A stretch of 64,000 bases of DNA, taken from the NCBI RefSeq assembly GCF_035497235.1, contig NZ_DATJEB010000052.1, forward strand, positions 21,260 through 85,259. The letters run 5' to 3'. Numbering within the stretch: the stretch's first letter is position 1; every line of letters begins with the position of its first letter. The notes under the pieces were generated by a model. It was not told where the DNA came from, did no database searches, and saw only the letters and a list, made by a program, of their open reading frames with translations. The translations under genes were made by a program, and so were the position numbers. This DNA is from Agriterribacter sp. GTDB lineage: Bacteria; Bacteroidota; Bacteroidia; Chitinophagales; Chitinophagaceae. Positions 1-64,000 of the stretch are shown piece by piece.

Positions 1-2
1 GG

Positions 3-104
3 TTCACCGACATTAAAAAGATACGCAAAAGACTTCAGCAGTTTGGACTGGATCTACAGGAAGCAGAACGAACGATAGAGGTGTTTGTGATAAAGGATAA
101 GTGA
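3..104 (+). CDS. C-terminal end of a gene running in from the left edge; possibly TlpA/DUF3738-like
   Basis: Frame 3 is open from the edge to TGA at 102-104: FTDIKKIRKRLQQFGLDLQEAERTIEVFVIKDK*. The ending resembles Bacteroidota TlpA/DUF3738-type C-termini from memory; only 33 aa visible. Confidence 0.4.
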   Translation, partial: FTDIKKIRKRLQQFGLDLQEAERTIEVFVIKDK

Positions 105-273
105 GCGGTGAATTCAGTAAAGTACCTGAGAGCTTTTGAGTCGAGGCGAAGTCTTCATATAAAGGACATGTGTGCTGCTACGACTCCTCCGGGTCTCGCC
201 GGGGGCTCAGCTTGCACGGGATAACAAAATTATTAAGGCCCGTCGGAACAATAAAATACCAGTATCATGTAAC

Positions 274-306
274 CAAACAGCCCGGATATTTTACCCGGGC
301 TGTTTG
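274..306. terminator. Hairpin between convergent genes, probable intrinsic terminator
   Basis: Perfect 12-bp inverted repeat CAAACAGCCCGG (274-285) / CCGGGCTGTTTG (295-306), 9-nt loop, 28 nt past the stop of the minus-strand gene at 334. Confidence 0.75.
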
Positions 307-333
307 ACAAAGCTTTACTATATCTTTCAACTC

Positions 334-2556
334 TTATTGCTTGATCAATTTTATTACACGCACATGTTTTCTTCCAACTATTAATTGTATTGTGTAATAC
401 CCAGCAGGCAGATTAGCTATATTTATAACTCTACTCATAGGGCTTTCCCCATCCTTATTGAAAAATTGTTGTGATAGTCTTTGTCCCTGCATATTACGCA
501 GGGTTAAACTTGACCATCCCTTTTCCCTGCCTGTGATCCATACCTTAACTTGATTATTTGCTGGATTAGGACTAAGTGTTATGTCAAGTGAAGTATTCGA
601 TGTATCAGGTTTGGGAATAGTAGTATTGTTTCCTGTTTTTTGCATTATCCTTGGGGAGTATGGGATTCTCGTGTATGACAACATCCATTCGTATACATTA
701 ACGCTGTCCATTTTGAAAGAAGGATCGTAAGTTCGTGTCCATGAATCACGACCATACAGTCCACCGCTGTCGAGAATGTTTAGTTTCGCAAGAGGAGTGG
801 GGTTGTGTGAATTCACATAATTTGTTATTGTCTTTAATGTAGACGGTTGAGATGTAGTTGTATCGTTATAATTACCGAGTATCCATAATGGCAGGTTTGA
901 AGCAGCTATGACTGCTGCTCTCGGACTAAATGGACTAACGATATTTGGACTAACCAAAAGCATTGCTGCTAAACGATCTGCGTAGTTCAAAGAATCTCCT
1001 GCATATTGCCAGGCAAATTTTCCTCCCATGCTCAATGCGGTAAGATATATTCTTTGGGTATCAACTCTATATTTGGTGATACATGAGTCAATTAAGGCTT
1101 TAATTTGATTCGAATTAATGGCTCCCGCCCCACTTTTAAGTTGGGGAGAAATTACTATAAATGAGAACTTTTCTCCGTTTACCTCAACACTGGCAGGAAA
1201 TGTTCCATTTGCTATACGCTCTGGTAAAGTGGTGCCGCTTTCATTATTCAGTATTCTGGGTAACTGTGCAAGAGACCCATCTCCAAGAGCTGCCGAACCG
1301 TGAATAAATATCAGAAGTGGGAATTTCTTACTGCTATCCTTATTATAGAGTACGGGCAATGACTCATAATATCCTCCAATATTGCTGTGAATATTTTGTA
1401 CTACAGGTGTTTGGGTTTGCGTACTGATTACAACAGTATCTTTCGCTGTCGTAGCATTGGTATGTGTAACAGTTAATTCAAACGTATAAGTACCGGCAGT
1501 GATTCCGGTAATGGTAGTTATTGGATTTGTTGCCGAAACAATAGTGCAGGAGGGACCGGAAAGCTTTACCCAACTGTAACCTGAAATTCTTCCACTTCTT
1601 GCCATGGATTTTTCTCCGCTAAGCGTAATCGTACTGTCCTGAGGTAAGGTAATTGCCTGGTCCTGACCTGCATTTGCTATCAGTTTCCTGTTAGTATACT
1701 GAAGCATCCATTGATATACATTTAACCCCCGTACACTATCAATGATATTTACAGGATTATACGCCTTAGTCCACGCATCATGGCCGGATGCATTAAAAAT
1801 AGTTAATTTAGCCAGCGGAGAGGGTGGCGTACTGGCACTATTTAATAAATTTACAAGATTAATGGACCTGCTGGATGGCACTGTTGGATCTGAAATATTG
1901 TGAATAGCCCAGGTGGGAAGGTTTGATGCAGCCACCCTGTTTGCTTCACTTTGTGTTGCTGTTGCAGCCTGGGAAACTAATACTACAGCAGCGAGGCTAT
2001 CGGCAGTTGTTGTTGCTGCCGATGCTTCGTACCAACTCATTCTACCACCAAAACTTAACCCTGTTAAATAAATACGTTCTTCATCAATCCTGTATAGAGC
2101 TTTACAGCGATTGATTAAAGCTGCAATAGCACGGTTAATAACAGGAACCGATGTTTGATTATTTGTTACCGAAGAACTTATCTGTGGTGAAATAACAATA
2201 AAGGAGTATTCTTTTTCATCCATTAAGAATGAAGCAGGGAAATTTCCTTCATTAATTAATTTAGGTACGCCGCTAGTTAAAAGCTTTGGAAGGACAGACG
2301 AAGATCCATTACCTTTTTCACCAGCTCCGTGTAAAAAAATGATGAGAGGAAATTTTCTAGTTGTATCTATGTTGTAATTAACAGGTAAAGATTCATAATA
2401 ACCTCCTATTGCGCTGTCTAAATAAGGAGACAATGGCGCATATCTTGGCGTTTGAGTTTGTTGCGAATATGAATAGGATGATAATAAAGTGCAGGAAATG
2501 AAAATTAAATAATTCGATACCCTAAAGCGAATCAGAGGATAAAAAAAGTGTCTCAT
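334..2556 (-). CDS. T9SS-secreted protein: two alpha/beta-hydrolase (COG4099-like esterase/PHB-depolymerase-like) domains, a PKD/Ig-like spacer and a C-terminal sorting domain
   Basis: Signal peptide. Repeated GGYYESLP..Y..D..KFPL.IF.HG blocks at aa 51 and 394. Nucleophile elbows GLSFGG (S168) and ALSMGG (S509). PKD-like ANAGQDQAITLP..YSWVKLSGP..GTYTFELTV. T9SS tail LSPNPANNQV..LPAGYYTIQL..KLIKQ. Confidence 0.85.
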   Translation of the reverse strand: MRHFFYPLIRFRVSNYLIFISCTLLSSYSYSQQTQTPRYAPLSPYLDSAIGGYYESLPVNYNIDTTRKFPLIIFLHGAGEKGNGSSSVLPKLLTSGVPKLINEGNFPASFLMDEKEYSFIVISPQISSSVTNNQTSVPVINRAIAALINRCKALYRIDEERIYLTGLSFGGRMSWYEASAATTTADSLAAVVLVSQAATATQSEANRVAASNLPTWAIHNISDPTVPSSRSINLVNLLNSASTPPSPLAKLTIFNASGHDAWTKAYNPVNIIDSVRGLNVYQWMLQYTNRKLIANAGQDQAITLPQDSTITLSGEKSMARSGRISGYSWVKLSGPSCTIVSATNPITTITGITAGTYTFELTVTHTNATTAKDTVVISTQTQTPVVQNIHSNIGGYYESLPVLYNKDSSKKFPLLIFIHGSAALGDGSLAQLPRILNNESGTTLPERIANGTFPASVEVNGEKFSFIVISPQLKSGAGAINSNQIKALIDSCITKYRVDTQRIYLTALSMGGKFAWQYAGDSLNYADRLAAMLLVSPNIVSPFSPRAAVIAASNLPLWILGNYNDTTTSQPSTLKTITNYVNSHNPTPLAKLNILDSGGLYGRDSWTRTYDPSFKMDSVNVYEWMLSYTRIPYSPRIMQKTGNNTTIPKPDTSNTSLDITLSPNPANNQVKVWITGREKGWSSLTLRNMQGQRLSQQFFNKDGESPMSRVINIANLPAGYYTIQLIVGRKHVRVIKLIKQ

Positions 2557-3840
2557 AAATTTGAATTGATAAGGTTATAAAAAGTATTAATATCAAAACG
2601 GTTTTCGTTATCCGCGGTATTTCTTCCAGAAAAATCTTGTGAGCGGAAGAGGAGCATTGCGGGTTATCAGAGGGACGAAATATTAAGGTGAATAAATATA
2701 ATACTTTTTTAAGCAATATGATCTTTAATGCTTAGAAGTTCTTTAAGATCAGCTTTTAAATGCTGTGCTGAGCTATTTCACGGCAATCTCAACTGTACAT
2801 CTTTTTTATTTCATGCGGCGCGGCCTGGTCTTTACGGAAATAACATGCACGCTGCTATGGCACGTTCACCCATCCGATCGTAGTGAAAACAGACTCCTCC
2901 TTCATCAGAGTGACTGATAGAAAAATAAAAGTTCGACAATGTTGTTGTACTCAGTATTGATTCTACAGCTTGTTACGCTGAAGTATGAATCGTCTGCCTG
3001 TAGTAACATAGTATAATTTGTTCTTTATGGTTTTAAGCACACAATAGCACTCAACCCTTCTTTGCGCTTTGTACTCATTCAAGATTGGCTTACCTGCTAA
3101 AGCTGTACACCAACGACATACCTGCTTCATGATTTTGATAATAAGGTGTTATCAATGTATTAACGGCCTTATGCTTAAGCAGGTTTCTTTTAATAATGGG
3201 GTATATCCAGTAGCATACTTTGGCTGACAGCATACCGATACCGCGCCGGGTAAAATAATCCTGAACCAATGCCGGTTATTATACATCCGTAAAATGGCTG
3301 TTGCGGTAGCCGGGCAGCAGGGTTTGCACCAGCTTAACGAGTTCCTTTTCATCGTATCGTGAAATAAAGGAAGGCGCTTCACCGGCATCCTGGCTGTTGG
3401 CATCGAATGTTGCTACCACCTATAGTTTCGATGATTTGTTACATAAATAAGATATACATCCTCTAAAAATGGTTGGGCAACTCCTGCCTTTTCAGAACAA
3501 TAGTTTAGCTACAAGATTGCGTACAAACACTGAAGACATTCTGAATCAAACCCTAAAATGAACAGCAACAGGAAAGATACTTATAGCTGTTTCGCGTTAG
3601 TTCCGTTTTTTCCATGTATATCATAAGATAAAAAGGCTTTGGATGTTTCATATTGTGCATCACAGCGATGCTGTGGTAGATGTGTCTACAATATTTAGGG
3701 AACATCCCGGAGAAAATATTATCCGCCTGGGTTTTACCCTGCTATGGGTTTTTCTGAGATGATACCAACACCTTCCTGCCGCTGCTTAAGCTTCCATTTG
3801 GCCGCTACGGGAAAACGCGTACAAGTGAATGGTGAAATTG

Positions 3841-4075
3841 TTATTCTTTTTTTAGCGCCTTACCCGGGCAAGTATGATAGGCGCCTTTTGGAAAAACCAA
3901 TATAGCAGATTTGTAATTACGGCAGGCTTTGATTGCCTGTTGAATACACTTGGTAACATCAGGCGTACTATCAGGCACTTCTCCAAAATGAGCTATGGAA
4001 ACTTTTTGCTGCGCCGGTAAATAATTACAACAGCCCGGCAACAGCAGGAAAAAGAATACAGGCTGGTTTTTCCAT
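3841..4075 (-). pseudogene. N-terminal stub of a pectin-lyase-fold glycosidase (GH110/GH28-like N-terminus)
   Basis: ATG at 4075 directly after the upstream stop. MEKPACI shifts frame into FFFLLLPGCCNYLPAQQKVSIAHFG..DVTKCIQQAIKAC..LVFPKGAY, matching the DFG..D.T.AIQ.A...LVFP.G.Y start of beta-helix glycosidases, then TAA at 3841-3843. Confidence 0.6.
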
Positions 4076-4076
4076 T

Positions 4077-6299
4077 TTATTTTTTTATTAGTTTTTCATT
4101 TTCATACACTCCTTCATACGTTTTCTTCCCGGGAATATTCAGTTTAAAATGCACATCCCATTCTTTTGGCCAGGCAGGCAGCAATATAATATTTTCATCT
4201 TCATATTGCAGCAACATTCTCTGCAGCGCTATCATTGCTACACTACCGTGGCATTGATCCGGTGTCCAGTCATAATTAGGGCCCCAGAATGCGGGGAAGC
4301 GAAAATTTTCATCATAAGTGGAAAAGCTTTCCACAATCATTTTTTTAGCTTCTTTCGTTAACCCCAGGTAAGCCGACTGTATGGAATTTTGCTGCCAGCC
4401 TCCGTTTTCAAAATGTACTTTCGATGTAAAGGTTCTTTTGGCCATATCCAAACCAGGCTTGCCTAATCCATAAACCCTGTAAGGAAATACTGCATACATT
4501 TCAGGATTTTCTACATTGGCTTTGTTGCTGTATTCATGAGCAGGCGCCAACAGGGGTTTTCCTTCAATTGTGCGAAGCGGAACTGAAGGAAGATCATTAA
4601 TCAAATTTTTCCACTCCACTCTTCTTTCACTGTTTACAAATAGCGCTGGCAATGCCAGCATTTTTTCAGCCACCTTACGGATACCCACTATCTCAGGCAA
4701 CGGATTCACCGCTGTGTGATAAGTTTCAAGTGAATGAGAAGGATCAAACAATATTTTGCCATCGCTGCCCCGCTTCCAGTGCTGGTTATAAAAGGTGAGT
4801 ATCTCCGATACAAAAGGAATTAAAGTATCCTCAGCGAACGCATTGCTTTTGGTGAAGGAATAATAATCGGCCATCATCAGCGAAAGCTCTAACCCGCTTT
4901 GCCAGTAATACCGGATATAGGGATTGTTGGTATATCCATCGGGCACACTGTCCCGGTTACAACCGTAATCGCTGTCGGCGTAGGTGCCCCAGAAATTCAT
5001 GGTCTCTGGAAAAAACGCCCCATCGTGGTTATAATATTTTTTAGTGGCTGCTTTTCGCAGTGGCAAAGCCTCCATATACATGTTAAACAAAGGCCGCATC
5101 AAATCAAAATCGCCGGAGGCAATCATGCTCCAATACGGTAATCTTGTATTCTGCCACCAGTAACATCCTCCCCAGTTACGAAAATCGGCATCGTATCCGC
5201 TGTACTGGCCTTTTCGATTATAGGTATCTGTGGTAAAAATGCTTCCGTTGAACTTAATGGGCGAATGACCCCGCCCGGAACAGGCATTAATGAACCGCTG
5301 AAGAATGTATCCCTGTGTTACGATTTGAGCTTCTTTATCAGCAGCCGCATCTTTCGATGAAATAAAAACGTAAGAACGATCCCAAAAATCTTTCCACCAT
5401 TTTTTATGTGCAGCCATCCGCTTTTGCATATTCATTACCTGTATAAATGATGCCTGATTTTCCACCTGTTGCCGCCAACTATCAACCGTACCCGTTTGTG
5501 TAAGCGGGAAAACCTGTATCTGCAAATTTTTAGCAGCATTGCCGCTTACCAATACCGTATCGGAAAGATTGCGCAAACCCGTGCCCGCAACCATCACACC
5601 ATAATTGCGGTGCAGGAGCGGGTCGGCCATTCCATTTTTAAAACCGGAAAGCGACTGTACCCTCAGCCCTTCTTCAAAAATAGAATAGGTATTGTGATGA
5701 AGAGACAAAATTTTATTTCGATTTCCTTCGATAATCATATCGGCATCCTGGAAAACATCTTCCCGGCAATCTTTCGACCACTGATTGGGACCTAATCCCC
5801 AAACCGAATTTCCCTCCTGGCCCGGAATGGGACGTTTTTCTTTTCTCCAGTTTTCATAAGTCACTTTTACCTGCACGGGTGTTTTGCTGGTAATACCGGT
5901 CTGTATCACGGGGTGATTGGCATCTATCCAAAACCGGATTTTGGTATCGCCGTAGCTTACAAGTATTTCTCCATTTTCCAGTTTCAATTCCTGTGAAAAT
6001 GTTTTTTCATTGTAAGGGTTGGGCGTAAGGGATACCACCACTTTACCGAGTTTCAGCAGGCGGCCTATTTCGCTCCATGCATCGGTCTTCGAAATATAAA
6101 ACGCCAGGTCGCCGTTTTTCTCTACCCACACATTAGCGCCAATATCGCCGTTGCCGATAGGCATGGAGCCTTGTGCATTAACGCCGGGAGTAGTCCAGCG
6201 AACATTGTAATCGTTTAGTTTACTTTTCTGTGCTGATAACAATTGCGGAATGAACAAGGCGCTCAGCATTATCAGGAAAAAGGAGTTTTTTACTTTCAT
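4077..6299 (-). CDS. DUF5703-family secreted protein, GH95-like (alpha/alpha)6 glycosidase fold
   Basis: Signal peptide; YNVRWTTPG..SMPIGNGDIGANVW; QRFINACSGRG..PIKFNGSIFT; WWQNTR; PDQCHG; LLPAWPKEWDVHFKL. ATG at 6299 preferred over the TTG at 6317. Confidence 0.8.
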   Translation of the reverse strand: MKVKNSFFLIMLSALFIPQLLSAQKSKLNDYNVRWTTPGVNAQGSMPIGNGDIGANVWVEKNGDLAFYISKTDAWSEIGRLLKLGKVVVSLTPNPYNEKTFSQELKLENGEILVSYGDTKIRFWIDANHPVIQTGITSKTPVQVKVTYENWRKEKRPIPGQEGNSVWGLGPNQWSKDCREDVFQDADMIIEGNRNKILSLHHNTYSIFEEGLRVQSLSGFKNGMADPLLHRNYGVMVAGTGLRNLSDTVLVSGNAAKNLQIQVFPLTQTGTVDSWRQQVENQASFIQVMNMQKRMAAHKKWWKDFWDRSYVFISSKDAAADKEAQIVTQGYILQRFINACSGRGHSPIKFNGSIFTTDTYNRKGQYSGYDADFRNWGGCYWWQNTRLPYWSMIASGDFDLMRPLFNMYMEALPLRKAATKKYYNHDGAFFPETMNFWGTYADSDYGCNRDSVPDGYTNNPYIRYYWQSGLELSLMMADYYSFTKSNAFAEDTLIPFVSEILTFYNQHWKRGSDGKILFDPSHSLETYHTAVNPLPEIVGIRKVAEKMLALPALFVNSERRVEWKNLINDLPSVPLRTIEGKPLLAPAHEYSNKANVENPEMYAVFPYRVYGLGKPGLDMAKRTFTSKVHFENGGWQQNSIQSAYLGLTKEAKKMIVESFSTYDENFRFPAFWGPNYDWTPDQCHGSVAMIALQRMLLQYEDENIILLPAWPKEWDVHFKLNIPGKKTYEGVYENEKLIKK

Positions 6300-6313
6300 A
6301 TCAATGAGATTAA

Positions 6314-8833
6314 TCAATTAAAGAATCTGAAACTATCCAGCAGTATATCCTGGCGGAATACAAAAAATATTGTATGAACGCCTGTAACAGGTTTTATGTT
6401 TGCCTGGATTTCTCCGGCGTTAATGCTGCCTATCAGCTCTCCGTCTGGAGCGTTCAAACGTATTTCAAACAAAACTTTTCCGCCCATACCAGGGTTAGCC
6501 GGTGTTACGCTGCATAGAAACTTACTGAATCCTTTCTTCCCAAAATCAATATTCTCATATTTTGCCCAGGCACCCCACTTCATTTTATAAATTCCGGTGG
6601 AACCCGAAGAACGCAAATCTTTCATCCGGTTGTAATCCTCGGCCTGTATCAGCGAACCGGCATCAATAGGTAATTGCGTTTCAAAGGGAAAACCGGGAAG
6701 CAAACCGATACTGTCATAATTGACAGAAGAAAAACCAATAGCAGCAACAGGCGAATTGGCTTTAAAGCGATAATCTTTATAAGTAATATTCCATTGTTCA
6801 TTTTTTTTATCGAATAAGGGGTCGGCTCCTACAGAATGAATATCCCATCCATATTTTTTTATTGTATCCAACTGACGGTAGCCGGGATAAATAAGATTAG
6901 AATCCACTTGTGCAAATACTTTTTGATTACTCACCATTTGCTCATTGAAGGCATTTTTATAATATCCGTGGAAACTTTTTCCAAATGAATTTTTATCCAC
7001 ATCATACAGCATCTCGCCGGAATGATAAAAGATGTTCTTCCGCATAATGTTGTTCATTGCCGGTTCTGCATAAGGCGTCATAGTAGCCGCCCTGCCAATG
7101 GCATTGTCTGCAAAAATATTATTTGATACCTCTTGCTGTATGGACTTTACCATGACGGCTCCTGTTGCCATTCCTCCCTTCAGTTCAAAAACAATGTTGT
7201 TTTTTAGTGTAACGAAATCGCTGGCATCATCTGTAAAAAGGCCGTGCGCCCAGCCGTCCCAGTCCACACTCTGGTCAATATCATGAATAGCATTATTATC
7301 CCATACATTTCCACTTCCGCCTCCCCAGGATTCTATGGCACCAAAATCGAAACTGCTGCGGCATACATTGTAAATTTCATTAAAACCTATATAATTATTG
7401 CGGCAGTGAATAACATCGTAATGATTACTGTAGTTAAATCCTTTTCCAAAAAGTTGCGGGTTGGCAACAAGGATACTGTTGCAAATACCTTTGTAAGAAA
7501 TTCCATAACGGGGCATATCCCTGATTACATTGTGCGTAATGCGGTTGTCGCCACTTTGAAAAAGCTGGATGCCGCAACCTCCACCAACAGAAATACCGCA
7601 CTGGAAAATATAATTGTTAGAGAAATTATGCTGCTTGTTAATATATGCATTCACGCCATCTGCCCCGCCTTCGCCAGGCATATAACTGTTGGCATAAATA
7701 CCGCAAAAACCGGCATAAGAAATACGACAGCCCCATACTGTACAGGATTCACTTTTGTTGTTGATATAAACAGCACTGTGCCCTGCCCCGTTGATGTCGC
7801 AATACTTTATGGAAATATTTTTAGCGTTTTCAATATAGATCAATCCTTCCTGCAAATGCGTTGGCATGGTGGCATGTTTCTCACCTTCAAAAATGCGCCA
7901 GGCATTGGTAAAGTTTGAACCGCAGAAATATAAATTTTCAAATGAAAGGTTTTGTATCAATTCCCTTGTTGAACGTCCTTTTACTTCAATGACTCTTTCG
8001 GTTGCAGGGGCAAGTATTAAACGCCTGTTGATGTCAGACCTGGAAGAGGGATAATAATAAACGGAATCGTTTTTTACACACCATTCATTTTCTGCATCTA
8101 ACAATTCCGGTACACCCTGTATGTAAACCCGGCCGTTAAGCCCTCCAAAATTTTTTGAACCGGGATCAACAGTAAGCAGCAGTTTGTCTTTATTAAAATC
8201 TTCAACAGCTCTCAACTCGGCAAACCAGTTGCTGCCAATCCAGCCATAAATCTGCGCATTGGAGAAATCGTAATTCTTCCAGTATGCGGGTACTTGTAAA
8301 CTGGTATTGCTAACCGTTTTTAATCCTTTCCCAAATCCTTCGCCGGCGTTCGGATAGCGGGCAAGTACAGCACTTTGTCCATTATCAAAAAGGCGGTAAA
8401 ATTTTTTTCCCAGCAACTGCCGGGGAAGCTTTGCCCGGTAAATATTGCCTTTATATTTCCGCCAGTCTGAAATAGGAATACCTCCATTGATAATGGCTTT
8501 TTCATTTTGATACCCGGCATATTTTACCATCGCATTCGCCGCTCCATCACGGTCATCGAATGCGATGGTCTTGTCTGCAAAATAATTACCGCCTCTCAGA
8601 AACACCGTAATATGGCCTGCCGAATTTTTTGATAAGATTATCCTGACAGCATCTCTTGCCTTTTCAATGGTTCGGAAAGGTTTTGCTATTGTACCTGCAT
8701 TGGCATCATTACCGTTGGAGGAAACGAAATACTCAATTGACTGAGCCTGCACGGCCATGGGGCTTAACATGAAAAGCGGTAATAAAAAAACTATCGCTCT
8801 CCCGATCTTATTTAATTGTAGTAACATAGTCAT
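6314..8833 (-). CDS. Right-handed beta-helix protein, GH141-like, with C-terminal CBM6-like module
   Basis: YFVSSNGNDANAGTIAKPFRTIEKARDAVR..VFLRGGNY start; repeated N-x-I-x-x-N rungs; DFGAIESW; C-terminal IQAEDY..WAKYENIDFG..EIRLNAPDGELIG..GVHTIFFVF typical of CBM6. Confidence 0.75.
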   Translation of the reverse strand: MTMLLQLNKIGRAIVFLLPLFMLSPMAVQAQSIEYFVSSNGNDANAGTIAKPFRTIEKARDAVRIILSKNSAGHITVFLRGGNYFADKTIAFDDRDGAANAMVKYAGYQNEKAIINGGIPISDWRKYKGNIYRAKLPRQLLGKKFYRLFDNGQSAVLARYPNAGEGFGKGLKTVSNTSLQVPAYWKNYDFSNAQIYGWIGSNWFAELRAVEDFNKDKLLLTVDPGSKNFGGLNGRVYIQGVPELLDAENEWCVKNDSVYYYPSSRSDINRRLILAPATERVIEVKGRSTRELIQNLSFENLYFCGSNFTNAWRIFEGEKHATMPTHLQEGLIYIENAKNISIKYCDINGAGHSAVYINNKSESCTVWGCRISYAGFCGIYANSYMPGEGGADGVNAYINKQHNFSNNYIFQCGISVGGGCGIQLFQSGDNRITHNVIRDMPRYGISYKGICNSILVANPQLFGKGFNYSNHYDVIHCRNNYIGFNEIYNVCRSSFDFGAIESWGGGSGNVWDNNAIHDIDQSVDWDGWAHGLFTDDASDFVTLKNNIVFELKGGMATGAVMVKSIQQEVSNNIFADNAIGRAATMTPYAEPAMNNIMRKNIFYHSGEMLYDVDKNSFGKSFHGYYKNAFNEQMVSNQKVFAQVDSNLIYPGYRQLDTIKKYGWDIHSVGADPLFDKKNEQWNITYKDYRFKANSPVAAIGFSSVNYDSIGLLPGFPFETQLPIDAGSLIQAEDYNRMKDLRSSGSTGIYKMKWGAWAKYENIDFGKKGFSKFLCSVTPANPGMGGKVLFEIRLNAPDGELIGSINAGEIQANIKPVTGVHTIFFVFRQDILLDSFRFFN

Positions 8834-8966
8834 AACTTATTTGAGCATTATTTATTCTAATCGAACAACGGAAGCTTTTCTTTTAACACGCTATGGCATA
8901 CCAGACAAACAATTCAATAACCTGTAAATACCCGTTGTTATAAACCCAATTCATAGTTTTTGTTCC

Positions 8967-11204
8967 TTACTTTAATGCCGGCAGTTTAACGGTTTTTGTT
9001 TCTCCTGCTTTTACCTGCACCAGCGGGCAACGGGAAATAAATCCCTGCGGATAGCTTTTTGCAGGATTATTGTCTATAAATACCCGCACAGAAGCATCAA
9101 ACTTTGTAGGGTTGGTAACAATCAGGTGCTCTCCAGACAGTTTTGCCTGCACATGATCAAAAGTCACTATTTCTTTTTTTGCAGGATTAATGTAGATGCC
9201 GGGTATCTCTGCAACCGTAAGCATAGCGGCTACCTGCGCCCATGTGTTACCATAAAAAATATTGCCAATATCTTCTTTCCCTTCCCAGTCGCTCAGATTC
9301 ACCCTTTCATTAATCCATCCTACATGCTGATCCTTAATAGGCCGGTCGGCACGGGCAATGTATTGCATGATATTATGCGCCACATCGTAAAGCATGCCGA
9401 GATATAATTTATTACCTGTAGCGCGGTACAGTTTTAACAGGCAATCACCCGATGCCGTACAAATCCCCGGCCCGCCATGCTTGTTTTGCGTATTGGCCCA
9501 TACGGCTCCGGTAGTTTTCATATCCAATTGTCCAAACAAAGCAGCAGATGGAAATTGATAATCGTATGTTACCATCCATGTGGAACATAACCCGGCTGCA
9601 TCTTCGGCATATTTTAGCCATTCTTTTTCTTTAGTGATTTCGTAAAGCGTTACAAACGACTCAAGCATGGCAAAAGCAGATTCGGCATCGTTGTTTTGCA
9701 GAATTTCCCCTGGTCCGCCGCAGGAAATGCCTTTCACCGTAAAGTTGTTGTAATAATAACGCGCCGCTTCTTTTGCCACTGCCAGCCATTGCTGCTTATT
9801 TTCAAATTTTGATGCCAATGCCAGACCGGCTATTGCCATTGCAGCGCTATTGCTTCCGCCTACTTTAATTTCACCGGTTTCAATATCCACAAACTGGCCA
9901 AACTGGTGATATTCGTTCCACAACTTTATAAAAGCATCTGCCTGTTTTTGCAAAGGGGCTTTCCAGTCAGCCGGCATCTGCCAGTTGCGGTTTTTGTTTT
10001 TTTGTGAAAAAGCATATTTGTATACAAAATAAAGTGCATCGGCATTTTTGCGCAACAGGTGCAGGTTATCGGGATGTGGAGTTCCAAAACAATCGCTCAC
10101 CCAATTCTTTCCATCGCCACAGCCATAGAACAAACCGCTTTTTGACTGGGTTTGCGTTAATATTTTTTGATAGTTTTTGTAGGCTCTCCCTGCGGAGCTA
10201 TCACTGCCTGTTTCGCTGAGCGGCAAGGTCACCATTAATCCGCCCACCCAGCCAAGCTGCCAGTGCATGTTGATACTTTCCCCGCCCAATGTATAAATAC
10301 TGTCTTTCGCATCCCACCACTCGTTCTCCTGCCTTTCCATCAACTCAAAAGCCTTGCTGAACGGAAGCTGGTCCACACGGGTTTGTGTGCCATAAGCCTT
10401 GCGGATGCTTAGGAATTTATTATTTAAATCTTTGGGTGAAGAAAGATCGTTGAATGTGTACACTTTGTAACGGATCGTAACCTTCTCTCCCGTTTTTAAA
10501 TCTGCACCTGTTTCATTTGATGGAGACAGGTTAGTCATAGAATAATACAGTTTTCTTACAGAAGGGGCGGCAATTGTAAACACGGCTTCGGTACGGCTTT
10601 CATTTTCTTTAAACACAAAAACACTGTTGCCCAGTTCCGTTGCCTGCTCTGTGAGTATCCAGATACCTTTTTTCGTTTTGGGAAAATAAATACCGATGGC
10701 GGGGGTTGACATATCGCCGGTATTCAAATCCATCCTTGATTCGCCCGCATATTTATTTAAACGGGGAACGTTAGTAATGGTTACAGGAAGATGCTTGTTA
10801 TAATCTTTTGATTTAAATAATGGCGCATACGGATAGTTGAGTACATCAAAACGATTGCCATTGTAAGCCGCAGAAGGCACAATGACATAGTTATCCGTTG
10901 ACCAGTTATTAAATAAAAAGCTGATAGCCGCCCCTGCTTTTACAGCATTTCCTTTTGTTACATGAAAAGAATAAACCGATTCATTGCCCATTGCAGTACC
11001 GCTGCTTCTTTTACATTCCCATTCGGCGCCATCGAATGAAACAACGGAACGATTGTTTTGAAACTGAAATAATTGTTGCCTCACCGGGTTGCTGCCATTA
11101 TACCTGAACACCCCGGCACTAACGGTTATGCCTATTGCCGGATTTTGTCCAAAAGACTGAAATGTAATCAGCATTCCTATGGCAAAAATCTGTATTTTAT
11201 TCAT
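8967..11204 (-). CDS. Secreted hypothetical protein, predicted six-hairpin (alpha/alpha)6 glycosidase-like
   Basis: 745-aa ORF with signal peptide. Beta-rich N-half, then helical repeats (WLAVAKEAARYY, ESFVTLYEITKEKEWLKYA, LKLYRATGNKLYL) typical of six-hairpin barrels. No family motif recognised. Confidence 0.65.
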   Translation of the reverse strand: MNKIQIFAIGMLITFQSFGQNPAIGITVSAGVFRYNGSNPVRQQLFQFQNNRSVVSFDGAEWECKRSSGTAMGNESVYSFHVTKGNAVKAGAAISFLFNNWSTDNYVIVPSAAYNGNRFDVLNYPYAPLFKSKDYNKHLPVTITNVPRLNKYAGESRMDLNTGDMSTPAIGIYFPKTKKGIWILTEQATELGNSVFVFKENESRTEAVFTIAAPSVRKLYYSMTNLSPSNETGADLKTGEKVTIRYKVYTFNDLSSPKDLNNKFLSIRKAYGTQTRVDQLPFSKAFELMERQENEWWDAKDSIYTLGGESINMHWQLGWVGGLMVTLPLSETGSDSSAGRAYKNYQKILTQTQSKSGLFYGCGDGKNWVSDCFGTPHPDNLHLLRKNADALYFVYKYAFSQKNKNRNWQMPADWKAPLQKQADAFIKLWNEYHQFGQFVDIETGEIKVGGSNSAAMAIAGLALASKFENKQQWLAVAKEAARYYYNNFTVKGISCGGPGEILQNNDAESAFAMLESFVTLYEITKEKEWLKYAEDAAGLCSTWMVTYDYQFPSAALFGQLDMKTTGAVWANTQNKHGGPGICTASGDCLLKLYRATGNKLYLGMLYDVAHNIMQYIARADRPIKDQHVGWINERVNLSDWEGKEDIGNIFYGNTWAQVAAMLTVAEIPGIYINPAKKEIVTFDHVQAKLSGEHLIVTNPTKFDASVRVFIDNNPAKSYPQGFISRCPLVQVKAGETKTVKLPALK

Positions 11205-11403
11205 AAAGTTTTATTTGAGTATTTATAGATGGAACAAGATTGTGAATCTTCAAAGCCAGGATTTCAGGGTTCTTTAAAAATAGGTGGATCTGGTGCATCA
11301 AAATGGGTGGCCGGTTTCAACGGTTCTTCCAAAGGAACACCTGTTTTCTTTTGTCGTGAAGGGGAATAGTTTTTTATCATCACGAAAAATTTTGTACAAC
11401 CAA

Positions 11404-12456
11404 TCAGGAAATAGTTTGAAACTCAAAAATGGTGGTTGCCTGATACAACTCCCCCGGCAGCAAAACCACATTCGGAAAATGAGCATGGTTGGGCGCATCG
11501 GGAAAAGCCTGTGTTTCCAGTGCAATAGCGCCGTGTTGCCGATAAAGCTTTCCCTGTGCGCCTGTCAGTGTTCCATCCCACCAGTTGGCAGTATAAATAT
11601 GAACGCCGGGACTGTTTGAATAAACCTTCAACACCCGCCCGGATGAAGGATCTGACAACGCTGCTGCGCAAGCCAAATTTCCGTTTTTCGTGTTCAATAC
11701 AAAATCATGGTCGTACCCTATATCTTCTGCAAGCTGCCCGATATGCTCTCCGATTCTTTTGGGCAATATAAAATCAAACACCGTATCCTTTACAGGGGCG
11801 ATTTCTCCCGTAGGAATATTATTTGAATTTTTAACAAGATAGCCATCGGCGAATATCTGCAACCGGTGGTTGATTATGCTTCCATCGTCAAAACCGGAAA
11901 GATTAAAATAAGTGTGATTGGTAAGGTTCACAATCGTAGGCATATCCGTTTCGGCAAAAAAGAAAATGCACAGACCCGCATGATCCAGTAAATATTTCAC
12001 CGTTACTTTCAGGTTTCCCGGATAGCCTTCTTCGCCATCCTTACTCAGATAAAATAATTCCACGCCAACTTTATCGTTTTCGCTAATGATCGCTTTTATT
12101 TCCCAAAGCTGTCTGTGAAATCCTCCCGGTCCTCCGTGCAGGTGGTTCAGCCCATCGTTGATGGACAATTGGTATTCCCTGCCATTGAGATAAAATTTGC
12201 CATTCGCAATGCGGTTGGCAAACCTGCCAATGAAGCAGCCAATGTAAGGATGATTGCTGAGATAAGGTTGCAGCGAAGAAAATCCGGCTGTAATATTTTT
12301 TTTGTTTCCCGAAACATCAGGTGTATCAATGGAAACGATCGTTGCACCGTAATTTGTAATGGTTACATCAACAACGCCATTGCTCATACAGATGAGCGAA
12401 GCAATGCCTTGCTGTGTTTTTCCAAATGCAGTAACATCAATATTAAATTTATTCAT
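11404..12456 (-). CDS. galM: Aldose 1-epimerase (galactose mutarotase)
   Basis: YIGCFIGRFANRI, NHLHGG, YPGNL, NLTNHTYFNL, YDHDF, ALETQAFPDAPN motifs. Confidence 0.93.
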   Translation of the reverse strand: MNKFNIDVTAFGKTQQGIASLICMSNGVVDVTITNYGATIVSIDTPDVSGNKKNITAGFSSLQPYLSNHPYIGCFIGRFANRIANGKFYLNGREYQLSINDGLNHLHGGPGGFHRQLWEIKAIISENDKVGVELFYLSKDGEEGYPGNLKVTVKYLLDHAGLCIFFFAETDMPTIVNLTNHTYFNLSGFDDGSIINHRLQIFADGYLVKNSNNIPTGEIAPVKDTVFDFILPKRIGEHIGQLAEDIGYDHDFVLNTKNGNLACAAALSDPSSGRVLKVYSNSPGVHIYTANWWDGTLTGAQGKLYRQHGAIALETQAFPDAPNHAHFPNVVLLPGELYQATTIFEFQTIS

Positions 12457-12505
12457 GCTTATAAGATATTAAAACGAACGGTGCTATTGATTCATAATTT
12501 CTTAA

Positions 12506-12824
12506 GGAACCGTAGCCTTCCTGCTTCATATAAGGCAACACTTCCCGGCTGCATAAGACAGGCGCCCTGAGACTTACGCTTAATACTTCATCAACGACTA
12601 ACAAAGTCAGTAATTTCCTGCTCGTTTCGTATATCAACCATCTTACTGAACACCGCTGTTCCATGGCGCTTCAATTGAAGAGCGGTTTGGGCGAGGGTTA
12701 TTCCATTGATATCACAGATGGCCAGTTTTGAACCATGCTGTGCCATTGCTTCGGCAATTCCCCGGCCGATACCTTCCCCGGCTCCTGTTACAATCGTTTT
12801 TTTATTCAATAATTTTTTCATCAC
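12506..12824 (-). pseudogene. SDR-family oxidoreductase remnant with internal deletion and truncation
   Basis: IVTGAGEGIGRGIA..AICDIN NAD-binding start, stop at 12591-12593. A second frame continues VDEVLSVSLRAPVLCSREVLPYMKQEGYGS. The LVNNAG strand and the YxxxK region are absent. Confidence 0.8.
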
Positions 12825-13101
12825 ACAGGAAGCTTGTAAATATTATTTCCATTTCCGAAGGACTTAACCCTTTGTATGGGATTATGTATATATGTACAAA
12901 CAAATATAAGACATCTGAAACAAAGTCATAACCGCAAAAACTAAAAAATCCAAGCCCTAAACAAACACCGGCAATCGCCTGCAGGTATGTGGCGGCAGTA
13001 ATACCCGGTGTTCCGGCATAGTCAGCCATTTCACCGGCAAAGCTATAGTTGTATACAGCAGTTGACTGAAAATACAACCATCCTTTACCGAAAAGACGCA
13101 T
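12802..13101 (-). pseudogene. Possible small membrane-protein remnant (DoxX-like?)
   Basis: Hydrophobic stretch NYSFAGEMADYAGTPGITAATYLQAIAGVCLGLGFFSFCGY loosely recalls DoxX proteins; no clean start. Weak. Confidence 0.25.
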
Positions 13102-13175
13102 TCGAAATTAGGCAGCCTGTTTTAATAAAAATATACAAACCGATACAAAAGATAGACTATCCTGTAGTTGATTTT

Positions 13176-16088
13176 TTAAAATTCTACCTTAATGGTACTC
13201 ATGCCAAAGGGCAAAAGCGAAATATCTTCTATAATTTGTTTACCCGGGTTTTCTTCTGTATCGCATTGGTAAACAGCTTTAGGATTGCTGGTTGAAAAAT
13301 CCAGCTTTACTGTTTCTGCTTTATCTGACAATGAACGCAGCCGCAATATAACTGCTTTGCTTTCATCTGTTGATTTCAAAATTGTTACTACCACTTTATC
13401 ATTGTCAATATTAACAAAAGGAGAAAGCTTTGGATCTTTATTGGCCATCACATGTACCAATGGCTGTGCCTGCTCCATACCAAAGCGATTGGCCGCAGCC
13501 GCATCATAAGTGCCATGCGGCATAATGCGGTAACGAAAATCAACCGGGCCTTCCTGTGTTAAAGGAAAATTGGTATGCCAGTGATTGTTCATCACCCAGG
13601 AATAAACAGAGGAAGAAGGTTCTGTTTTTTGTACCCATGGTCCTTTGCTTCCCCAGCCTAATGCAATATTGGCTGTCATCTTTCCATATTCAAACAAAGG
13701 CGCATCTAAGGAGCACCATGTTACGCCCTGTTTATCGTTCGATACATCGAGCCAGCGCTGTAAAGCAATCCAGTTGCGGTTCCCCTGCGGCCACTGATCT
13801 TTATCTATCTCCATCACTCCCCAGGGTATATCTACCCTGGTTTTTGCATGGGGAATATTAAAGCCAAAACCAAAATGAATTCCATCTTTGGCCGGTAATG
13901 GCAGTTTATCCACTGTATTCTTAATCTCTACCCAGGGTTGCCCAGCAACGAGGCGGATTACCCGGCTCACAGACCGTACACCCCTGCCCTGCGATTGTAT
14001 TTTCATTTCCACCAGCAGCGGGCCGTTTTCAGTTACCGTTACCTTAATGTTGCTATCTGCCACCGGTGCATCTATATTGGCAGGAAGCCAGTAAAAAGCA
14101 TTCAATCCATTTGTTTTTTCATCGGCATAATTGTAGCCTGTTTTCAGGTTGATTAATTGAGTAATATTTCCCGTAGCCGCATTGACCGTCACTTTCAGCA
14201 ATCCGTTTTCAAGCGTTGTTTGATTTACCTTACAAACTGAGGTAACATTGCTATTACCCTTTACAACCCTGAAATGCTTTGAAGCCAATGCAGGAATACC
14301 GCCCGCCCAAAAAACAAGTTCGCCGGTGCTTAATCGCTGCGAAGGCATTTCAGCGCCCAGTTCATCCGTCACTTTATCGCCCCAACTGCTCTCCAGTTTG
14401 TTGAGTGTGATAAGTCCTCCATGGTTCCAGGAATTGGTATTGAACACGGCCACTCCGCCGGCGGAAGGCCCGCCTGCAGGACCTAAGGCTCCATCCGATT
14501 TATCAGTGGCGGGCGCCAGGGCATCATCGTACAATGTTTGCGAACGTTCATCAGCCTGGTGGAAATAATCTTTTTTTACTTTAAAGATCGCATCAAGGAA
14601 ATAAGGTTCCGCAGGGTTTTCATTGCACTAGGTATGTTCTGATCCTAATGCGATATAGCGCCAGGCCTCATCAAATTCTTCTCTTGGAATACTGCGGTGA
14701 GGATTAAGCATGGTCCATAATTTTTCGGCCTGTATTAACCGCTCTTTGGAATTACGATTCATGGCTGTTAAACCGGCGGCGGTGCCGAGGCCATCGGTCC
14801 AGTATTCGGTATAGTCGCCCTTTACAACCGGAAGCTGTTCGCCATAATTGGTTTCGATATACTGCATAATTTCTCTTCCGCCGGAAATGATAATTTTGGG
14901 ATATGCATATTTTTCATTCCAGTCTTTCACAGCATAAGGTATATCCGCATCTATAGGATTGTTATCCCAAAGCGACCAGGACAAAGCCATAAAATCATAA
15001 GGATACTTTTCCTTTTCCATCTGCACTAACTTATCGGTAAAGTTTACGTTGGCGCTTCCCGTTTTAATAACGGCAGGCACTTTCAGCGGATCCCGCTGTC
15101 CAAACCAGGGGCGGCCTGTGGCGCCGCCTTTATTCATGCTGCCGCTGTTGGCATAACTACCCGGCTGAAAGAAAAGTACTTTGGATTTACCATCAGGCCC
15201 CAGCCACCAAAAAGGAAAGCGGTCAATGTTTTTATGCGCATTGCCCGCCCTGTCGGTATTGGGCCAGGCTATCACATAGCGGATTCCCTGCTGCGCCAAT
15301 ACCGGCACTATCCCCCAACTAATGCCGGGAATATCAAACTGCTGAAAAACATCAATGGGTGTGCCACTCAACTGTTGCAGTTTTCTGCTGAACTTAAAAG
15401 CATGAAACAATTCCTCATCGGCACATACGCTGGTATTCAGGTTCAGGTAACTGGCATCAATACTTAAGCGGTCATCCTTAATCGCCCGGATAATTTTCTC
15501 TCTTTGCTGCGGTTGTGTATTCCACAAACGCTCCACCGGCCAGGTTACTTCAGGGTTCCATTTAAACCTCGCACCTTCAGGAAAATGCCTGGTTTCTTCT
15601 GCCAGTTTGATTCCTTCAAGCACATTGGTTTTGTGGAGTATCTCTACATTTTTATGCGTATTGGTGTAACCAATGTCCACATGCGAATGATTGTAGAGAT
15701 AGATAGTCCAATACCGCATCGGGGAAACTATAAAAGATTTTTTTATTTTTGTTTTGCCAACATTAAGGTTTATCGTTACCAGTGTTTCCTTTTCAACTCC
15801 CACTCCACCCGGCAATAACACCGTAGCAACCGTATCACCGGTAGCAGATGGTACAATTTCAGTTGATTCCTTAAACCCTTTCCCGCTTAGTTCGGCTTTT
15901 GCTTTCTGAAGAAGTTTATCGCCTGAAAATTGAATTAAAACTTCACGACCGGGTTTACCATCGGCCCGATAACGATATACAGGTTGTGGTATGCATTGGA
16001 TGTTTTGTATAGCTAACTGGCAAAAACTATCAACAGATGCTGTCATTAAAACCGTTAACAGTAACAGCAATTTAAACAAGGTACTCAT
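13176..16088 (-). pseudogene. GH38-like alpha-mannosidase interrupted by one in-frame TAG (970 aa if read through)
   Basis: HSHVDIGY metal motif, KWNPE, QFDIPG. ORFs 14628..16088 and 13176..14534 share a frame, and the bridge reads SEHT*CNENPAEPYFLDAIFKVKKDYFHQADERSQTLYDD with only the TAG at 14628-14630. Confidence 0.88.
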
Positions 16089-16178
16089 ATTGACAAGGAT
16101 GAAATTTGGGGTTAAAAAAATATTTGGTGCTATTCTAAAACAGGCTTTCTAAATCTTTTGCAATATTATACTAAAACG

Positions 16179-16310
16179 TTACTTCGTTAACAGGAGCTCC
16201 AATACTTCCAGCGTTTTGCCCTTTGTTTCCGGCACTTTCCATTTGAGATAAACAAAATAGACGGCGCATAAAGCCGCAAAAATAAGGAGGGCGGCAGCTA
16301 CGCCCAGGGG
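16179..16310 (-). pseudogene. C-terminal stub of an MFS sugar-porter gene
   Basis: Translates PLGVAAALLIFAALCAVYFVYLKWKVPETKGKTLEVLELLLTK*. The last TM helix plus PETKGKTLE is the sugar-porter signature; the upstream part is replaced by the repeat at 16311. Confidence 0.8.
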
Positions 16311-16389
16311 TGCATTCCAAATTGTCGCCTTACTTTGCTTCATGTGGGCGGTGAAGACACTGCCCCGGCTGGTGACAATTTGGAATGCA
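16311..16389. repeat. REP/REPIN-like palindromic element, copy 1
   Basis: Perfect 16-bp terminal inverted repeat TGCATTCCAAATTGTC / GACAATTTGGAATGCA, inner hairpin GGGCGGTG-AAGA-CACTGCCC; close match to 45767-45839. Confidence 0.8.
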
Positions 16390-16538
16390 TCCGCGATATT
16401 ATATTCCGGCTAATCAAATATATATTTGGAGACCAGGAAAATAAAACTTCCCGGAGAAATGCAGAATTATTTGGAGACCTGGTTATAGAAAACAACGGTT
16501 TGAAATACCATTACAATTACCAAACAATGTATCATATC

Positions 16539-18479
16539 ATGAAAAGTAAACTGATCCTTTTATTTCTATTATCTTTTTGTACCAGTTATGAAAGTTATTC
16601 AAGAGAATACCACGTATCAGTTAATGGCAGCGATAGTTATATTGGCACAGTTGAGAAACCATTCCGCACTATAAATTTTGCTGCACAGGTTGCCGTGCCG
16701 GGAGACACCATCACCGTTCATGCAGGTATATACAGAGAATGGATTAATCCCAAAAATGGGGGTACAGGCAATGATAAGCGTATTACTTATCGTGCTGCTC
16801 CCGGTGAAAAAGTTGAACTAAAAGGTTCAGAAACTATTACGGGATGGAAAGAAATGCAGAAAGGAATATGGCAAGTGTCTCTGCCCAACTCTTTTTTTGA
16901 AGAGTATAACGCCTGTAATGATTTGGTGTATGGCGACTGGTGCGATAATTTCAGTAAAGTGCACACCGCCGATCTGTTTATCAATGGAAAGTCTTTATAC
17001 GAAACCGACAGTCTTGAAAAAGTGATGAGGCCCGTGCCGTTTGAAAAAACAAGGGATAAGGAAGGCTCATTATATAAATGGCATTGCAAAGTAAATGGCG
17101 ACAGCACTACACTCTACGCCAATTTTCAAAACCTGAATCCTACAAAAGCATTAACGGAGCTCAGTATTCGTAAAACGGTTTTTTATCCCGAAAAAACAGG
17201 TATCAATTATCTTACCATCCAGGGATTTGACATCAGCCAGGCAGCCACACAATGGGGCGCGCCTACTGCCGGTCAAATTGGCATGATTGCCACCCACTGG
17301 AACAAAGGATGGATCATTGAAAACAATACGATACATGACAGCAAATGTTCTGGAATTACACTGGGCAAAGAAAGAGGCACGGGTCAGGATGTGTGGTCAA
17401 AAGACCCAAGCTACGATGGTTCATTGCATTACATTGAAGTTACCTTCAGGGTATTAAGAAACGGATGGAATAAAGAAAACATCGGTTCACATATTGTACG
17501 AAACAATACCATTTACAATTGCGGGCAAACTGGCATTTGTGGAAGCTTTGGGGCCGCATTCAGTCTTATTCAGCACAATCACATTTACAACATACATCAG
17601 AAAAAACAATTTTCCGGTGCAGAACTGGCAGGCATCAAACTTCACGCAGCTATTGATGTGGTGTTGGAAAATAACCGCATTCATGATGCTGGCGCATTCG
17701 GCTTCTGGATGGACTGGATGGCGCAGGGTACCAGGATTTCTAAAAACTTATTATACCGTAACGACTGGCAGGACATGTTTTTTGAAGTGGACCACGGGCC
17801 TTACCTCGTGGACAATAACATTATGCTCTCGGACCAAAGCCTTGCCACGCAATCGGAAGGTGGCGCATTTGTACACAATCTTTTTGCAGGCAGTATGATC
17901 GTATGGTCGGACCCCAGCCGCTTTACGCCTTACCATTTACCACATAGCACAGCTATAGCCGGACTGGCCACTGTAGTAGCAGGCGATGACCGTTATTACA
18001 ATAATGTATTTGTGGGCAAAGGCAATGATACTGTCAAATACAAAAATCAAAAGTTTGGAATGCTGGTGTATAACAAAGATCCCAACGTCCCAAAAACAAA
18101 ATCGCACACCAATCTCAGTGACCGATGGCCTGTATGGATTAACAACAACGTGTACAGCCATGGCGCACAACCCTGGAATGAAGAAAAGGACTTTATACAG
18201 GAAGACAATTTCGACCCCGGATTGCAATTACTCGAAGAAGGCGCCAATGTTTATCTGCAGTTTATTTCAGACGAAAACCTGCCTTCCATGAATACCCAAT
18301 TAATCACAACCGCTGTATTGGGAAAAACCAAACTGCCTAAAGCGGTTTATGAAAACCCGGACGGCACGGCGCTCAGCATTGATACGGACATTACAGGAAA
18401 GAAAAGAAATGCTGCACAACCCACACCGGGGCCCATTGAAAACCCGGGAAACGGGGTAGTGAAAATTAAAGTGTGGTGA
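16539..18479 (+). CDS. GH120-family beta-helix glycosidase (beta-xylosidase-like)
   Basis: Signal peptide from ATG 16539; EYHVSVNG..PFRTI..AVPGDTITVHAGIYREW; QAATQWGAPTAGQIG; HWNKGWIIENN; GSHIVRNNTIYNCGQTGI; AELAGIKLHAAID. The longer ORF start at 16335 runs through the repeat and is not credible. Confidence 0.85.
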   Translation: MKSKLILLFLLSFCTSYESYSREYHVSVNGSDSYIGTVEKPFRTINFAAQVAVPGDTITVHAGIYREWINPKNGGTGNDKRITYRAAPGEKVELKGSETITGWKEMQKGIWQVSLPNSFFEEYNACNDLVYGDWCDNFSKVHTADLFINGKSLYETDSLEKVMRPVPFEKTRDKEGSLYKWHCKVNGDSTTLYANFQNLNPTKALTELSIRKTVFYPEKTGINYLTIQGFDISQAATQWGAPTAGQIGMIATHWNKGWIIENNTIHDSKCSGITLGKERGTGQDVWSKDPSYDGSLHYIEVTFRVLRNGWNKENIGSHIVRNNTIYNCGQTGICGSFGAAFSLIQHNHIYNIHQKKQFSGAELAGIKLHAAIDVVLENNRIHDAGAFGFWMDWMAQGTRISKNLLYRNDWQDMFFEVDHGPYLVDNNIMLSDQSLATQSEGGAFVHNLFAGSMIVWSDPSRFTPYHLPHSTAIAGLATVVAGDDRYYNNVFVGKGNDTVKYKNQKFGMLVYNKDPNVPKTKSHTNLSDRWPVWINNNVYSHGAQPWNEEKDFIQEDNFDPGLQLLEEGANVYLQFISDENLPSMNTQLITTAVLGKTKLPKAVYENPDGTALSIDTDITGKKRNAAQPTPGPIENPGNGVVKIKVW

Positions 18480-18732
18480 TAAAGATACCCAACATAGAAA
18501 CGCCCGTATCTCCCGGGTCTGCAGTTGGAGGAGTGTTGATTATTAATACGACCAAAGCTGAAGTAGCCCGTTTGCTCACCATAGCCGGGCAGCCACCTAA
18601 AGTATTGAGTAGTGCAGCTATAGTGGGGCAGAAAGGGCTGTTCAGTTATTTGAAAGCGCTTATGATGAACATGCGCATCGCCTGGCAGCATTATATACAT
18701 TTGGAGAAAAGCCGGTTTCTTTTATTCATTAA
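18480..18732 (+). pseudogene. C-terminal stub of an SIS-domain (sugar isomerase) gene, frameshifted
   Basis: TPVSPGSAVGGVLIINTTKAEVARLLTIAGQPPKVLSSAAIVG; restoring one G in the run at 18625-18628 continues AERAVQLFESAYDEHAHRLAALY..* (TAA 18730-18732). No N-terminal part after the GH120 stop. Confidence 0.65.
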
Positions 18733-18750
18733 TAAATACAAACGCATACA

Positions 18751-20127
18751 ATGACAGCATTTATTAATCATCATCAAATTCCTTTACTCGCCGAAACGGA
18801 TATACTGGTAATAGGCGCAGGTTCGGCTGGTTGTGTAGCTGCGTTAGCTGCAAGACAAAGCCGGAAATACGAGGTAATGCTGGTTGAACGGTACGGTTTT
18901 CCCGGCGGCACATCTACCCAGATGCTCGATACATTTTATGGTTTTTTCACCCCCGGGGAAACATCCAAAAAAATTGTGGCAGGTTTAGCGGATACGATTG
19001 TAAATACACTGAATGAAACTGGGGATATTTTTTTGCGTCCCAATACTTACGGAGCGGGAACTGGCGTCAATTATAACCCGGAGCGTTTAAAATATGTGTG
19101 GGATCAAAAAATCATGGAAGCCGGTATCCGTTTTTTGCTGCATACTACTTTGGTTGACGTGGTAAAGGAAGAGGCAGAAAAACAGAGTTGCATTTTCTGG
19201 AATAAAAGTGGGTTTTATAAAGTTAAAGCCAAAAGAGTTATTGATGCTTCCGGCGATGCTGATTTTTGTCATTTGGGAGGATTTTCTTATGAAGTTGCCG
19301 GTGAGTCAGCGCCTGCTCAAAGCATGACTACTACTTTCAGGATGAGCAATGTAAACTTAGAAAAATTTGAACAGACCGGCGGTAAAAAAATGATGAATGA
19401 AAAAATGAAAACCGCTTTTGAAACAGGAAGCTATGCATTGCCCCGGAAAGAAGGGTCGGCTCATGAAATGTGCCAAAAAGGATGTATATCCACAGTGGCG
19501 GTGAAAGTAGGCGGTTTAAATGCATTAAATGCGGAGGAGCTCACCCAGGCTGAGATAGAGGGGCGCAAACAGGCATTCGTTTTCGAGGAGTTTTTTAGAA
19601 ACGAAGTTCCGGGGTATGAAGCATCAAAGATTATCGGGCTTTCACACCAGATTGGGGTTCGGGAAACCAGGCGTGTATACGGTGAATACCGCCTCAATAA
19701 GGATGATTGTCTGTCTGGCAACATTTTCCCTGACAGCATTTTTCTATGTGGGGCGCCTATTGAAGATCATCGAAAGGCCAAAAACGGGGAAAGTGAAACG
19801 TTCTGGCAATACATTCCTGACAATGGAGTATACGGAGTTCCCTATGGAACAATTGTGCCTAAAGGGAGCGAATTGGCCTGGGTGGCAGGCCGTTGTTTTT
19901 CTGCTACGCATGATGCCCATGCCTCATGCCGCTCAATGGCCCAAACGATGAGTATGGGACAGGCTGCGGGACTTGCCGCTGTACTTTCCCTGGATGAAGA
20001 CATGGCTGCTCATACCCTTGAGATTTCTAAATTACAATCCAAACTGCTACAAACCGGAACCATCCTGGAGGTTCCTCAAACTTTGGCAGATACAAGCAGA
20101 AATGGCTGGAGAAATAATTTCAGGTAA
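18751..20127 (+). CDS. FAD-dependent oxidoreductase (PF12831-like), cytoplasmic
   Basis: DILVIGAGSAGCVAALAA..LVERYGFPGG; VIDASGDAD; IGVRETRR; YGVPYGTIVP; AGRCFSATHDAHASCRSMA. No signal peptide. Confidence 0.9.
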   Translation: MTAFINHHQIPLLAETDILVIGAGSAGCVAALAARQSRKYEVMLVERYGFPGGTSTQMLDTFYGFFTPGETSKKIVAGLADTIVNTLNETGDIFLRPNTYGAGTGVNYNPERLKYVWDQKIMEAGIRFLLHTTLVDVVKEEAEKQSCIFWNKSGFYKVKAKRVIDASGDADFCHLGGFSYEVAGESAPAQSMTTTFRMSNVNLEKFEQTGGKKMMNEKMKTAFETGSYALPRKEGSAHEMCQKGCISTVAVKVGGLNALNAEELTQAEIEGRKQAFVFEEFFRNEVPGYEASKIIGLSHQIGVRETRRVYGEYRLNKDDCLSGNIFPDSIFLCGAPIEDHRKAKNGESETFWQYIPDNGVYGVPYGTIVPKGSELAWVAGRCFSATHDAHASCRSMAQTMSMGQAAGLAAVLSLDEDMAAHTLEISKLQSKLLQTGTILEVPQTLADTSRNGWRNNFR

Positions 20128-20197
20128 AGCAATCTTTGATCATCATTCAGCCAGAAGCGATGGTTGAAAGCCATAAGTAATCTGGTGCTATGTTAAT

Positions 20198-20254
20198 CGT
20201 GAAACGTCAGATGTTAAACGTGAAAATCTCATGTCTCACCTCTCCCGTCTCACA
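20198..20254. repeat. Mirror array of 7-mers (4 forward + 4 reverse-complement)
   Basis: CGTGAAA CGTCAGA TGTTAAA CGTGAAA, one A, then TCTCATG TCTCACC TCTCCCG TCTCACA; consensus CGTGAGA versus its reverse complement TCTCACG. Confidence 0.65.
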
Positions 20255-20292
20255 ATTGTTTGCGGTATAATAGTCTTAACTTAACATTAAAT

Positions 20293-21252
20293 ATGCAATC
20301 AACTAATATTCCATTTGTACGTACTGTTCTGAGAGATATTTCTCCTGCTGAAATGGGACTGACCTATGCTCATGAACATATTGTTATTGAGGAAAGTTAT
20401 CCTACCCTGCAAAATCCTTTGTTCCTTTTGAACGATGTAGATAAAATTTCGGAGGAGTTAAAAAACTTTTACGAAACAGGGGGACGAACGATAGTTGACA
20501 CCATGCCCGCCGATTGCGGCCGTAATGTACTCAAACTGGCTGAAATTTCCCGCAGGACAGGTGTAAACATTATAGCACCTACCGGCATTCATCTTGAAAA
20601 GTATTACTTACCCAATCACTGGCGATATTCTTATACCGAAGAACAATTGACCCGTTTATTTATAGATGATGTAATGATTGGAATTGACGCCAATGATTAT
20701 AACGGTCCCTTTGTTAACCGCACCACGCATAAAGCCGGTATGATCAAACTGGCCACCGGTGATGAAAAGATTACTGCCCACCAGGAGAAAATATTTCATG
20801 CGGTAGTGAACACCCACCTGGAAACCGGCGTGCCTATTTTAACCCATTCCAATTTTGGCAAACATGCCATTGACCAGGTGAATATATTTGAAAGGCTGGG
20901 CGCTCATTTAGCGCATGTGGTGATTTCACATGTTGATCGCTGCGAGGATATTGAATACAACCGGGCCTTACTTGAAACCGGCGTAAAAGTAGAATACGAC
21001 AGTGCTTTCAGATGGAAAGAAAAAGAGAACCGGACCTACAAACTACTGCAAGCTTTATTGCCTGACTTTCCTGATCAGATAACGATGGGAATGGATGCCG
21101 CTAAAAGCAGCTATTGGTTATCTTACGGCGGCAAGCCCGGATTGAATTTTTTGCTCACTACCTTTAAAGATGATCTCCAAAAGATGGGCTTGGGCGAGTA
21201 TTACGAAAATATTTTTTTTAAAAACCCGGCGCAGTTGTATTCATTTTCTTAA
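20293..21252 (+). CDS. Phosphotriesterase-family (amidohydrolase-fold) lactonase-like protein
   Basis: MGLTYAHEHI, TIVDTMP..GRNV, GMIKLAT, ILTHS, ISHVDR, MGMDAA metal-ligand pattern of the PTE/PHP family. Confidence 0.88.
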   Translation: MQSTNIPFVRTVLRDISPAEMGLTYAHEHIVIEESYPTLQNPLFLLNDVDKISEELKNFYETGGRTIVDTMPADCGRNVLKLAEISRRTGVNIIAPTGIHLEKYYLPNHWRYSYTEEQLTRLFIDDVMIGIDANDYNGPFVNRTTHKAGMIKLATGDEKITAHQEKIFHAVVNTHLETGVPILTHSNFGKHAIDQVNIFERLGAHLAHVVISHVDRCEDIEYNRALLETGVKVEYDSAFRWKEKENRTYKLLQALLPDFPDQITMGMDAAKSSYWLSYGGKPGLNFLLTTFKDDLQKMGLGEYYENIFFKNPAQLYSFS

Positions 21253-21532
21253 TAACAACACTAAAAGGGATATTAAGAAATGCTACGGAAGAAAGCCTGA
21301 ATCATGAGAAATACATCTGCTATTCATATTTAAAGATGAGCCTGTCTTTAAAAGGTTGGTATAGAAGATATGCTACTAATATCTTTTTAAAAGCCACGAA
21401 TATACGAATGTGCCTTTGGTACAATGGGTTATTAAATTCGGGCATAGATTTTTCGACAAAACGGTGGCAGGTAGAACTAATGTTTAAGACATGAACCGGG
21501 GTACCCAACCGCTTTTCAGTGATATGCCAGCA

Positions 21533-24352
21533 TCATGGCATAAATACAAACCACCGCTGGCTTTTAGCAGGTATGGTTACCCGTAAGTTCGTTGTTGTGC
21601 CGTTTAACGTTATTTTTTTAGCCGCCCCGTCATTTTCACTTATAGTAGCCCGGTTTTTTAACCCGGTATAATACAGGTCTACCTTTATTTCCCTGGTAAT
21701 GGGTTCGTTCAACGGGTTATATATCATTAGCAAGCCTTTTTCTTTACCATGCGGATCGGCATGCAGTATGGCATCATAATCCCTTCCATCGGGCCTGCGC
21801 AGATGAATAATATCGGCGTCTAATATCCGCCTGTGCTTCTTATAAAAATCAACCCATTTTTTTACCAGGGTCTTGGTTTGAGGCGCATCATATAATTGCG
21901 GGCCACGGTAACAGGCCTGCACACCCGCTCCAAACAAATTGGCCAAACGCTGTTCATAATGCGGGAGGTGTTCTTTCAATGGTTCTATAGTAGCCGCAGC
22001 ACCTCCGCCATGATACTGTACCAATGGCACAAACATCCAGCCCATAGAAGGTGCTTTTTCCCAGGTGCCATCGTATATATTCTGACGCTCAATAACTTCC
22101 TGCAGTTCCCGCGGCAATGACCAGTTCGTTTCGCGATAGCCCATAGCTATTTTGGTGCTGCCGTTTAAAAAATACCAGTCGGGCACATTAAGGTAAATGC
22201 CTTTGCTCCTGCACCATTGGTAAAATTCCTGTACTTCCCTGAACTGTTTCCAGCGCGAATCTTCCAGGCCTCTGTGACCCGGATGATCAGTGGAAGCACA
22301 AACATCACCCGGATAAGAGCCATCATGTTCCAGCAGATCCTGCCCCGTAGTTTCATAAAAACGGTACAGTTTTTTAAAATAATCCTGTCCCCATTTGCTT
22401 TCTAAGCAGGGTGAGCTGCCAAATGCAGGCTTCATGCCTTCGGGCATTACCACATCGTTTGCTGCGTTGATGGAACGGCTGGCCAACAACGAATATCCGC
22501 CAAGGGCCACGCCTTTTGATTTCGCGTACTCCTTCAGCGCTTTCATACGCTGCAGGTTGTGCTGCGAAGTATCTTCAATATTAAATCCGCTGCCAAAAGT
22601 CATGATCACCATTTCAAACCCTACTTCCGCGCATTGATCTATTGCTTTTTTAACAGGCTCATCCGCAGCGCTGCTTACATGCATGATGACGGGATTTTCG
22701 GTTACCCACGGTGCGATGGTCCGGTATAGCTTTCTTTCGCTTAATCCTCTCCGCTCCCTGTCGTAGCTGTCGTATACCAGCTCCCACAGCCGCATGCTCT
22801 CAAAAGATTCTCCCATAGCCAGCTCCTGCCCCATCCCGGTTTTGGGCATGCACACCAGCAGTGAAGGGGTTTGCAGTGCATAGTTTACCTGGGTGGTGTA
22901 GGAAGAATCGGTTTGCCATTCTACGCAGGCGTTTTGCGCCGCATTGGGCGACATGGAGCCAAACGCAAAATCACTTTCTGTAAATATAGGGGGCAGTTCC
23001 CAGCGCTCTTTATGTTCTACCGCGCTTTCTGCCTCTGTTACTGCCAGGTGCTCGCTTTTTATATTATTTACTATAATTTCCTGCTTGCTGTTGTTTTCCA
23101 CACTCACCCATTTGCTCAGCAGGGGTAATCCATCGTATAACTCGTAATGCACTTTTACGGTGAGTCCGCTCAGAAAATCAAAATCCGCATGCGTTTCGCC
23201 GGATTCGCCCAACAGCAATACCTGCTCTATTTTACTGCGCCCCGTTGCCCCGGCTTCACCACGTACCATTTTGCCACCGCGGGGATCAGTCTTACCCACA
23301 CGGATATGCGCAGGCATATTTGCATAGGGCAATTCAGTAAGTGTTGTATAGTTTTTACCATCGGCTGATATGCTGCATATCATTTTGCCGGTAGCCAGCA
23401 GCACTTTCAAATAATAAGATTTGCCGGGGTCAAAGCCTTCGAAGCTTTGGCTTTTACCTTCATGAAATATTCCAAATTTTTTGTTGCGGGGAGAAAGATA
23501 GAATTTGGATGATTTTTCCTCTTCAAACTGGAGCGCAATACCAGGACCATACCCGCTGCTTTGATCCGTGCCTGTATTCAGCTTGCATATGATCACTCTT
23601 GTGCCGGCAGGTAAAGGCTGTTCGCCAAACACCACTGCATTAGCAGGCGCCATTATTTCGCCGGCCTTACCTTCGTTATTAAAAGCATTTGCGGCTGCAT
23701 TGATCGTAACGATATTCCAATTGGGCGACAGTGTAATAAAATCATCTTTCATTAAAACTTCTCTTTGGGCATCACCCGCATTCAGGTTTTGAAAATTGCG
23801 GATAACGGCTTCATCGGCTTTGTAGGTAAAGGCAACCTCTGTTCCTTTGGGCGGCCATGGCAGTTGCTGCGATGACCATTCGGTACGGCGGTTCCATTCA
23901 AAACGTGCTTTGATGGGAGATGTGGCGTATGATACCAGCTTTAAACTGTAAGGGTCGGCTTTCATTTCAGGTATCCATTCGGGTAAGAGATAGTTGCCAA
24001 TAGGCTGACCTGTTAACCCGCCCGCTTTTATTTCATGGCCGTTTATCCACAATACCGCTTCAGGCGATACCGCCCGAACCAGCGCTTCATTGGTAACTAA
24101 ATTATCCAGCCCTATGGTTGCACCGTTAGGCGTCATGGTAAAAGTTCTTGTTATTAGTCCGTTGCTCAGCGCCATATGGCCTTCGGGTGTTTTGTATACC
24201 GCGGATTGCCGGCCGGCATTACTTACCAGCCAGTCGGCTTTGCTGCGTAGTTGCGCTTTGTTATACAGTGGAAGGGTATCAACACGAATAGGCTGTGCAT
24301 CCACATTGAAACACGAACAAGCGGCAATCAGGAACAATACATATCTGAGCAT
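21533..24352 (-). CDS. Secreted GH36/GH27-like (alpha-galactosidase-like) protein with an extra beta-sandwich domain
   Basis: Signal peptide; VHYELYDGLPLLSKW; PWVTENP; IDQCAEVGFEMVIMTFGSGF; LLEHDGSYPG; GYRETNWSLPR; C-terminal beta domain. Confidence 0.7.
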   Translation of the reverse strand: MLRYVLFLIAACSCFNVDAQPIRVDTLPLYNKAQLRSKADWLVSNAGRQSAVYKTPEGHMALSNGLITRTFTMTPNGATIGLDNLVTNEALVRAVSPEAVLWINGHEIKAGGLTGQPIGNYLLPEWIPEMKADPYSLKLVSYATSPIKARFEWNRRTEWSSQQLPWPPKGTEVAFTYKADEAVIRNFQNLNAGDAQREVLMKDDFITLSPNWNIVTINAAANAFNNEGKAGEIMAPANAVVFGEQPLPAGTRVIICKLNTGTDQSSGYGPGIALQFEEEKSSKFYLSPRNKKFGIFHEGKSQSFEGFDPGKSYYLKVLLATGKMICSISADGKNYTTLTELPYANMPAHIRVGKTDPRGGKMVRGEAGATGRSKIEQVLLLGESGETHADFDFLSGLTVKVHYELYDGLPLLSKWVSVENNSKQEIIVNNIKSEHLAVTEAESAVEHKERWELPPIFTESDFAFGSMSPNAAQNACVEWQTDSSYTTQVNYALQTPSLLVCMPKTGMGQELAMGESFESMRLWELVYDSYDRERRGLSERKLYRTIAPWVTENPVIMHVSSAADEPVKKAIDQCAEVGFEMVIMTFGSGFNIEDTSQHNLQRMKALKEYAKSKGVALGGYSLLASRSINAANDVVMPEGMKPAFGSSPCLESKWGQDYFKKLYRFYETTGQDLLEHDGSYPGDVCASTDHPGHRGLEDSRWKQFREVQEFYQWCRSKGIYLNVPDWYFLNGSTKIAMGYRETNWSLPRELQEVIERQNIYDGTWEKAPSMGWMFVPLVQYHGGGAAATIEPLKEHLPHYEQRLANLFGAGVQACYRGPQLYDAPQTKTLVKKWVDFYKKHRRILDADIIHLRRPDGRDYDAILHADPHGKEKGLLMIYNPLNEPITREIKVDLYYTGLKNRATISENDGAAKKITLNGTTTNLRVTIPAKSQRWFVFMP

Positions 24353-24594
24353 ATTTACATTTGATTTCGTGTATAAATGCTGAAAAGCTTCTGTTGCTCT
24401 TGCGGCTTAATGAACAAATTAGGTAATTTTTCTTGTCTGACCATAGCCTATGCCAAACGGGAAGGTATTACGCTCATTATTCATGATTTATTTTCGTTTA
24501 CCCGTTATCGTAAGTATTAAAATTAAGCCCCAAAACAAAATATACCTGTATCATCTGCGTTTCGGTTACAATCTTAACGTTTAATTTAATTATC

Positions 24595-25113
24595 ATGAAA
24601 AAAAATCTCGTATCCATTATTGCGTTTATGCTGTTAACCTTAGGGATGATTGCATGTAAAAAAGACAACACCGAATCCGTGGACCCTGAAAAACAAAATG
24701 AAGAAATAAAAACGGCTCTTACCGGCAAATGGCAAAGAGAGCATCTTTCGGTTAAGGGGTATAAAGACGGGCAACTCATCGAAGAAAACATTACCAATGA
24801 AGTAATACTTACAGAACTGCAAAAAGAAATTCCTTACTATTTCGAATTTACAAAAAACAAATTCATTCTTATTGGCTTAGATGGGGATGGCCCCAAGGAA
24901 CAGTCTTATACCGTGGATGCTAAAACACACACTATTGTTTTAACTGATGACAGTAAAGAAGAAATTACAGAAGATGACATTACACGCATCAGGTATGAAT
25001 TATCAAAAAACAACAATGAACTTATTATAATAGTGATTTTTGAGGAGGATTTTGGAAATTATAATACCCTGCATGTTACTGTAAAGCTAAAAAGAGTTTC
25101 GGCGTTCGGCTAA
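24595..25113 (+). CDS. Lipoprotein with lipocalin-like domain
   Basis: SPII signal LGMIA-C followed by KKDNTES (Bacteroidota surface-export-like signal); LTGKWQ lipocalin-like motif; acidic, beta-rich. Confidence 0.75.
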   Translation: MKKNLVSIIAFMLLTLGMIACKKDNTESVDPEKQNEEIKTALTGKWQREHLSVKGYKDGQLIEENITNEVILTELQKEIPYYFEFTKNKFILIGLDGDGPKEQSYTVDAKTHTIVLTDDSKEEITEDDITRIRYELSKNNNELIIIVIFEEDFGNYNTLHVTVKLKRVSAFG

Positions 25114-25141
25114 TTATATATATCCTCTCATCCAGAAATTA

Positions 25142-25176
25142 CCGCAGATGTGCAGATTATATCTGCGCATCTGCGG
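25142..25176. terminator. Hairpin between convergent genes
   Basis: CCGCAGATGTGCAGAT-TAT-ATCTGCGCATCTGCGG, 16-bp stem with one G-U, 29 nt after the lipoprotein stop. Confidence 0.65.
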
Positions 25177-25335
25177 CTAAAAATCCAGGGTATATCCTTA
25201 TGTTTTGCTGCCATGCAGCCCGGTTAATCTGGAATGCACCTCATTGCCATCCTTTAGCCCGCTTTTCAATATCTTCCCTGTCAGTGATTAAAAATTCTAT
25301 TTTATATAGAGGAGACCGGATAAAACACCGGCATC

Positions 25336-27687
25336 CTATTTAGCCTGTACTTTTTCTGTACCATCCAAAAGCTTAAGCGTTATTTTCACTTTTATATCGG
25401 CGCTTTCCGTAAATGTGCCGTCAAACAATAAATGATGATTGCCTTCTGATAGTTCGGGTAGTGCCTGGGTTAAAACCACTTTCTTAACAAATTTGCCTTT
25501 CTGATCGTATAATGTGGCAGTATCCGAGTGATCAATAACCAGGCTTTGCCCGGCTTTTAAGTTTAAGGGCGGCTGTATCCGCAGGGAGTTATCCAGCTCA
25601 ATAACCGGGTTGCTGATTTCTCCTTTATCACCCGCGGCCAGCAATACCAATTGTACATTTTGCTTACCTGTTTTATTTTCAAAAGTCCATTCAGACGAAG
25701 TGGGTTCGCCCGGTTGTAATACTTTGGGAAGATGTTCGAAAGTGATTTTTTTATACCGGTACATTTTCCAGGCATTGCTGCCGTCCCTTTGCAAGTGCAC
25801 ATCATTTTCCGGAATCTTCAGCCATTGCTTCTGGGCCGGTGAAAATGCATTTTTTTGTTGTGCCTCCGTCCAGCTATTCACCTGCTCAACGATTTCGTGA
25901 ATAAAAGGGTTGTTCTTTACCGCGTCATAACGTACTACCAGTGCATAGCCCGCATGATAGCCTGCCGCTCTTGCCAGCATCCAGTCCACATCTTCCGGTT
26001 TTGTTTGGCTGGTAATTAAAAACCAGCCCAGCATATTAGGCATATAATTATTTTCATAATACACCTGGTTGTCTATGCGGTAATCTGACTGGCTTTCGCG
26101 GAAACCGCCATACCAGGGCTCTCCCCAGTTCAGGTAATCATTCATGTGCCAGAAATAATGACCAGACCTGCTTGATCCAAAAACAACAGGATGTTTTATT
26201 GCCTTATACACATCTTCCGCAAAACCCTCCAGCGACAGGTTGCCCATGCCGGTAGCATAGGTTCCTTCATGCCCGTCAAAGTCTAATTGATCAGCCCCGG
26301 TATCATTAATAAAACGGGCGATGTTTCCGGCGATTTCTTTTTGCAATATCCAGTCGGGGAAAAAAACTTTATAGGGATGATCTATCAGCCTGCTCACCGC
26401 CGCGCCTTTAGGATGGTTTGATTTTTGTGTGCCAAAAGCTCCGCGCACACAGTCCAGCAACTGATAAGGTGCATTGTTAGAAACCGCTCTGAAACGAATG
26501 ATTTCATCTCCAATACGAATGCTGTTCAGATCGCTTCGCATTTCAAAATATGCAGGCGACAGAATATTTATTACGGTTGCATGCTCATCAATAGCTTCCT
26601 GCAAAAGGCTGCTTCCTGCAGTTGCCAGGTGCGGATGAGGTTTGGGAGTTACATACGCATCGTTTGTAGTAATGAAAGTAGTAAGGGTGTGAAACCCAAG
26701 CCGCAGGTCCAATGCATGCGCTTTCTGCACACATTTGGCAAAGCCTTTTATGCCATTGGGGAATAATTTTTTGTCCAGTTCAAAGTTACCCCAGGTGCTA
26801 AAAGGCCCTTCATGATATATGCCTTCAAGCCCCATGCTTTTAGCGTAACGCAGCAGGGTATCAATAGTCTCCTCGGAAAAAGAGGTGATCATATAGGGAC
26901 GTCCTGTAAGTGCCGATTGCCTGATCCATTCCTTCTTCCACAATGGATGAGGTAATCCTTCTGTCTGTTCAATGGCAGATATGATGGAAAGCACATCCGA
27001 AGGCTTACCGCCAAAAATGGCGATGGCAGAGCCTTCCGGCTTACCTTCAGGTATTCCTTTCACCGGAACATTTTTCCAACTGTTCCATACGGTAATCACA
27101 CGATCACGGGAACGATTAACCGTAAATGCCTGCAAAGCCGAACCAAAATCCTTTTTAACCGCTGTAGTTCCCCTTTCATACACGGCGCCTTCGTCATTAA
27201 CCAGTTCGCCACCGGTAGTTTTTGTGTTAAGCGCCAGCATGCCGATAGCAAACGCAGAGGAACGAACAACGCCAACGGTATTACCAATAGTGCCGGCAAG
27301 TGAAGTATTGAAAGGCCCCCAAATAACCGCATCGGCCTCCTTACTTATTTCAATCAATTCAAAACGAAGAAATGCTTTTTTAGAAGTTACGCTGATTTTT
27401 GCCATTTGTTTGTCCGGGTAATGCAACGCGATAGTATTTTTAGTAAAAACGGCAGCCAGGGGTTTATAGCGTTTCCCTTCTTTTACCAATTGCAATAATA
27501 CACCTGTACTATCCCTGGGCGCCAGGTTTTTACCTGCGGGTAACGATTCCATCGAAGTGATATTTCCCTTACCATCTATAGAAACAGAAAGCGCTCCGGA
27601 TGAAAATTTTTGCTGGGCAAACAACAGGTTTACGCTAATGATCAGCAAGCCGGAGATGATCATCTTTTTTACACAGGTGCTATACAT
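25336..27687 (-). CDS. Secreted hypothetical protein, probable TIM-barrel glycosidase (GH27/36-like nucleophile motif)
   Basis: Signal peptide; FSEETIDTLLRYAKSMGLEGIYH; LRLGFHTLT; DQLDFDGHEG; NWGEPW; MPNMLGWF. Confidence 0.6.
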   Translation of the reverse strand: MYSTCVKKMIISGLLIISVNLLFAQQKFSSGALSVSIDGKGNITSMESLPAGKNLAPRDSTGVLLQLVKEGKRYKPLAAVFTKNTIALHYPDKQMAKISVTSKKAFLRFELIEISKEADAVIWGPFNTSLAGTIGNTVGVVRSSAFAIGMLALNTKTTGGELVNDEGAVYERGTTAVKKDFGSALQAFTVNRSRDRVITVWNSWKNVPVKGIPEGKPEGSAIAIFGGKPSDVLSIISAIEQTEGLPHPLWKKEWIRQSALTGRPYMITSFSEETIDTLLRYAKSMGLEGIYHEGPFSTWGNFELDKKLFPNGIKGFAKCVQKAHALDLRLGFHTLTTFITTNDAYVTPKPHPHLATAGSSLLQEAIDEHATVINILSPAYFEMRSDLNSIRIGDEIIRFRAVSNNAPYQLLDCVRGAFGTQKSNHPKGAAVSRLIDHPYKVFFPDWILQKEIAGNIARFINDTGADQLDFDGHEGTYATGMGNLSLEGFAEDVYKAIKHPVVFGSSRSGHYFWHMNDYLNWGEPWYGGFRESQSDYRIDNQVYYENNYMPNMLGWFLITSQTKPEDVDWMLARAAGYHAGYALVVRYDAVKNNPFIHEIVEQVNSWTEAQQKNAFSPAQKQWLKIPENDVHLQRDGSNAWKMYRYKKITFEHLPKVLQPGEPTSSEWTFENKTGKQNVQLVLLAAGDKGEISNPVIELDNSLRIQPPLNLKAGQSLVIDHSDTATLYDQKGKFVKKVVLTQALPELSEGNHHLLFDGTFTESADIKVKITLKLLDGTEKVQAK

Positions 27688-27717
27688 ATTCCTTCATTTA
27701 TTTTTTTGACATACTGT

Positions 27718-27939
27718 CTATCCATAATAATCTTCTGTGCCTGTTCCAAAATGCGTAGGAAATTTTTTATCCCATGCTTCATCCATCAGTGGCAGGGACT
27801 GCATGACCGGAAATAACTTTCCCTGATAGCAGGAAGTGTTTTCACCATCAAGATCAATATTAATGGTTTGCGCATTGCCCGTTGCATAATGTACTACTAT
27901 AACAGCACAGATAAAAAACTTCAGATGTCTCATATCCAT
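27718..27939 (-). pseudogene. Internally deleted remnant of a DUF2961/GH172-family gene
   Basis: 73 aa joining a signal peptide (MRHLKFFICAVIVVHYATGNAQ) to FPTHFGTGTEDYYG, the GTGTEDY signature of DUF2961, then TAG. Confidence 0.7.
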
Positions 27940-30563
27940 TACTGGTTTTCCTTAACAACAATCATATATCCTTTTTTACCTGGAATACTTACTGAACTCA
28001 ATGATTGCAGCGGCTGTTCATCCTGGAAATCTTTTACAAAGGGTATACTGATCGTGCATTTGGATGGATCATAACCAAGCGCACTCCAATCTATGATCAC
28101 TGAACTCACCTGGTCTTCTTTACTCCAGTTGGCTACCGCAATAATGCTTTCTTTATTTCCTTTAAATACAGATGCTTTGATGTGCTCATTGTTGGTAGTA
28201 ACCGCACAGGTTTTATCCCAATAGCCGGTCAGTTCCTTTTCTTCAAAGTTGTGCTGATCCCAGAACTTCCATAATTCATCCGGCGTATTGCCTGTCCAGC
28301 CCGCTCGGTTGGTGATGCCGTATACCATTCCCCGCCATGGATTTCCTCCGCCTTCCAGCATTTGCCCGGGCAAGCCAAAAGGGATACCCGACACTTCAAC
28401 CAGCCAATGATCGGGCAGGCGGTTATAATCTCTTCCTTCGCCTATCCATACCAGGTCGAAATAGGGAAGCAGGTCCATATACAGGTTCAAACAGTTGGCA
28501 TACCCGGCCCACTTATTAAAATGATTCCAGCTATGCAAATCCATCCTGCCTTCCGGGCGGTACTGGTCAATCAGTTTCCTTGCGCGGCGCAATGTAAACC
28601 GGTCGAGCGCTGCATCATCAATGTACACACCATCAATTTTCAAATTTTTCAGCATCCAGTCAAGCCCGCCTATATAAAAATTATTCAGCCTGCTGTTGGG
28701 TGTAGTAATAACAGAAAGATCCAGTTCTCCTTTAAATTTTCCTTCTTTCACAACATTGTACCATGCGGGAATATATTTCTCCCTGAGGTTTTTAATGAGC
28801 CATTCATTGGGCCCCTTGGGATGCAATGCTTCTGTACGACTGGCATTGCCCGGGCCGGGAAACAGCACCTCCCCGTTCAAACTGTAAAAAGCCTGAAACT
28901 CGGGAATGTTTTTAGTGAGCTCACGGGTGGTATAATACAGTTTCAGCCGCTGTTTTTCTTCATGCGCCTTATCAACCAAAGCTTTTAATTCCGCAGTATT
29001 TTCATCTAAGTATGGATAATTAATAAAAGGATAGATGTTTTCGGCATGATGGATATTGACGATATTGGCGCCTGCTTTTTTAGCCTTTTCAATTTTACTG
29101 AATGCATCCGTTCCCCCGCCGTGAAAATATCTGTCGCCATATTTTACTTCATTGCTGATCGTTCTGAAAGGAGTGATCAATAATTCAAAGTCATAATTTA
29201 ATATACTGCCTGTGGCCATCTGGCGGTTTCCTGAATAGGCATTGATCCATACCGCATTATCTTTTTCATCTACATACACACCGCCTTTGTTGTGATTGCC
29301 CCATGACGGGGGAAGATGTAATTGTCCAAACTTGTAGTAAATATTAACCAACGGCAGGGTATAATTCTCCGCTTTTAGCTTAAGCCTCAGTCCGCCATTA
29401 ACTGCTCCAAGCCATAAAGCGTCCTGGTTTTTTGTGGTATCCCACTGCCATTGCCAGGAAGCGGGACGCAAGCCACCTTCGCGGTTCAGCCCCATCATAT
29501 ACTCAGCTTTTTCTTTATTTACCGGTACTTCCAGGCGAATATCCCTGATCTTCAAAGGCTTCAGCGCTTTTAATGCGAGCCTGTAATCCACAAAGCCATC
29601 GAACTCAAGTTTGCCCGAGCAAATCAATTCACATTCGGCCGAGCTGTTTTTTACCTGCCACGCTATATACCCGGGAGCCTGTGCTGTAAACTGCAATGGA
29701 CCGGGTTGCAAAGCGATGGTATCACCATTTTCCTTTTCAATTACAAAGCGGAATGCTTCGCTAAGTATGGGCTCGCCTTTTTGTGCTATGCTTTGATTGG
29801 AAGCGGTGAAATAACTGGCAATTGCCGCCGGCAAACCATTGGCAGCAATATCCACCGACCGTCCTAAAATATGCAGCGTATTGCCTTGACGGCTAACGGG
29901 ATTGTATCCTTTGGTAACCTCATCATTAATACCGAGTGTACTATTCAGCCAGTACATCCGCGATAAGCGTTTGCCCTCGTTGAAGCCGTGATCTTCCACC
30001 ACCTCACCATCAATCTCCAACTGTATTTTTATCGTTTGCGCTTTATTGTTAGCCGATACCGTTGCAGTACCATAATAGGTTCCTTTTGCTATGCCCGAAA
30101 GATCCATGCCAATCCACAAAGGCTGTACCTTATCTTTTTGAATAGCTATCTTTTTTGTAAACGGATTTCCGAGGTAATCAATGCCACCCGCGTTAAAGCA
30201 ACTCACCTTCCGGGAAGAAATTGTTTTCCCATTTTTGGTTTTCAGATCGGAAAAACGGAGTTGTATGTTTTTCAACTCATTTTTTATGGCCCATACGCCC
30301 ACCTGGTAAACAAAGTATTCACCCGGCTGCGCCTGTAAAACGAAGTCATTTTTTGAAGAGTTCTTTTCCAACCACGATACCTCCAAAGAATCATTCCACC
30401 TGATGGGATGTTCTCTTGTTTCGGGAAAAATGTAAAACGGCTGCTTGGATAACGCCGTATATGTTTTTGCTGCGGTTTCCGCTGAAATGTAATTTTCCGT
30501 TCCGGATTGGCTATAAACGCTTACGCTAATGAATAGCGAAAGGCATAAAAAAATATTTCTCAT
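27939..30563 (-). CDS. DUF6067-family secreted glycosidase-like protein (GH123-like N-terminus)
   Basis: Signal peptide; AQPGEYFVYQVG; LSRMYWLNS; NIHHAENIYPFINYPY; LYYTTREL; DGVYIDD; EVSGIPFGLPGQML. Confidence 0.8.
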   Translation of the reverse strand: MRNIFLCLSLFISVSVYSQSGTENYISAETAAKTYTALSKQPFYIFPETREHPIRWNDSLEVSWLEKNSSKNDFVLQAQPGEYFVYQVGVWAIKNELKNIQLRFSDLKTKNGKTISSRKVSCFNAGGIDYLGNPFTKKIAIQKDKVQPLWIGMDLSGIAKGTYYGTATVSANNKAQTIKIQLEIDGEVVEDHGFNEGKRLSRMYWLNSTLGINDEVTKGYNPVSRQGNTLHILGRSVDIAANGLPAAIASYFTASNQSIAQKGEPILSEAFRFVIEKENGDTIALQPGPLQFTAQAPGYIAWQVKNSSAECELICSGKLEFDGFVDYRLALKALKPLKIRDIRLEVPVNKEKAEYMMGLNREGGLRPASWQWQWDTTKNQDALWLGAVNGGLRLKLKAENYTLPLVNIYYKFGQLHLPPSWGNHNKGGVYVDEKDNAVWINAYSGNRQMATGSILNYDFELLITPFRTISNEVKYGDRYFHGGGTDAFSKIEKAKKAGANIVNIHHAENIYPFINYPYLDENTAELKALVDKAHEEKQRLKLYYTTRELTKNIPEFQAFYSLNGEVLFPGPGNASRTEALHPKGPNEWLIKNLREKYIPAWYNVVKEGKFKGELDLSVITTPNSRLNNFYIGGLDWMLKNLKIDGVYIDDAALDRFTLRRARKLIDQYRPEGRMDLHSWNHFNKWAGYANCLNLYMDLLPYFDLVWIGEGRDYNRLPDHWLVEVSGIPFGLPGQMLEGGGNPWRGMVYGITNRAGWTGNTPDELWKFWDQHNFEEKELTGYWDKTCAVTTNNEHIKASVFKGNKESIIAVANWSKEDQVSSVIIDWSALGYDPSKCTISIPFVKDFQDEQPLQSLSSVSIPGKKGYMIVVKENQ

Positions 30564-30638
30564 CTTATATAGTATTCATTATTTTACTATGACAGCTATA
30601 TTTTCTGAAGACGGTTCATTAACATTACCTGAGCAGAG

Positions 30639-31754
30639 TTATTTAGTTTCTTTTAGCCGGCGTGAGATGCCTTTAAGACATTCAAGATGTGATGTTTCTA
30701 TACTACCGTCTCTAAACAAGCATACATCAATGCTCACAACACCACCATTCGCATTACATTTACGGATGTAATCCGCCATAAAATCAGGAGTATACCGCAA
30801 ACCCGGTGCGGCCCACTCATTACCCAGGTAAGACAAAATATGCCACTGCACACCATCGCGCCAGCGGGAAAGCGGCACTTCACCAAACTTGTTCTGCTCA
30901 CCCGTAGTATAATCATCTTCCGGCGTTGATGAGTTGGAGCTTGTCATTTTAGGGTTGTTCAATGCAATGATCCTTTTTGCATTGCCTGCCCGGAGACCTT
31001 TTGCGAGGATAGCCCACTTTTCTTTGTTGTACCCAATATATTCATAACATCCATCTGTCCACCATCCCGCCACTTTATCCTTATAACGTTCGCCATATTC
31101 CGCTGCTACGTTCGCCCATTGCTGCACATAATGTTCGGAAACCTTCTCCGTATAGCCCATAGCTTTAGCGGCTTTTTCATCATCACGCGGGCCATCACCC
31201 GTCCAGTACAGCATTAATTTAATACCCCTTTTATGGAGCGATGTATACAGGTCTTCCACCAGGTCGCGCTTAGCACAGGCCTCACCCGGTTTATACCCGG
31301 TTATTTTATCGAAGGTTTTATTCGGTGCTATAAGGTGACGGGTTCTTTGCATCATGGTAAAGATTACATACGAGGCACCTGTGGATTGTATTTGCGCTGC
31401 AAATTTTTCCGTATCAAATTCATTCACGCAGGCATCCCAACCGGTTGTGCCATCCATGGCATTAATACGGTTACCCGCACACTGCACACTATACAGGTAA
31501 TGTACAAAAACGCCCCAGCCGGCTGCTTTAAACCAATCTGTATTACCCGCTCTTTCAGCAGGAATTTTACTGCTGGTTTCAGGCAGGGTATCTTTTAATG
31601 ATGCCAAATGTTGTACGTAACCGTCATTAACAGCCATAGATTGCATGTCTATAGTTGATACATCCTGTTTTTTAGTTGAAAAAAGGAACAGGGCCAAGAA
31701 TGGTATGTATAGGGCAGGCAAGTAAATTCTCATTATTATTCGCATGATGCACAA
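30639..31754 (-). CDS. Divergent GH29-like (alpha-L-fucosidase-fold) protein
   Basis: DWFKAAGWGVFVHY; FDTEKFA..GASYVIFT; RDLVEDLY..GIKLMLYW; YGERY..AGWWTDG. Catalytic barrel only. Confidence 0.72.
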   Translation of the reverse strand: MCIMRIIMRIYLPALYIPFLALFLFSTKKQDVSTIDMQSMAVNDGYVQHLASLKDTLPETSSKIPAERAGNTDWFKAAGWGVFVHYLYSVQCAGNRINAMDGTTGWDACVNEFDTEKFAAQIQSTGASYVIFTMMQRTRHLIAPNKTFDKITGYKPGEACAKRDLVEDLYTSLHKRGIKLMLYWTGDGPRDDEKAAKAMGYTEKVSEHYVQQWANVAAEYGERYKDKVAGWWTDGCYEYIGYNKEKWAILAKGLRAGNAKRIIALNNPKMTSSNSSTPEDDYTTGEQNKFGEVPLSRWRDGVQWHILSYLGNEWAAPGLRYTPDFMADYIRKCNANGGVVSIDVCLFRDGSIETSHLECLKGISRRLKETK

Positions 31755-31907
31755 TAAGCGAAAATACCAATTTTAGCGGACAGCCGGTTTTTAATCAACT
31801 GCTATTTTGGGGATAACCCCGGCACAAAAGCAAAGGGAAGTCAGCATAATTCGGAACGGTATATACAGAAATTCAATACCTGCAATCATATAGCGGTAAT
31901 ACTGTTT

Positions 31908-31926
31908 GTAGCATTTGAAATGCTAC
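31908..31926. promoter_or_regulatory. Perfect 19-bp palindrome, candidate operator
   Basis: GTAGCATTT-G-AAATGCTAC in the leader of the GH29-like gene. Confidence 0.4.
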
Positions 31927-32021
31927 TATTCCATCAGAGAAGTAATAGTGAGCCTATTACCCAATGCCCGCAAGCTTTCTCATTTGGGGTTACTATATTG
32001 GGTAAAATGCAGTACTTTTTT

Positions 32022-32054
32022 CAAAGCTAACTGATAATGATTGCTGACTTTAAA
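32022..32054 (-). promoter_or_regulatory. Bacteroidota sigma-A-type promoter
   Basis: Minus strand TTTA-N21-TAGCTTTG: exact TAnnTTTG -7 box and a near-consensus -33 box, upstream of the GH29-like/DUF6067 unit. Confidence 0.55.
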
Positions 32055-32115
32055 GGTATAAGAATTTAAAAGGCGCATTTGCGTTTTTCTTTTTCGGTTG
32101 CGCAAAAAATACCAA

Positions 32116-32177
32116 AAGGCACACGAAAACCATACCTGCAGGATGTGCAGGGATTACTGCCCGTTTTCGTGTGCCTT
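32116..32177. terminator. Long inverted repeat with nested hairpin, probable terminator or processing stem
   Basis: Perfect 15-bp arms AAGGCACACGAAAAC / GTTTTCGTGTGCCTT enclosing CCTGCA-GGATG-TGCAGG; 145 nt downstream of the DUF4838 stop. Confidence 0.55.
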
Positions 32178-32321
32178 CCGCGATGTAACTTTTTCACTAC
32201 GGCAAGGCTGATAGTAACTATTACTCAAATAAAATCACTATTTGTAAAGTATTTTCACGTGGGGAGTACAATGCCATCGGTCCAGTTTTCACTATACATT
32301 AGGTTAGTAATATTACCCGCA

Positions 32322-34214
32322 CTATTTGCTATTCGTTTGCCCTTGCAAAAACGCCATGTATTTTTCTAAATATTCTTTAGGTGGCGTATGCCACTCCGCG
32401 GTTCTGCTTACATTGGTACGCAGACAGTGATAGACAAACTCGTATAATATGTTTACTATTTTTGGATTGGGGATTAAAGCTCCATCTTCTCCCGTAACAA
32501 ATGCCCCCCTGCTCCCGGTTTTAACGGCTTTTGCTATCTCAAGCATGGCATAGTATACCGGAAGGCGTGCAGATTTGACCCTTACCAGATATTCCGGCTG
32601 ATGTCGCACTTTCTTTTCCGCTCTGTCAAAAATCCGGTTGTATTCAGCAATTAATTTTTCCGATAAAAAGCTTTCTTGTTCCTGCACAGGAGAGCCGAAT
32701 ATGGACATTTTTACACCTTTACCAGATTGGTTATTATCGTGCAGCAGTTTGATATATTCTTTTATACCGGCAGCGGCAGGACCGTAACAGGCATTGATAA
32801 ATTCATTCTTTTCTTTTTCTATATCAATGTCCGGGTTCCACAACATTTTAGCGATCATATAGGCTCTTAACGGCGCAAAATCACCACCGGACTGGATATT
32901 GCCCTGTTCAAATAATGCAGATACATTATTATCCCTGAGAAACCGGATGTTGGGTTGTAATACACGCAGGTTGGGAAATGGAGCGAACAAGTTTGAAAAA
33001 CGAATGACATAATCCCATACTAATATATTATCGGTAAGTTTTCCCCAGCCTATTAAATCTTCGCTAAAGGCTTTATCGCCCGTTTCCATAGGATCATTGC
33101 GGGAGCTCTCAATACTACACAGCATAATGTTTACATTCCTGCGGAGTACAATGTCTTTAGGTGGTACACGTGAATACTGGTAGGCCAAAGTTGAAATAAT
33201 TTTATCGGGGAAGCGCTCTGCCACCTTATTCACAAAAGCGATAATTGAACCTGAACCTAATGCAGGATATTTTTCTCCGCCATGAGTAGAAAGTAATTTT
33301 TCTTCCGGTGCAAAGGCAGCATACTTTTTATCCAGCGCAGCACAGTTATCGCATCGGCAATAATTCACATTATCGTTTTGGCTAACAGACCAGTATAATG
33401 CCTCCGGCTTCTTATCCATGGCAGCTTTTAGATTTTCACAAACGATCTCAAGCACATCAGGATTTGTTAAGCATAACTGCGCTTCGGGCTGGTAGCTGGA
33501 ACCGTCCCACGAAGGAATTGTGCCTGCATGTCTTTTGCCGTCATAGAAGCTAAAATATTCAGGATGTGCTTCGCCATATTCTTTGGGATCAAGGAGGCTG
33601 TGAAACGTGTGTACCCAATAGCCCCACTGCGTTTTATCGCCGCCTCTTCCTTCAAAGGAATGCAGTTTATGCCAGTTCATAAACTCCGGATCGTACACAT
33701 CATTATAATAGGTTTCCCGGAAACTGAAAGCCGGCAATTGTACATCATTTATTGATGAAAGTACTATAGATTTCTGTTGAGGAACATGCGTAAAATCTGA
33801 GGTGTATTTTCTGCAGCCCAGGTATTTATCCAGGAAGGTATACACACTGTATATCACTCCTTTTTTATCGCCTCCTGTTAAGATTAATTTAGTGTTATCG
33901 GTTTTAATTAATAAGCCGTCTTGCTTTAACTTAGTATAATCTATTTTATTTTGTTCCGGCCTGTTTACATGGCCAATCAAAATTTCAGTAGCTGTGCTTT
34001 TTACATTATCAGCAACTACCGGTAAACTCACGCCCGTGATCCTGAACAAATAATCCTGCAGCACTTTAGCCGCCTGGATTTCTACTATAGTGGCTTTTTC
34101 GGGCATTACAATGCTGTAAGCGGATTTTCCATTTTGCACCAGGGTTATTTTTTGGGCTACAATCGTTTTCAAACAGAAAGTTAAGAAAACTGCCAGGTAA
34201 AACATTTTTTTCAT
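32322..34214 (-). CDS. DUF4838-domain secreted protein with GH67/GH20-type N-terminal domain
   Basis: Signal peptide; AAKVLQDYLFRITG; YSVYTFLDKYLGCR; PAFSFRE; VHTFHSLL..HPEYFS; QLCLTNP; SVSQND; TLAYQY; VWDYV. Confidence 0.88.
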   Translation of the reverse strand: MKKMFYLAVFLTFCLKTIVAQKITLVQNGKSAYSIVMPEKATIVEIQAAKVLQDYLFRITGVSLPVVADNVKSTATEILIGHVNRPEQNKIDYTKLKQDGLLIKTDNTKLILTGGDKKGVIYSVYTFLDKYLGCRKYTSDFTHVPQQKSIVLSSINDVQLPAFSFRETYYNDVYDPEFMNWHKLHSFEGRGGDKTQWGYWVHTFHSLLDPKEYGEAHPEYFSFYDGKRHAGTIPSWDGSSYQPEAQLCLTNPDVLEIVCENLKAAMDKKPEALYWSVSQNDNVNYCRCDNCAALDKKYAAFAPEEKLLSTHGGEKYPALGSGSIIAFVNKVAERFPDKIISTLAYQYSRVPPKDIVLRRNVNIMLCSIESSRNDPMETGDKAFSEDLIGWGKLTDNILVWDYVIRFSNLFAPFPNLRVLQPNIRFLRDNNVSALFEQGNIQSGGDFAPLRAYMIAKMLWNPDIDIEKEKNEFINACYGPAAAGIKEYIKLLHDNNQSGKGVKMSIFGSPVQEQESFLSEKLIAEYNRIFDRAEKKVRHQPEYLVRVKSARLPVYYAMLEIAKAVKTGSRGAFVTGEDGALIPNPKIVNILYEFVYHCLRTNVSRTAEWHTPPKEYLEKYMAFLQGQTNSK

Positions 34215-34421
34215 ATACCAGAATTATTGATTAAAGTGTACAATATTTTTATTCACAATACTTTCCTTTTTGCAGGGTTATAAACAAGGCAATAGCTCAA
34301 AAGACAATAAAAAGGCGTAGGTAGAAACAAACGCCTGTTTAACCTTAGTGGACATTAAAAATAAAATCACTAATAACTATCTTTTTTCAGGCGCTGCGCA
34401 CTGATCGCCGTCAAAGCCTGT

Positions 34422-34502
34422 TGGCAACAATGCTCCTGTAATTCTGTAAAGGCAGTCCTGCAACACCTTAGTTGCCTGTATTTCTATAATCGTAGCGTTT
34501 TT
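34422..34502 (-). pseudogene. Short remnant of another DUF4838 N-terminal domain
   Basis: Intergenic minus frame reads KNATIIEIQATKVLQDCLYRITGALLP versus EKATIVEIQAAKVLQDYLFRITGVSLP in the adjacent intact gene (19/27 identical). Confidence 0.8.
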
Positions 34503-34505
34503 AGA

Positions 34506-35759
34506 TTATTCTCTATTTTTTTCCCAGGTATATATCATCGCATCTCCCGGATCAACCGCTATCGTATTTGTATATGCGCTTGCCGCAATGATCGTCCCAT
34601 CTTTTAATACTTTCTTCACCGATTTATCGGCTACAATAGTCAGCTTCATAGCGTTTTGAAAATCGCGGTTAACGGCAATCAAAAACCTGCGGTCTCCTTT
34701 TTCTAAGACTGATACTATTGCGCCGCCATCACTTGTTTCCAGCACTTTAACCGGAGCAGGAAGTTTGTCTATTCGCTTGGTACCGTCAGGAATCCGGCTA
34801 CCTGTATGGGATACAGAAATCAGTTTCGCACCAAGAAAGACGCCTGAAAGGTCTTGTATCTCCTGGTTGATTAACTTGATATAATCATATATACTGGTCC
34901 GTTTACCATCGAGACCGATTGGGGCGTGATGGAAATCCCAGTTTGGATTTATGCCAGGCGTCCAATAGGTAAAATACTGTAATGCCTGGGCGCCATACGC
35001 CAGGTTGCTGTATAGTTGAAGTTTGATCTCGCCAATCGTAGGTATAGGGTAAGAGGTATGCGCAACCGAAAGTGCAAATGCCCAGAAAGGAAGCCCGCTT
35101 TTTTGAGAAGCTGCTAAAAAAATTTCCAGATTCTTATACCACTCCGGCCGGAGTGTTCTGACACTATTTTTATCTATTACAGGATAATGATCAAAGGAAA
35201 TAAACGGAACAGGTACTTCTCTAAGAAACGCTTCTATATGTTCCGCATAAATATCTTTTCCAGGTTGTATCTGAACGCCTTTACCGAATAGTTGTTCCGC
35301 TCCTGCGTAATTAGGGAAGAGATTAATATAACAGTAATGTTGTTTATCTACGGACTGTATTCTTTTTACCCATGTTCCCAATTCGGGGAATTCTGTGGCG
35401 TTAGGCTCATCCCTTAAATGATAACCGGAAAGTGCAGGATGTTTCATTAATCGTTTTGCCGTTTTTTCGGGATCCGATTTAAGCTCAGGACAGGTAAATA
35501 GCAATTTCACTCCTGTTTTTTGTGCAATATCCAAAGCCTTTTCTACAGCTTCAATATTGGAGTACCATGAAAAATTAATGTTGATACCCGATTCTTTCAG
35601 TTCCCTGAACCGTTCGATCGTTGTTTCTTCTTCAGGAACACCTACCCATGCCAAAATAGGCATTACACCATCCGTCTTAAGTTTCTCCTGAGAAAAAGCA
35701 TAGAAAGCGGGTAGTATAGTTAATTCTATAGCTAAAAAAAACTTATATAATGCGTTCAT
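34506..35759 (-). CDS. Secreted hypothetical TIM-barrel protein, GH42/clan-A-like
   Basis: Signal peptide; GYHLRDEP (candidate acid/base); YINLFPNY; SFDHYP; LAYGAQALQYFTYW; short C-terminal beta domain. Confidence 0.65.
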   Translation of the reverse strand: MNALYKFFLAIELTILPAFYAFSQEKLKTDGVMPILAWVGVPEEETTIERFRELKESGININFSWYSNIEAVEKALDIAQKTGVKLLFTCPELKSDPEKTAKRLMKHPALSGYHLRDEPNATEFPELGTWVKRIQSVDKQHYCYINLFPNYAGAEQLFGKGVQIQPGKDIYAEHIEAFLREVPVPFISFDHYPVIDKNSVRTLRPEWYKNLEIFLAASQKSGLPFWAFALSVAHTSYPIPTIGEIKLQLYSNLAYGAQALQYFTYWTPGINPNWDFHHAPIGLDGKRTSIYDYIKLINQEIQDLSGVFLGAKLISVSHTGSRIPDGTKRIDKLPAPVKVLETSDGGAIVSVLEKGDRRFLIAVNRDFQNAMKLTIVADKSVKKVLKDGTIIAASAYTNTIAVDPGDAMIYTWEKNRE

Positions 35760-35804
35760 TGGTTTTAATTAATATAATTTCAACCTGTTTTAACATCCAA
35801 TTTA

Positions 35805-37607
35805 TTAATGCCGTCCCGTTTCTCTTCCTTCCCACCCCGTTTTACCTTTTTCTATATACAACTCGGTAACAGTTTTAGACACCCTATCGTCTACCTCTTC
35901 TACCAGTTGAATACGTAATGGAGAAGTTAGCTTCTTTTGCCAGTTTAATACAGGTGCATACGGCTGTTTTGTTTTATCTGTTTCAAATACCAGGTATGCC
36001 CATTTTTCATGAAAGAAATTACCTTTTAAAGCCGGAACCATCTGCTGCATATTGGATGATAAAAACGGGAGTGATAAAGCTCTTGCCCAATATATCCATG
36101 GGCCGCCAGTTATATAAAAAAAAGGGTTTAACAACCGGCTTCTGTTTTCCAAACCTGTATTGGAATAACCTAACTGAATACCGGCAAAACCCACACCTGT
36201 TTCTTTATTATAAAAACTAATCCACGGAACATCATCCAGCATTTTTACATCTGTTAATTCCGGCATATTGGTAACATCATACTCTACAATAGAATCTCTC
36301 AAAGCGTCATACCAGGCAGCATGCGTTATCAATTCTCTTTTGAGTACTATTTCAGCATTTCTCAAAGCAATTACCTGCACTGTTTCATTAATGCGTAAAT
36401 TAGTCGTACTAATAAAATACGGTTTTCCGGGGTAAAATTCATATCTAACGGAAGCGTCTACCTGAGGGATTTCGCGCAGGTTACCCCAAACATCGCTAAA
36501 AGAAATTATCGGTCCGATTACAGATTTTACATTTTGTGGTGGTCTCCAGTCAGAGGTATGTGTCCAGGGTACCGGCGGTGCATATACTTCCGGATTCCAG
36601 TGAATGGCGCCATTGGTTTCTTTACGGTGATACAGCGGATATTCTGGTTTGCTTTTAAGTGTTAACTGATCAAAATGGCCCGAATGGGGATGTAAGCCTA
36701 CCGTAAAAAAATCATTATCAATTCTTAAACCCGGCGCTTCGCCCTGCACTCTTAAATCGGTAGTATAATTTTTAATCATTGCGCCTTTATTGCCATAATA
36801 AACCAGGTATATTCTACTGCTTCTGGCTGGCACATCGGCCAGAAAAGCAACTCTTGCCGAAACCGAAGGCATCCATACAGGTACATCTCTGGTAACCTTG
36901 CCATCTTTGCCGGGGGCCAGATCATCTTCAACCAGGTACTCTTGTATATCGTACACCTGAGAAGCAATTTCTTTTACCGTTTTTGTTACGGGGTCAAAAG
37001 CTGCTACCCTGATTTCTCTTTTCAAATCATCCACTTCATCGGGATAAAAAGGCAGCAATACTTCTACCGGTTCAGCTTTTCTTTCTTCACCTGCACTTTC
37101 ACTTAGCACTACAGATTTGTATTTTTGCCATGCGGTATCAAAAACTGCGGATGCTGAAGGTGCAGCAACTTTTTGGGTATGCGTTAAAATCACATCACTC
37201 TTATCATGTTTTAGGTTTTTCTTCATCCTAACGGTTATTTTTATATCATAACTCGTTCCTGGTTTCCATTTTACCCAACCTATTACAGACGGCGTATTAT
37301 ACAGCTTATGATCCTGAGATAAGCCTGCACCGGATGGTGGTCTGTTGGTAAGGTGAGGGTGTGAAAGATCACCCAAATTGTGCTCAGGTCTAAGGTCTGT
37401 GTACCGCAATGTTCTTCCATTTACTGCCATTTCTACTTCAATCATAGAACTGGCCGGCAAACTCAAGTCTGCTTTCACATGATAATAGGGAATAGCCGGA
37501 ACCGGATAATTTATTTCCAATTTAGAAACGTTGAGCTTCTGACTCATTGCATTAAGCCCTATTACTAATGCAAAAAATAAGCCTATTGATTTTTTTAATT
37601 TCACCAT
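35805..37607 (-). CDS. Secreted hypothetical protein (beta-rich; possible mutarotase-like supersandwich)
   Basis: 600-aa ORF with signal peptide, in the same-strand operon; no recognised family motif. Confidence 0.7.
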   Translation of the reverse strand: MVKLKKSIGLFFALVIGLNAMSQKLNVSKLEINYPVPAIPYYHVKADLSLPASSMIEVEMAVNGRTLRYTDLRPEHNLGDLSHPHLTNRPPSGAGLSQDHKLYNTPSVIGWVKWKPGTSYDIKITVRMKKNLKHDKSDVILTHTQKVAAPSASAVFDTAWQKYKSVVLSESAGEERKAEPVEVLLPFYPDEVDDLKREIRVAAFDPVTKTVKEIASQVYDIQEYLVEDDLAPGKDGKVTRDVPVWMPSVSARVAFLADVPARSSRIYLVYYGNKGAMIKNYTTDLRVQGEAPGLRIDNDFFTVGLHPHSGHFDQLTLKSKPEYPLYHRKETNGAIHWNPEVYAPPVPWTHTSDWRPPQNVKSVIGPIISFSDVWGNLREIPQVDASVRYEFYPGKPYFISTTNLRINETVQVIALRNAEIVLKRELITHAAWYDALRDSIVEYDVTNMPELTDVKMLDDVPWISFYNKETGVGFAGIQLGYSNTGLENRSRLLNPFFYITGGPWIYWARALSLPFLSSNMQQMVPALKGNFFHEKWAYLVFETDKTKQPYAPVLNWQKKLTSPLRIQLVEEVDDRVSKTVTELYIEKGKTGWEGRETGRH

Positions 37608-37730
37608 TTGTATACTTCGTTCTTTAAATATTGAAAGTTAAACTATATTAATGTTGTATTATCAGCTTCCATTCTGCTATAATACTTTCATTGTATTGCA
37701 CGTTTCAGCGTTTTACGCGCTATGCTGTAA

Positions 37731-40385
37731 TTAACGTACAGTAATTAAATTTCTATCTCTTAATGCTTTTACACTTTGCTCCCAACCACCTCCGGCGCCC
37801 CACATATAATAAGAAAAATATGTAGTTGTGTTTTGAAACAATGGTGTCCATGGTTGAAATTCTGCATAATAATAGTGAGATCCCGGATTAACCGGATGGT
37901 TCATCCACATGTGTAAAAAAATGGGTTGCTTAACCGGAAATGCGCCCGCAAAAGATATATCTTCTTTAGTATCATAACCGGCATTCCAGCCTTCATTAAT
38001 AAAGAATGCCCGTCCATAATATTTATCCTGCATCATTCTATACTCCTTTAATCCATCCATTTCAGGAATAATAAATTTATCTTCCGGTCCATGCACTTTG
38101 CCAATTTCAAGTATAGGCTGTGGCCCTAACATACTTAATTCTGCATTCTTCATACTCAATGCAAACCGTATTTCCAGTAATGGCGAATTACCATATAATG
38201 TAAATATTTTTTCTATTACATTGCCATAATAGGAAGCTTTCATTTTTACCTGCACATACGCTCCTTCTTTCTTTACCACTTCTGCATCGTACACTTTATG
38301 CGTTTCTATACTTGGTTGTCCCAGAAAATCTTCAAATCCGCCATAGGGATAAAATTCCCTGTTTCTGTAGGGTCGCCTGTCATCAACAGGCTTTTCCGGC
38401 CAGAGCTTAAACAGAAGGTTATCGTTTTTTGATTTAACAATGTATTCAATAACACGAGCGCCTGTGGTAAGCAATGTCACTCTAACATGGTCGTTTTCCA
38501 TGTTATATTCACTAATGCCGTCATTATTCAAATCAACTTCATTTGCTTTTGCTGCACCATTTGAAGATTCTATACCTAACTGCGTTGCTTCGGTAACGCC
38601 AAGTGCAGAAACATTCACTGTATAACTTCCCGGAGGCAGTTTCAAATCCAGCTCCCATGTTTTATAAGTACTAACAGGAACAGTAAGTGTTTGTTCTTTT
38701 TCAAAAACAATATTGCTGCTGTTATTTTTTTCTGCAACCGCTACTTTTACAGCAACAGCATCTTTAGCAGAAAAATTATATACGCTTATAGGATAAGTAA
38801 CACCCGAACTGCTCCCATATAATAATTCATGCACAGATATAGCGGGAGGCGGCTCCATTAAAGCTACCGTTAATTTTGATTTCCCACCCCAGTTATACTC
38901 AAAATAAATAGCATTGGGTCTGCCTAATGCTTTCGTTGAAGGTTCAATATCAAATACAAGCTCTTTAGTATTGCCCGCAGTAATATTTACAGGCGTTGTG
39001 CTATCACCCCGTAAACTTAATTGTTTGGGAAGACGTACAGTTAGATTGCCATCTATATTTTTTAATCCGGTATTGATTATTGTTATATACGCCTTGTTGC
39101 CTTTTGTAAATGCATTTATATTTACCCGGTCATTAAAATACGTTTCAAGATAAATTCTGTCGAGTAGTAATAGCTGTAATGCATTGCGATACAATGCAGG
39201 TCCCATCATTTTACCTTCTTCCAAAACAGCTACTTCTCTTTTATTGATTATAGCATTCCACAATGCAGCTTTGGTAAAAGGTTCGTTTTTTTTATTAAAA
39301 ACCACCATGCTGGTGGTGGCGCCATTAATAAGCGAACCGGTACTGGCAATAAAGGGTTTGTTATCATTATTTATTTGGTCAATATTGCCGGCATGAGCAA
39401 TATAACCATCATACTGTAAATCTTTAGCCTCGGGGTTGTAAACAGGTGTGAACACGTATCCTTTCTTTTCTTTAGCATATTTTATCCATGCGTCTGGGGT
39501 AAACATACTTTGCACCTGTAATTCATCGTAATTTTCACAACCATATATGGGTGAAAAACCTACATCTGTTACTACAGGTAAGTTAACCTCACTTACCCAG
39601 TTTTCAATTTCCTTTTGTGCCAAAAATTCCATATATCCGTCAAAAACAAACCAGGAGTTACCTTCGTTCATTCCTTTACCTATTAATTCAATAGGTGTTC
39701 CGGGTGTGCAGGTCACACTTTTAATAAGTGTTTGTGCACCAAACCAACCTTTTTTTAAATCATACTCAGCTAAAATCTTTTCTGTATTGCTTACCATTAA
39801 TTTAAAGTTGTCCAGGTATTTTTTTTCTTTCGAAGCAACTACATACAGCTTTTTTTTACTGTTACTCAGTATAAAAGCATGTACACGAGTAAAATCTTCT
39901 GCTTGCGCCTGATAGCTTGACAGCGCTTCTGCAAACGATTGCGGATTATAATTTCCCAGCAATTTCTTACCTGTTTCAGTTTCACTATCTACTATTACAA
40001 ATATGTTTTTCTCGCTTTTAATAGCTGCGTTTAATGATGCTGCTGAAGGATTTTCAATTAACTCGTATGCTGTATTAAACAGTCCGTTTAAAAATCCCTC
40101 CTGCATTTGTAAACCCGGAATACCTAAATCTTCTGCTACGCTAACCTTTGCTTTAAGAATTGATTTATCAAGTTCTCTGACATTTATCCTGAAAAGATTA
40201 CCATAACTGATCCTGTTTTCATACAGGTTTTGCCAGTACTCTGTAAACCCATTAAACTGAAATTTGCTGTTAACAGGTTGCATAATGTCTTCACCTTTGG
40301 TTTGGGCAAAGCTTTCTAATGAAGATTTGTTCGAACAACCTGTAGCCAGGAGACTTAACATTATGATTGGCAGTAATTTTAGCAT
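37731..40385 (-). CDS. Hypothetical lipoprotein, multi-domain, C-terminal mutarotase-like domain
   Basis: Lipobox LATG-C; 884 aa; C-terminal MENDHVRVTLLTTGARVIEY..YPYGGFEDF resembles aldose-epimerase-like supersandwiches. Confidence 0.7.
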   Translation of the reverse strand: MLKLLPIIMLSLLATGCSNKSSLESFAQTKGEDIMQPVNSKFQFNGFTEYWQNLYENRISYGNLFRINVRELDKSILKAKVSVAEDLGIPGLQMQEGFLNGLFNTAYELIENPSAASLNAAIKSEKNIFVIVDSETETGKKLLGNYNPQSFAEALSSYQAQAEDFTRVHAFILSNSKKKLYVVASKEKKYLDNFKLMVSNTEKILAEYDLKKGWFGAQTLIKSVTCTPGTPIELIGKGMNEGNSWFVFDGYMEFLAQKEIENWVSEVNLPVVTDVGFSPIYGCENYDELQVQSMFTPDAWIKYAKEKKGYVFTPVYNPEAKDLQYDGYIAHAGNIDQINNDNKPFIASTGSLINGATTSMVVFNKKNEPFTKAALWNAIINKREVAVLEEGKMMGPALYRNALQLLLLDRIYLETYFNDRVNINAFTKGNKAYITIINTGLKNIDGNLTVRLPKQLSLRGDSTTPVNITAGNTKELVFDIEPSTKALGRPNAIYFEYNWGGKSKLTVALMEPPPAISVHELLYGSSSGVTYPISVYNFSAKDAVAVKVAVAEKNNSSNIVFEKEQTLTVPVSTYKTWELDLKLPPGSYTVNVSALGVTEATQLGIESSNGAAKANEVDLNNDGISEYNMENDHVRVTLLTTGARVIEYIVKSKNDNLLFKLWPEKPVDDRRPYRNREFYPYGGFEDFLGQPSIETHKVYDAEVVKKEGAYVQVKMKASYYGNVIEKIFTLYGNSPLLEIRFALSMKNAELSMLGPQPILEIGKVHGPEDKFIIPEMDGLKEYRMMQDKYYGRAFFINEGWNAGYDTKEDISFAGAFPVKQPIFLHMWMNHPVNPGSHYYYAEFQPWTPLFQNTTTYFSYYMWGAGGGWEQSVKALRDRNLITVR

Positions 40386-40466
40386 AACATAAAAATAATT
40401 AGAGCTTATACGTTTGATTCAATTGAAAATAATGCATAACCCTTAGCAAGTACTTATTTCGCTTCC

Positions 40467-41821
40467 TTATTTCGCTTCTTCAACATGCTTTTTAAACCTT
40501 TCTACACTCGTGCTGTTTTCTGCCAGAAAGGTTACGCCCTCTTTCTGCATAATTGTAAGTGCTTTATTGTATAAGCCTGACTCCCGGGCTTCTACAGGAT
40601 TGCGCATGCATTTTAAGTAATATACAGGTAATGCCGATAAGGCTACTCTTGATGAAATCTCCTGATTATCTGCAACTTTTCCAGCTTCATCAAACAGATA
40701 AAGCGCTTTGCTTACAAATTCATCTGTAAACATTATATCATTGGGTTTAATACCAATTTTCATATGTGTATCGGGTTTCACCAAACTCTGTGTTAAATCA
40801 AAATATTGCTTAACATATACGCCCGATCTTCCATAATATCCATATATAAAATCTGCTATCACCTTGTTTGTACTGGTATCAGGATTCCATAGTAGTTTAG
40901 CAATAAGATATGCTTTTAGCTCAGAGAACTCCCTACCACGGCTTTGATAGGCTGCCTGCTCCATAATACCAATACTTTTATTTTTTTTAAAAGTTTTAAT
41001 ATTGGGCTGCAATACCGCAAAGTTGGGATAGGGCATTACATAATGAGCAAAATTTACTACGTAATCCCATATGTATAATTGCGGAGAAATACTTGCCCAT
41101 GTTTTCATGTCATCCAAAAGGATTTATTGCGTTCACATGATTTTAAATCGTGCGCTACGCAAGCTTCAATAGGGCATAGCCTAACTACTACATTCTTCCT
41201 TGGCTTTATATTCCTGGGAGGGGTACGCGTATATCGATAAGCTAAGGTACCAATATATTTATCTGGAAAATCTTTTTATATTGCTTCTGCCACCTGGTTA
41301 ACAAACCATATCATGAGACCTGATTCTTCTCCTTCTTTTTTAACAATGGCCTGACATTTGTCGCACTCACAGGGATTGTAATAGTCATTTTGAGAAACAT
41401 CATATATCAGATGTTCTGGATAAACGCGAATCTTATCTTTGATACGCTTCGTAACAATTTTTAAAACATTTTTATTACTTAAACATAGCTGAGCTAATTC
41501 CTTTCTGTTATTTTTATTTACCTGGTGCACTCTTTTACCATTAATAAGACTATAGTATTCCGGATGTTTATCAAAAAATTCAGCAGGGGGCATTAATGGG
41601 TAAAAGGTATGCACAGCCCAAAACCCTTCAACGCCTCCGGGTTGTTGAACAAAATTCATTCTGCCGTTCATTTTGTTTCTTGCGGCCCAAGTTGGATCGA
41701 AAGCTTCAAAATAGAAATCATTTCTTACTTGTATTCCGGGAGCACTTTTATAATTATACTGACCAAAAATTAGTTTATTCTTTTTAGGTATTACTTTAAT
41801 CTGTGGCGCAAGTCTATATGT
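40467..41821 (-). pseudogene. Second DUF4838 paralogue, degraded
   Basis: APGIQVRNDFYFEAFDPTWAARNKMNG..VHTFYPL..QLCLSN..SQND..AEAI*KDFPDKYIGTLAY. In-frame TAA at 41276-41278, 1-nt loss in the run at 41116-41119 (KSF/LDDMK), and the N-terminal domain and signal peptide are missing. Confidence 0.88.
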
Positions 41822-41928
41822 TCATGGCGATTACTACGGCTCTCCGCAATACTAACGATAATGACATCGCGAAGATGAAATACAACCAGGTTTGTTTACT
41901 TTTAAATCCGGGTATTTAATTCTCTTGC

Positions 41929-44574
41929 CTACTTGAAAGCCTCATGTTTGGGATCGCCGCCGGATCGCAGGTACGCCATCAGGCTTCTCAATTCATCCGC
42001 ATTGAGTGAATTAATCAGTCCGGGTGGCATTTGCGAAACAGAAACCGGTTCGATAGATGCTACCTCGGAAGAGGGCACAATATCCGGCGCCCGGTTAGGA
42101 TCCCGGCTGTATACCTTAATGAAAGCTTCCTCTTTTACCAATAGTCCTTCCAGGCTACGACCGCTTTTCAATGTAACGCGGGAGCTTCCGTACAAATCAG
42201 CAATGGTTTCACTGGGATGAATAATATCTTCCAATATTTTTTGAATAGAAAAACGATTCCCCACAGCGCCCAGGTCTGGCCCTATATTACCTCCCAACCC
42301 ATCGAAACGATGGCAGGATGCACAACCTATGGCAAAGAAGGCATTGCGTCCCTGCTCAAAGCTTTTTGTTCCCGAAGGCTTATTCACCGCCTGCAAAGCA
42401 TTGTCCACTGTCCAGTTCTTTCCCGGGCCTTTCACCGGCTTTATTTCAAAGGGTGGTGCTTTTGCAATAGGCTTTGAAATAACATCACCCAGTGCAATAC
42501 GATCTGCTTCCGAAACGCCCAGTAATGCTTCGTTGCGCATACGCTCTAAAAATCCCCAATAGCTTTCACCACCCATAGCATCTGCTGCGTTATTGATCAT
42601 ACTGAAATAAGTTTTTCGCTGATCAATCGTCCAACCCTCTTTTAAATCTCTCAGCATGAACAGGTATTCGAGCTTATTCGCCGGGGGTGGATTATCAAGC
42701 ATTTGTTGAACAGTGCCACCATAACTGTTATTTCGCTTAACGGTTGTTCCCCAGTCGGGCGCTGGCGGGGTCTTACTGTTTCGTATCAAATCCAGTGCCG
42801 TTGCAATTATACGGGCGTCTTTCAGATAAATCAATACCCGTACTAACTCTACATTTACCCTTTCATCTTCATCGGGCAAAAACTTCACTAACCGGTCAGC
42901 GATTTTTTGACATATAGCCTGATCTGGTTTTCCCAGTCGCATAAAACTCAGTGATAATGCGCGCAGATAGCCCAGTTTTTTCAAATTATCCAGGCTGGTG
43001 AAGTCTAATTTTTCCAGGAGGGTTAAAGCATCATCCAGGTTAGTTGAATTTCCGGCGCGTGCCAATGCAACCGTGCTGGTAATAACAGCCTGAGGCCGTG
43101 CTTCAGCTTTTGCACGTGATATCCAGCCCGATACTGGTTGAAACTCAATGGCAACACGTGCTGCATTCCTGATAAACCGGTCTTCATCTGCAAGATAGGG
43201 CCAAGCCGCAGAAACCGCCCCGGCATCACGGCGCCCGTGGAACGCTTCGAGGCGGTGCCTGATCTTCCGGAACGCAAGTCCTTCCTGATCTTCCCTGTAT
43301 TGTACCGGCTCAGTAGACGCTTCACCGGTATAGGTTACACGGTATAATTTGGTGTCATTACTCCACCCGCCGGTAATAAAATACATCGCTCCGTCTTTTC
43401 CAATCACGGCATCAACAACAGCTAAAGGATGTCCCGATAAAAATTCTTCTGCCGTAGCAGTATAACTTGCTCCTTTCGGTTTCAGATGGAAAGCATAAAT
43501 AGTGCCGTAGGTCCAGTCTAAAGCAAACAATGCTTTCTGGTATTTTTCCGGGAACCGGGCTCCTGTTCCAAACAATACCCCGGTGGGGGAGGCTGGTCCT
43601 ACATCTAATAAAGAGGGATGGCTGTCTTCGTAAAAATCCTTCCATTTTCCGCTTCCGCTGCGCCAGCCGTAATCACTGCCGCTCACCACATGCAGGATCC
43701 TGGTAGGACGGTACCAGGGCATTCCCATGTCCCATTCCATATCCGAGTCAAAAGTAAACAGCTCTCCATTAGGATAAACAGCCATATCGTAGGTGTTACG
43801 ATAACCCACACTCAGGATATCCCAGTTGTGTGCATCGCCGTCTATCCGGGCAACATATCCACCGGGTGCTAAGATACCCATCGCATGACCTCTGGCATCC
43901 CACTGCCGGGTAAGTAAAATATCTTCTTTCCAATTGAGTACACGACTGGTATATTTTTCAGGCAGCGGGGTATGATTTCCATTCACTACAAAAAGGCCGC
44001 TGCCATCGGGTGTCGGCACTAAAGCATGGTTACCATGATCACTGGAACTTTGAGGCCCGCCCATAAATTTCATTTCATCTAAAATACCATCATTTTGGCT
44101 TGATGACATACGAAACAAACCACTTCCGTTTACATTAGCGTATAAACTTTTTTTAAACCAGGCAAGTCCCTGGGCGCCTGTAGCAGGCAGCACCATTTTG
44201 GAAACCTGCACTTTCGGTTTTCCGTCTTCGTTTTGCTGTACATCAATCCGGTACATTCCCTGCTGATATTCATCAGAAGCAACCATGCTACCCTGTTCAT
44301 CTATAGCCAGGCTAACCCAGGTTCCCTGTGACTTCCGGGGAACTTCATATAATAATTCCGCTTTAAAACCCGGTAAAATACGAAGATCACCGGATGGCGC
44401 CTCATTCAACTTATCCATAGCCAATTCCGTTGTCGAATTATCCTTTGTCTGGTTCTGCTCCTTATTCTGACTGCAGCTAAAAAGAAACACCACAAGAAAT
44501 ATTGTTGGTATTACAGAAGACCATCCGTTTTTTCTAAGAATGGAAAAGAATGTCTTTGCACTTGCGTATATCAT
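41929..44574 (-). CDS. PVC-type heme-binding lipoprotein: beta-propeller dehydrogenase-like domain + HEAT repeats + cytochrome c
   Basis: Lipobox LFS-C; PGFKAELLY; GYRNTYD; FTFDSDMEWD; GSDYGWR; HEAT repeats (DRFIRNAARVAIE); CASCH..GPDL..SQMPPGL. Confidence 0.88.
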   Translation of the reverse strand: MIYASAKTFFSILRKNGWSSVIPTIFLVVFLFSCSQNKEQNQTKDNSTTELAMDKLNEAPSGDLRILPGFKAELLYEVPRKSQGTWVSLAIDEQGSMVASDEYQQGMYRIDVQQNEDGKPKVQVSKMVLPATGAQGLAWFKKSLYANVNGSGLFRMSSSQNDGILDEMKFMGGPQSSSDHGNHALVPTPDGSGLFVVNGNHTPLPEKYTSRVLNWKEDILLTRQWDARGHAMGILAPGGYVARIDGDAHNWDILSVGYRNTYDMAVYPNGELFTFDSDMEWDMGMPWYRPTRILHVVSGSDYGWRSGSGKWKDFYEDSHPSLLDVGPASPTGVLFGTGARFPEKYQKALFALDWTYGTIYAFHLKPKGASYTATAEEFLSGHPLAVVDAVIGKDGAMYFITGGWSNDTKLYRVTYTGEASTEPVQYREDQEGLAFRKIRHRLEAFHGRRDAGAVSAAWPYLADEDRFIRNAARVAIEFQPVSGWISRAKAEARPQAVITSTVALARAGNSTNLDDALTLLEKLDFTSLDNLKKLGYLRALSLSFMRLGKPDQAICQKIADRLVKFLPDEDERVNVELVRVLIYLKDARIIATALDLIRNSKTPPAPDWGTTVKRNNSYGGTVQQMLDNPPPANKLEYLFMLRDLKEGWTIDQRKTYFSMINNAADAMGGESYWGFLERMRNEALLGVSEADRIALGDVISKPIAKAPPFEIKPVKGPGKNWTVDNALQAVNKPSGTKSFEQGRNAFFAIGCASCHRFDGLGGNIGPDLGAVGNRFSIQKILEDIIHPSETIADLYGSSRVTLKSGRSLEGLLVKEEAFIKVYSRDPNRAPDIVPSSEVASIEPVSVSQMPPGLINSLNADELRSLMAYLRSGGDPKHEAFK

Positions 44575-44672
44575 ATCATTTATTGATTATTCGGTTATAG
44601 TAATGCTGTTAAATATTGAACCTGTTTGCAAAATATAATGTTGCGGTAATCAATTGTATTCCTGTATTTGAG

Positions 44673-45386
44673 CTAAGGACTTAAATCTCTAAACCGGGCA
44701 TCTTTGAATTCTACTTTCATGGGTGGACCCTGGTGCAGTTGAAATCCAAACAATCCTTTCTTCATTCGATCCTTTGCTCTGTCTTCCACCATAGACACCA
44801 GGTGTCCGTTTAGTTTTTGAACAATCAGTGTGCCTTTTACAATCAGTTCATATTCATTCCATGCATTGTCTTTTACATATTCTTTGATGGATTGGTCTTT
44901 AGTAAAGAAGGGAAAAGAAAGTACACTATCTATTTCCGAAATGCGAACCATCTGTCCCTGTGCAGCCAATATCTTATGATGCCTGTTGATAAAATTTTCA
45001 TACACTATCCCGGTATAGGTATTTTGTCCGTCAATATCTGCCTGGTAGCCGAGCAAATTATCATAGCCATCGGGCCCCTGTTCACACCGGTAATAAATAC
45101 CGCTATTTCCTTTGGAAGAAATGCGAAAGGAGATGTTTAGGATGAAATCTTCTACTTCCCGGTTCCAGACCAGGAAAGCGCTTTGTTTGACCGGATTGTT
45201 TTGGGTAGTTTCACCTGTCAGTAAACCATTTTCCCAGCGCCAGTGATCCGGCGATCCCTTCCACTGGTTTTGGTATACTTCGCTGAAAATGTATTCGGCG
45301 TCAACACCTGACGGATCATTATCCTTCCGGTTACAAGCCCCCATTAAAAAAAGAAAACCTACAGATATAAGTAAAGTATGTTTCAT
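44673..45386 (-). CDS. DUF1080 (3-keto-disaccharide hydrolase family) lipoprotein
   Basis: ATG 45386, lipobox LMGA-C; WRWENG; NSGIYYR; GYQADID; WNEYEL; GLFGFQLHQG..VEFKD. Confidence 0.88.
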   Translation of the reverse strand: MKHTLLISVGFLFLMGACNRKDNDPSGVDAEYIFSEVYQNQWKGSPDHWRWENGLLTGETTQNNPVKQSAFLVWNREVEDFILNISFRISSKGNSGIYYRCEQGPDGYDNLLGYQADIDGQNTYTGIVYENFINRHHKILAAQGQMVRISEIDSVLSFPFFTKDQSIKEYVKDNAWNEYELIVKGTLIVQKLNGHLVSMVEDRAKDRMKKGLFGFQLHQGPPMKVEFKDARFRDLSP

Positions 45387-45626
45387 TTTAATTTGTTTGT
45401 CGCGGTTGCTGCCCGGCTTCAGCCCTCCATCATCCTTCCATTTATTTATGCATATAGTTACAGGTACTAAGCGTTTGCGTTTCGAAAGGCTTAGTAGCAT
45501 GGAGTGGAAAATAACTCATATATCTATCGGGTTAATCACTGCTCTTAGCGTTAGCGGAAAATGAATTTTTATTTATAAACATCCTTATAAGTGCCGGATT
45601 GATATTCGGAACGGCCATAATAAGAA

Positions 45627-45666
45627 GTATTGTAACAAATGCTGCTGTCAACATTTGTTACAATAC
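45627..45666 (-). terminator. Probable intrinsic terminator downstream of susCD
   Basis: Perfect 15-bp stem GTATTGTAACAAATG / CATTTGTTACAATAC, 10-nt loop, followed on the minus strand by TTCTTATTAT. Confidence 0.7.
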
Positions 45667-45766
45667 AAAGTAATGCGTAATCTATATTGGGCATTAATAC
45701 AAACGAAGCCTGATAAACAGGAATATGCGATGTACAGCTATTCTTACTAAAACGTGACCATCAGGG

Positions 45767-45839
45767 TGTATTTCAAATTGTCGCATTACTTTGCTTCATG
45801 TGGGCGGTGTCTTCACCGCCCACGACAATTTGAAATGCA
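45767..45839. repeat. REP/REPIN-like palindromic element, copy 2
   Basis: 17-bp terminal IR (16/17) TGTATTTCAAATTGTCG / CGACAATTTGAAATGCA, perfect inner hairpin GTGGGCGGTG-TCTT-CACCGCCCAC; shares TTACTTTGCTTCATGTGGGCGGTG with copy 1. Confidence 0.8.
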
Positions 45840-45867
45840 TCCCATCATCGTTGCTCAATACCATTTA

Positions 45868-47646
45868 CTAATTATACCCGGGGTTTTGTACCAACTTTGG
45901 ATTCTTATTCATTTCATCCCTCGATATTGGCAAAAAATATGCCTTATCCTCCCACTTTCCAGTCGTTATTTCTACCGGGGTAATAATTGGAATAGTGGCA
46001 GTTGTACGATCGGGATTTAGCTTGTAAACAACATCAACTCCATGCATTGGGTGATACGCTTCGGGGCCTATCATCCAACGGCGTACATCGAAAAACCGAT
46101 GATCCTCAAACACCAATTCAATACGCCTTTCATTTTGATAGCGTTCTTTTAACGCATCGCCAGATTCTGTAACATCAGGCATGGCCGCTTTTTTTCTTAT
46201 CATGTTAATATAAGTACGGGCCTCAACATCCTCACCCAATCCAATACATGCTTCAGCATAATTAAGGATTATTTCGCTATACCGGATATAGCGCCACGTT
46301 AAATCATCCTGGTGATTTACATACATATCGGTTCTGCGGTTGATATACTTGAGCATGGACGTGCCGGCGTTATTATAGCCCCCTCCATAAACAGCACTGT
46401 TCCGGCTATCCAATCCATACACATAAGTAACTTTACCTGCTTCAGCATCCCACTTTTCCCATGTGCCAACCTGCAAAACACCAACAGGATCAATTCCCTG
46501 TAAGTTGGCAGGACGTGGTCTGAACTTCGCGCCCTCATATAGTATTGTAGCGTAAAAACGTGGATCCCTGTTCTTGTAGGGCTCTATATTCTGAGCAGGA
46601 TTGGCCCGGGAGAATACAGTACCGTCAGACATTTCATAAGCGTCTACCAGTTCACTGGTAGGTCCATTTGTTTCTATCCCGCCAAATCCATTGGGGAACA
46701 CACCCCAAAAATCAGCACCCTGATTTACGGAGGCACTGAAGTAACGTATGAAAATGTCTTCCTCGCTTTGTTTTGAGGTAAAGAGTTCCTCGTAATTTTT
46801 TGTGGCTTCTTCGGCAGATGCGGGATTGGGCTGGTATAAGCCATATATGCCAAGATCAATCACAGCTTTAGCCGCATCTTTGGCAGCCTGCCAGCGTTGG
46901 TCTCTGTTGCCGTCAACATAGCCAAGCAGTTCAGGATTGGAAAAACCGGGGAATGCCGTGTTGTAAAGATCACTGGCTGCATGAAGCAGTATTCTCGATT
47001 TAAGTGCCAAAGCGGCACCCTTGGTTGCTCTTCCTTTGTTTTCACCCGTATTTTCCAGGGGCAATAACGCCGCCGCCTTATCGCATTCATCGGAAATAAA
47101 CTGAACACACTCAGCAAAGCTGTTTCGGGGCGCCGTGAAATCATCTGTTAAAGTATAAGATTTTGTAATTAGCGGCACTCCGCCAAAATATTTGATCAGC
47201 AAATGATAGTACCAGGCTCTTAAAAAAGTAGCTTCCCCTTTCAATCTATCCTTTAATGTAACGCCATCAATTAATGCCTGATCGTCTCCTAACTTGTCTA
47301 TATTTTCCAGGAATACATTACAATCCCTGATGGCCCTGTACCTTCCGTTCCAGTCGCCCCAGCCCGCATTATCAGGCGTCATCAGCATATTGCTCATGTT
47401 ATAGTCATTACCACCATCGTAGCACCGGGCCTCATCTACACTTAAGGAAGTCCAGCTGAACGACCATGGATTCTGAGTGTAAATACTATTCATATTTAGC
47501 TGTATGAGATTGGCATCAGACCATACATCCGACTCTGCAAATTGTGTGGAAGGTTTTGTATCAAGAAAACTTTTATTACACGATAATAGCAGCGTGAAGG
47601 TGAACCCAAGAAATATATATAATAAGTTTGAATTTTTATAATTCAT
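45868..47646 (-). CDS. susD: RagB/SusD-family outer-membrane glycan-binding lipoprotein
   Basis: ATG 47646, lipobox LLLS-C; GEATFLRAWYYHLL..FGGVP; GRATKGAALALKSR; NRDPRF; RYSEIILNYAEA; NERRIELVFEDHRFFDVRRW; QNPGY. Confidence 0.95.
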   Translation of the reverse strand: MNYKNSNLLYIFLGFTFTLLLSCNKSFLDTKPSTQFAESDVWSDANLIQLNMNSIYTQNPWSFSWTSLSVDEARCYDGGNDYNMSNMLMTPDNAGWGDWNGRYRAIRDCNVFLENIDKLGDDQALIDGVTLKDRLKGEATFLRAWYYHLLIKYFGGVPLITKSYTLTDDFTAPRNSFAECVQFISDECDKAAALLPLENTGENKGRATKGAALALKSRILLHAASDLYNTAFPGFSNPELLGYVDGNRDQRWQAAKDAAKAVIDLGIYGLYQPNPASAEEATKNYEELFTSKQSEEDIFIRYFSASVNQGADFWGVFPNGFGGIETNGPTSELVDAYEMSDGTVFSRANPAQNIEPYKNRDPRFYATILYEGAKFRPRPANLQGIDPVGVLQVGTWEKWDAEAGKVTYVYGLDSRNSAVYGGGYNNAGTSMLKYINRRTDMYVNHQDDLTWRYIRYSEIILNYAEACIGLGEDVEARTYINMIRKKAAMPDVTESGDALKERYQNERRIELVFEDHRFFDVRRWMIGPEAYHPMHGVDVVYKLNPDRTTATIPIITPVEITTGKWEDKAYFLPISRDEMNKNPKLVQNPGYN

Positions 47647-47657
47647 ATACTTTGATT

Positions 47658-50600
47658 TTAGAATGTCACTGTCAATCCAATATTGGTTGTTTTGTTTAAC
47701 GGATAAACCTGGCTGTTTACCCAAATAGAGCCTGGAGCATCATCCGGTGATTCAGGATCGAAATCCTTCATCTTTGTAAAAGTCAGGAAGTTGAGGGCGC
47801 TTACATAAACCCTTAAAGACTGTATGCCTATTTTTTCAGTGTACCCGGATGGCAGGCTATAGCCAATTTCAAAATTTTTCAGCCTTAAATAATCACTGCT
47901 TCTAACGAAGTAGGTATTATTAGGCTCTCCATCGGTCATCCAGTATGCACCACCCCGTTCCCATGCTCTTGGATTTTCAGCACTTGGATTGTCGGGTGTC
48001 CAGCGGTCTTTCACCAGGTTATACATAAAATTTCCTACGCCTGGACCTCCTGAAAAAGTTCTGTACGATCTTTCGGCGCCTGCTGCTCCCTGGAAAAGTA
48101 TGGTTGCATAAAAACGCTTATATTCCAAATCTATAGTAAACCCTCCGGTAAATGTTGGTATGGTGGTTTTGTTGCTTCTTACCCGATCCAGTCCATCAAT
48201 CTTTCCATCATCATTTACATCTTTAAATATAATATCGCCTGGCCGGGCGCCATTCCAATGAGGGTACTTATCTATTGCCGCCGCATCTATAAATACGCCT
48301 ATTGCCTGGTAATACAATCTTGCGTTCATCTGGTTGCCGGTAGATTTTTGATATTCAGGATTACCTGGCGTTTCATCCCAGAATTTAATATGATTTTTTG
48401 AATAAGCGCCATTAACAGATACCTGATAACTCAGATCGCCAGTGTTATCAAGGTATGAGACCTGAAACTCAAAGCCTTTATTAACCACTTTACCAATATT
48501 TTCCCGTGGCAGGTTCAGCCCCGCAGAGCCCGGCACAGAAGCATTTCTGTATGCCAGGATGTTTGTACGCAGGTTATTGAAATAATCAGCACTAATCGTT
48601 AATTTATTATTGAGCAGTTGGGCATCGAATCCAATATTAGATTGATTGGCTATTTCCCAGGTAACTCCTTCATTTGGAATACGCAATGCGCGCAGCGCCT
48701 GTTCTGAAACGCTTTCGTTAAATACATAGCTGCCATTGTAACCATAAGTTGTAAGGTATTGATAGGGGGCTATCCGGTCGTTACCTGTTTTTCCCCAGGA
48801 ACCCCGTATTTTCATTTCATTGATAAAAGAGATATTATCTTTCCAGAAATTTTCTTTAGAAATTCTATATCCTAAAGAAATACCTGGAAAAAATCCAAAT
48901 TGTTTACCAACCGGGTCGAAAATATAGGAGCCATCATACCTCCAAACAAATTCAGCGAGGTATTTTGAATCGTAGGCATAACTTACCCTTCCAAAATAAT
49001 TTAACCTGCGGACTACACTTGATGATCCGCCATTGTCTTTTAATGCATTACTTCCCAGGTCCAGTTCATCAAGAATCTCACTCGTATAAGATCTTCTGAA
49101 AGCCCAAAAGTTCATATTATCGCCAGCGATACGTTCTGTAGCAAAAAGCGCTTTAACATCATGTTTATTAAAAGTACGGTCATAATTGAGCAGCGCATTG
49201 AGGGTTATATTAGAGCTGTTATCCATCCACTGACGCAACCGGGGATCCGTATTTCCTTTTTTGGAAGGTAAAAGAAGCGGCTGGCCGCTGTCATCGTAAG
49301 TTTGTTTATCCCAGGTATATAAATAAATACCATGGCTTTCTGAATTGCTTAGCGCTCAGGAAATTCTTATCTACTGCGGCATTGGCCGTTAGGGATAACC
49401 CGCTTACCCAGGGAATTGTAACGAGGAGCTTCATGTTACTCTGCAAAACATAATTTCTTGGTTTGGTATATCCGGTTGCATCAGTAACCAACACTACCGG
49501 GTTGGCGCCATACTCAATATCCGGTCCGGGTAATCCATTAGGCCACCTTGCAGGCCAGGTAGGAAAAGACCTGTTCAAAGCCCAGAAAATATTTTGCGCC
49601 CCATCGGCGCTGCCACCGTTAGATCCGCCGCCCGGATAGTTCCTGTTTTCCTGGCGCCCCACTATATCAAAACTTAAACGGATGGCGTTACTTACCTTTG
49701 CATCTATATTACTTTGAAAATTAGTTTGGGAATAATTTACAGCGCTGTTGCGATAAATCCCATCCGTAAAATTGTTTCCTAAAGAAATAAAATATTTAAT
49801 TGCTTCCGCGCCTCCGGACAGTGTCAGGTTTCCATAACGTTGTGGTGAATTTTTCTTTATTGTTTCTTTAAACCAATCCGTGTTAGGATACAGCCAGGGA
49901 TCGGAACCATCCTTATATTTTTGAATGTCCTCTTCTGAATAGGGCAATGGGGCGGCAGGATGATAGGTAGCGGAAATTTCATTTTGTATTTGTGCGTAAA
50001 GTGGCGCATCCACCATCTTTGGCAAAACGGTTGGCGTATTCCATCCCTGGTTCAGGGAAAGTTGAAGAGTAGGCTTTCCCGATGCACCGCGCTTAGTGGT
50101 AACAAGAATAACGCCATTGGCAGTCTGTGCTCCATAAATTGCAGCAGACGCGTCTTTTAAGACGGTTACAGATTCAATGGTAGCAGGATCCAGCCTTTCC
50201 AAACTCCGGCCCGCAATACCATCAACTACAACAAGCGGGGAATTATCACCGAGTGTGTTCGCGCCGCGTATCCTTAACGTAGACCCATCATTACCGGGCT
50301 CGCCTGTTCTGGTGATAGCCACCAACCCCGGTAGCCGGCCTGCTAATGAATTTGAAAAATTACCTGCCGGTGATTTTGCAAGTTCACTGCCTTTAACAGA
50401 TGCTACCGATCCTGTTAGCGTTGCTTTTTTACGGGTTCCATATCCAACCACCACTACTTCATTCAACCCCGAATCTGCTATTTTTAATACAATATTGTTT
50501 AACTGGTTTCTTCCGTTTACCGGTATTTCTATGGTTTCGTATCCTACCATACTTATTTCCAGCACAGCTTTTGCATTCACAGCAATGGAAAAAGAACCAT

Positions 50601-51081
50601 CCGCTTCAGTAGTTACACCAGCGCTTTGACCTTTTACTTTTACAGAGGCTCCCTGCAGTGGCTCGCCGGCATCGTCTGTTACCCTGCCACGTACATCTAT
50701 CTGGTTAACAAGGTCTGCCTGGCTGGGGGAAATTACCACCATGTAATTGTTCAAAATTTTATAGGCCAGGGTATTACCCAGCACTTTCTGCATGATTTCC
50801 GGTATGGTGGCATCCGTTACATGAATATTTACTTTACCAATTTTTTTGATATCATGCTGCAGATAGAAAAAGCGGTAAGCGCTTGTTTTCTGGATATTCG
50901 CGAAAACCTTTGTCGCTTCAACCTGGTCTAAATTCAGTGAAAATTTCTCCTGGCTATATCCCTTAGCGGATAGTTGCAGCAAAGGAACAAGGAGGAACAA
51001 TGAAGTTATTTTCATAAACAGTAAAAACTTAAATACCTGGCGCAAAAAAATACCATGCAGCCTGTACCTGCTTTTTTTCAT
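47658..51081 (-). pseudogene. susC: SusC/RagA TonB-dependent transporter with N-terminal STN signalling domain, frameshifted
   Basis: STN, CarboxypepD-like and plug motifs (LKDASAAIYG..NGVILVTTKRG), C-terminal F. Halves 49306..51081 and 47658..49238 join by removing one TAAA of the tandem at 49320-49327, giving 3420 nt (1139 aa) reading KPWYLYTWDKQTYDD. Confidence 0.92.
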
Positions 51082-51094
51082 ATATTTGAATTGA

Positions 51095-51195
51095 AAAGTT
51101 AATAAAGGGGAATAAGCAGACTCTACAGTCTGGCTGATTCCGCTGTTCAATACATTAGCTTTTTTGGGGAAGAGCTTCAACCTCTTCCCTTCTTT
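51095..51195 (+). ncRNA. Candidate cis-antisense sRNA in the fecR-susC leader
   Basis: Plus-strand TATATTTG (-7 box) at 51081-51088 and an 8-bp hairpin GGGAAGAG-CTTCAAC-CTCTTCCC (51167-51189) followed by TTCTTT. No TTTG -33 box; boundaries inferred. Confidence 0.4.
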
Positions 51196-51267
51196 ATAAA
51201 TTATTTTATGGGGAACTACAATAAATCATAAGCAAGTTTTTGGGTTTATAATATGCATGTATAAGCA

Positions 51268-52353
51268 TTACCTGATAAAAACATCGTTGCCATTTATATC
51301 ATACTCAAATCCCACCATAATCTTCAATACGTGCATCGCCTCACTAAGGCTTACATTATCAAAATCTCCGGTCATAAGTAAATTCTTCATTTTCTCATTT
51401 TTAAAATGAATATGCACATTATACCAGCGTTCCATTTTCAACGCAACTATCTCAAGCGGCTCCTGGGTAAAAACCAATTTTTCTTTTACCCATACCGCTT
51501 CTTCAGGCATGGTTGTTTCCTTTTTATCGGGCTTTACAGCCTGAACTTCATAACTAAGTGGCACAGTTAGAGCATACGCACCCTCTTTTGGTATACTACT
51601 ATTTCTGAGGGAAATTTTTTCATTGGGTAATAAGATCACTTTTTTCTCGGCATCTTCTTTCAGGCTAACTTCCACTTTGCCTTCCACTACCGTTGTTTCT
51701 ATATCTTCCCTGGTATCGTACGCCTTTACATTAAAAACAGTACCCAATACCTTCACTGTCATCCGGCTGGTATTAACCCAAAAAGGATGTACGGCATCTT
51801 TGGTTACTTCAAAAAAGCCCTCCCCCTTTAACCATACCTCACGGTTATTATTGCCGAAGTCTTTATTATATACCAGGCTGCTGCCACTATTTAAATGAAC
51901 ATTGGTGCTATCCGGCAGCATTATTATTTTTCGTTCACCGCGCGGAACTACTGTTACAGAATCTTTCGTTTCAATAACTGCAGCAACGGCATGCTGTTGT
52001 TTCCCGGCAGGCTGCAACAGCCATACAGATAATAACATAAGCCCGGTTAACCCGGCGGCTGCAACCGCTGCCCTGCGTGAAAACAATTTAAATATTTTAC
52101 CGGAAGGCAGTGGTGCGGTTACATTACTTATTTCAGATTCCATTACCATGCGATGGGCGGCCCGCTCCCATTTCTCATCCAGCTCCGATTCACGTATCCT
52201 TGCTTTCTTTTGCCAAACCTCCCGCAACAACTCCACCAGGTAAGGCTCAACATGCTTATCCTGCAACAGTTGTTCTAATTCAGCCAGATCATCCTGCGTT
52301 GCTTCATTACTTAATTTTTTTCCTAATAAAATATAAATCCTGGCTTCCTTCAT
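51268..52353 (-). CDS. fecR: FecR-family anti-sigma factor
   Basis: Single TM helix; IMLPDSTNVHLNSGSSL; REVWLKGEGFFEV; VKVLGTVFNV; VVEGKVEV; W...LVF..EPL..VALKMERWYNV. Confidence 0.95.
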   Translation of the reverse strand: MKEARIYILLGKKLSNEATQDDLAELEQLLQDKHVEPYLVELLREVWQKKARIRESELDEKWERAAHRMVMESEISNVTAPLPSGKIFKLFSRRAAVAAAGLTGLMLLSVWLLQPAGKQQHAVAAVIETKDSVTVVPRGERKIIMLPDSTNVHLNSGSSLVYNKDFGNNNREVWLKGEGFFEVTKDAVHPFWVNTSRMTVKVLGTVFNVKAYDTREDIETTVVEGKVEVSLKEDAEKKVILLPNEKISLRNSSIPKEGAYALTVPLSYEVQAVKPDKKETTMPEEAVWVKEKLVFTQEPLEIVALKMERWYNVHIHFKNEKMKNLLMTGDFDNVSLSEAMHVLKIMVGFEYDINGNDVFIR

Positions 52354-52456
52354 TTTGTGTGTTATATTATGAAGGACACAATAATGAGCCCCGCCCCCTA
52401 GTAGGTAATGAAATATTTTTAGTTGCGGGCAAATGGAAAACCCGAACCTTACTCCC

Positions 52457-52516
52457 GCCCGCCCGACTAAACATCGTTCGGGCGGGCCCGTCCGAACCTG
52501 TCATCCTGACGGGCCC
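52457..52516. repeat. Tandem GC-rich hairpin doublet, REP-like
   Basis: GCCCGCCCGA-11nt-TCGGGCGGGC (52457-52487) overlapping GGGCCCGTC-15nt-GACGGGCCC (52484-52516), in AT-rich intergenic DNA. Confidence 0.6.
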
Positions 52517-52730
52517 TTTTCCTCTCCACACGGTGGAGCAAGACGGCGCTTTAGAATAGCTTCAAACTTATAGTTCTTCCATTTCAACTATTGAATAAAA
52601 TTGAACATTGCTGAGGCCGACAAGTAATTGATGAAAAGTGAAAAAATCCTTTGCGCTCATTGCTCCTCCCCACCCTTTGCGTGAAACAATCTGAAGCGAA
52701 ATGAATTTCAGCTTTGAAGTTCTACATTCA

Positions 52731-53318
52731 TTATTTGGATAAAAATGAAGAAGTTTTATTATAAGCGGAGAAATCAATATTAAGCGATGCGGCAATTTTC
52801 CTGACTGCCACCGCAATATGGTTTTCTACGGTACGGGGAGAAATATTCAGCACTTCTGCAACTTCTTTATAGGTAAGTCCATCCTCCTTAACAAGCTTAT
52901 ATACAATCCGGCACCTGGGCGGCAATTCATGAATAGACTTATTTATTAATTGCAAAAGTTCAGAAGCAACCATTAAATCTTCCGGGTTAGGCACCAGTTC
53001 ACCGCATATTACATCAAGCTGGTTCAGGTCCATTATACTGGCATCACCCTGCCGGCTAACATAATTCAAGCATTGATTTTTGACAGAAACGTAGAGGTAT
53101 ACGCTCAGGTTGGAAATATTAGCGATAGTGGAACGCTTATTCCAGATTTTAACGAAAACGTCTCCCACTATTTCTTCCGCTACTTCTTTTACTTTCACTA
53201 TAGCGGCCGCAAACTGGAAAAGCCCGGTATAATAATGACGGAACAACTGCTTAAAAGCTTGTTGATCATTAAAAAAAGCAACCTGTTCCTGTAGTGCAAA
53301 TATCTCTTTTCCCGTCAT
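52731..53318 (-). CDS. ECF sigma-70 factor (Bacteroides-expansion type)
   Basis: ATG 53318; DQQAFKQLFRHYY; AEEIVGDVFVKIW; YLYVSVKNQCLN; LPPRCRIVYKL..GLTYKEVAEVLNISPRTVENHI. Confidence 0.95.
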   Translation of the reverse strand: MTGKEIFALQEQVAFFNDQQAFKQLFRHYYTGLFQFAAAIVKVKEVAEEIVGDVFVKIWNKRSTIANISNLSVYLYVSVKNQCLNYVSRQGDASIMDLNQLDVICGELVPNPEDLMVASELLQLINKSIHELPPRCRIVYKLVKEDGLTYKEVAEVLNISPRTVENHIAVAVRKIAASLNIDFSAYNKTSSFLSK

Positions 53319-53516
53319 TACAGATAGTTTTGGACTTATTTGGCCTGATGAAGTTATTGTTATTTTTTCTAAAAAACATAACATCATTTTTCTTATACCA
53401 CCTTCTACTCACATCTTCCCCTCTGGTAATCGTTTGCGCATTTACGTAAAGCTGCACATCACCCATTCCTAAAGGACAAAAGATTTTATTCTTTTATTGA
53501 AAGAAAGCATAATATC

Positions 53517-55544
53517 CTACCTTCCAATCACCGGAAACTGGGAAATCCGCAACCGGGTGGCGCCATAAGGTATTAAAATAATTTCTTCTTCTTCTTTTGC
53601 CGTCTCCAACTGGTAAGTGACGCTGTATGGAACAGGCCCCGTCATTTCATTGTACAATTGCCACGATGGAATGCGCCTGGCTTTGGTTTTTATGGAAACG
53701 GGCACACTGCCCGCATTCCAGGGAAAGTTTGCAATTGCTTTCTCTTTCTCAAACACATAATGTTCATCCAGCTTATTATCTGCTATGTCATTTAGTCCGT
53801 AATTCCATGGCGTGGTGGGCCGCACTTCAAAATAACTGTTTCCATAGGCTACCGGATCTTTGTCATTTTTAACCTCCTTCACTTCTTCACCGATTTTTAA
53901 TGCGTATACAATCGGCCCGCGTTCAATGGAAACCGAATTTTCATGCCAGGTGTTTTTAAAGATATGCATCGGCAGCGCTAATTCAACCCTGTCACCCGAT
54001 TTCCATTCACGGTTAATTTTAATAACCTGGTTTCCCACGGCTTCCTGCCAAATTTTATCATTGATCTTTATGACAGCTTTTTTGCACCATGCGGGTATAC
54101 GCAGGTGAAAAGGAAAAGTAACCGGTTTATTTTTGTTATCCACCTGTAAAGTAAATTTTACAGACTCCCCGAACGGGTAATCGGTTTCTTCATTGAATGA
54201 TATGGCTGTTCCTCCTGCAACAATGGCCTTTACTGAACTTGGTGAATAAATCAGCGCTGCAAGTCCTCCATCGGGCGTTGCATACCACAGGTTTTGGGTG
54301 AATTTTGGCCAGCCCTGGTGCATATTCGATGTACAGCAGGGATATCCCGTGAGCAAACCATAGCATACATCTGTTCCGCCATGGTTAACATCAAAATTAC
54401 GGATATGCCTTGTTATCATTACCTGGTTAGCCTGCTGAAAATACTGCCTGCTCATAAAATCATCCGATACCTGGGTGGGCAAAGCATTAAAGGCTATTTT
54501 CTCCAGGTGATCTGCATAACGCACCTCCCCGGTAATGCCGAGTATTTTTTCAAGACTGAACATCATTTCAACAGCAGAACATAATTCTGAGCCCTGTGTT
54601 GGATTATTTCCATGCAAAGCTTCGTCGCCGCCATAAAGTCCGTGTGCCATCCCGTTGTATTTCCGGATATCTTCAAAACCTTTCTCCGTTGCATCTAAGT
54701 ATTTTTGTTCAGGATGATGCTGGTAATAAATGATGGGCTCTTTTATTCCCTGGGCAAGGTTTACACAATGAATGCTTCCCGGATTGGAAAGCATATCGGT
54801 ATGTAAAAATGCATTTGTATAATCAAAGGTCTGCCTGTGAAGCAGATCGCCCAATTCAAGCAGAAATTTGTCGCCTGTTATATTATAAAGCCAGTAAACA
54901 ATCATTAAATTATCACCTCCCCGGTAACGTGCCCAAAAAGTCCAGTGATCAAGCGGTTTTTGGGGAAGTTCTTTCAATTGGTATTTAAAATAGTTCGTCA
55001 TGAGTGTAATCACTCTTTGATCATGAGTTGCACTATAATACTGCTTCAAAATTTTAAGCATTACCATTTTTGGCCACCAGTCACGGCTATTGTCTCTTTG
55101 AAGGCCCGGCTCAGCGCTATAGTCTTTAGCAGGCCCAAAATATCCATCTGGCTGCTGACTGTTTATAGCCCACTCAATCCAGGGCTTTGTTTTTGCGATC
55201 AGCGCCTTATCACCCAAAATATAGGCAAGCGGCAAAAGTCCGTCTATCCAGTATGGGCCGCGCTCCCATTGATCTCCGTCACCACCCAGCCAGCCATTCC
55301 TGTGGTTCATTACCAGCGGATAAAGGGTATCCAGGTTTCCTGTTGCGCCATTTTTTTGCCTGGTCAGCATCTCTTTTAACCATCCCTGCGGTTTAATGGC
55401 TCCCAATGCAAGTTCTGTATATGGGTTTTGCCGGAGTGGCGCACGGCTATGAGTATAATCTCCGGAACTATTTTTCTTGTTTAGCTGCCCAAAAGCATGA
55501 AGCATGAAACTTATAAAAAGAAATGGCAGTAATATTTTTTTCAT
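53517..55544 (-). CDS. GH127/GH146-like (beta-L-arabinofuranosidase-type cysteine glycosidase) secreted protein
   Basis: Signal peptide; WERGPYWIDG; HCVNLAQG; GGDEAL; ELCSAVE and YPCC (Glu/Cys zinc-ligand and Cys-nucleophile pattern of HypBA1-type enzymes); ETDYPF; LRIPAW; ERGPIVYAL. Confidence 0.88.
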   Translation of the reverse strand: MKKILLPFLFISFMLHAFGQLNKKNSSGDYTHSRAPLRQNPYTELALGAIKPQGWLKEMLTRQKNGATGNLDTLYPLVMNHRNGWLGGDGDQWERGPYWIDGLLPLAYILGDKALIAKTKPWIEWAINSQQPDGYFGPAKDYSAEPGLQRDNSRDWWPKMVMLKILKQYYSATHDQRVITLMTNYFKYQLKELPQKPLDHWTFWARYRGGDNLMIVYWLYNITGDKFLLELGDLLHRQTFDYTNAFLHTDMLSNPGSIHCVNLAQGIKEPIIYYQHHPEQKYLDATEKGFEDIRKYNGMAHGLYGGDEALHGNNPTQGSELCSAVEMMFSLEKILGITGEVRYADHLEKIAFNALPTQVSDDFMSRQYFQQANQVMITRHIRNFDVNHGGTDVCYGLLTGYPCCTSNMHQGWPKFTQNLWYATPDGGLAALIYSPSSVKAIVAGGTAISFNEETDYPFGESVKFTLQVDNKNKPVTFPFHLRIPAWCKKAVIKINDKIWQEAVGNQVIKINREWKSGDRVELALPMHIFKNTWHENSVSIERGPIVYALKIGEEVKEVKNDKDPVAYGNSYFEVRPTTPWNYGLNDIADNKLDEHYVFEKEKAIANFPWNAGSVPVSIKTKARRIPSWQLYNEMTGPVPYSVTYQLETAKEEEEIILIPYGATRLRISQFPVIGR

Positions 55545-55741
55545 ATGCTGTTTTAAAAGGCTTTAAATAATTAATTTGGGTTAGCATCTTAAACAATAAA
55601 AAATTAAGGTAACGATTTTATATCTACCTCCCTATTTGATGCGGGACGATAAGAAATATTTGACCTAAATATATGGACTCATTATTGCATTTGTCTTAAT
55701 TTCAAATAAAACATTCAGGTTAAACCACAAAACCATCGGCA

Positions 55742-56905
55742 ATGCATAGGCGTCAATTTATAAAACATAATTCGCTGACGGCACTGGGGCTGGCCTTCAG
55801 CCCTTTGCAGTTTGCCGGCGAAACAGGAGGCGGGGGCAACCTCCATTTTATTAGCCCCATTGACGGAGACATGCTGCATAAACATGATGGTATAGTAATG
55901 GGCGGAACATTACAAGCCCTGGTAAAAATTGCGGCGCCTGCCAACAGTTCTATTACCGTGAATGGTATACAGGCAAAAAAACGTAATGGAATTTTTACGG
56001 CTGAAATAGCTTTGGCTGATTTTAAAAATGTAATTGAACTGAGCGATAAAAAAACCGGAATACAAAAAAACATCACGGTATACTGGCTTAAAAACCTGGC
56101 AGATAATTACAGGCTTTCTATTGATGATGCGGTATGGTTTTTAAAAGACATCAACGCCAATACATCCACGTATAGTTCAATCTTCAACAACCCCTTTCTC
56201 GGATTTTTAAAAGAGGTACATGATGCGTATGACACTAAAGTGCATATCAATATCTTTTACGAAACCGATGGCTTCAACCTTTCTCAAATGACCGATCAGT
56301 TTAAAAATGAATGGCGGGCTAATGCCAGTTGGTTGCAGCTTAGCTTTCATGCAAAAGCGGAGTTTCCCGACAATCCTTATATACAAGCCGGTTATGACCA
56401 GGTAAAAACAGAATGCGATGCGGTAATCCAACAGATCAGGCGTTTTGCAGGAGATGAATTAACGGGACCAGTTACCACCCTGCATTGGGGCGAAGTGCCG
56501 GTTGAAGTATCCAGGGCACTGAGAGACGCGGGGTATACGGGACAACTATGCGACTTTAATGTAGACGATAATCTGTCTCCTTGTTCCTATTACTTAAATG
56601 TGGAGCAAAGAAGACATATTAATAAACGATTTTTATGGAGAGACAATAAAGAAGCGATTAGTTTTATAAAAAGCAGTATCATTATAGACACAAAAAAAAC
56701 AGAGCAGATTATTCCTTATTTAGATCAATATGAACAACAAGGCCGTAAACCACCTTATGCAGATTTACTGATACATGAACAATACTTTTATCCGGGTTAC
56801 CATAACTATCAACCCAATTACCGGCAAAAAGTATTAACCGCGGTAAAATGGGCGGTGGAAAAAGGATATACGCCTGCATTTTTAAAAGACTGTATATATG
56901 AATAA
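55742..56905 (+). CDS. Tat-type exported protein with polysaccharide-deacetylase-like barrel
   Basis: MHRRQFIK twin-arginine signal; RLSIDDAVW, LSFHA, TTLHWGE, LLIHEQYF resemble NodB-like metal motifs. Confidence 0.65.
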   Translation: MHRRQFIKHNSLTALGLAFSPLQFAGETGGGGNLHFISPIDGDMLHKHDGIVMGGTLQALVKIAAPANSSITVNGIQAKKRNGIFTAEIALADFKNVIELSDKKTGIQKNITVYWLKNLADNYRLSIDDAVWFLKDINANTSTYSSIFNNPFLGFLKEVHDAYDTKVHINIFYETDGFNLSQMTDQFKNEWRANASWLQLSFHAKAEFPDNPYIQAGYDQVKTECDAVIQQIRRFAGDELTGPVTTLHWGEVPVEVSRALRDAGYTGQLCDFNVDDNLSPCSYYLNVEQRRHINKRFLWRDNKEAISFIKSSIIIDTKKTEQIIPYLDQYEQQGRKPPYADLLIHEQYFYPGYHNYQPNYRQKVLTAVKWAVEKGYTPAFLKDCIYE

Positions 56906-59900
56906 TATCCCATTCACCTTAAACTATATAATCAAACGCATGATGGCGGCCTCCGGGGTTAGTGTCTTCGCTAACCCCATAATCACAAAATCTAAATGGA
57001 ATGCTTATACACCGGTAATATTAATTATCCTACTGGGAACAAGTAGCCTTTTCACTTCCTGCAAACAAAAACCGCCGGCAGTAACAGATGGGTTAAGGGT
57101 TCCGGAAGGATATACGATAGAACGGGTAGCGGGGCCAGACCTGCTCTCCTACCCCATGTTTGCCAGTTTTGATAACCAGGGCCGGCTTTTTGTAATCGAG
57201 TCGAGCGGAAAAACAACGTCTACTGAAGATGTATTAGAGAATCCAACTTTTCAAATCCGGCTTTTGGAAGATATGGATGACGATGGAGTTTTTGATAAGA
57301 GCATCGTATACGCAGATCATATTTCCTATCCAATGGGCGCCTATTTTTACCGGGGAAGCTTATATGTAGCCGCACCGCCCAACCTCATGCGCTTTACGGA
57401 TGCAGATGGAGATGGCATAGCCGAAAAGCGGGAAGCAGTATTGAGCGGATGGGTGCTGCATCATAATGCGGCCACGCTGAGCGGACCTTTTATGGGGCCC
57501 GATGGCTGGTTGTATTTAGCCGACGCCCGGCGCGGATTTAGCATTACAACAAAAGAAGGCGACTCCCTAACGGGAAAGGGCGCACGAATTTGGCGATGCC
57601 GGCCGGATGGAACGGGATTGGAATCTGTTTCGGGCGGAGGCTTCGACAACTCCGTAGAGATTGCTTTTATGCCTTCGGGCGAAACAATAGGAACAATGAC
57701 CTATTTCACCGATCCTAAAGACGGGTTTCGTGATGCCGTGATGCATTGGGTGGAAGGCGGCGTGTATCCCAAACCCAACAGCGTTATTGAAGAAGACCAC
57801 CTGAAGTTAACGGGTGAACTGATGCCTGTGATGACAAAGCTGGCGCGGATATCTCATGCGGGTATAATGCGCTATCGCGGATCGGCGTTTGGCGCCGCAT
57901 TCAAAGGCAATTTATTTACCGCCCAGTTTAATACGGGGCGAATTATGCGGCATATTATTACCCCGGAAGGCGCTACGTTTAAAACTGCAGACGAACCTTT
58001 TATGCAATCCGATAGTTTGGATATGCATCCAACGGATATACTGGAAGATGCGGATGGCAGTTTGCTGATGGTGAATACCGGCGGCTGGTTTATTGCGGGC
58101 TGCCCACTTTCTGTGGTGGCTAAAACCAACGTATTGGGTGGCATTTACCGCATTCGCAAAACGGGTGCGCCGGTTGTAAACGATCCCTGGGGAAGGAAAT
58201 TGAATTTTAAAGAGATGCCCGTACCTGATCTTGTTAAATATATGATGGATGATCGGCCTTTTGTTCGCGACAATGCTATAGAACAAATTGTTATAACCGG
58301 CGAACCCGCTGTTGATGCACTTAAAAATGCAATACCCACTATTAAAGATGAAGAACTGCGTGCGGCAGCAGTGTTTGCCCTTTCGCGCATAAACACCGCA
58401 TCCGCAAAAGAGGGCGTGCGTAAAGCATTGGATGATCAAAGCGTTATTGTACGTACCGCTGCAGCCCGCATGGCGGGTATAGCAAAAGACAAAGAGGCAC
58501 TGAATAAGTTAATGCAAATGGTGCGGCAAGATGAAGCCCCCGCCCGGCGGCAGGCCGCAACAGCGCTTGGCCAAATTGGCGATGAAAAGGCGGTAGCGGC
58601 ACTTATAAGCGCTTCCAAAAACCCTGATGGCCGTTTTGTAGAACATGCAATAATTTATTCGCTCATCACCCTGAAAAAAGTGGCACCCCTGACACTTGCA
58701 TTAAACAATAGCTCTGTTAATATGCGTAAGGCGGCATTGGTGGCGCTCGATCAGATGGACGGTTCACCACTGCAAAAAAATCAGTTAGCTGCTGCTCTGT
58801 CCGATGGAAATAAAACAATCCGTAATACAGGTATATGGGTTGCAATGCATCACCCTAACTGGAGCGACATTGTAACCAACTTCCTGCAAAAGCAATTAAA
58901 TACAGCGGCATTGCCGGAGGAAGAACGATCATCATTACGTGAGCTCATGGCAGCCTTCAGCGATGACAAGACGTTGCAAAAATTCATTGGAGCCCAGTTA
59001 TCAAGTTCAGCAACACCGGTTGAAAAGAAAATGTTTTTGATGGATGTAATTGGCCGCAGTGCGGTTCAAAACATTCCTTCTGCATGGATAAATCCATTGG
59101 GTAATCTATTAAAAGGCGATAATACAACACTCCGTTCCGCGGTATTAGATTTAATTGAATCGCATGGCATTAATACATTGAACAAAGAACTCAACCAAAT
59201 TATACAGGATACAAAGCCTCCCACTGCTTTCAGGCTTAAAGCTTTCAGTGCACGATTAAAGTCGGAGAAATTACTTTCCGATTCGGAATTTCAATTGCTG
59301 TTTCATTTCTTAGATAAAGATCAGGAATCGCCCGTCAGGCAATCTGCAGTGCGTTTGCTTGCCCAGTCTAATGTAAGCGACACGCAATTGCTATCCCTGG
59401 CAAAAGAACAAGTGGCGCAGGCGGATGTTTTTTTACTGCCTTCGCTTATTACTGCGTTTGAAAAAAGCAAAAGTGAAGAAGTAGGCAAGGCACTGATAAC
59501 AGCACTGCAATCTTCCACCAACGGGTTGGGCAGCCTGTCTGTAAAGGACATGCAAAAATTGTTTGACGCATACCCGTCATCCGTGCAGGCATTGGCCGAA
59601 CCCCTTATGAAAACACTGCAAGATCAGCAGGCGTCACGTTTATCGCAGTTGGAACAATTAGAGGCCTCGCTCAAAAGAGGCGATGTGGGAGAAGGGCGCA
59701 ATCTTTTCTTTGGCAAAGCCACCTGTTTCACCTGCCACTCTGTAGAAAAGAATGGGGGGCAGTTTGGGCCTGACCTGACAAATATCGGTGAAATCAGATC
59801 GCGGCACGATTTGCTGGAAGCCATTGTATACCCCAATGCCAGCTTTGCACGGGAGCATGAAACATCAAAAATAATAACCAAAACCAATACGTACACAGGC

Positions 59901-60116
59901 ATCATCACCGAACAATTGCCGGATGCCATCATAGTAGCAACCGGCCCCGGTTCCATCATGCGGGTACCGCGCAGCGAAATCAGTTCCATTGAACTGCAAA
60001 ATGTTTCTATGATGCCACCCGGATTAGACAAAATATTAGACAAACAGGAACTGGCTAACCTGATGGCCTACCTGGTTTCTTTACCTGACGGACTGGGACA
60101 AATAAAAAGTCACTAA
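56898..60116 (+). CDS. Second PVC-type heme-binding lipoprotein (beta-propeller + HEAT + cytochrome c)
   Basis: Lipobox LFTS-C; VPEGYTIERVAGPDLLSYPMFASFDNQGRLFV; GPDGWLY; GGFDNSVE; HPTDILEDADGSLL; HEAT repeats; CFTCH..GPDL..SMMPPGL. Exact start uncertain. Confidence 0.88.
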   Translation: MNNIPFTLNYIIKRMMAASGVSVFANPIITKSKWNAYTPVILIILLGTSSLFTSCKQKPPAVTDGLRVPEGYTIERVAGPDLLSYPMFASFDNQGRLFVIESSGKTTSTEDVLENPTFQIRLLEDMDDDGVFDKSIVYADHISYPMGAYFYRGSLYVAAPPNLMRFTDADGDGIAEKREAVLSGWVLHHNAATLSGPFMGPDGWLYLADARRGFSITTKEGDSLTGKGARIWRCRPDGTGLESVSGGGFDNSVEIAFMPSGETIGTMTYFTDPKDGFRDAVMHWVEGGVYPKPNSVIEEDHLKLTGELMPVMTKLARISHAGIMRYRGSAFGAAFKGNLFTAQFNTGRIMRHIITPEGATFKTADEPFMQSDSLDMHPTDILEDADGSLLMVNTGGWFIAGCPLSVVAKTNVLGGIYRIRKTGAPVVNDPWGRKLNFKEMPVPDLVKYMMDDRPFVRDNAIEQIVITGEPAVDALKNAIPTIKDEELRAAAVFALSRINTASAKEGVRKALDDQSVIVRTAAARMAGIAKDKEALNKLMQMVRQDEAPARRQAATALGQIGDEKAVAALISASKNPDGRFVEHAIIYSLITLKKVAPLTLALNNSSVNMRKAALVALDQMDGSPLQKNQLAAALSDGNKTIRNTGIWVAMHHPNWSDIVTNFLQKQLNTAALPEEERSSLRELMAAFSDDKTLQKFIGAQLSSSATPVEKKMFLMDVIGRSAVQNIPSAWINPLGNLLKGDNTTLRSAVLDLIESHGINTLNKELNQIIQDTKPPTAFRLKAFSARLKSEKLLSDSEFQLLFHFLDKDQESPVRQSAVRLLAQSNVSDTQLLSLAKEQVAQADVFLLPSLITAFEKSKSEEVGKALITALQSSTNGLGSLSVKDMQKLFDAYPSSVQALAEPLMKTLQDQQASRLSQLEQLEASLKRGDVGEGRNLFFGKATCFTCHSVEKNGGQFGPDLTNIGEIRSRHDLLEAIVYPNASFAREHETSKIITKTNTYTGIITEQLPDAIIVATGPGSIMRVPRSEISSIELQNVSMMPPGLDKILDKQELANLMAYLVSLPDGLGQIKSH

Positions 60117-60128
60117 ACTTTGAATACA

Positions 60129-60962
60129 ATGGAAAAAAGAATCCTTATTTTTCTGGCATTCCTTTCCTCCCTGACATTTATTGCAGAAGGCAGTTTTGCA
60201 CAAACCAATACAGCCTTATTAAGTGCCACAGACATAAAAACCAGCAAAACGATTGAGCTCTTCAATGGCAAAAATCTAAAAGGCTGGTACACTTTTATTA
60301 AAGGGCGGGGAAGAGGCAGCGATCCCCAAAAAGTATTTACGGTTAACGATAAGATGATTAGGGTATCGGGTGAGGAATGGGGTTGCATTACTACCAACAA
60401 AGAATATGAAAACTTCACGCTAACTGTTGAATTTAAATGGGGAACAAAAACATGGGAACCACGTGTAAAGAATGCAAGAGATAATGGTATACTGGTACAT
60501 TCTACCGGAATGGATGGCGGTTATGATGGTACCTGGATGCACGGAATTGAATGCCAGATTATAGAAGGCGGCACAGGCGACTTACTGGTGGTTGGCGATA
60601 AAACTGAAAACTTTGCTATTACCTGCCCGGTAGCAACTGAAAAACAGGGAGGCAGTTATCTTTTTCAGCCGGATGGCAAGCCTGTTACTATTCATGGCGG
60701 GCGCATTAACTGGTACGGCCGCGATGCTGACTGGGAGGATGTAATTGATTTTAGGGGAAAAAGCGATGTTGAAAAACCGGTGGGGGAATGGAACAGGATG
60801 GAAGTTGTTGCCAAAGGAAATGATATCTCTATATTTTTAAATGGCGTGCTGGTAAATCAGGCGATGCAGGTTAAACCCGCAAAAGGACGGATACAAATTC
60901 AATCCGAAGGCGCGGAAATGCTGATAAGACGGATCGAACTCACGCCAATAAGTACACAATAG
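60129..60962 (+). CDS. DUF1080 (3-keto-disaccharide hydrolase family) secreted protein
   Basis: Signal peptide; LFNGKNLKGW; YENFTLTVEFKWG; DNGILVHS; IECQI; GEWNRMEV; GRIQIQSEG. Confidence 0.9.
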   Translation: MEKRILIFLAFLSSLTFIAEGSFAQTNTALLSATDIKTSKTIELFNGKNLKGWYTFIKGRGRGSDPQKVFTVNDKMIRVSGEEWGCITTNKEYENFTLTVEFKWGTKTWEPRVKNARDNGILVHSTGMDGGYDGTWMHGIECQIIEGGTGDLLVVGDKTENFAITCPVATEKQGGSYLFQPDGKPVTIHGGRINWYGRDADWEDVIDFRGKSDVEKPVGEWNRMEVVAKGNDISIFLNGVLVNQAMQVKPAKGRIQIQSEGAEMLIRRIELTPISTQ

Positions 60963-61090
60963 CGGGGATAGCCTGCTAAAAAAAGTATCCCGCTAATACT
61001 GCGGTTACCGGACACGGTGAGTATAGAATCTGACATTATCTTACTTCAATGACCAGGAAAATGAAACTTAAAATCTGTAATAAAAAACAA

Positions 61091-62458
61091 ATGTTGCATA
61101 AGCTGCCGCTGAAACCGATTGTGCTTGGATTGTTTATTTTTTTTATTGGTGCAGGCGCAGCTTTTACCCAGCAAATACGCATTGGGATTTTTAATGCGAA
61201 TGTTACGCCACCAATCGGCAGCCCGGTGGCGTATGCTACAGCCCGATCCGTTATGGATTCGCTCAGCGCCAGGGGAATCGTTATTCTTTCGGATGAAAAG
61301 CCCATTGTATTATGCGCTGTAGACTGGATAGGTATTGGAAATGAAGGGCTGGAAGTATGGCGCCGGCGTTTGGCGGCAGCGGCTAATACCAGCATTGACC
61401 GGGTGTCGGTACACGCACTGCATCAGCACGATGGTATTCATTGCGATTTTACCATGGCAAGGATTATGGATGAATATGGTATGGGCGGCATCCGCTTTGA
61501 TACCGCATTTTTATACGCGGCTATTCAGCATGTATCCGATGCCGTTAGTATAGCTGTAAAAAATACACAGCCCGTTACGCATCTTGGTTTTGGACAGGCA
61601 AAGGTTGATAAGGTAGCTTCCAACCGCCGCATATTAGACGAAGACGGTAAGGTGAAAATTATTCGCTGGAGCGCCACTACCGATTCCGCCGCTATAGCCG
61701 CTCCGGAAGGGCTGATTGACCCCTGGTTGAAATGCGTGAGTTTTTGGAATAATGAAAATCCGTTAGCCGTAATGACCTATTATACTACACATCCTCAAAG
61801 TTATTATGGAGACGGTGATGTAACCTGCGAATTTATTGGCATAGCCCGTAATGCAAGAGAGAAAGAAACGGGGGGCATTCCACATATTCATTTTAACGGC
61901 GCCAGCGGTAATATTGCAGCCGGCAAATATAACGATGGCTCTAAAGCCATGCGACCAGCGCTGGCAAAACGGGTAGAAACAGCGATGACTGAAGCCTGGC
62001 ATCAAACTAAAAAAACAGCAATAAGCCAAAAAGATATGAGCTGGAAAAATACGGAGGTAAAACTTCCCCTTGGAAAAAACATATTGGAGGCGGAATTGAG
62101 AACCACCTTATCGGATGAAAAAAAATCAGCAGCGGAAAAAGTGGCGGCGGCAGAAAAATTAGCCTGGTACCAGCGGTCTGTAGCAGGCCAAAAAATAAAT
62201 ATATCCGCTCTGCGGTTAGGCAAGGTGTGGTTGCTGAATTTGCCGGGCGAACTGTTTGTAGAATATCAGTTAGCGGCCCAAAAAATAAAACCGGGTGCAC
62301 AGGTATGCACAGCTGCCTATGAAGATTACGGTCCAGGTTATATTGGTACTAAAATATCCTATACCCAGGGCGGTTACGAAACCAGTGGTATTGTTTCGGG
62401 TACGGCGCCCGAAGTTGAAAAGGTATTAATGAAAGCTATCAAAAAAGTGTTGAAATAA
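61091..62458 (+). CDS. Secreted neutral/alkaline-ceramidase-like (amidase-fold) hypothetical protein
   Basis: Signal peptide; GIFNANVTPPIG; LSARGIVIL..VLCAVDWIG; ALHQHDG; YTTHPQ; FNGASGNI; LPGELFVEYQL; GYIGT..GGYE. Confidence 0.7.
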   Translation: MLHKLPLKPIVLGLFIFFIGAGAAFTQQIRIGIFNANVTPPIGSPVAYATARSVMDSLSARGIVILSDEKPIVLCAVDWIGIGNEGLEVWRRRLAAAANTSIDRVSVHALHQHDGIHCDFTMARIMDEYGMGGIRFDTAFLYAAIQHVSDAVSIAVKNTQPVTHLGFGQAKVDKVASNRRILDEDGKVKIIRWSATTDSAAIAAPEGLIDPWLKCVSFWNNENPLAVMTYYTTHPQSYYGDGDVTCEFIGIARNAREKETGGIPHIHFNGASGNIAAGKYNDGSKAMRPALAKRVETAMTEAWHQTKKTAISQKDMSWKNTEVKLPLGKNILEAELRTTLSDEKKSAAEKVAAAEKLAWYQRSVAGQKINISALRLGKVWLLNLPGELFVEYQLAAQKIKPGAQVCTAAYEDYGPGYIGTKISYTQGGYETSGIVSGTAPEVEKVLMKAIKKVLK

Positions 62459-62490
62459 ACGATAAACTCCCAATTGGAACGGATATTCCC

Positions 62491-62518
62491 CTGTAACTTG
62501 TAACCTGCAACCTGAATC
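62491..62518. repeat. Degenerate 7-mer tandem repeat (4 units)
   Basis: CTGTAAC TTGTAAC CTGCAAC CTGAATC between convergent genes. Confidence 0.5.
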
Positions 62519-62544
62519 AATCTTAAAATTCACCTCCTCCTTCC

Positions 62545-63378
62545 TCAATAATCTCCCAAAGTTTCCGGTAACTGGGCCAGCGCTTTTTGCAACTGCCCGT
62601 CATTGGGCGCAATACCGTGCCACTCGTGCGTTCCTTCCATAAAATCTACCCCTTTTCCCATGGCAGTATGCATCATTATAGCAACGGGTTTACCTTTGCC
62701 GGTAAGTGTTTTTGCTTTATGTAAAGCGGCAACCAGGTCATCCATATCGTTACCATTGGTCTGAAGGGTTGTCCAGCCAAAAACTTCAAATTTTTTACCG
62801 ATATCGCCCAGATCCATCACCTTTTTTGTAGGACCGTCAATTTGCTGACCGTTCCAGTCTATAGTGGAAATAAGGTTATCTACTTTATTATGAGCGGCAA
62901 ACATAATGGCTTCCCAGTTTTGTCCTTCATCTAATTCCCCGTCTCCGTGCAGGGAAAAAACCAACTTATCGTCATTATTTAATTTTTTAGCCAGCGCCGC
63001 TCCTATAGCCACACTCATACCCTGCCCCAGCGATCCCGAAGCTACTCTTATACCCGGCAAGTGCTCGTGGGTGGCGGGATGTCCCTGGAGCCTCGAATTG
63101 AGTTTTCGAAAGCTGGACAGTTCGCTCACCGGAAAATAGCCCGACCTGGCCAGTGTAGCGTAAAACACCGGTGAAATATGCCCGTTTGAAAGAAAGAACA
63201 GGTCTTCACCCCTGCCATCCATATTAAAGGAAGGGTCGTGTTGCATCACATCAAAATAAAGCGCGGTAAAAAAGTCGGCACATCCTAAAGACCCTCCCGG
63301 GTGTCCGCTCTGGCAGGCATGTACCATTCTTACGATGTCTCTTCTGATCTGGGTGGCTATGTTTTTTAATTCTGGCAT
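62545..63378 (-). CDS. tkt: Transketolase, N-terminal (thiamine-diphosphate-binding) subunit
   Basis: GHPGGSLG; LSNGHISP; LQGHP; GSLGQG; HGDGELDEGQNWEA; DWNGQQIDG; GKGVDFME..WHG. Confidence 0.95.
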   Translation of the reverse strand: MPELKNIATQIRRDIVRMVHACQSGHPGGSLGCADFFTALYFDVMQHDPSFNMDGRGEDLFFLSNGHISPVFYATLARSGYFPVSELSSFRKLNSRLQGHPATHEHLPGIRVASGSLGQGMSVAIGAALAKKLNNDDKLVFSLHGDGELDEGQNWEAIMFAAHNKVDNLISTIDWNGQQIDGPTKKVMDLGDIGKKFEVFGWTTLQTNGNDMDDLVAALHKAKTLTGKGKPVAIMMHTAMGKGVDFMEGTHEWHGIAPNDGQLQKALAQLPETLGDY

Positions 63379-63402
63379 AATTTTTAGCTTTTAAAATGGT
63401 GC

Positions 63403-63410
63403 CAAAGCTA
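63403..63410 (-). promoter_or_regulatory. -7 box of the transketolase promoter
   Basis: TAGCTTTG (TAnnTTTG) 25 nt upstream of the ATG; no clear -33 box. Confidence 0.55.
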
Positions 63411-63607
63411 AATAAACTGTTGGATATAAGTAGATACGATTACACTTTTCGGGAAATATAGTTTTATTTCCCAATACTAACAGATTACACCAACCGTTCT
63501 ATACAGGCTGTACGTATCATATAGTATAATATCTAATCGTCATTCTTTGCATTGTATTTATGCAAATAAAATAATTATCATATTTTCGCACCTTTAAAGC
63601 GAACCGG

Positions 63608-64000
63608 ATGGAAATCATTTTGCTGGCAACCATATTAGCTTTCGTTATTACATTTACTGCCATTCCTGTAATTATTAATGTATCTGAAATAAAGAAGCTG
63701 TATGATCTGCCCAATGCGAGAAAGATTCATGCTATACCGGTTCCGTCGCTTGGCGGACTGGGCATATTTGCAGGCTTTATCATTTCATGCCTGATGACTA
63801 TTTCTTTTAGTTCCGCTCCGGGTTTTCAATATTATTTTGCCGCAGCATTGGTTATTTTTTTCCTCGGACTTAAGGATGATATCCTGATCCTTACGCCCAT
63901 GAAAAAGATCATCGGGCAAATTATAGCTGCTTTTATTATCATATACAAGGGCGGTATTGTTATTAAAAGCATGCACGGCTTTCTTGGCGTAAACGAGCTG
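63608..64000 (+). CDS. MraY/WecA-family undecaprenyl-phosphate GlcNAc-1-phosphate transferase (runs off the right edge)
   Basis: Not in the ORF track. ATG 63608: MEIILLATILAFVITF..LYDLPNARKIHAIPVPSLGGLGIFAGF..LGLKDDI..KKIIGQIIAA, open to the edge. Confidence 0.9.
   Translation, partial: MEIILLATILAFVITFTAIPVIINVSEIKKLYDLPNARKIHAIPVPSLGGLGIFAGFIISCLMTISFSSAPGFQYYFAAALVIFFLGLKDDILILTPMKKIIGQIIAAFIIIYKGGIVIKSMHGFLGVNEL

Follow-up and report, generated by a model that had tools for sequence, protein, structure and literature searches.

The window, which is the whole 64,000-nt stretch of Agriterribacter sp. DNA under analysis, contains four tightly packed plus-strand genes at 55742-62458, on the margin of a polysaccharide utilisation locus and near a SusC gene that is broken into two ORFs. 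The ORF listing gives g1 at 55742-56905 (387 aa), g2 at 56898-60116 (1072 aa), g3 at 60120-60962 (280 aa) and g4 at 61049-62458 (469 aa), all on the + strand, and confirms to the nucleotide the layout proposed in an earlier sequence-only reading. g1 and g2 overlap by 8 nt (ATGAATAA), or are separated by 34 nt if g2 starts at ATG 56940; g3 follows g2 after 3 nt, or after 12 nt from its likely start, ATG 60129; and g3 and g4 are 86 nt apart. Export signals on all four products, also noted in that reading, were judged by eye from the translations: a twin-arginine N-terminus (MHRRQFIK...) in g1, a hydrophobic stretch ending in the lipobox-like LFTSC in g2, a signal peptide (MEKRILIFLAFLSSLTFIAEGSFA/Q) in g3, and a hydrophobic helix at residues 21-39 in g4.

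As had been described, the cluster is divergent from a GH127-like glycosidase gene on the - strand (53517-55544; PF07944 and PF20736), and the 197-nt spacer between them (55545-55741) is the presumed promoter region. An exact TAnnTTTG box was not found in this spacer; the putative box TGCATTTG, with one mismatch, precedes the g1 ATG by about 45 nt, and matches in the TAnnTTTG search did not exceed chance expectation. Scans with sigma-70 promoter and terminator consensus sequences, which do not model Bacteroidota promoters, gave no convincing internal site in g1-g4 and no excess over chance. The g3-g4 spacer (60963-61048, + strand) can form a modest hairpin without a U-tract (-24.4 kcal/mol, z -2.35), and is nearly identical in A. 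humi, the sole comparison sequence and one too close to be informative.

The domain composition of g2 agrees with its earlier description as a haem dehydrogenase. A DUF7133 beta-propeller (residues 64-392; PF23500, E 5e-42) is followed by HEAT repeats (~440-640; HEAT_2, E 5e-26) and a C-terminal cytochrome c domain (928-1061; Cytochrom_C, E 4e-9), and the protein scores above the cut-offs of both TIGR02604 (154.6 bits, cut-off 122.2) and TIGR02603 (97.2 bits, cut-off 68.15). Together with these two matches, the presence of a CxxCH motif, read from the translation as C943-F-T-C946-H947 (59724-59738, + strand), places g2 among PVC-type haem-binding CxxCH proteins; the axial Met is probably located within SMMPPGL (residues 1037-1043). 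The window contains a second propeller-cytochrome protein, in a haem-propeller and DUF1080 pair at 41929-45500 that has the same architecture as g2-g3 but lies directly behind susC/susD, without a g1 or g4 partner. The haem domains of the two proteins align at the CxxCH motif with 36% identity; the proteins are distant paralogues. A search for PqqC gave no match in the genome, but the control genomes were equally without a match, which makes the result uninformative. DUF7133 was mentioned in no paper found in our literature search.

Assignment of g3 to DUF1080, also proposed earlier, is supported by a nearly full-length match to PF06439 (E 2.5e-31, 109.6 bits against a cut-off of 26.8, profile positions 2-186 of 187), which places g3, an exported protein, in the family of 3-keto-glycoside lyases/hydratases. 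The family member BT2157 cleaves 3-keto-trehalose (PMC8121099), and activity of the family on 3-keto-glycosides is known for BT2157 and AL2/BT2 alone (PMC8121099; bioRxiv 10.1101/2024.03.25.586180). The view that none of the four proteins has a known substrate is right only in part, since members of the DUF1080 family have been characterised.

No Pfam family was matched by g4 at E <= 0.01, leaving it below the threshold of PF04734, which is detected in some of its homologues, and a sequence search of the PDB returned chance-level matches. Because g4 lies below the Pfam threshold, its relation to ceramidases requires profile-profile or fold comparison. Alignment with the PF04734 paralogues of the genome using hhalign gave a probability of 99.9% (E 4e-34), and a Foldseek search of the PDB with the full-length AF2 model (pLDDT 86.3) retrieved the neutral ceramidases 2zws (E 5.3e-23) and 4wgk (E 8.6e-23) with a TMq of 0.67. 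The TMt is about 0.5; g4 has 469 aa, compared with 630-690 aa in ceramidases, and the C-terminal Ig-like domain is absent. Residues were mapped in two steps, from g4 to the genome paralogues and from these to PDB 2zws, which identified the candidate metal and catalytic residues H125, H127, R193/R194, H248, E401, Y431 and Y443 (61421-62377, + strand). H125/H127 correspond to H97/H99 (THTHS) of 2zws, H248 to H204 (VHST), Y431 to Y448 (YVTT) and Y443 to Y460 (YEGG); E401, within PGE, aligns with a Glu that is invariant among the paralogues, and R193/R194 lie within NRR. Each of these positions is invariant, or conserved to at least 90%, among 30 family members. The Zn ligands of ceramidases are His, His, Glu and Tyr. 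The GNIA segment of g4 has Ala290 where ceramidases have GN(L)S / GDVS, the Ser of which positions the catalytic Arg. In human neutral ceramidase, His, Arg and two Tyr residues take part in catalysis (PMC6952831). By the model and the mapping, g4 has a ceramidase-type amidase fold with an intact predicted metal site. Its family comprises at least 8000 clusters at 90% identity, and our literature search found no paper linking ceramidase-like proteins to polysaccharide loci.

The sequence-only reading had placed two metal-dependent deacylase/amidase folds on either side of the redox pair. This holds for g4, where the fold and the residue mapping indicate an intact site, and is not supported for g1, which has no HxxxH motif and no CE4 structure among its best 50 Foldseek matches. 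The AF2 model of g1 (pLDDT 86.5) comprises a disordered N-terminus (residues 1-31), an Ig-like beta-sandwich (~35-115) and a beta/alpha barrel (~120-387) of about eight beta/alpha units, and the Pfam TAT_signal profile was matched by 6 of 30 homologues. The barrel gave no Pfam, NCBIfam or PDB sequence match, the PDB search returning chance-level matches. The best 50 Foldseek matches of the full-length model were Ig-like domains and glycosidase-type Ig-plus-barrel proteins with low TM-scores (0.15-0.36). Residues D128, D129, H168, H203, H248, D262, D301, H345 and E346 are among those invariant in the family, and E251 is conserved in ~90%. The earlier assignment of g1 as deacetylase-like could not be maintained: hmmscan of 30 members at E <= 10 gave no PF01522 (CE4/NodB) match, no CE4 structure was among the best 50 Foldseek matches, and hhalign of the barrel with the CE4 proteins of the genome gave a probability of 0.3%. 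The D128-D129 pair is invariant, but the invariant histidines H168, H203, H248 and H345 are isolated rather than arranged in the HxxxH motif that, with TFDD, marks the Asp-His-His metal triad of CE4 enzymes. A Bacteroides ovatus deacetylase paper deals with an unrelated CE4 enzyme. A xylose-isomerase-like (PF01261) lyase was likewise rejected, with an hhalign probability of 2.2% against the 16 PF01261 proteins of the genome. g1 is a member of a barrel family of undescribed function, without recognisable deacetylase features. The family comprises at least 1755 clusters at 50% identity, and many members consist of the barrel only, without a signal. Fusion partners include SMP-30/gluconolactonase domains (members P0252 and P0248), GDSL esterases, a LamG lectin, a BNR sialidase-like domain and a T9SS tail.

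Synteny of the four-gene set is only partly upheld: pairs are widespread, whereas the full g1-g2-g3-g4 order is confined to one genus-level clade of Agriterribacter-like genomes, which counts against a common module. The g1-g2-g3 order occurs at eight Agriterribacter-like loci, with g4 directly after it at five and separated from g3 by an inserted GH20-DUF7133 block at two. Elsewhere, g1 and g4 are adjacent at loci L008-L010, near-adjacent at L024, and divergent neighbours in a Dyadobacter. In a close relative, g3 and g4 are fused in frame; the fusion has at least three members of 709 aa on different contigs, and lacks the 86-nt spacer and g4 residues 1 to ~40, which comprise the signal peptide. 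An orthologue of the GH127-like gene (90% identity) is convergent with the fusion and lies 35 nt downstream of it (L130); since it adjoins the fusion there, the GH127-like gene has stayed adjacent, though in a different position. Orthologues of g4 in other genomes lie in DUF7133-HiPIP-g4-MR_MLE sets at nine of ten loci examined; in Chitinophaga and Dyadobacter, EamA-DHDPS lies upstream and MR_MLE directly after g4. RidA, PALP and SDR genes also occur near g4 orthologues. DegT aminotransferase genes flank distant g4 paralogues. The synteny and the natural fusion tie the parts of the cluster together.

In this genome, a DUF7133 gene is found no more than 4 kb from six of the ten ceramidase-like loci (binomial p ~4e-7). 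AP_endonuc_2 barrel genes adjoin DUF7133 genes. Adjacency of DUF7133 and DUF1080 genes (3/19, p 0.03) is weakly significant because both families are expanded, with ~21 and ~20 genes, respectively. The g4 family is present in 24 of 50 g1-carrying genomes and gave no match in a random sample of 300 Bacteroidota genomes. Homologues of g1 lie in a conserved EamA-DHDPS-SDR-GH20-g1-GH109-like cluster, and in 44 of 80 loci the gene directly downstream of g1 is GH109-like (PF21252, E 3e-40, with a Tat signal). This arrangement, without g2, g3 or g4, is far commoner, which also argues against a common module.

The domains and folds of the proteins, the conservation of active-site residues, the linkage of the genes and the natural fusion are directly supported; from these we infer the catalytic steps, the substrate and the order of the steps as follows. 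Amino sugars outside the cytoplasm, in the periplasm or on the outer surface, are the probable target of the products of g1-g4, which would strip and oxidise them. As a sugar dehydrogenase, g2 would oxidise a hydroxyl at its propeller, and its cytochrome c domain would hand the electrons on to the aerobic respiratory chain. By analogy with characterised relatives, g3 would open or cleave the keto-glycoside made by g2, by elimination and hydration. g4, a putative zinc amidase, would remove the N-acyl (probably N-acetyl) group of the amino sugar before or after oxidation; de-acylation first and oxidative cleavage second is a plausible order. g1, a Tat-exported beta/alpha-barrel enzyme, would act on the same sugar beside the dehydrogenase; glycosidase, lyase/hydratase and deacylase activities all come into question for it. 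The likely substrates are residues of the N-acetylhexosamine type that are freed from the glycan targeted by the locus. Amino sugars are suggested by the GH20 genes inside or beside the cluster in relatives, by the DegT genes around distant g4 paralogues and by the conserved GH20-g1-GH109-like neighbourhood. The lack of a GH20 gene within g1-g4 here and the broken SusC gene nearby count against the overall reading, as does the Ala of g4 in place of the Arg-positioning Ser. To our knowledge, the characterised enzymes with the fold of g4 act on lipid substrates alone and not on sugars, which likewise weighs against a sugar substrate. That g1-g4 constitute one linked, exported and respiration-linked module for N-acyl amino-sugar glycosides is a reading, drawn from the gene association, that we hold with about as much confidence as doubt. 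A further proposal, that proteins of the g2, g3 and g4 types form one physical unit that breaks down N-acyl amino-sugar glycosides by an undescribed non-Koshland route coupled to respiration, and that g1 represents a new dehydrogenase-partnering CAZyme family, is speculative and, in our view, unlikely.

One challenge to a module with a shared substrate is that g1-g4 have no common pathway, and are independent accessory enzymes for different linkages, packed together by operon economy. The restriction of the full gene order to one clade, the occurrence of g1 mostly in another cluster, the strong expansion of the g2 and g3 families, and the mixing of unrelated enzymes that is typical of polysaccharide utilisation loci are all consistent with this, but the in-frame g3::g4 fusion, the enrichment of ceramidase-like genes near DUF7133 genes and the genome-level co-occurrence of g1 and g4 (24/50 vs 0/300) argue against it. 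Pairs of g1 with g4, DUF7133 with g4, and g1 with a dehydrogenase also recur across phylogenetic and genomic backgrounds, and we consider independent enzymes improbable. A different pathway could also be shared, in which g2 and the DUF7133-HiPIP pairs oxidise the C1 of a free sugar to a lactone, like soluble aldose dehydrogenases. g4 would then be a lactonase, or a deacetylase of an open-chain N-acetyl-hexosaminate, which resembles a ceramide head group, and the product, once taken up, would be broken down by proteins such as those of the relatives: the DHDPS-type aldolase, MR_MLE and RidA. The pairing of g4 with a dehydrogenase and an electron carrier across distant paralogues, the positions of the EamA-DHDPS and MR_MLE genes, the nearby RidA, PALP and SDR genes, the SMP-30/gluconolactonase fusions of the g1 family and the sugar-dehydrogenase type of the g2 propeller (TIGR02604) all fit such a route. 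DUF1080, whose known chemistry needs a 3-keto-glycoside, has no role in it, although a relative carries g3 and g4 as a fusion; the AP_endonuc_2 barrels beside DUF7133 genes are better suited to a 3-keto route, and the DegT genes next to the ceramidase-like paralogues suggest that a free amine is formed, and hence that an amide rather than a lactone is hydrolysed. As a whole, this C1 route appears unlikely to us.

For g1, the alternative to a deacylase is a new glycoside hydrolase family, with an Ig-like domain and a TIM barrel carrying Glu251 on strand 4 and Glu346 on strand 7. The Foldseek matches include Ig-plus-barrel glycosidases (GH13 amylases, BF4189, GH123 and GH135 Sph3), the number of beta/alpha units is appropriate, the fusion partners are typical of CAZymes, and GH20 and GH109-like genes adjoin g1. 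The low TM-scores, due in part to the Ig domain, weaken this assignment, as do the incomplete conservation of E251 and the many barrel-only members without a signal; further points against it are the His-rich conserved set, which suggests a metal site, and the Tat signal, which would fit a protein exported together with its cofactor. A glycosidase is possible, if doubtful, and we are equally hesitant about the associated role, the release of a sugar that is then processed by the dehydrogenase and g4.

We know of oxidative, non-hydrolytic glycoside cleavage, recognised recently, so far only for neutral sugars and NAD-bound Gfo-type enzymes. As one linked module, the cluster and its widespread pairs suggest aerobic oxidative glycoside cleavage wired to the respiratory chain, and an extension of this type of pathway to amino sugars by a zinc amidase whose fold is known solely from sphingolipid metabolism. 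The g1 and g4 families gain testable hypotheses and defined partners, which would aid the annotation of glycan loci in many soil and freshwater Bacteroidota.

The closest known systems are BT2156-BT2160 and AL1-AL3 of Bacteroides and Alistipes, which act by oxidation, elimination and hydration and, like g1-g4, are periplasmic and combine DUF1080 with a sugar dehydrogenase (PMC8121099; bioRxiv 10.1101/2024.03.25.586180). Both are modular, with parts interchangeable across organisms, and both have a barrel enzyme beside the dehydrogenase; the close placement of DUF1080 beside a dehydrogenase is found here too, with g3 starting 3-12 nt after g2. In place of a Tat-exported Gfo/Idh/MocA protein with bound NAD, g2 is a DUF7133 propeller with cytochrome c, and no Gfo/Idh/MocA (PF01408) gene was found in the g1-g4 cluster. 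Since the propeller carries its own cytochrome c, oxidation would be respiration-linked, not redox-neutral as in BT2156-BT2160. The PF01261 TIM-barrel lyase of that system is missing, and hhalign showed no relation of g1 to it. An amidase of the ceramidase fold is present in addition.

Neutral ceramidases (P. aeruginosa 2ZWS/2ZXC; human ASAH2 4WGK; PF04734) share with g4 the fold of the catalytic domain, the metal-site His, His, Glu and Tyr, and the positions of the catalytic His, Arg and Tyr. They differ in having the C-terminal Ig-like domain and the Arg-positioning Ser, in place of which g4 has Ala, in Pfam, where g4 is sub-threshold, and in their association with sphingolipids, whereas the gene context of g4 is that of glycan and amino-sugar catabolism. 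GH109 enzymes, NAD-dependent alpha-N-acetylgalactosaminidases, act on HexNAc glycosides via transient oxidation. These or their Tat-exported Gfo/Idh/MocA relatives are the usual downstream neighbours of g1 homologues; they are absent from the window, where g2-g3-g4 are found instead. Fungal AA12 pyranose dehydrogenases, in which PQQ is the demonstrated cofactor, are fused to a b-type cytochrome. They differ from g2 in being eukaryotic and in their cytochrome type, and resemble it in joining a propeller of the sugar-dehydrogenase type to a cytochrome of its own for the export of electrons.

In the ORF listing of the window, the four genes occupy the + strand at 55742–56905 (g1), 56898–60116 (g2), 60120–60962 (g3, with an alternative start at ATG 60129) and 61049–62458 (g4). 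The start of g2 overlaps the end of g1 by 8 nt, g2 and g3 are separated by 3 nt (12 nt with the alternative start), and an 86-nt gap precedes g4. A GH127-like gene (PF07944 and PF20736) lies upstream of g1 on the opposite strand. Export signals were assigned by reading the N-terminal sequences, and all four products carry an export-type N-terminus. That of g1 contains the twin-arginine motif RRQFIK, with RR kept in the family consensus and Pfam TAT_signal matched by 6 of 30 homologues; g2 carries a lipobox-like LFTSC, and Sec-type signals were read on g3 and g4. Coordinates, junctions and N-termini all agree with the sequence-only reading of four tightly packed, same-strand exported genes divergent from the GH127-like gene. 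In the nearest genome, Agriterribacter humi, the proteins are 95–97% identical and the gene order is the same. The g3–g4 spacer contains a hairpin (UAGCGGG...CCUGCUA, window 60960–60995; folding z-score −2.35) followed by an A-run and no U-run; its sequence is conserved in A. humi, a relative too close for conservation to inform.

In g2, a DUF7133 propeller is followed by HEAT repeats and then, at the C-terminus, by a cytochrome c domain with the CxxCH motif C943FTCH947; the protein passes both NCBIfam models of PVC-type haem-binding proteins. g3 is a DUF1080 protein over its full length (PF06439, 109.6 bits), and the two bear out the proposed pairing of a haem dehydrogenase-type protein with DUF1080. 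Characterised DUF1080 members act on 3-keto-glycosides, and BT2157 removes 3-keto-trehalose (PMC8121099). The window holds a second haem-propeller/DUF1080 pair, whose cytochrome protein is a distant paralogue of g2.

g4 itself has no Pfam match. Foldseek of its AF2 model (pLDDT 86.3) returned neutral ceramidases only, namely 2zws and 4wgk, at E about 5e-23 and TMq 0.67. The active site was mapped in two steps, from the g4 family to own-genome paralogues of the neutral ceramidase family PF04734 (hhalign probability 99.9%, E 4e-34) and from these to 2zws. H125/H127 correspond to H97/H99, H248 to H204, Y431 to Y448 and Y443 to Y460, while E401 lies within a conserved PGE motif and R193/R194 within NRR. 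Because the mapped residues are invariant or nearly so across 30 family members, the metal site is intact, and structure prediction and residue mapping agree on the amidase fold first suggested for g4. g4 differs from neutral ceramidases in that the C-terminal Ig-like domain is missing and Ala stands in for the Ser involved in placing the catalytic Arg.

The deacylase fold also claimed for g1 was not upheld. The g1 barrel has no sequence relative in Pfam, NCBIfam or PDB. Its confident model (pLDDT 86.5) consists of an Ig-like sandwich and about eight beta/alpha units, and Foldseek gave only weak matches, the best 50 including Ig-like plus barrel glycosidases and no CE4 deacetylase. Comparison by hhalign with own-genome proteins gave 0.3% for CE4 deacetylases and 2.2% for xylose-isomerase-like proteins, and both assignments were rejected at this level of comparison. 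The family is large, with at least 1755 clusters at 50% identity, barrel-only forms among them. Its fusions add gluconolactonase, GDSL esterase, LamG, BNR or GNAT domains or a T9SS tail to some members. Barrel fusions recorded in P0252, P0248, P0268, P0388, P0391, P0383, P0271 and P0375 carry SMP-30/gluconolactonase, GDSL esterase, alpha/beta hydrolase, BNR sialidase-like, GNAT and LamG domains.

Synteny was analyzed in 80 genome loci with g1 homologues, with 536 genomes matched. The order g1-g2-g3 was found in eight Agriterribacter-like loci, with g4 directly next in five; the full set was seen in this genus-level clade alone, and pairs of its genes recur elsewhere. Of the eight loci, one, directly behind susC/susD, reads g1-g2-g3-GH20-DUF7133-(HiPIP-sized gap)-g4, and another has this order as far as the contig end. 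g1 and g4 are neighbours in three further loci, one pair being flanked by Gfo/Idh/MocA genes, and are adjacent and divergent in one Dyadobacter. In 44 of the 80 loci, a Tat-signal GH109-like Gfo/Idh/MocA gene comes next after g1, within a conserved cluster EamA-DHDPS-SDR-GH20-g1-GH109-like. This cluster is strongly conserved in Runella, Dyadobacter, Spirosoma, Larkinella and related genomes (L017–L080), as at L081 4986–12576 in Runella, and often lies behind susC/susD.

Away from g1, g4 orthologues (≥60% identity) lie in the order DUF7133-HiPIP-g4-MR_MLE at 9 of 10 loci, with HiPIP matches above the Pfam threshold, and EamA-DHDPS-GH20-GH20 lies upstream in Chitinophaga and a Dyadobacter. A second DUF7133-HiPIP-g4 set on another contig of the own genome (L106 6998–10702; C32:166998–170702) has intact DUF7133 (716 aa) and Tat-signal HiPIP (119 aa) genes and a decayed g4 copy, 75% identical, truncated, broken into fragments by stops and missing the HxH region. 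Distant paralogues (about 45% identity) lie behind SusD or amid DegT aminotransferases. Ceramidase-like paralogues adjoin DUF7133 dehydrogenases in three more own-genome clusters: L127 (C13:228001–242000; SASA esterase, two ceramidase-like genes, two DUF7133 genes, xylose-isomerase-like barrel), L128 (C39:9001–21000; ceramidase-like gene, DUF7133, gluconate-2-dehydrogenase small subunit, GMC oxidoreductase) and L129 (C28:7001–19000; ceramidase-like gene, DegT, DUF7133, xylose-isomerase-like barrel). Neighbours in the paralogue clusters include a sialate-esterase-like gene.

In a close relative, g3 and g4 are fused into one 709-aa protein, with DUF1080 in frame with mature g4; the spacer is gone, and the part of g4 missing is exactly its signal peptide. 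The fusion was confirmed on DNA (metagenome contig L130, 1397–3526) and has at least three members, on different contigs. Since the L130 fusion is followed after 35 nt by a convergent orthologue of the GH127-like gene, and then by a transketolase gene, the GH127-like gene stays with the cluster though its position differs. The own genome has about 21 DUF7133 genes, and of its 10 ceramidase-like loci 6 have one of these within 4 kb (expected fraction 3.6%; binomial p 4e-7, or 7e-6 with a tandem pair counted once), and DUF1080-DUF7133 adjacency is weakly enriched (p 0.03). The g4 family occurs in 24 of 50 g1-bearing genomes versus 0 of 300 sampled Bacteroidota, a contrast confounded by taxonomy.

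The locus also has a GH123-like gene and DUF4838 genes, one full at window 32322–34214. A 216-aa ORF at 40467–41117 (− strand) looks truncated, because its match is limited to the last third of DUF4838 (profile 219–325). A SusC-like gene (47658–51180, − strand) is split into ORFs of 624 aa, with CarboxypepD_reg and Plug, and 526 aa, the C-terminal one without a Pfam match.

Together, these results support a functionally coupled exported module in which g2 would act as a respiration-linked sugar dehydrogenase, g3 as a keto-glycoside lyase/hydratase and g4 as a zinc N-deacylase. They also support g1 as an additional enzyme, a habitual partner of periplasmic sugar dehydrogenases. The recurrent GH20, GH109-like and DegT genes, with the GH123-like and DUF4838 genes at the locus, point to N-acetylhexosamine-type substrates. 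Alternatively, g2 could oxidise a free sugar at C1 to the lactone, with g4 as a lactonase or N-acetyl-hexosaminate deacetylase, a scheme that fits the g3::g4 fusion and the DegT links less well than the keto-glycoside module. Within that module, any assignment of the hydroxyl oxidised by g2, of the order of g4 action relative to oxidation and of the role of g1 is an inference. The gene cluster is as first described, and the pathway proposed for it is retained only in part. With its activity predicted from domains, folds and gene associations, the cluster is a variant of the oxidative glycoside-cleavage theme that includes two families without assigned function.
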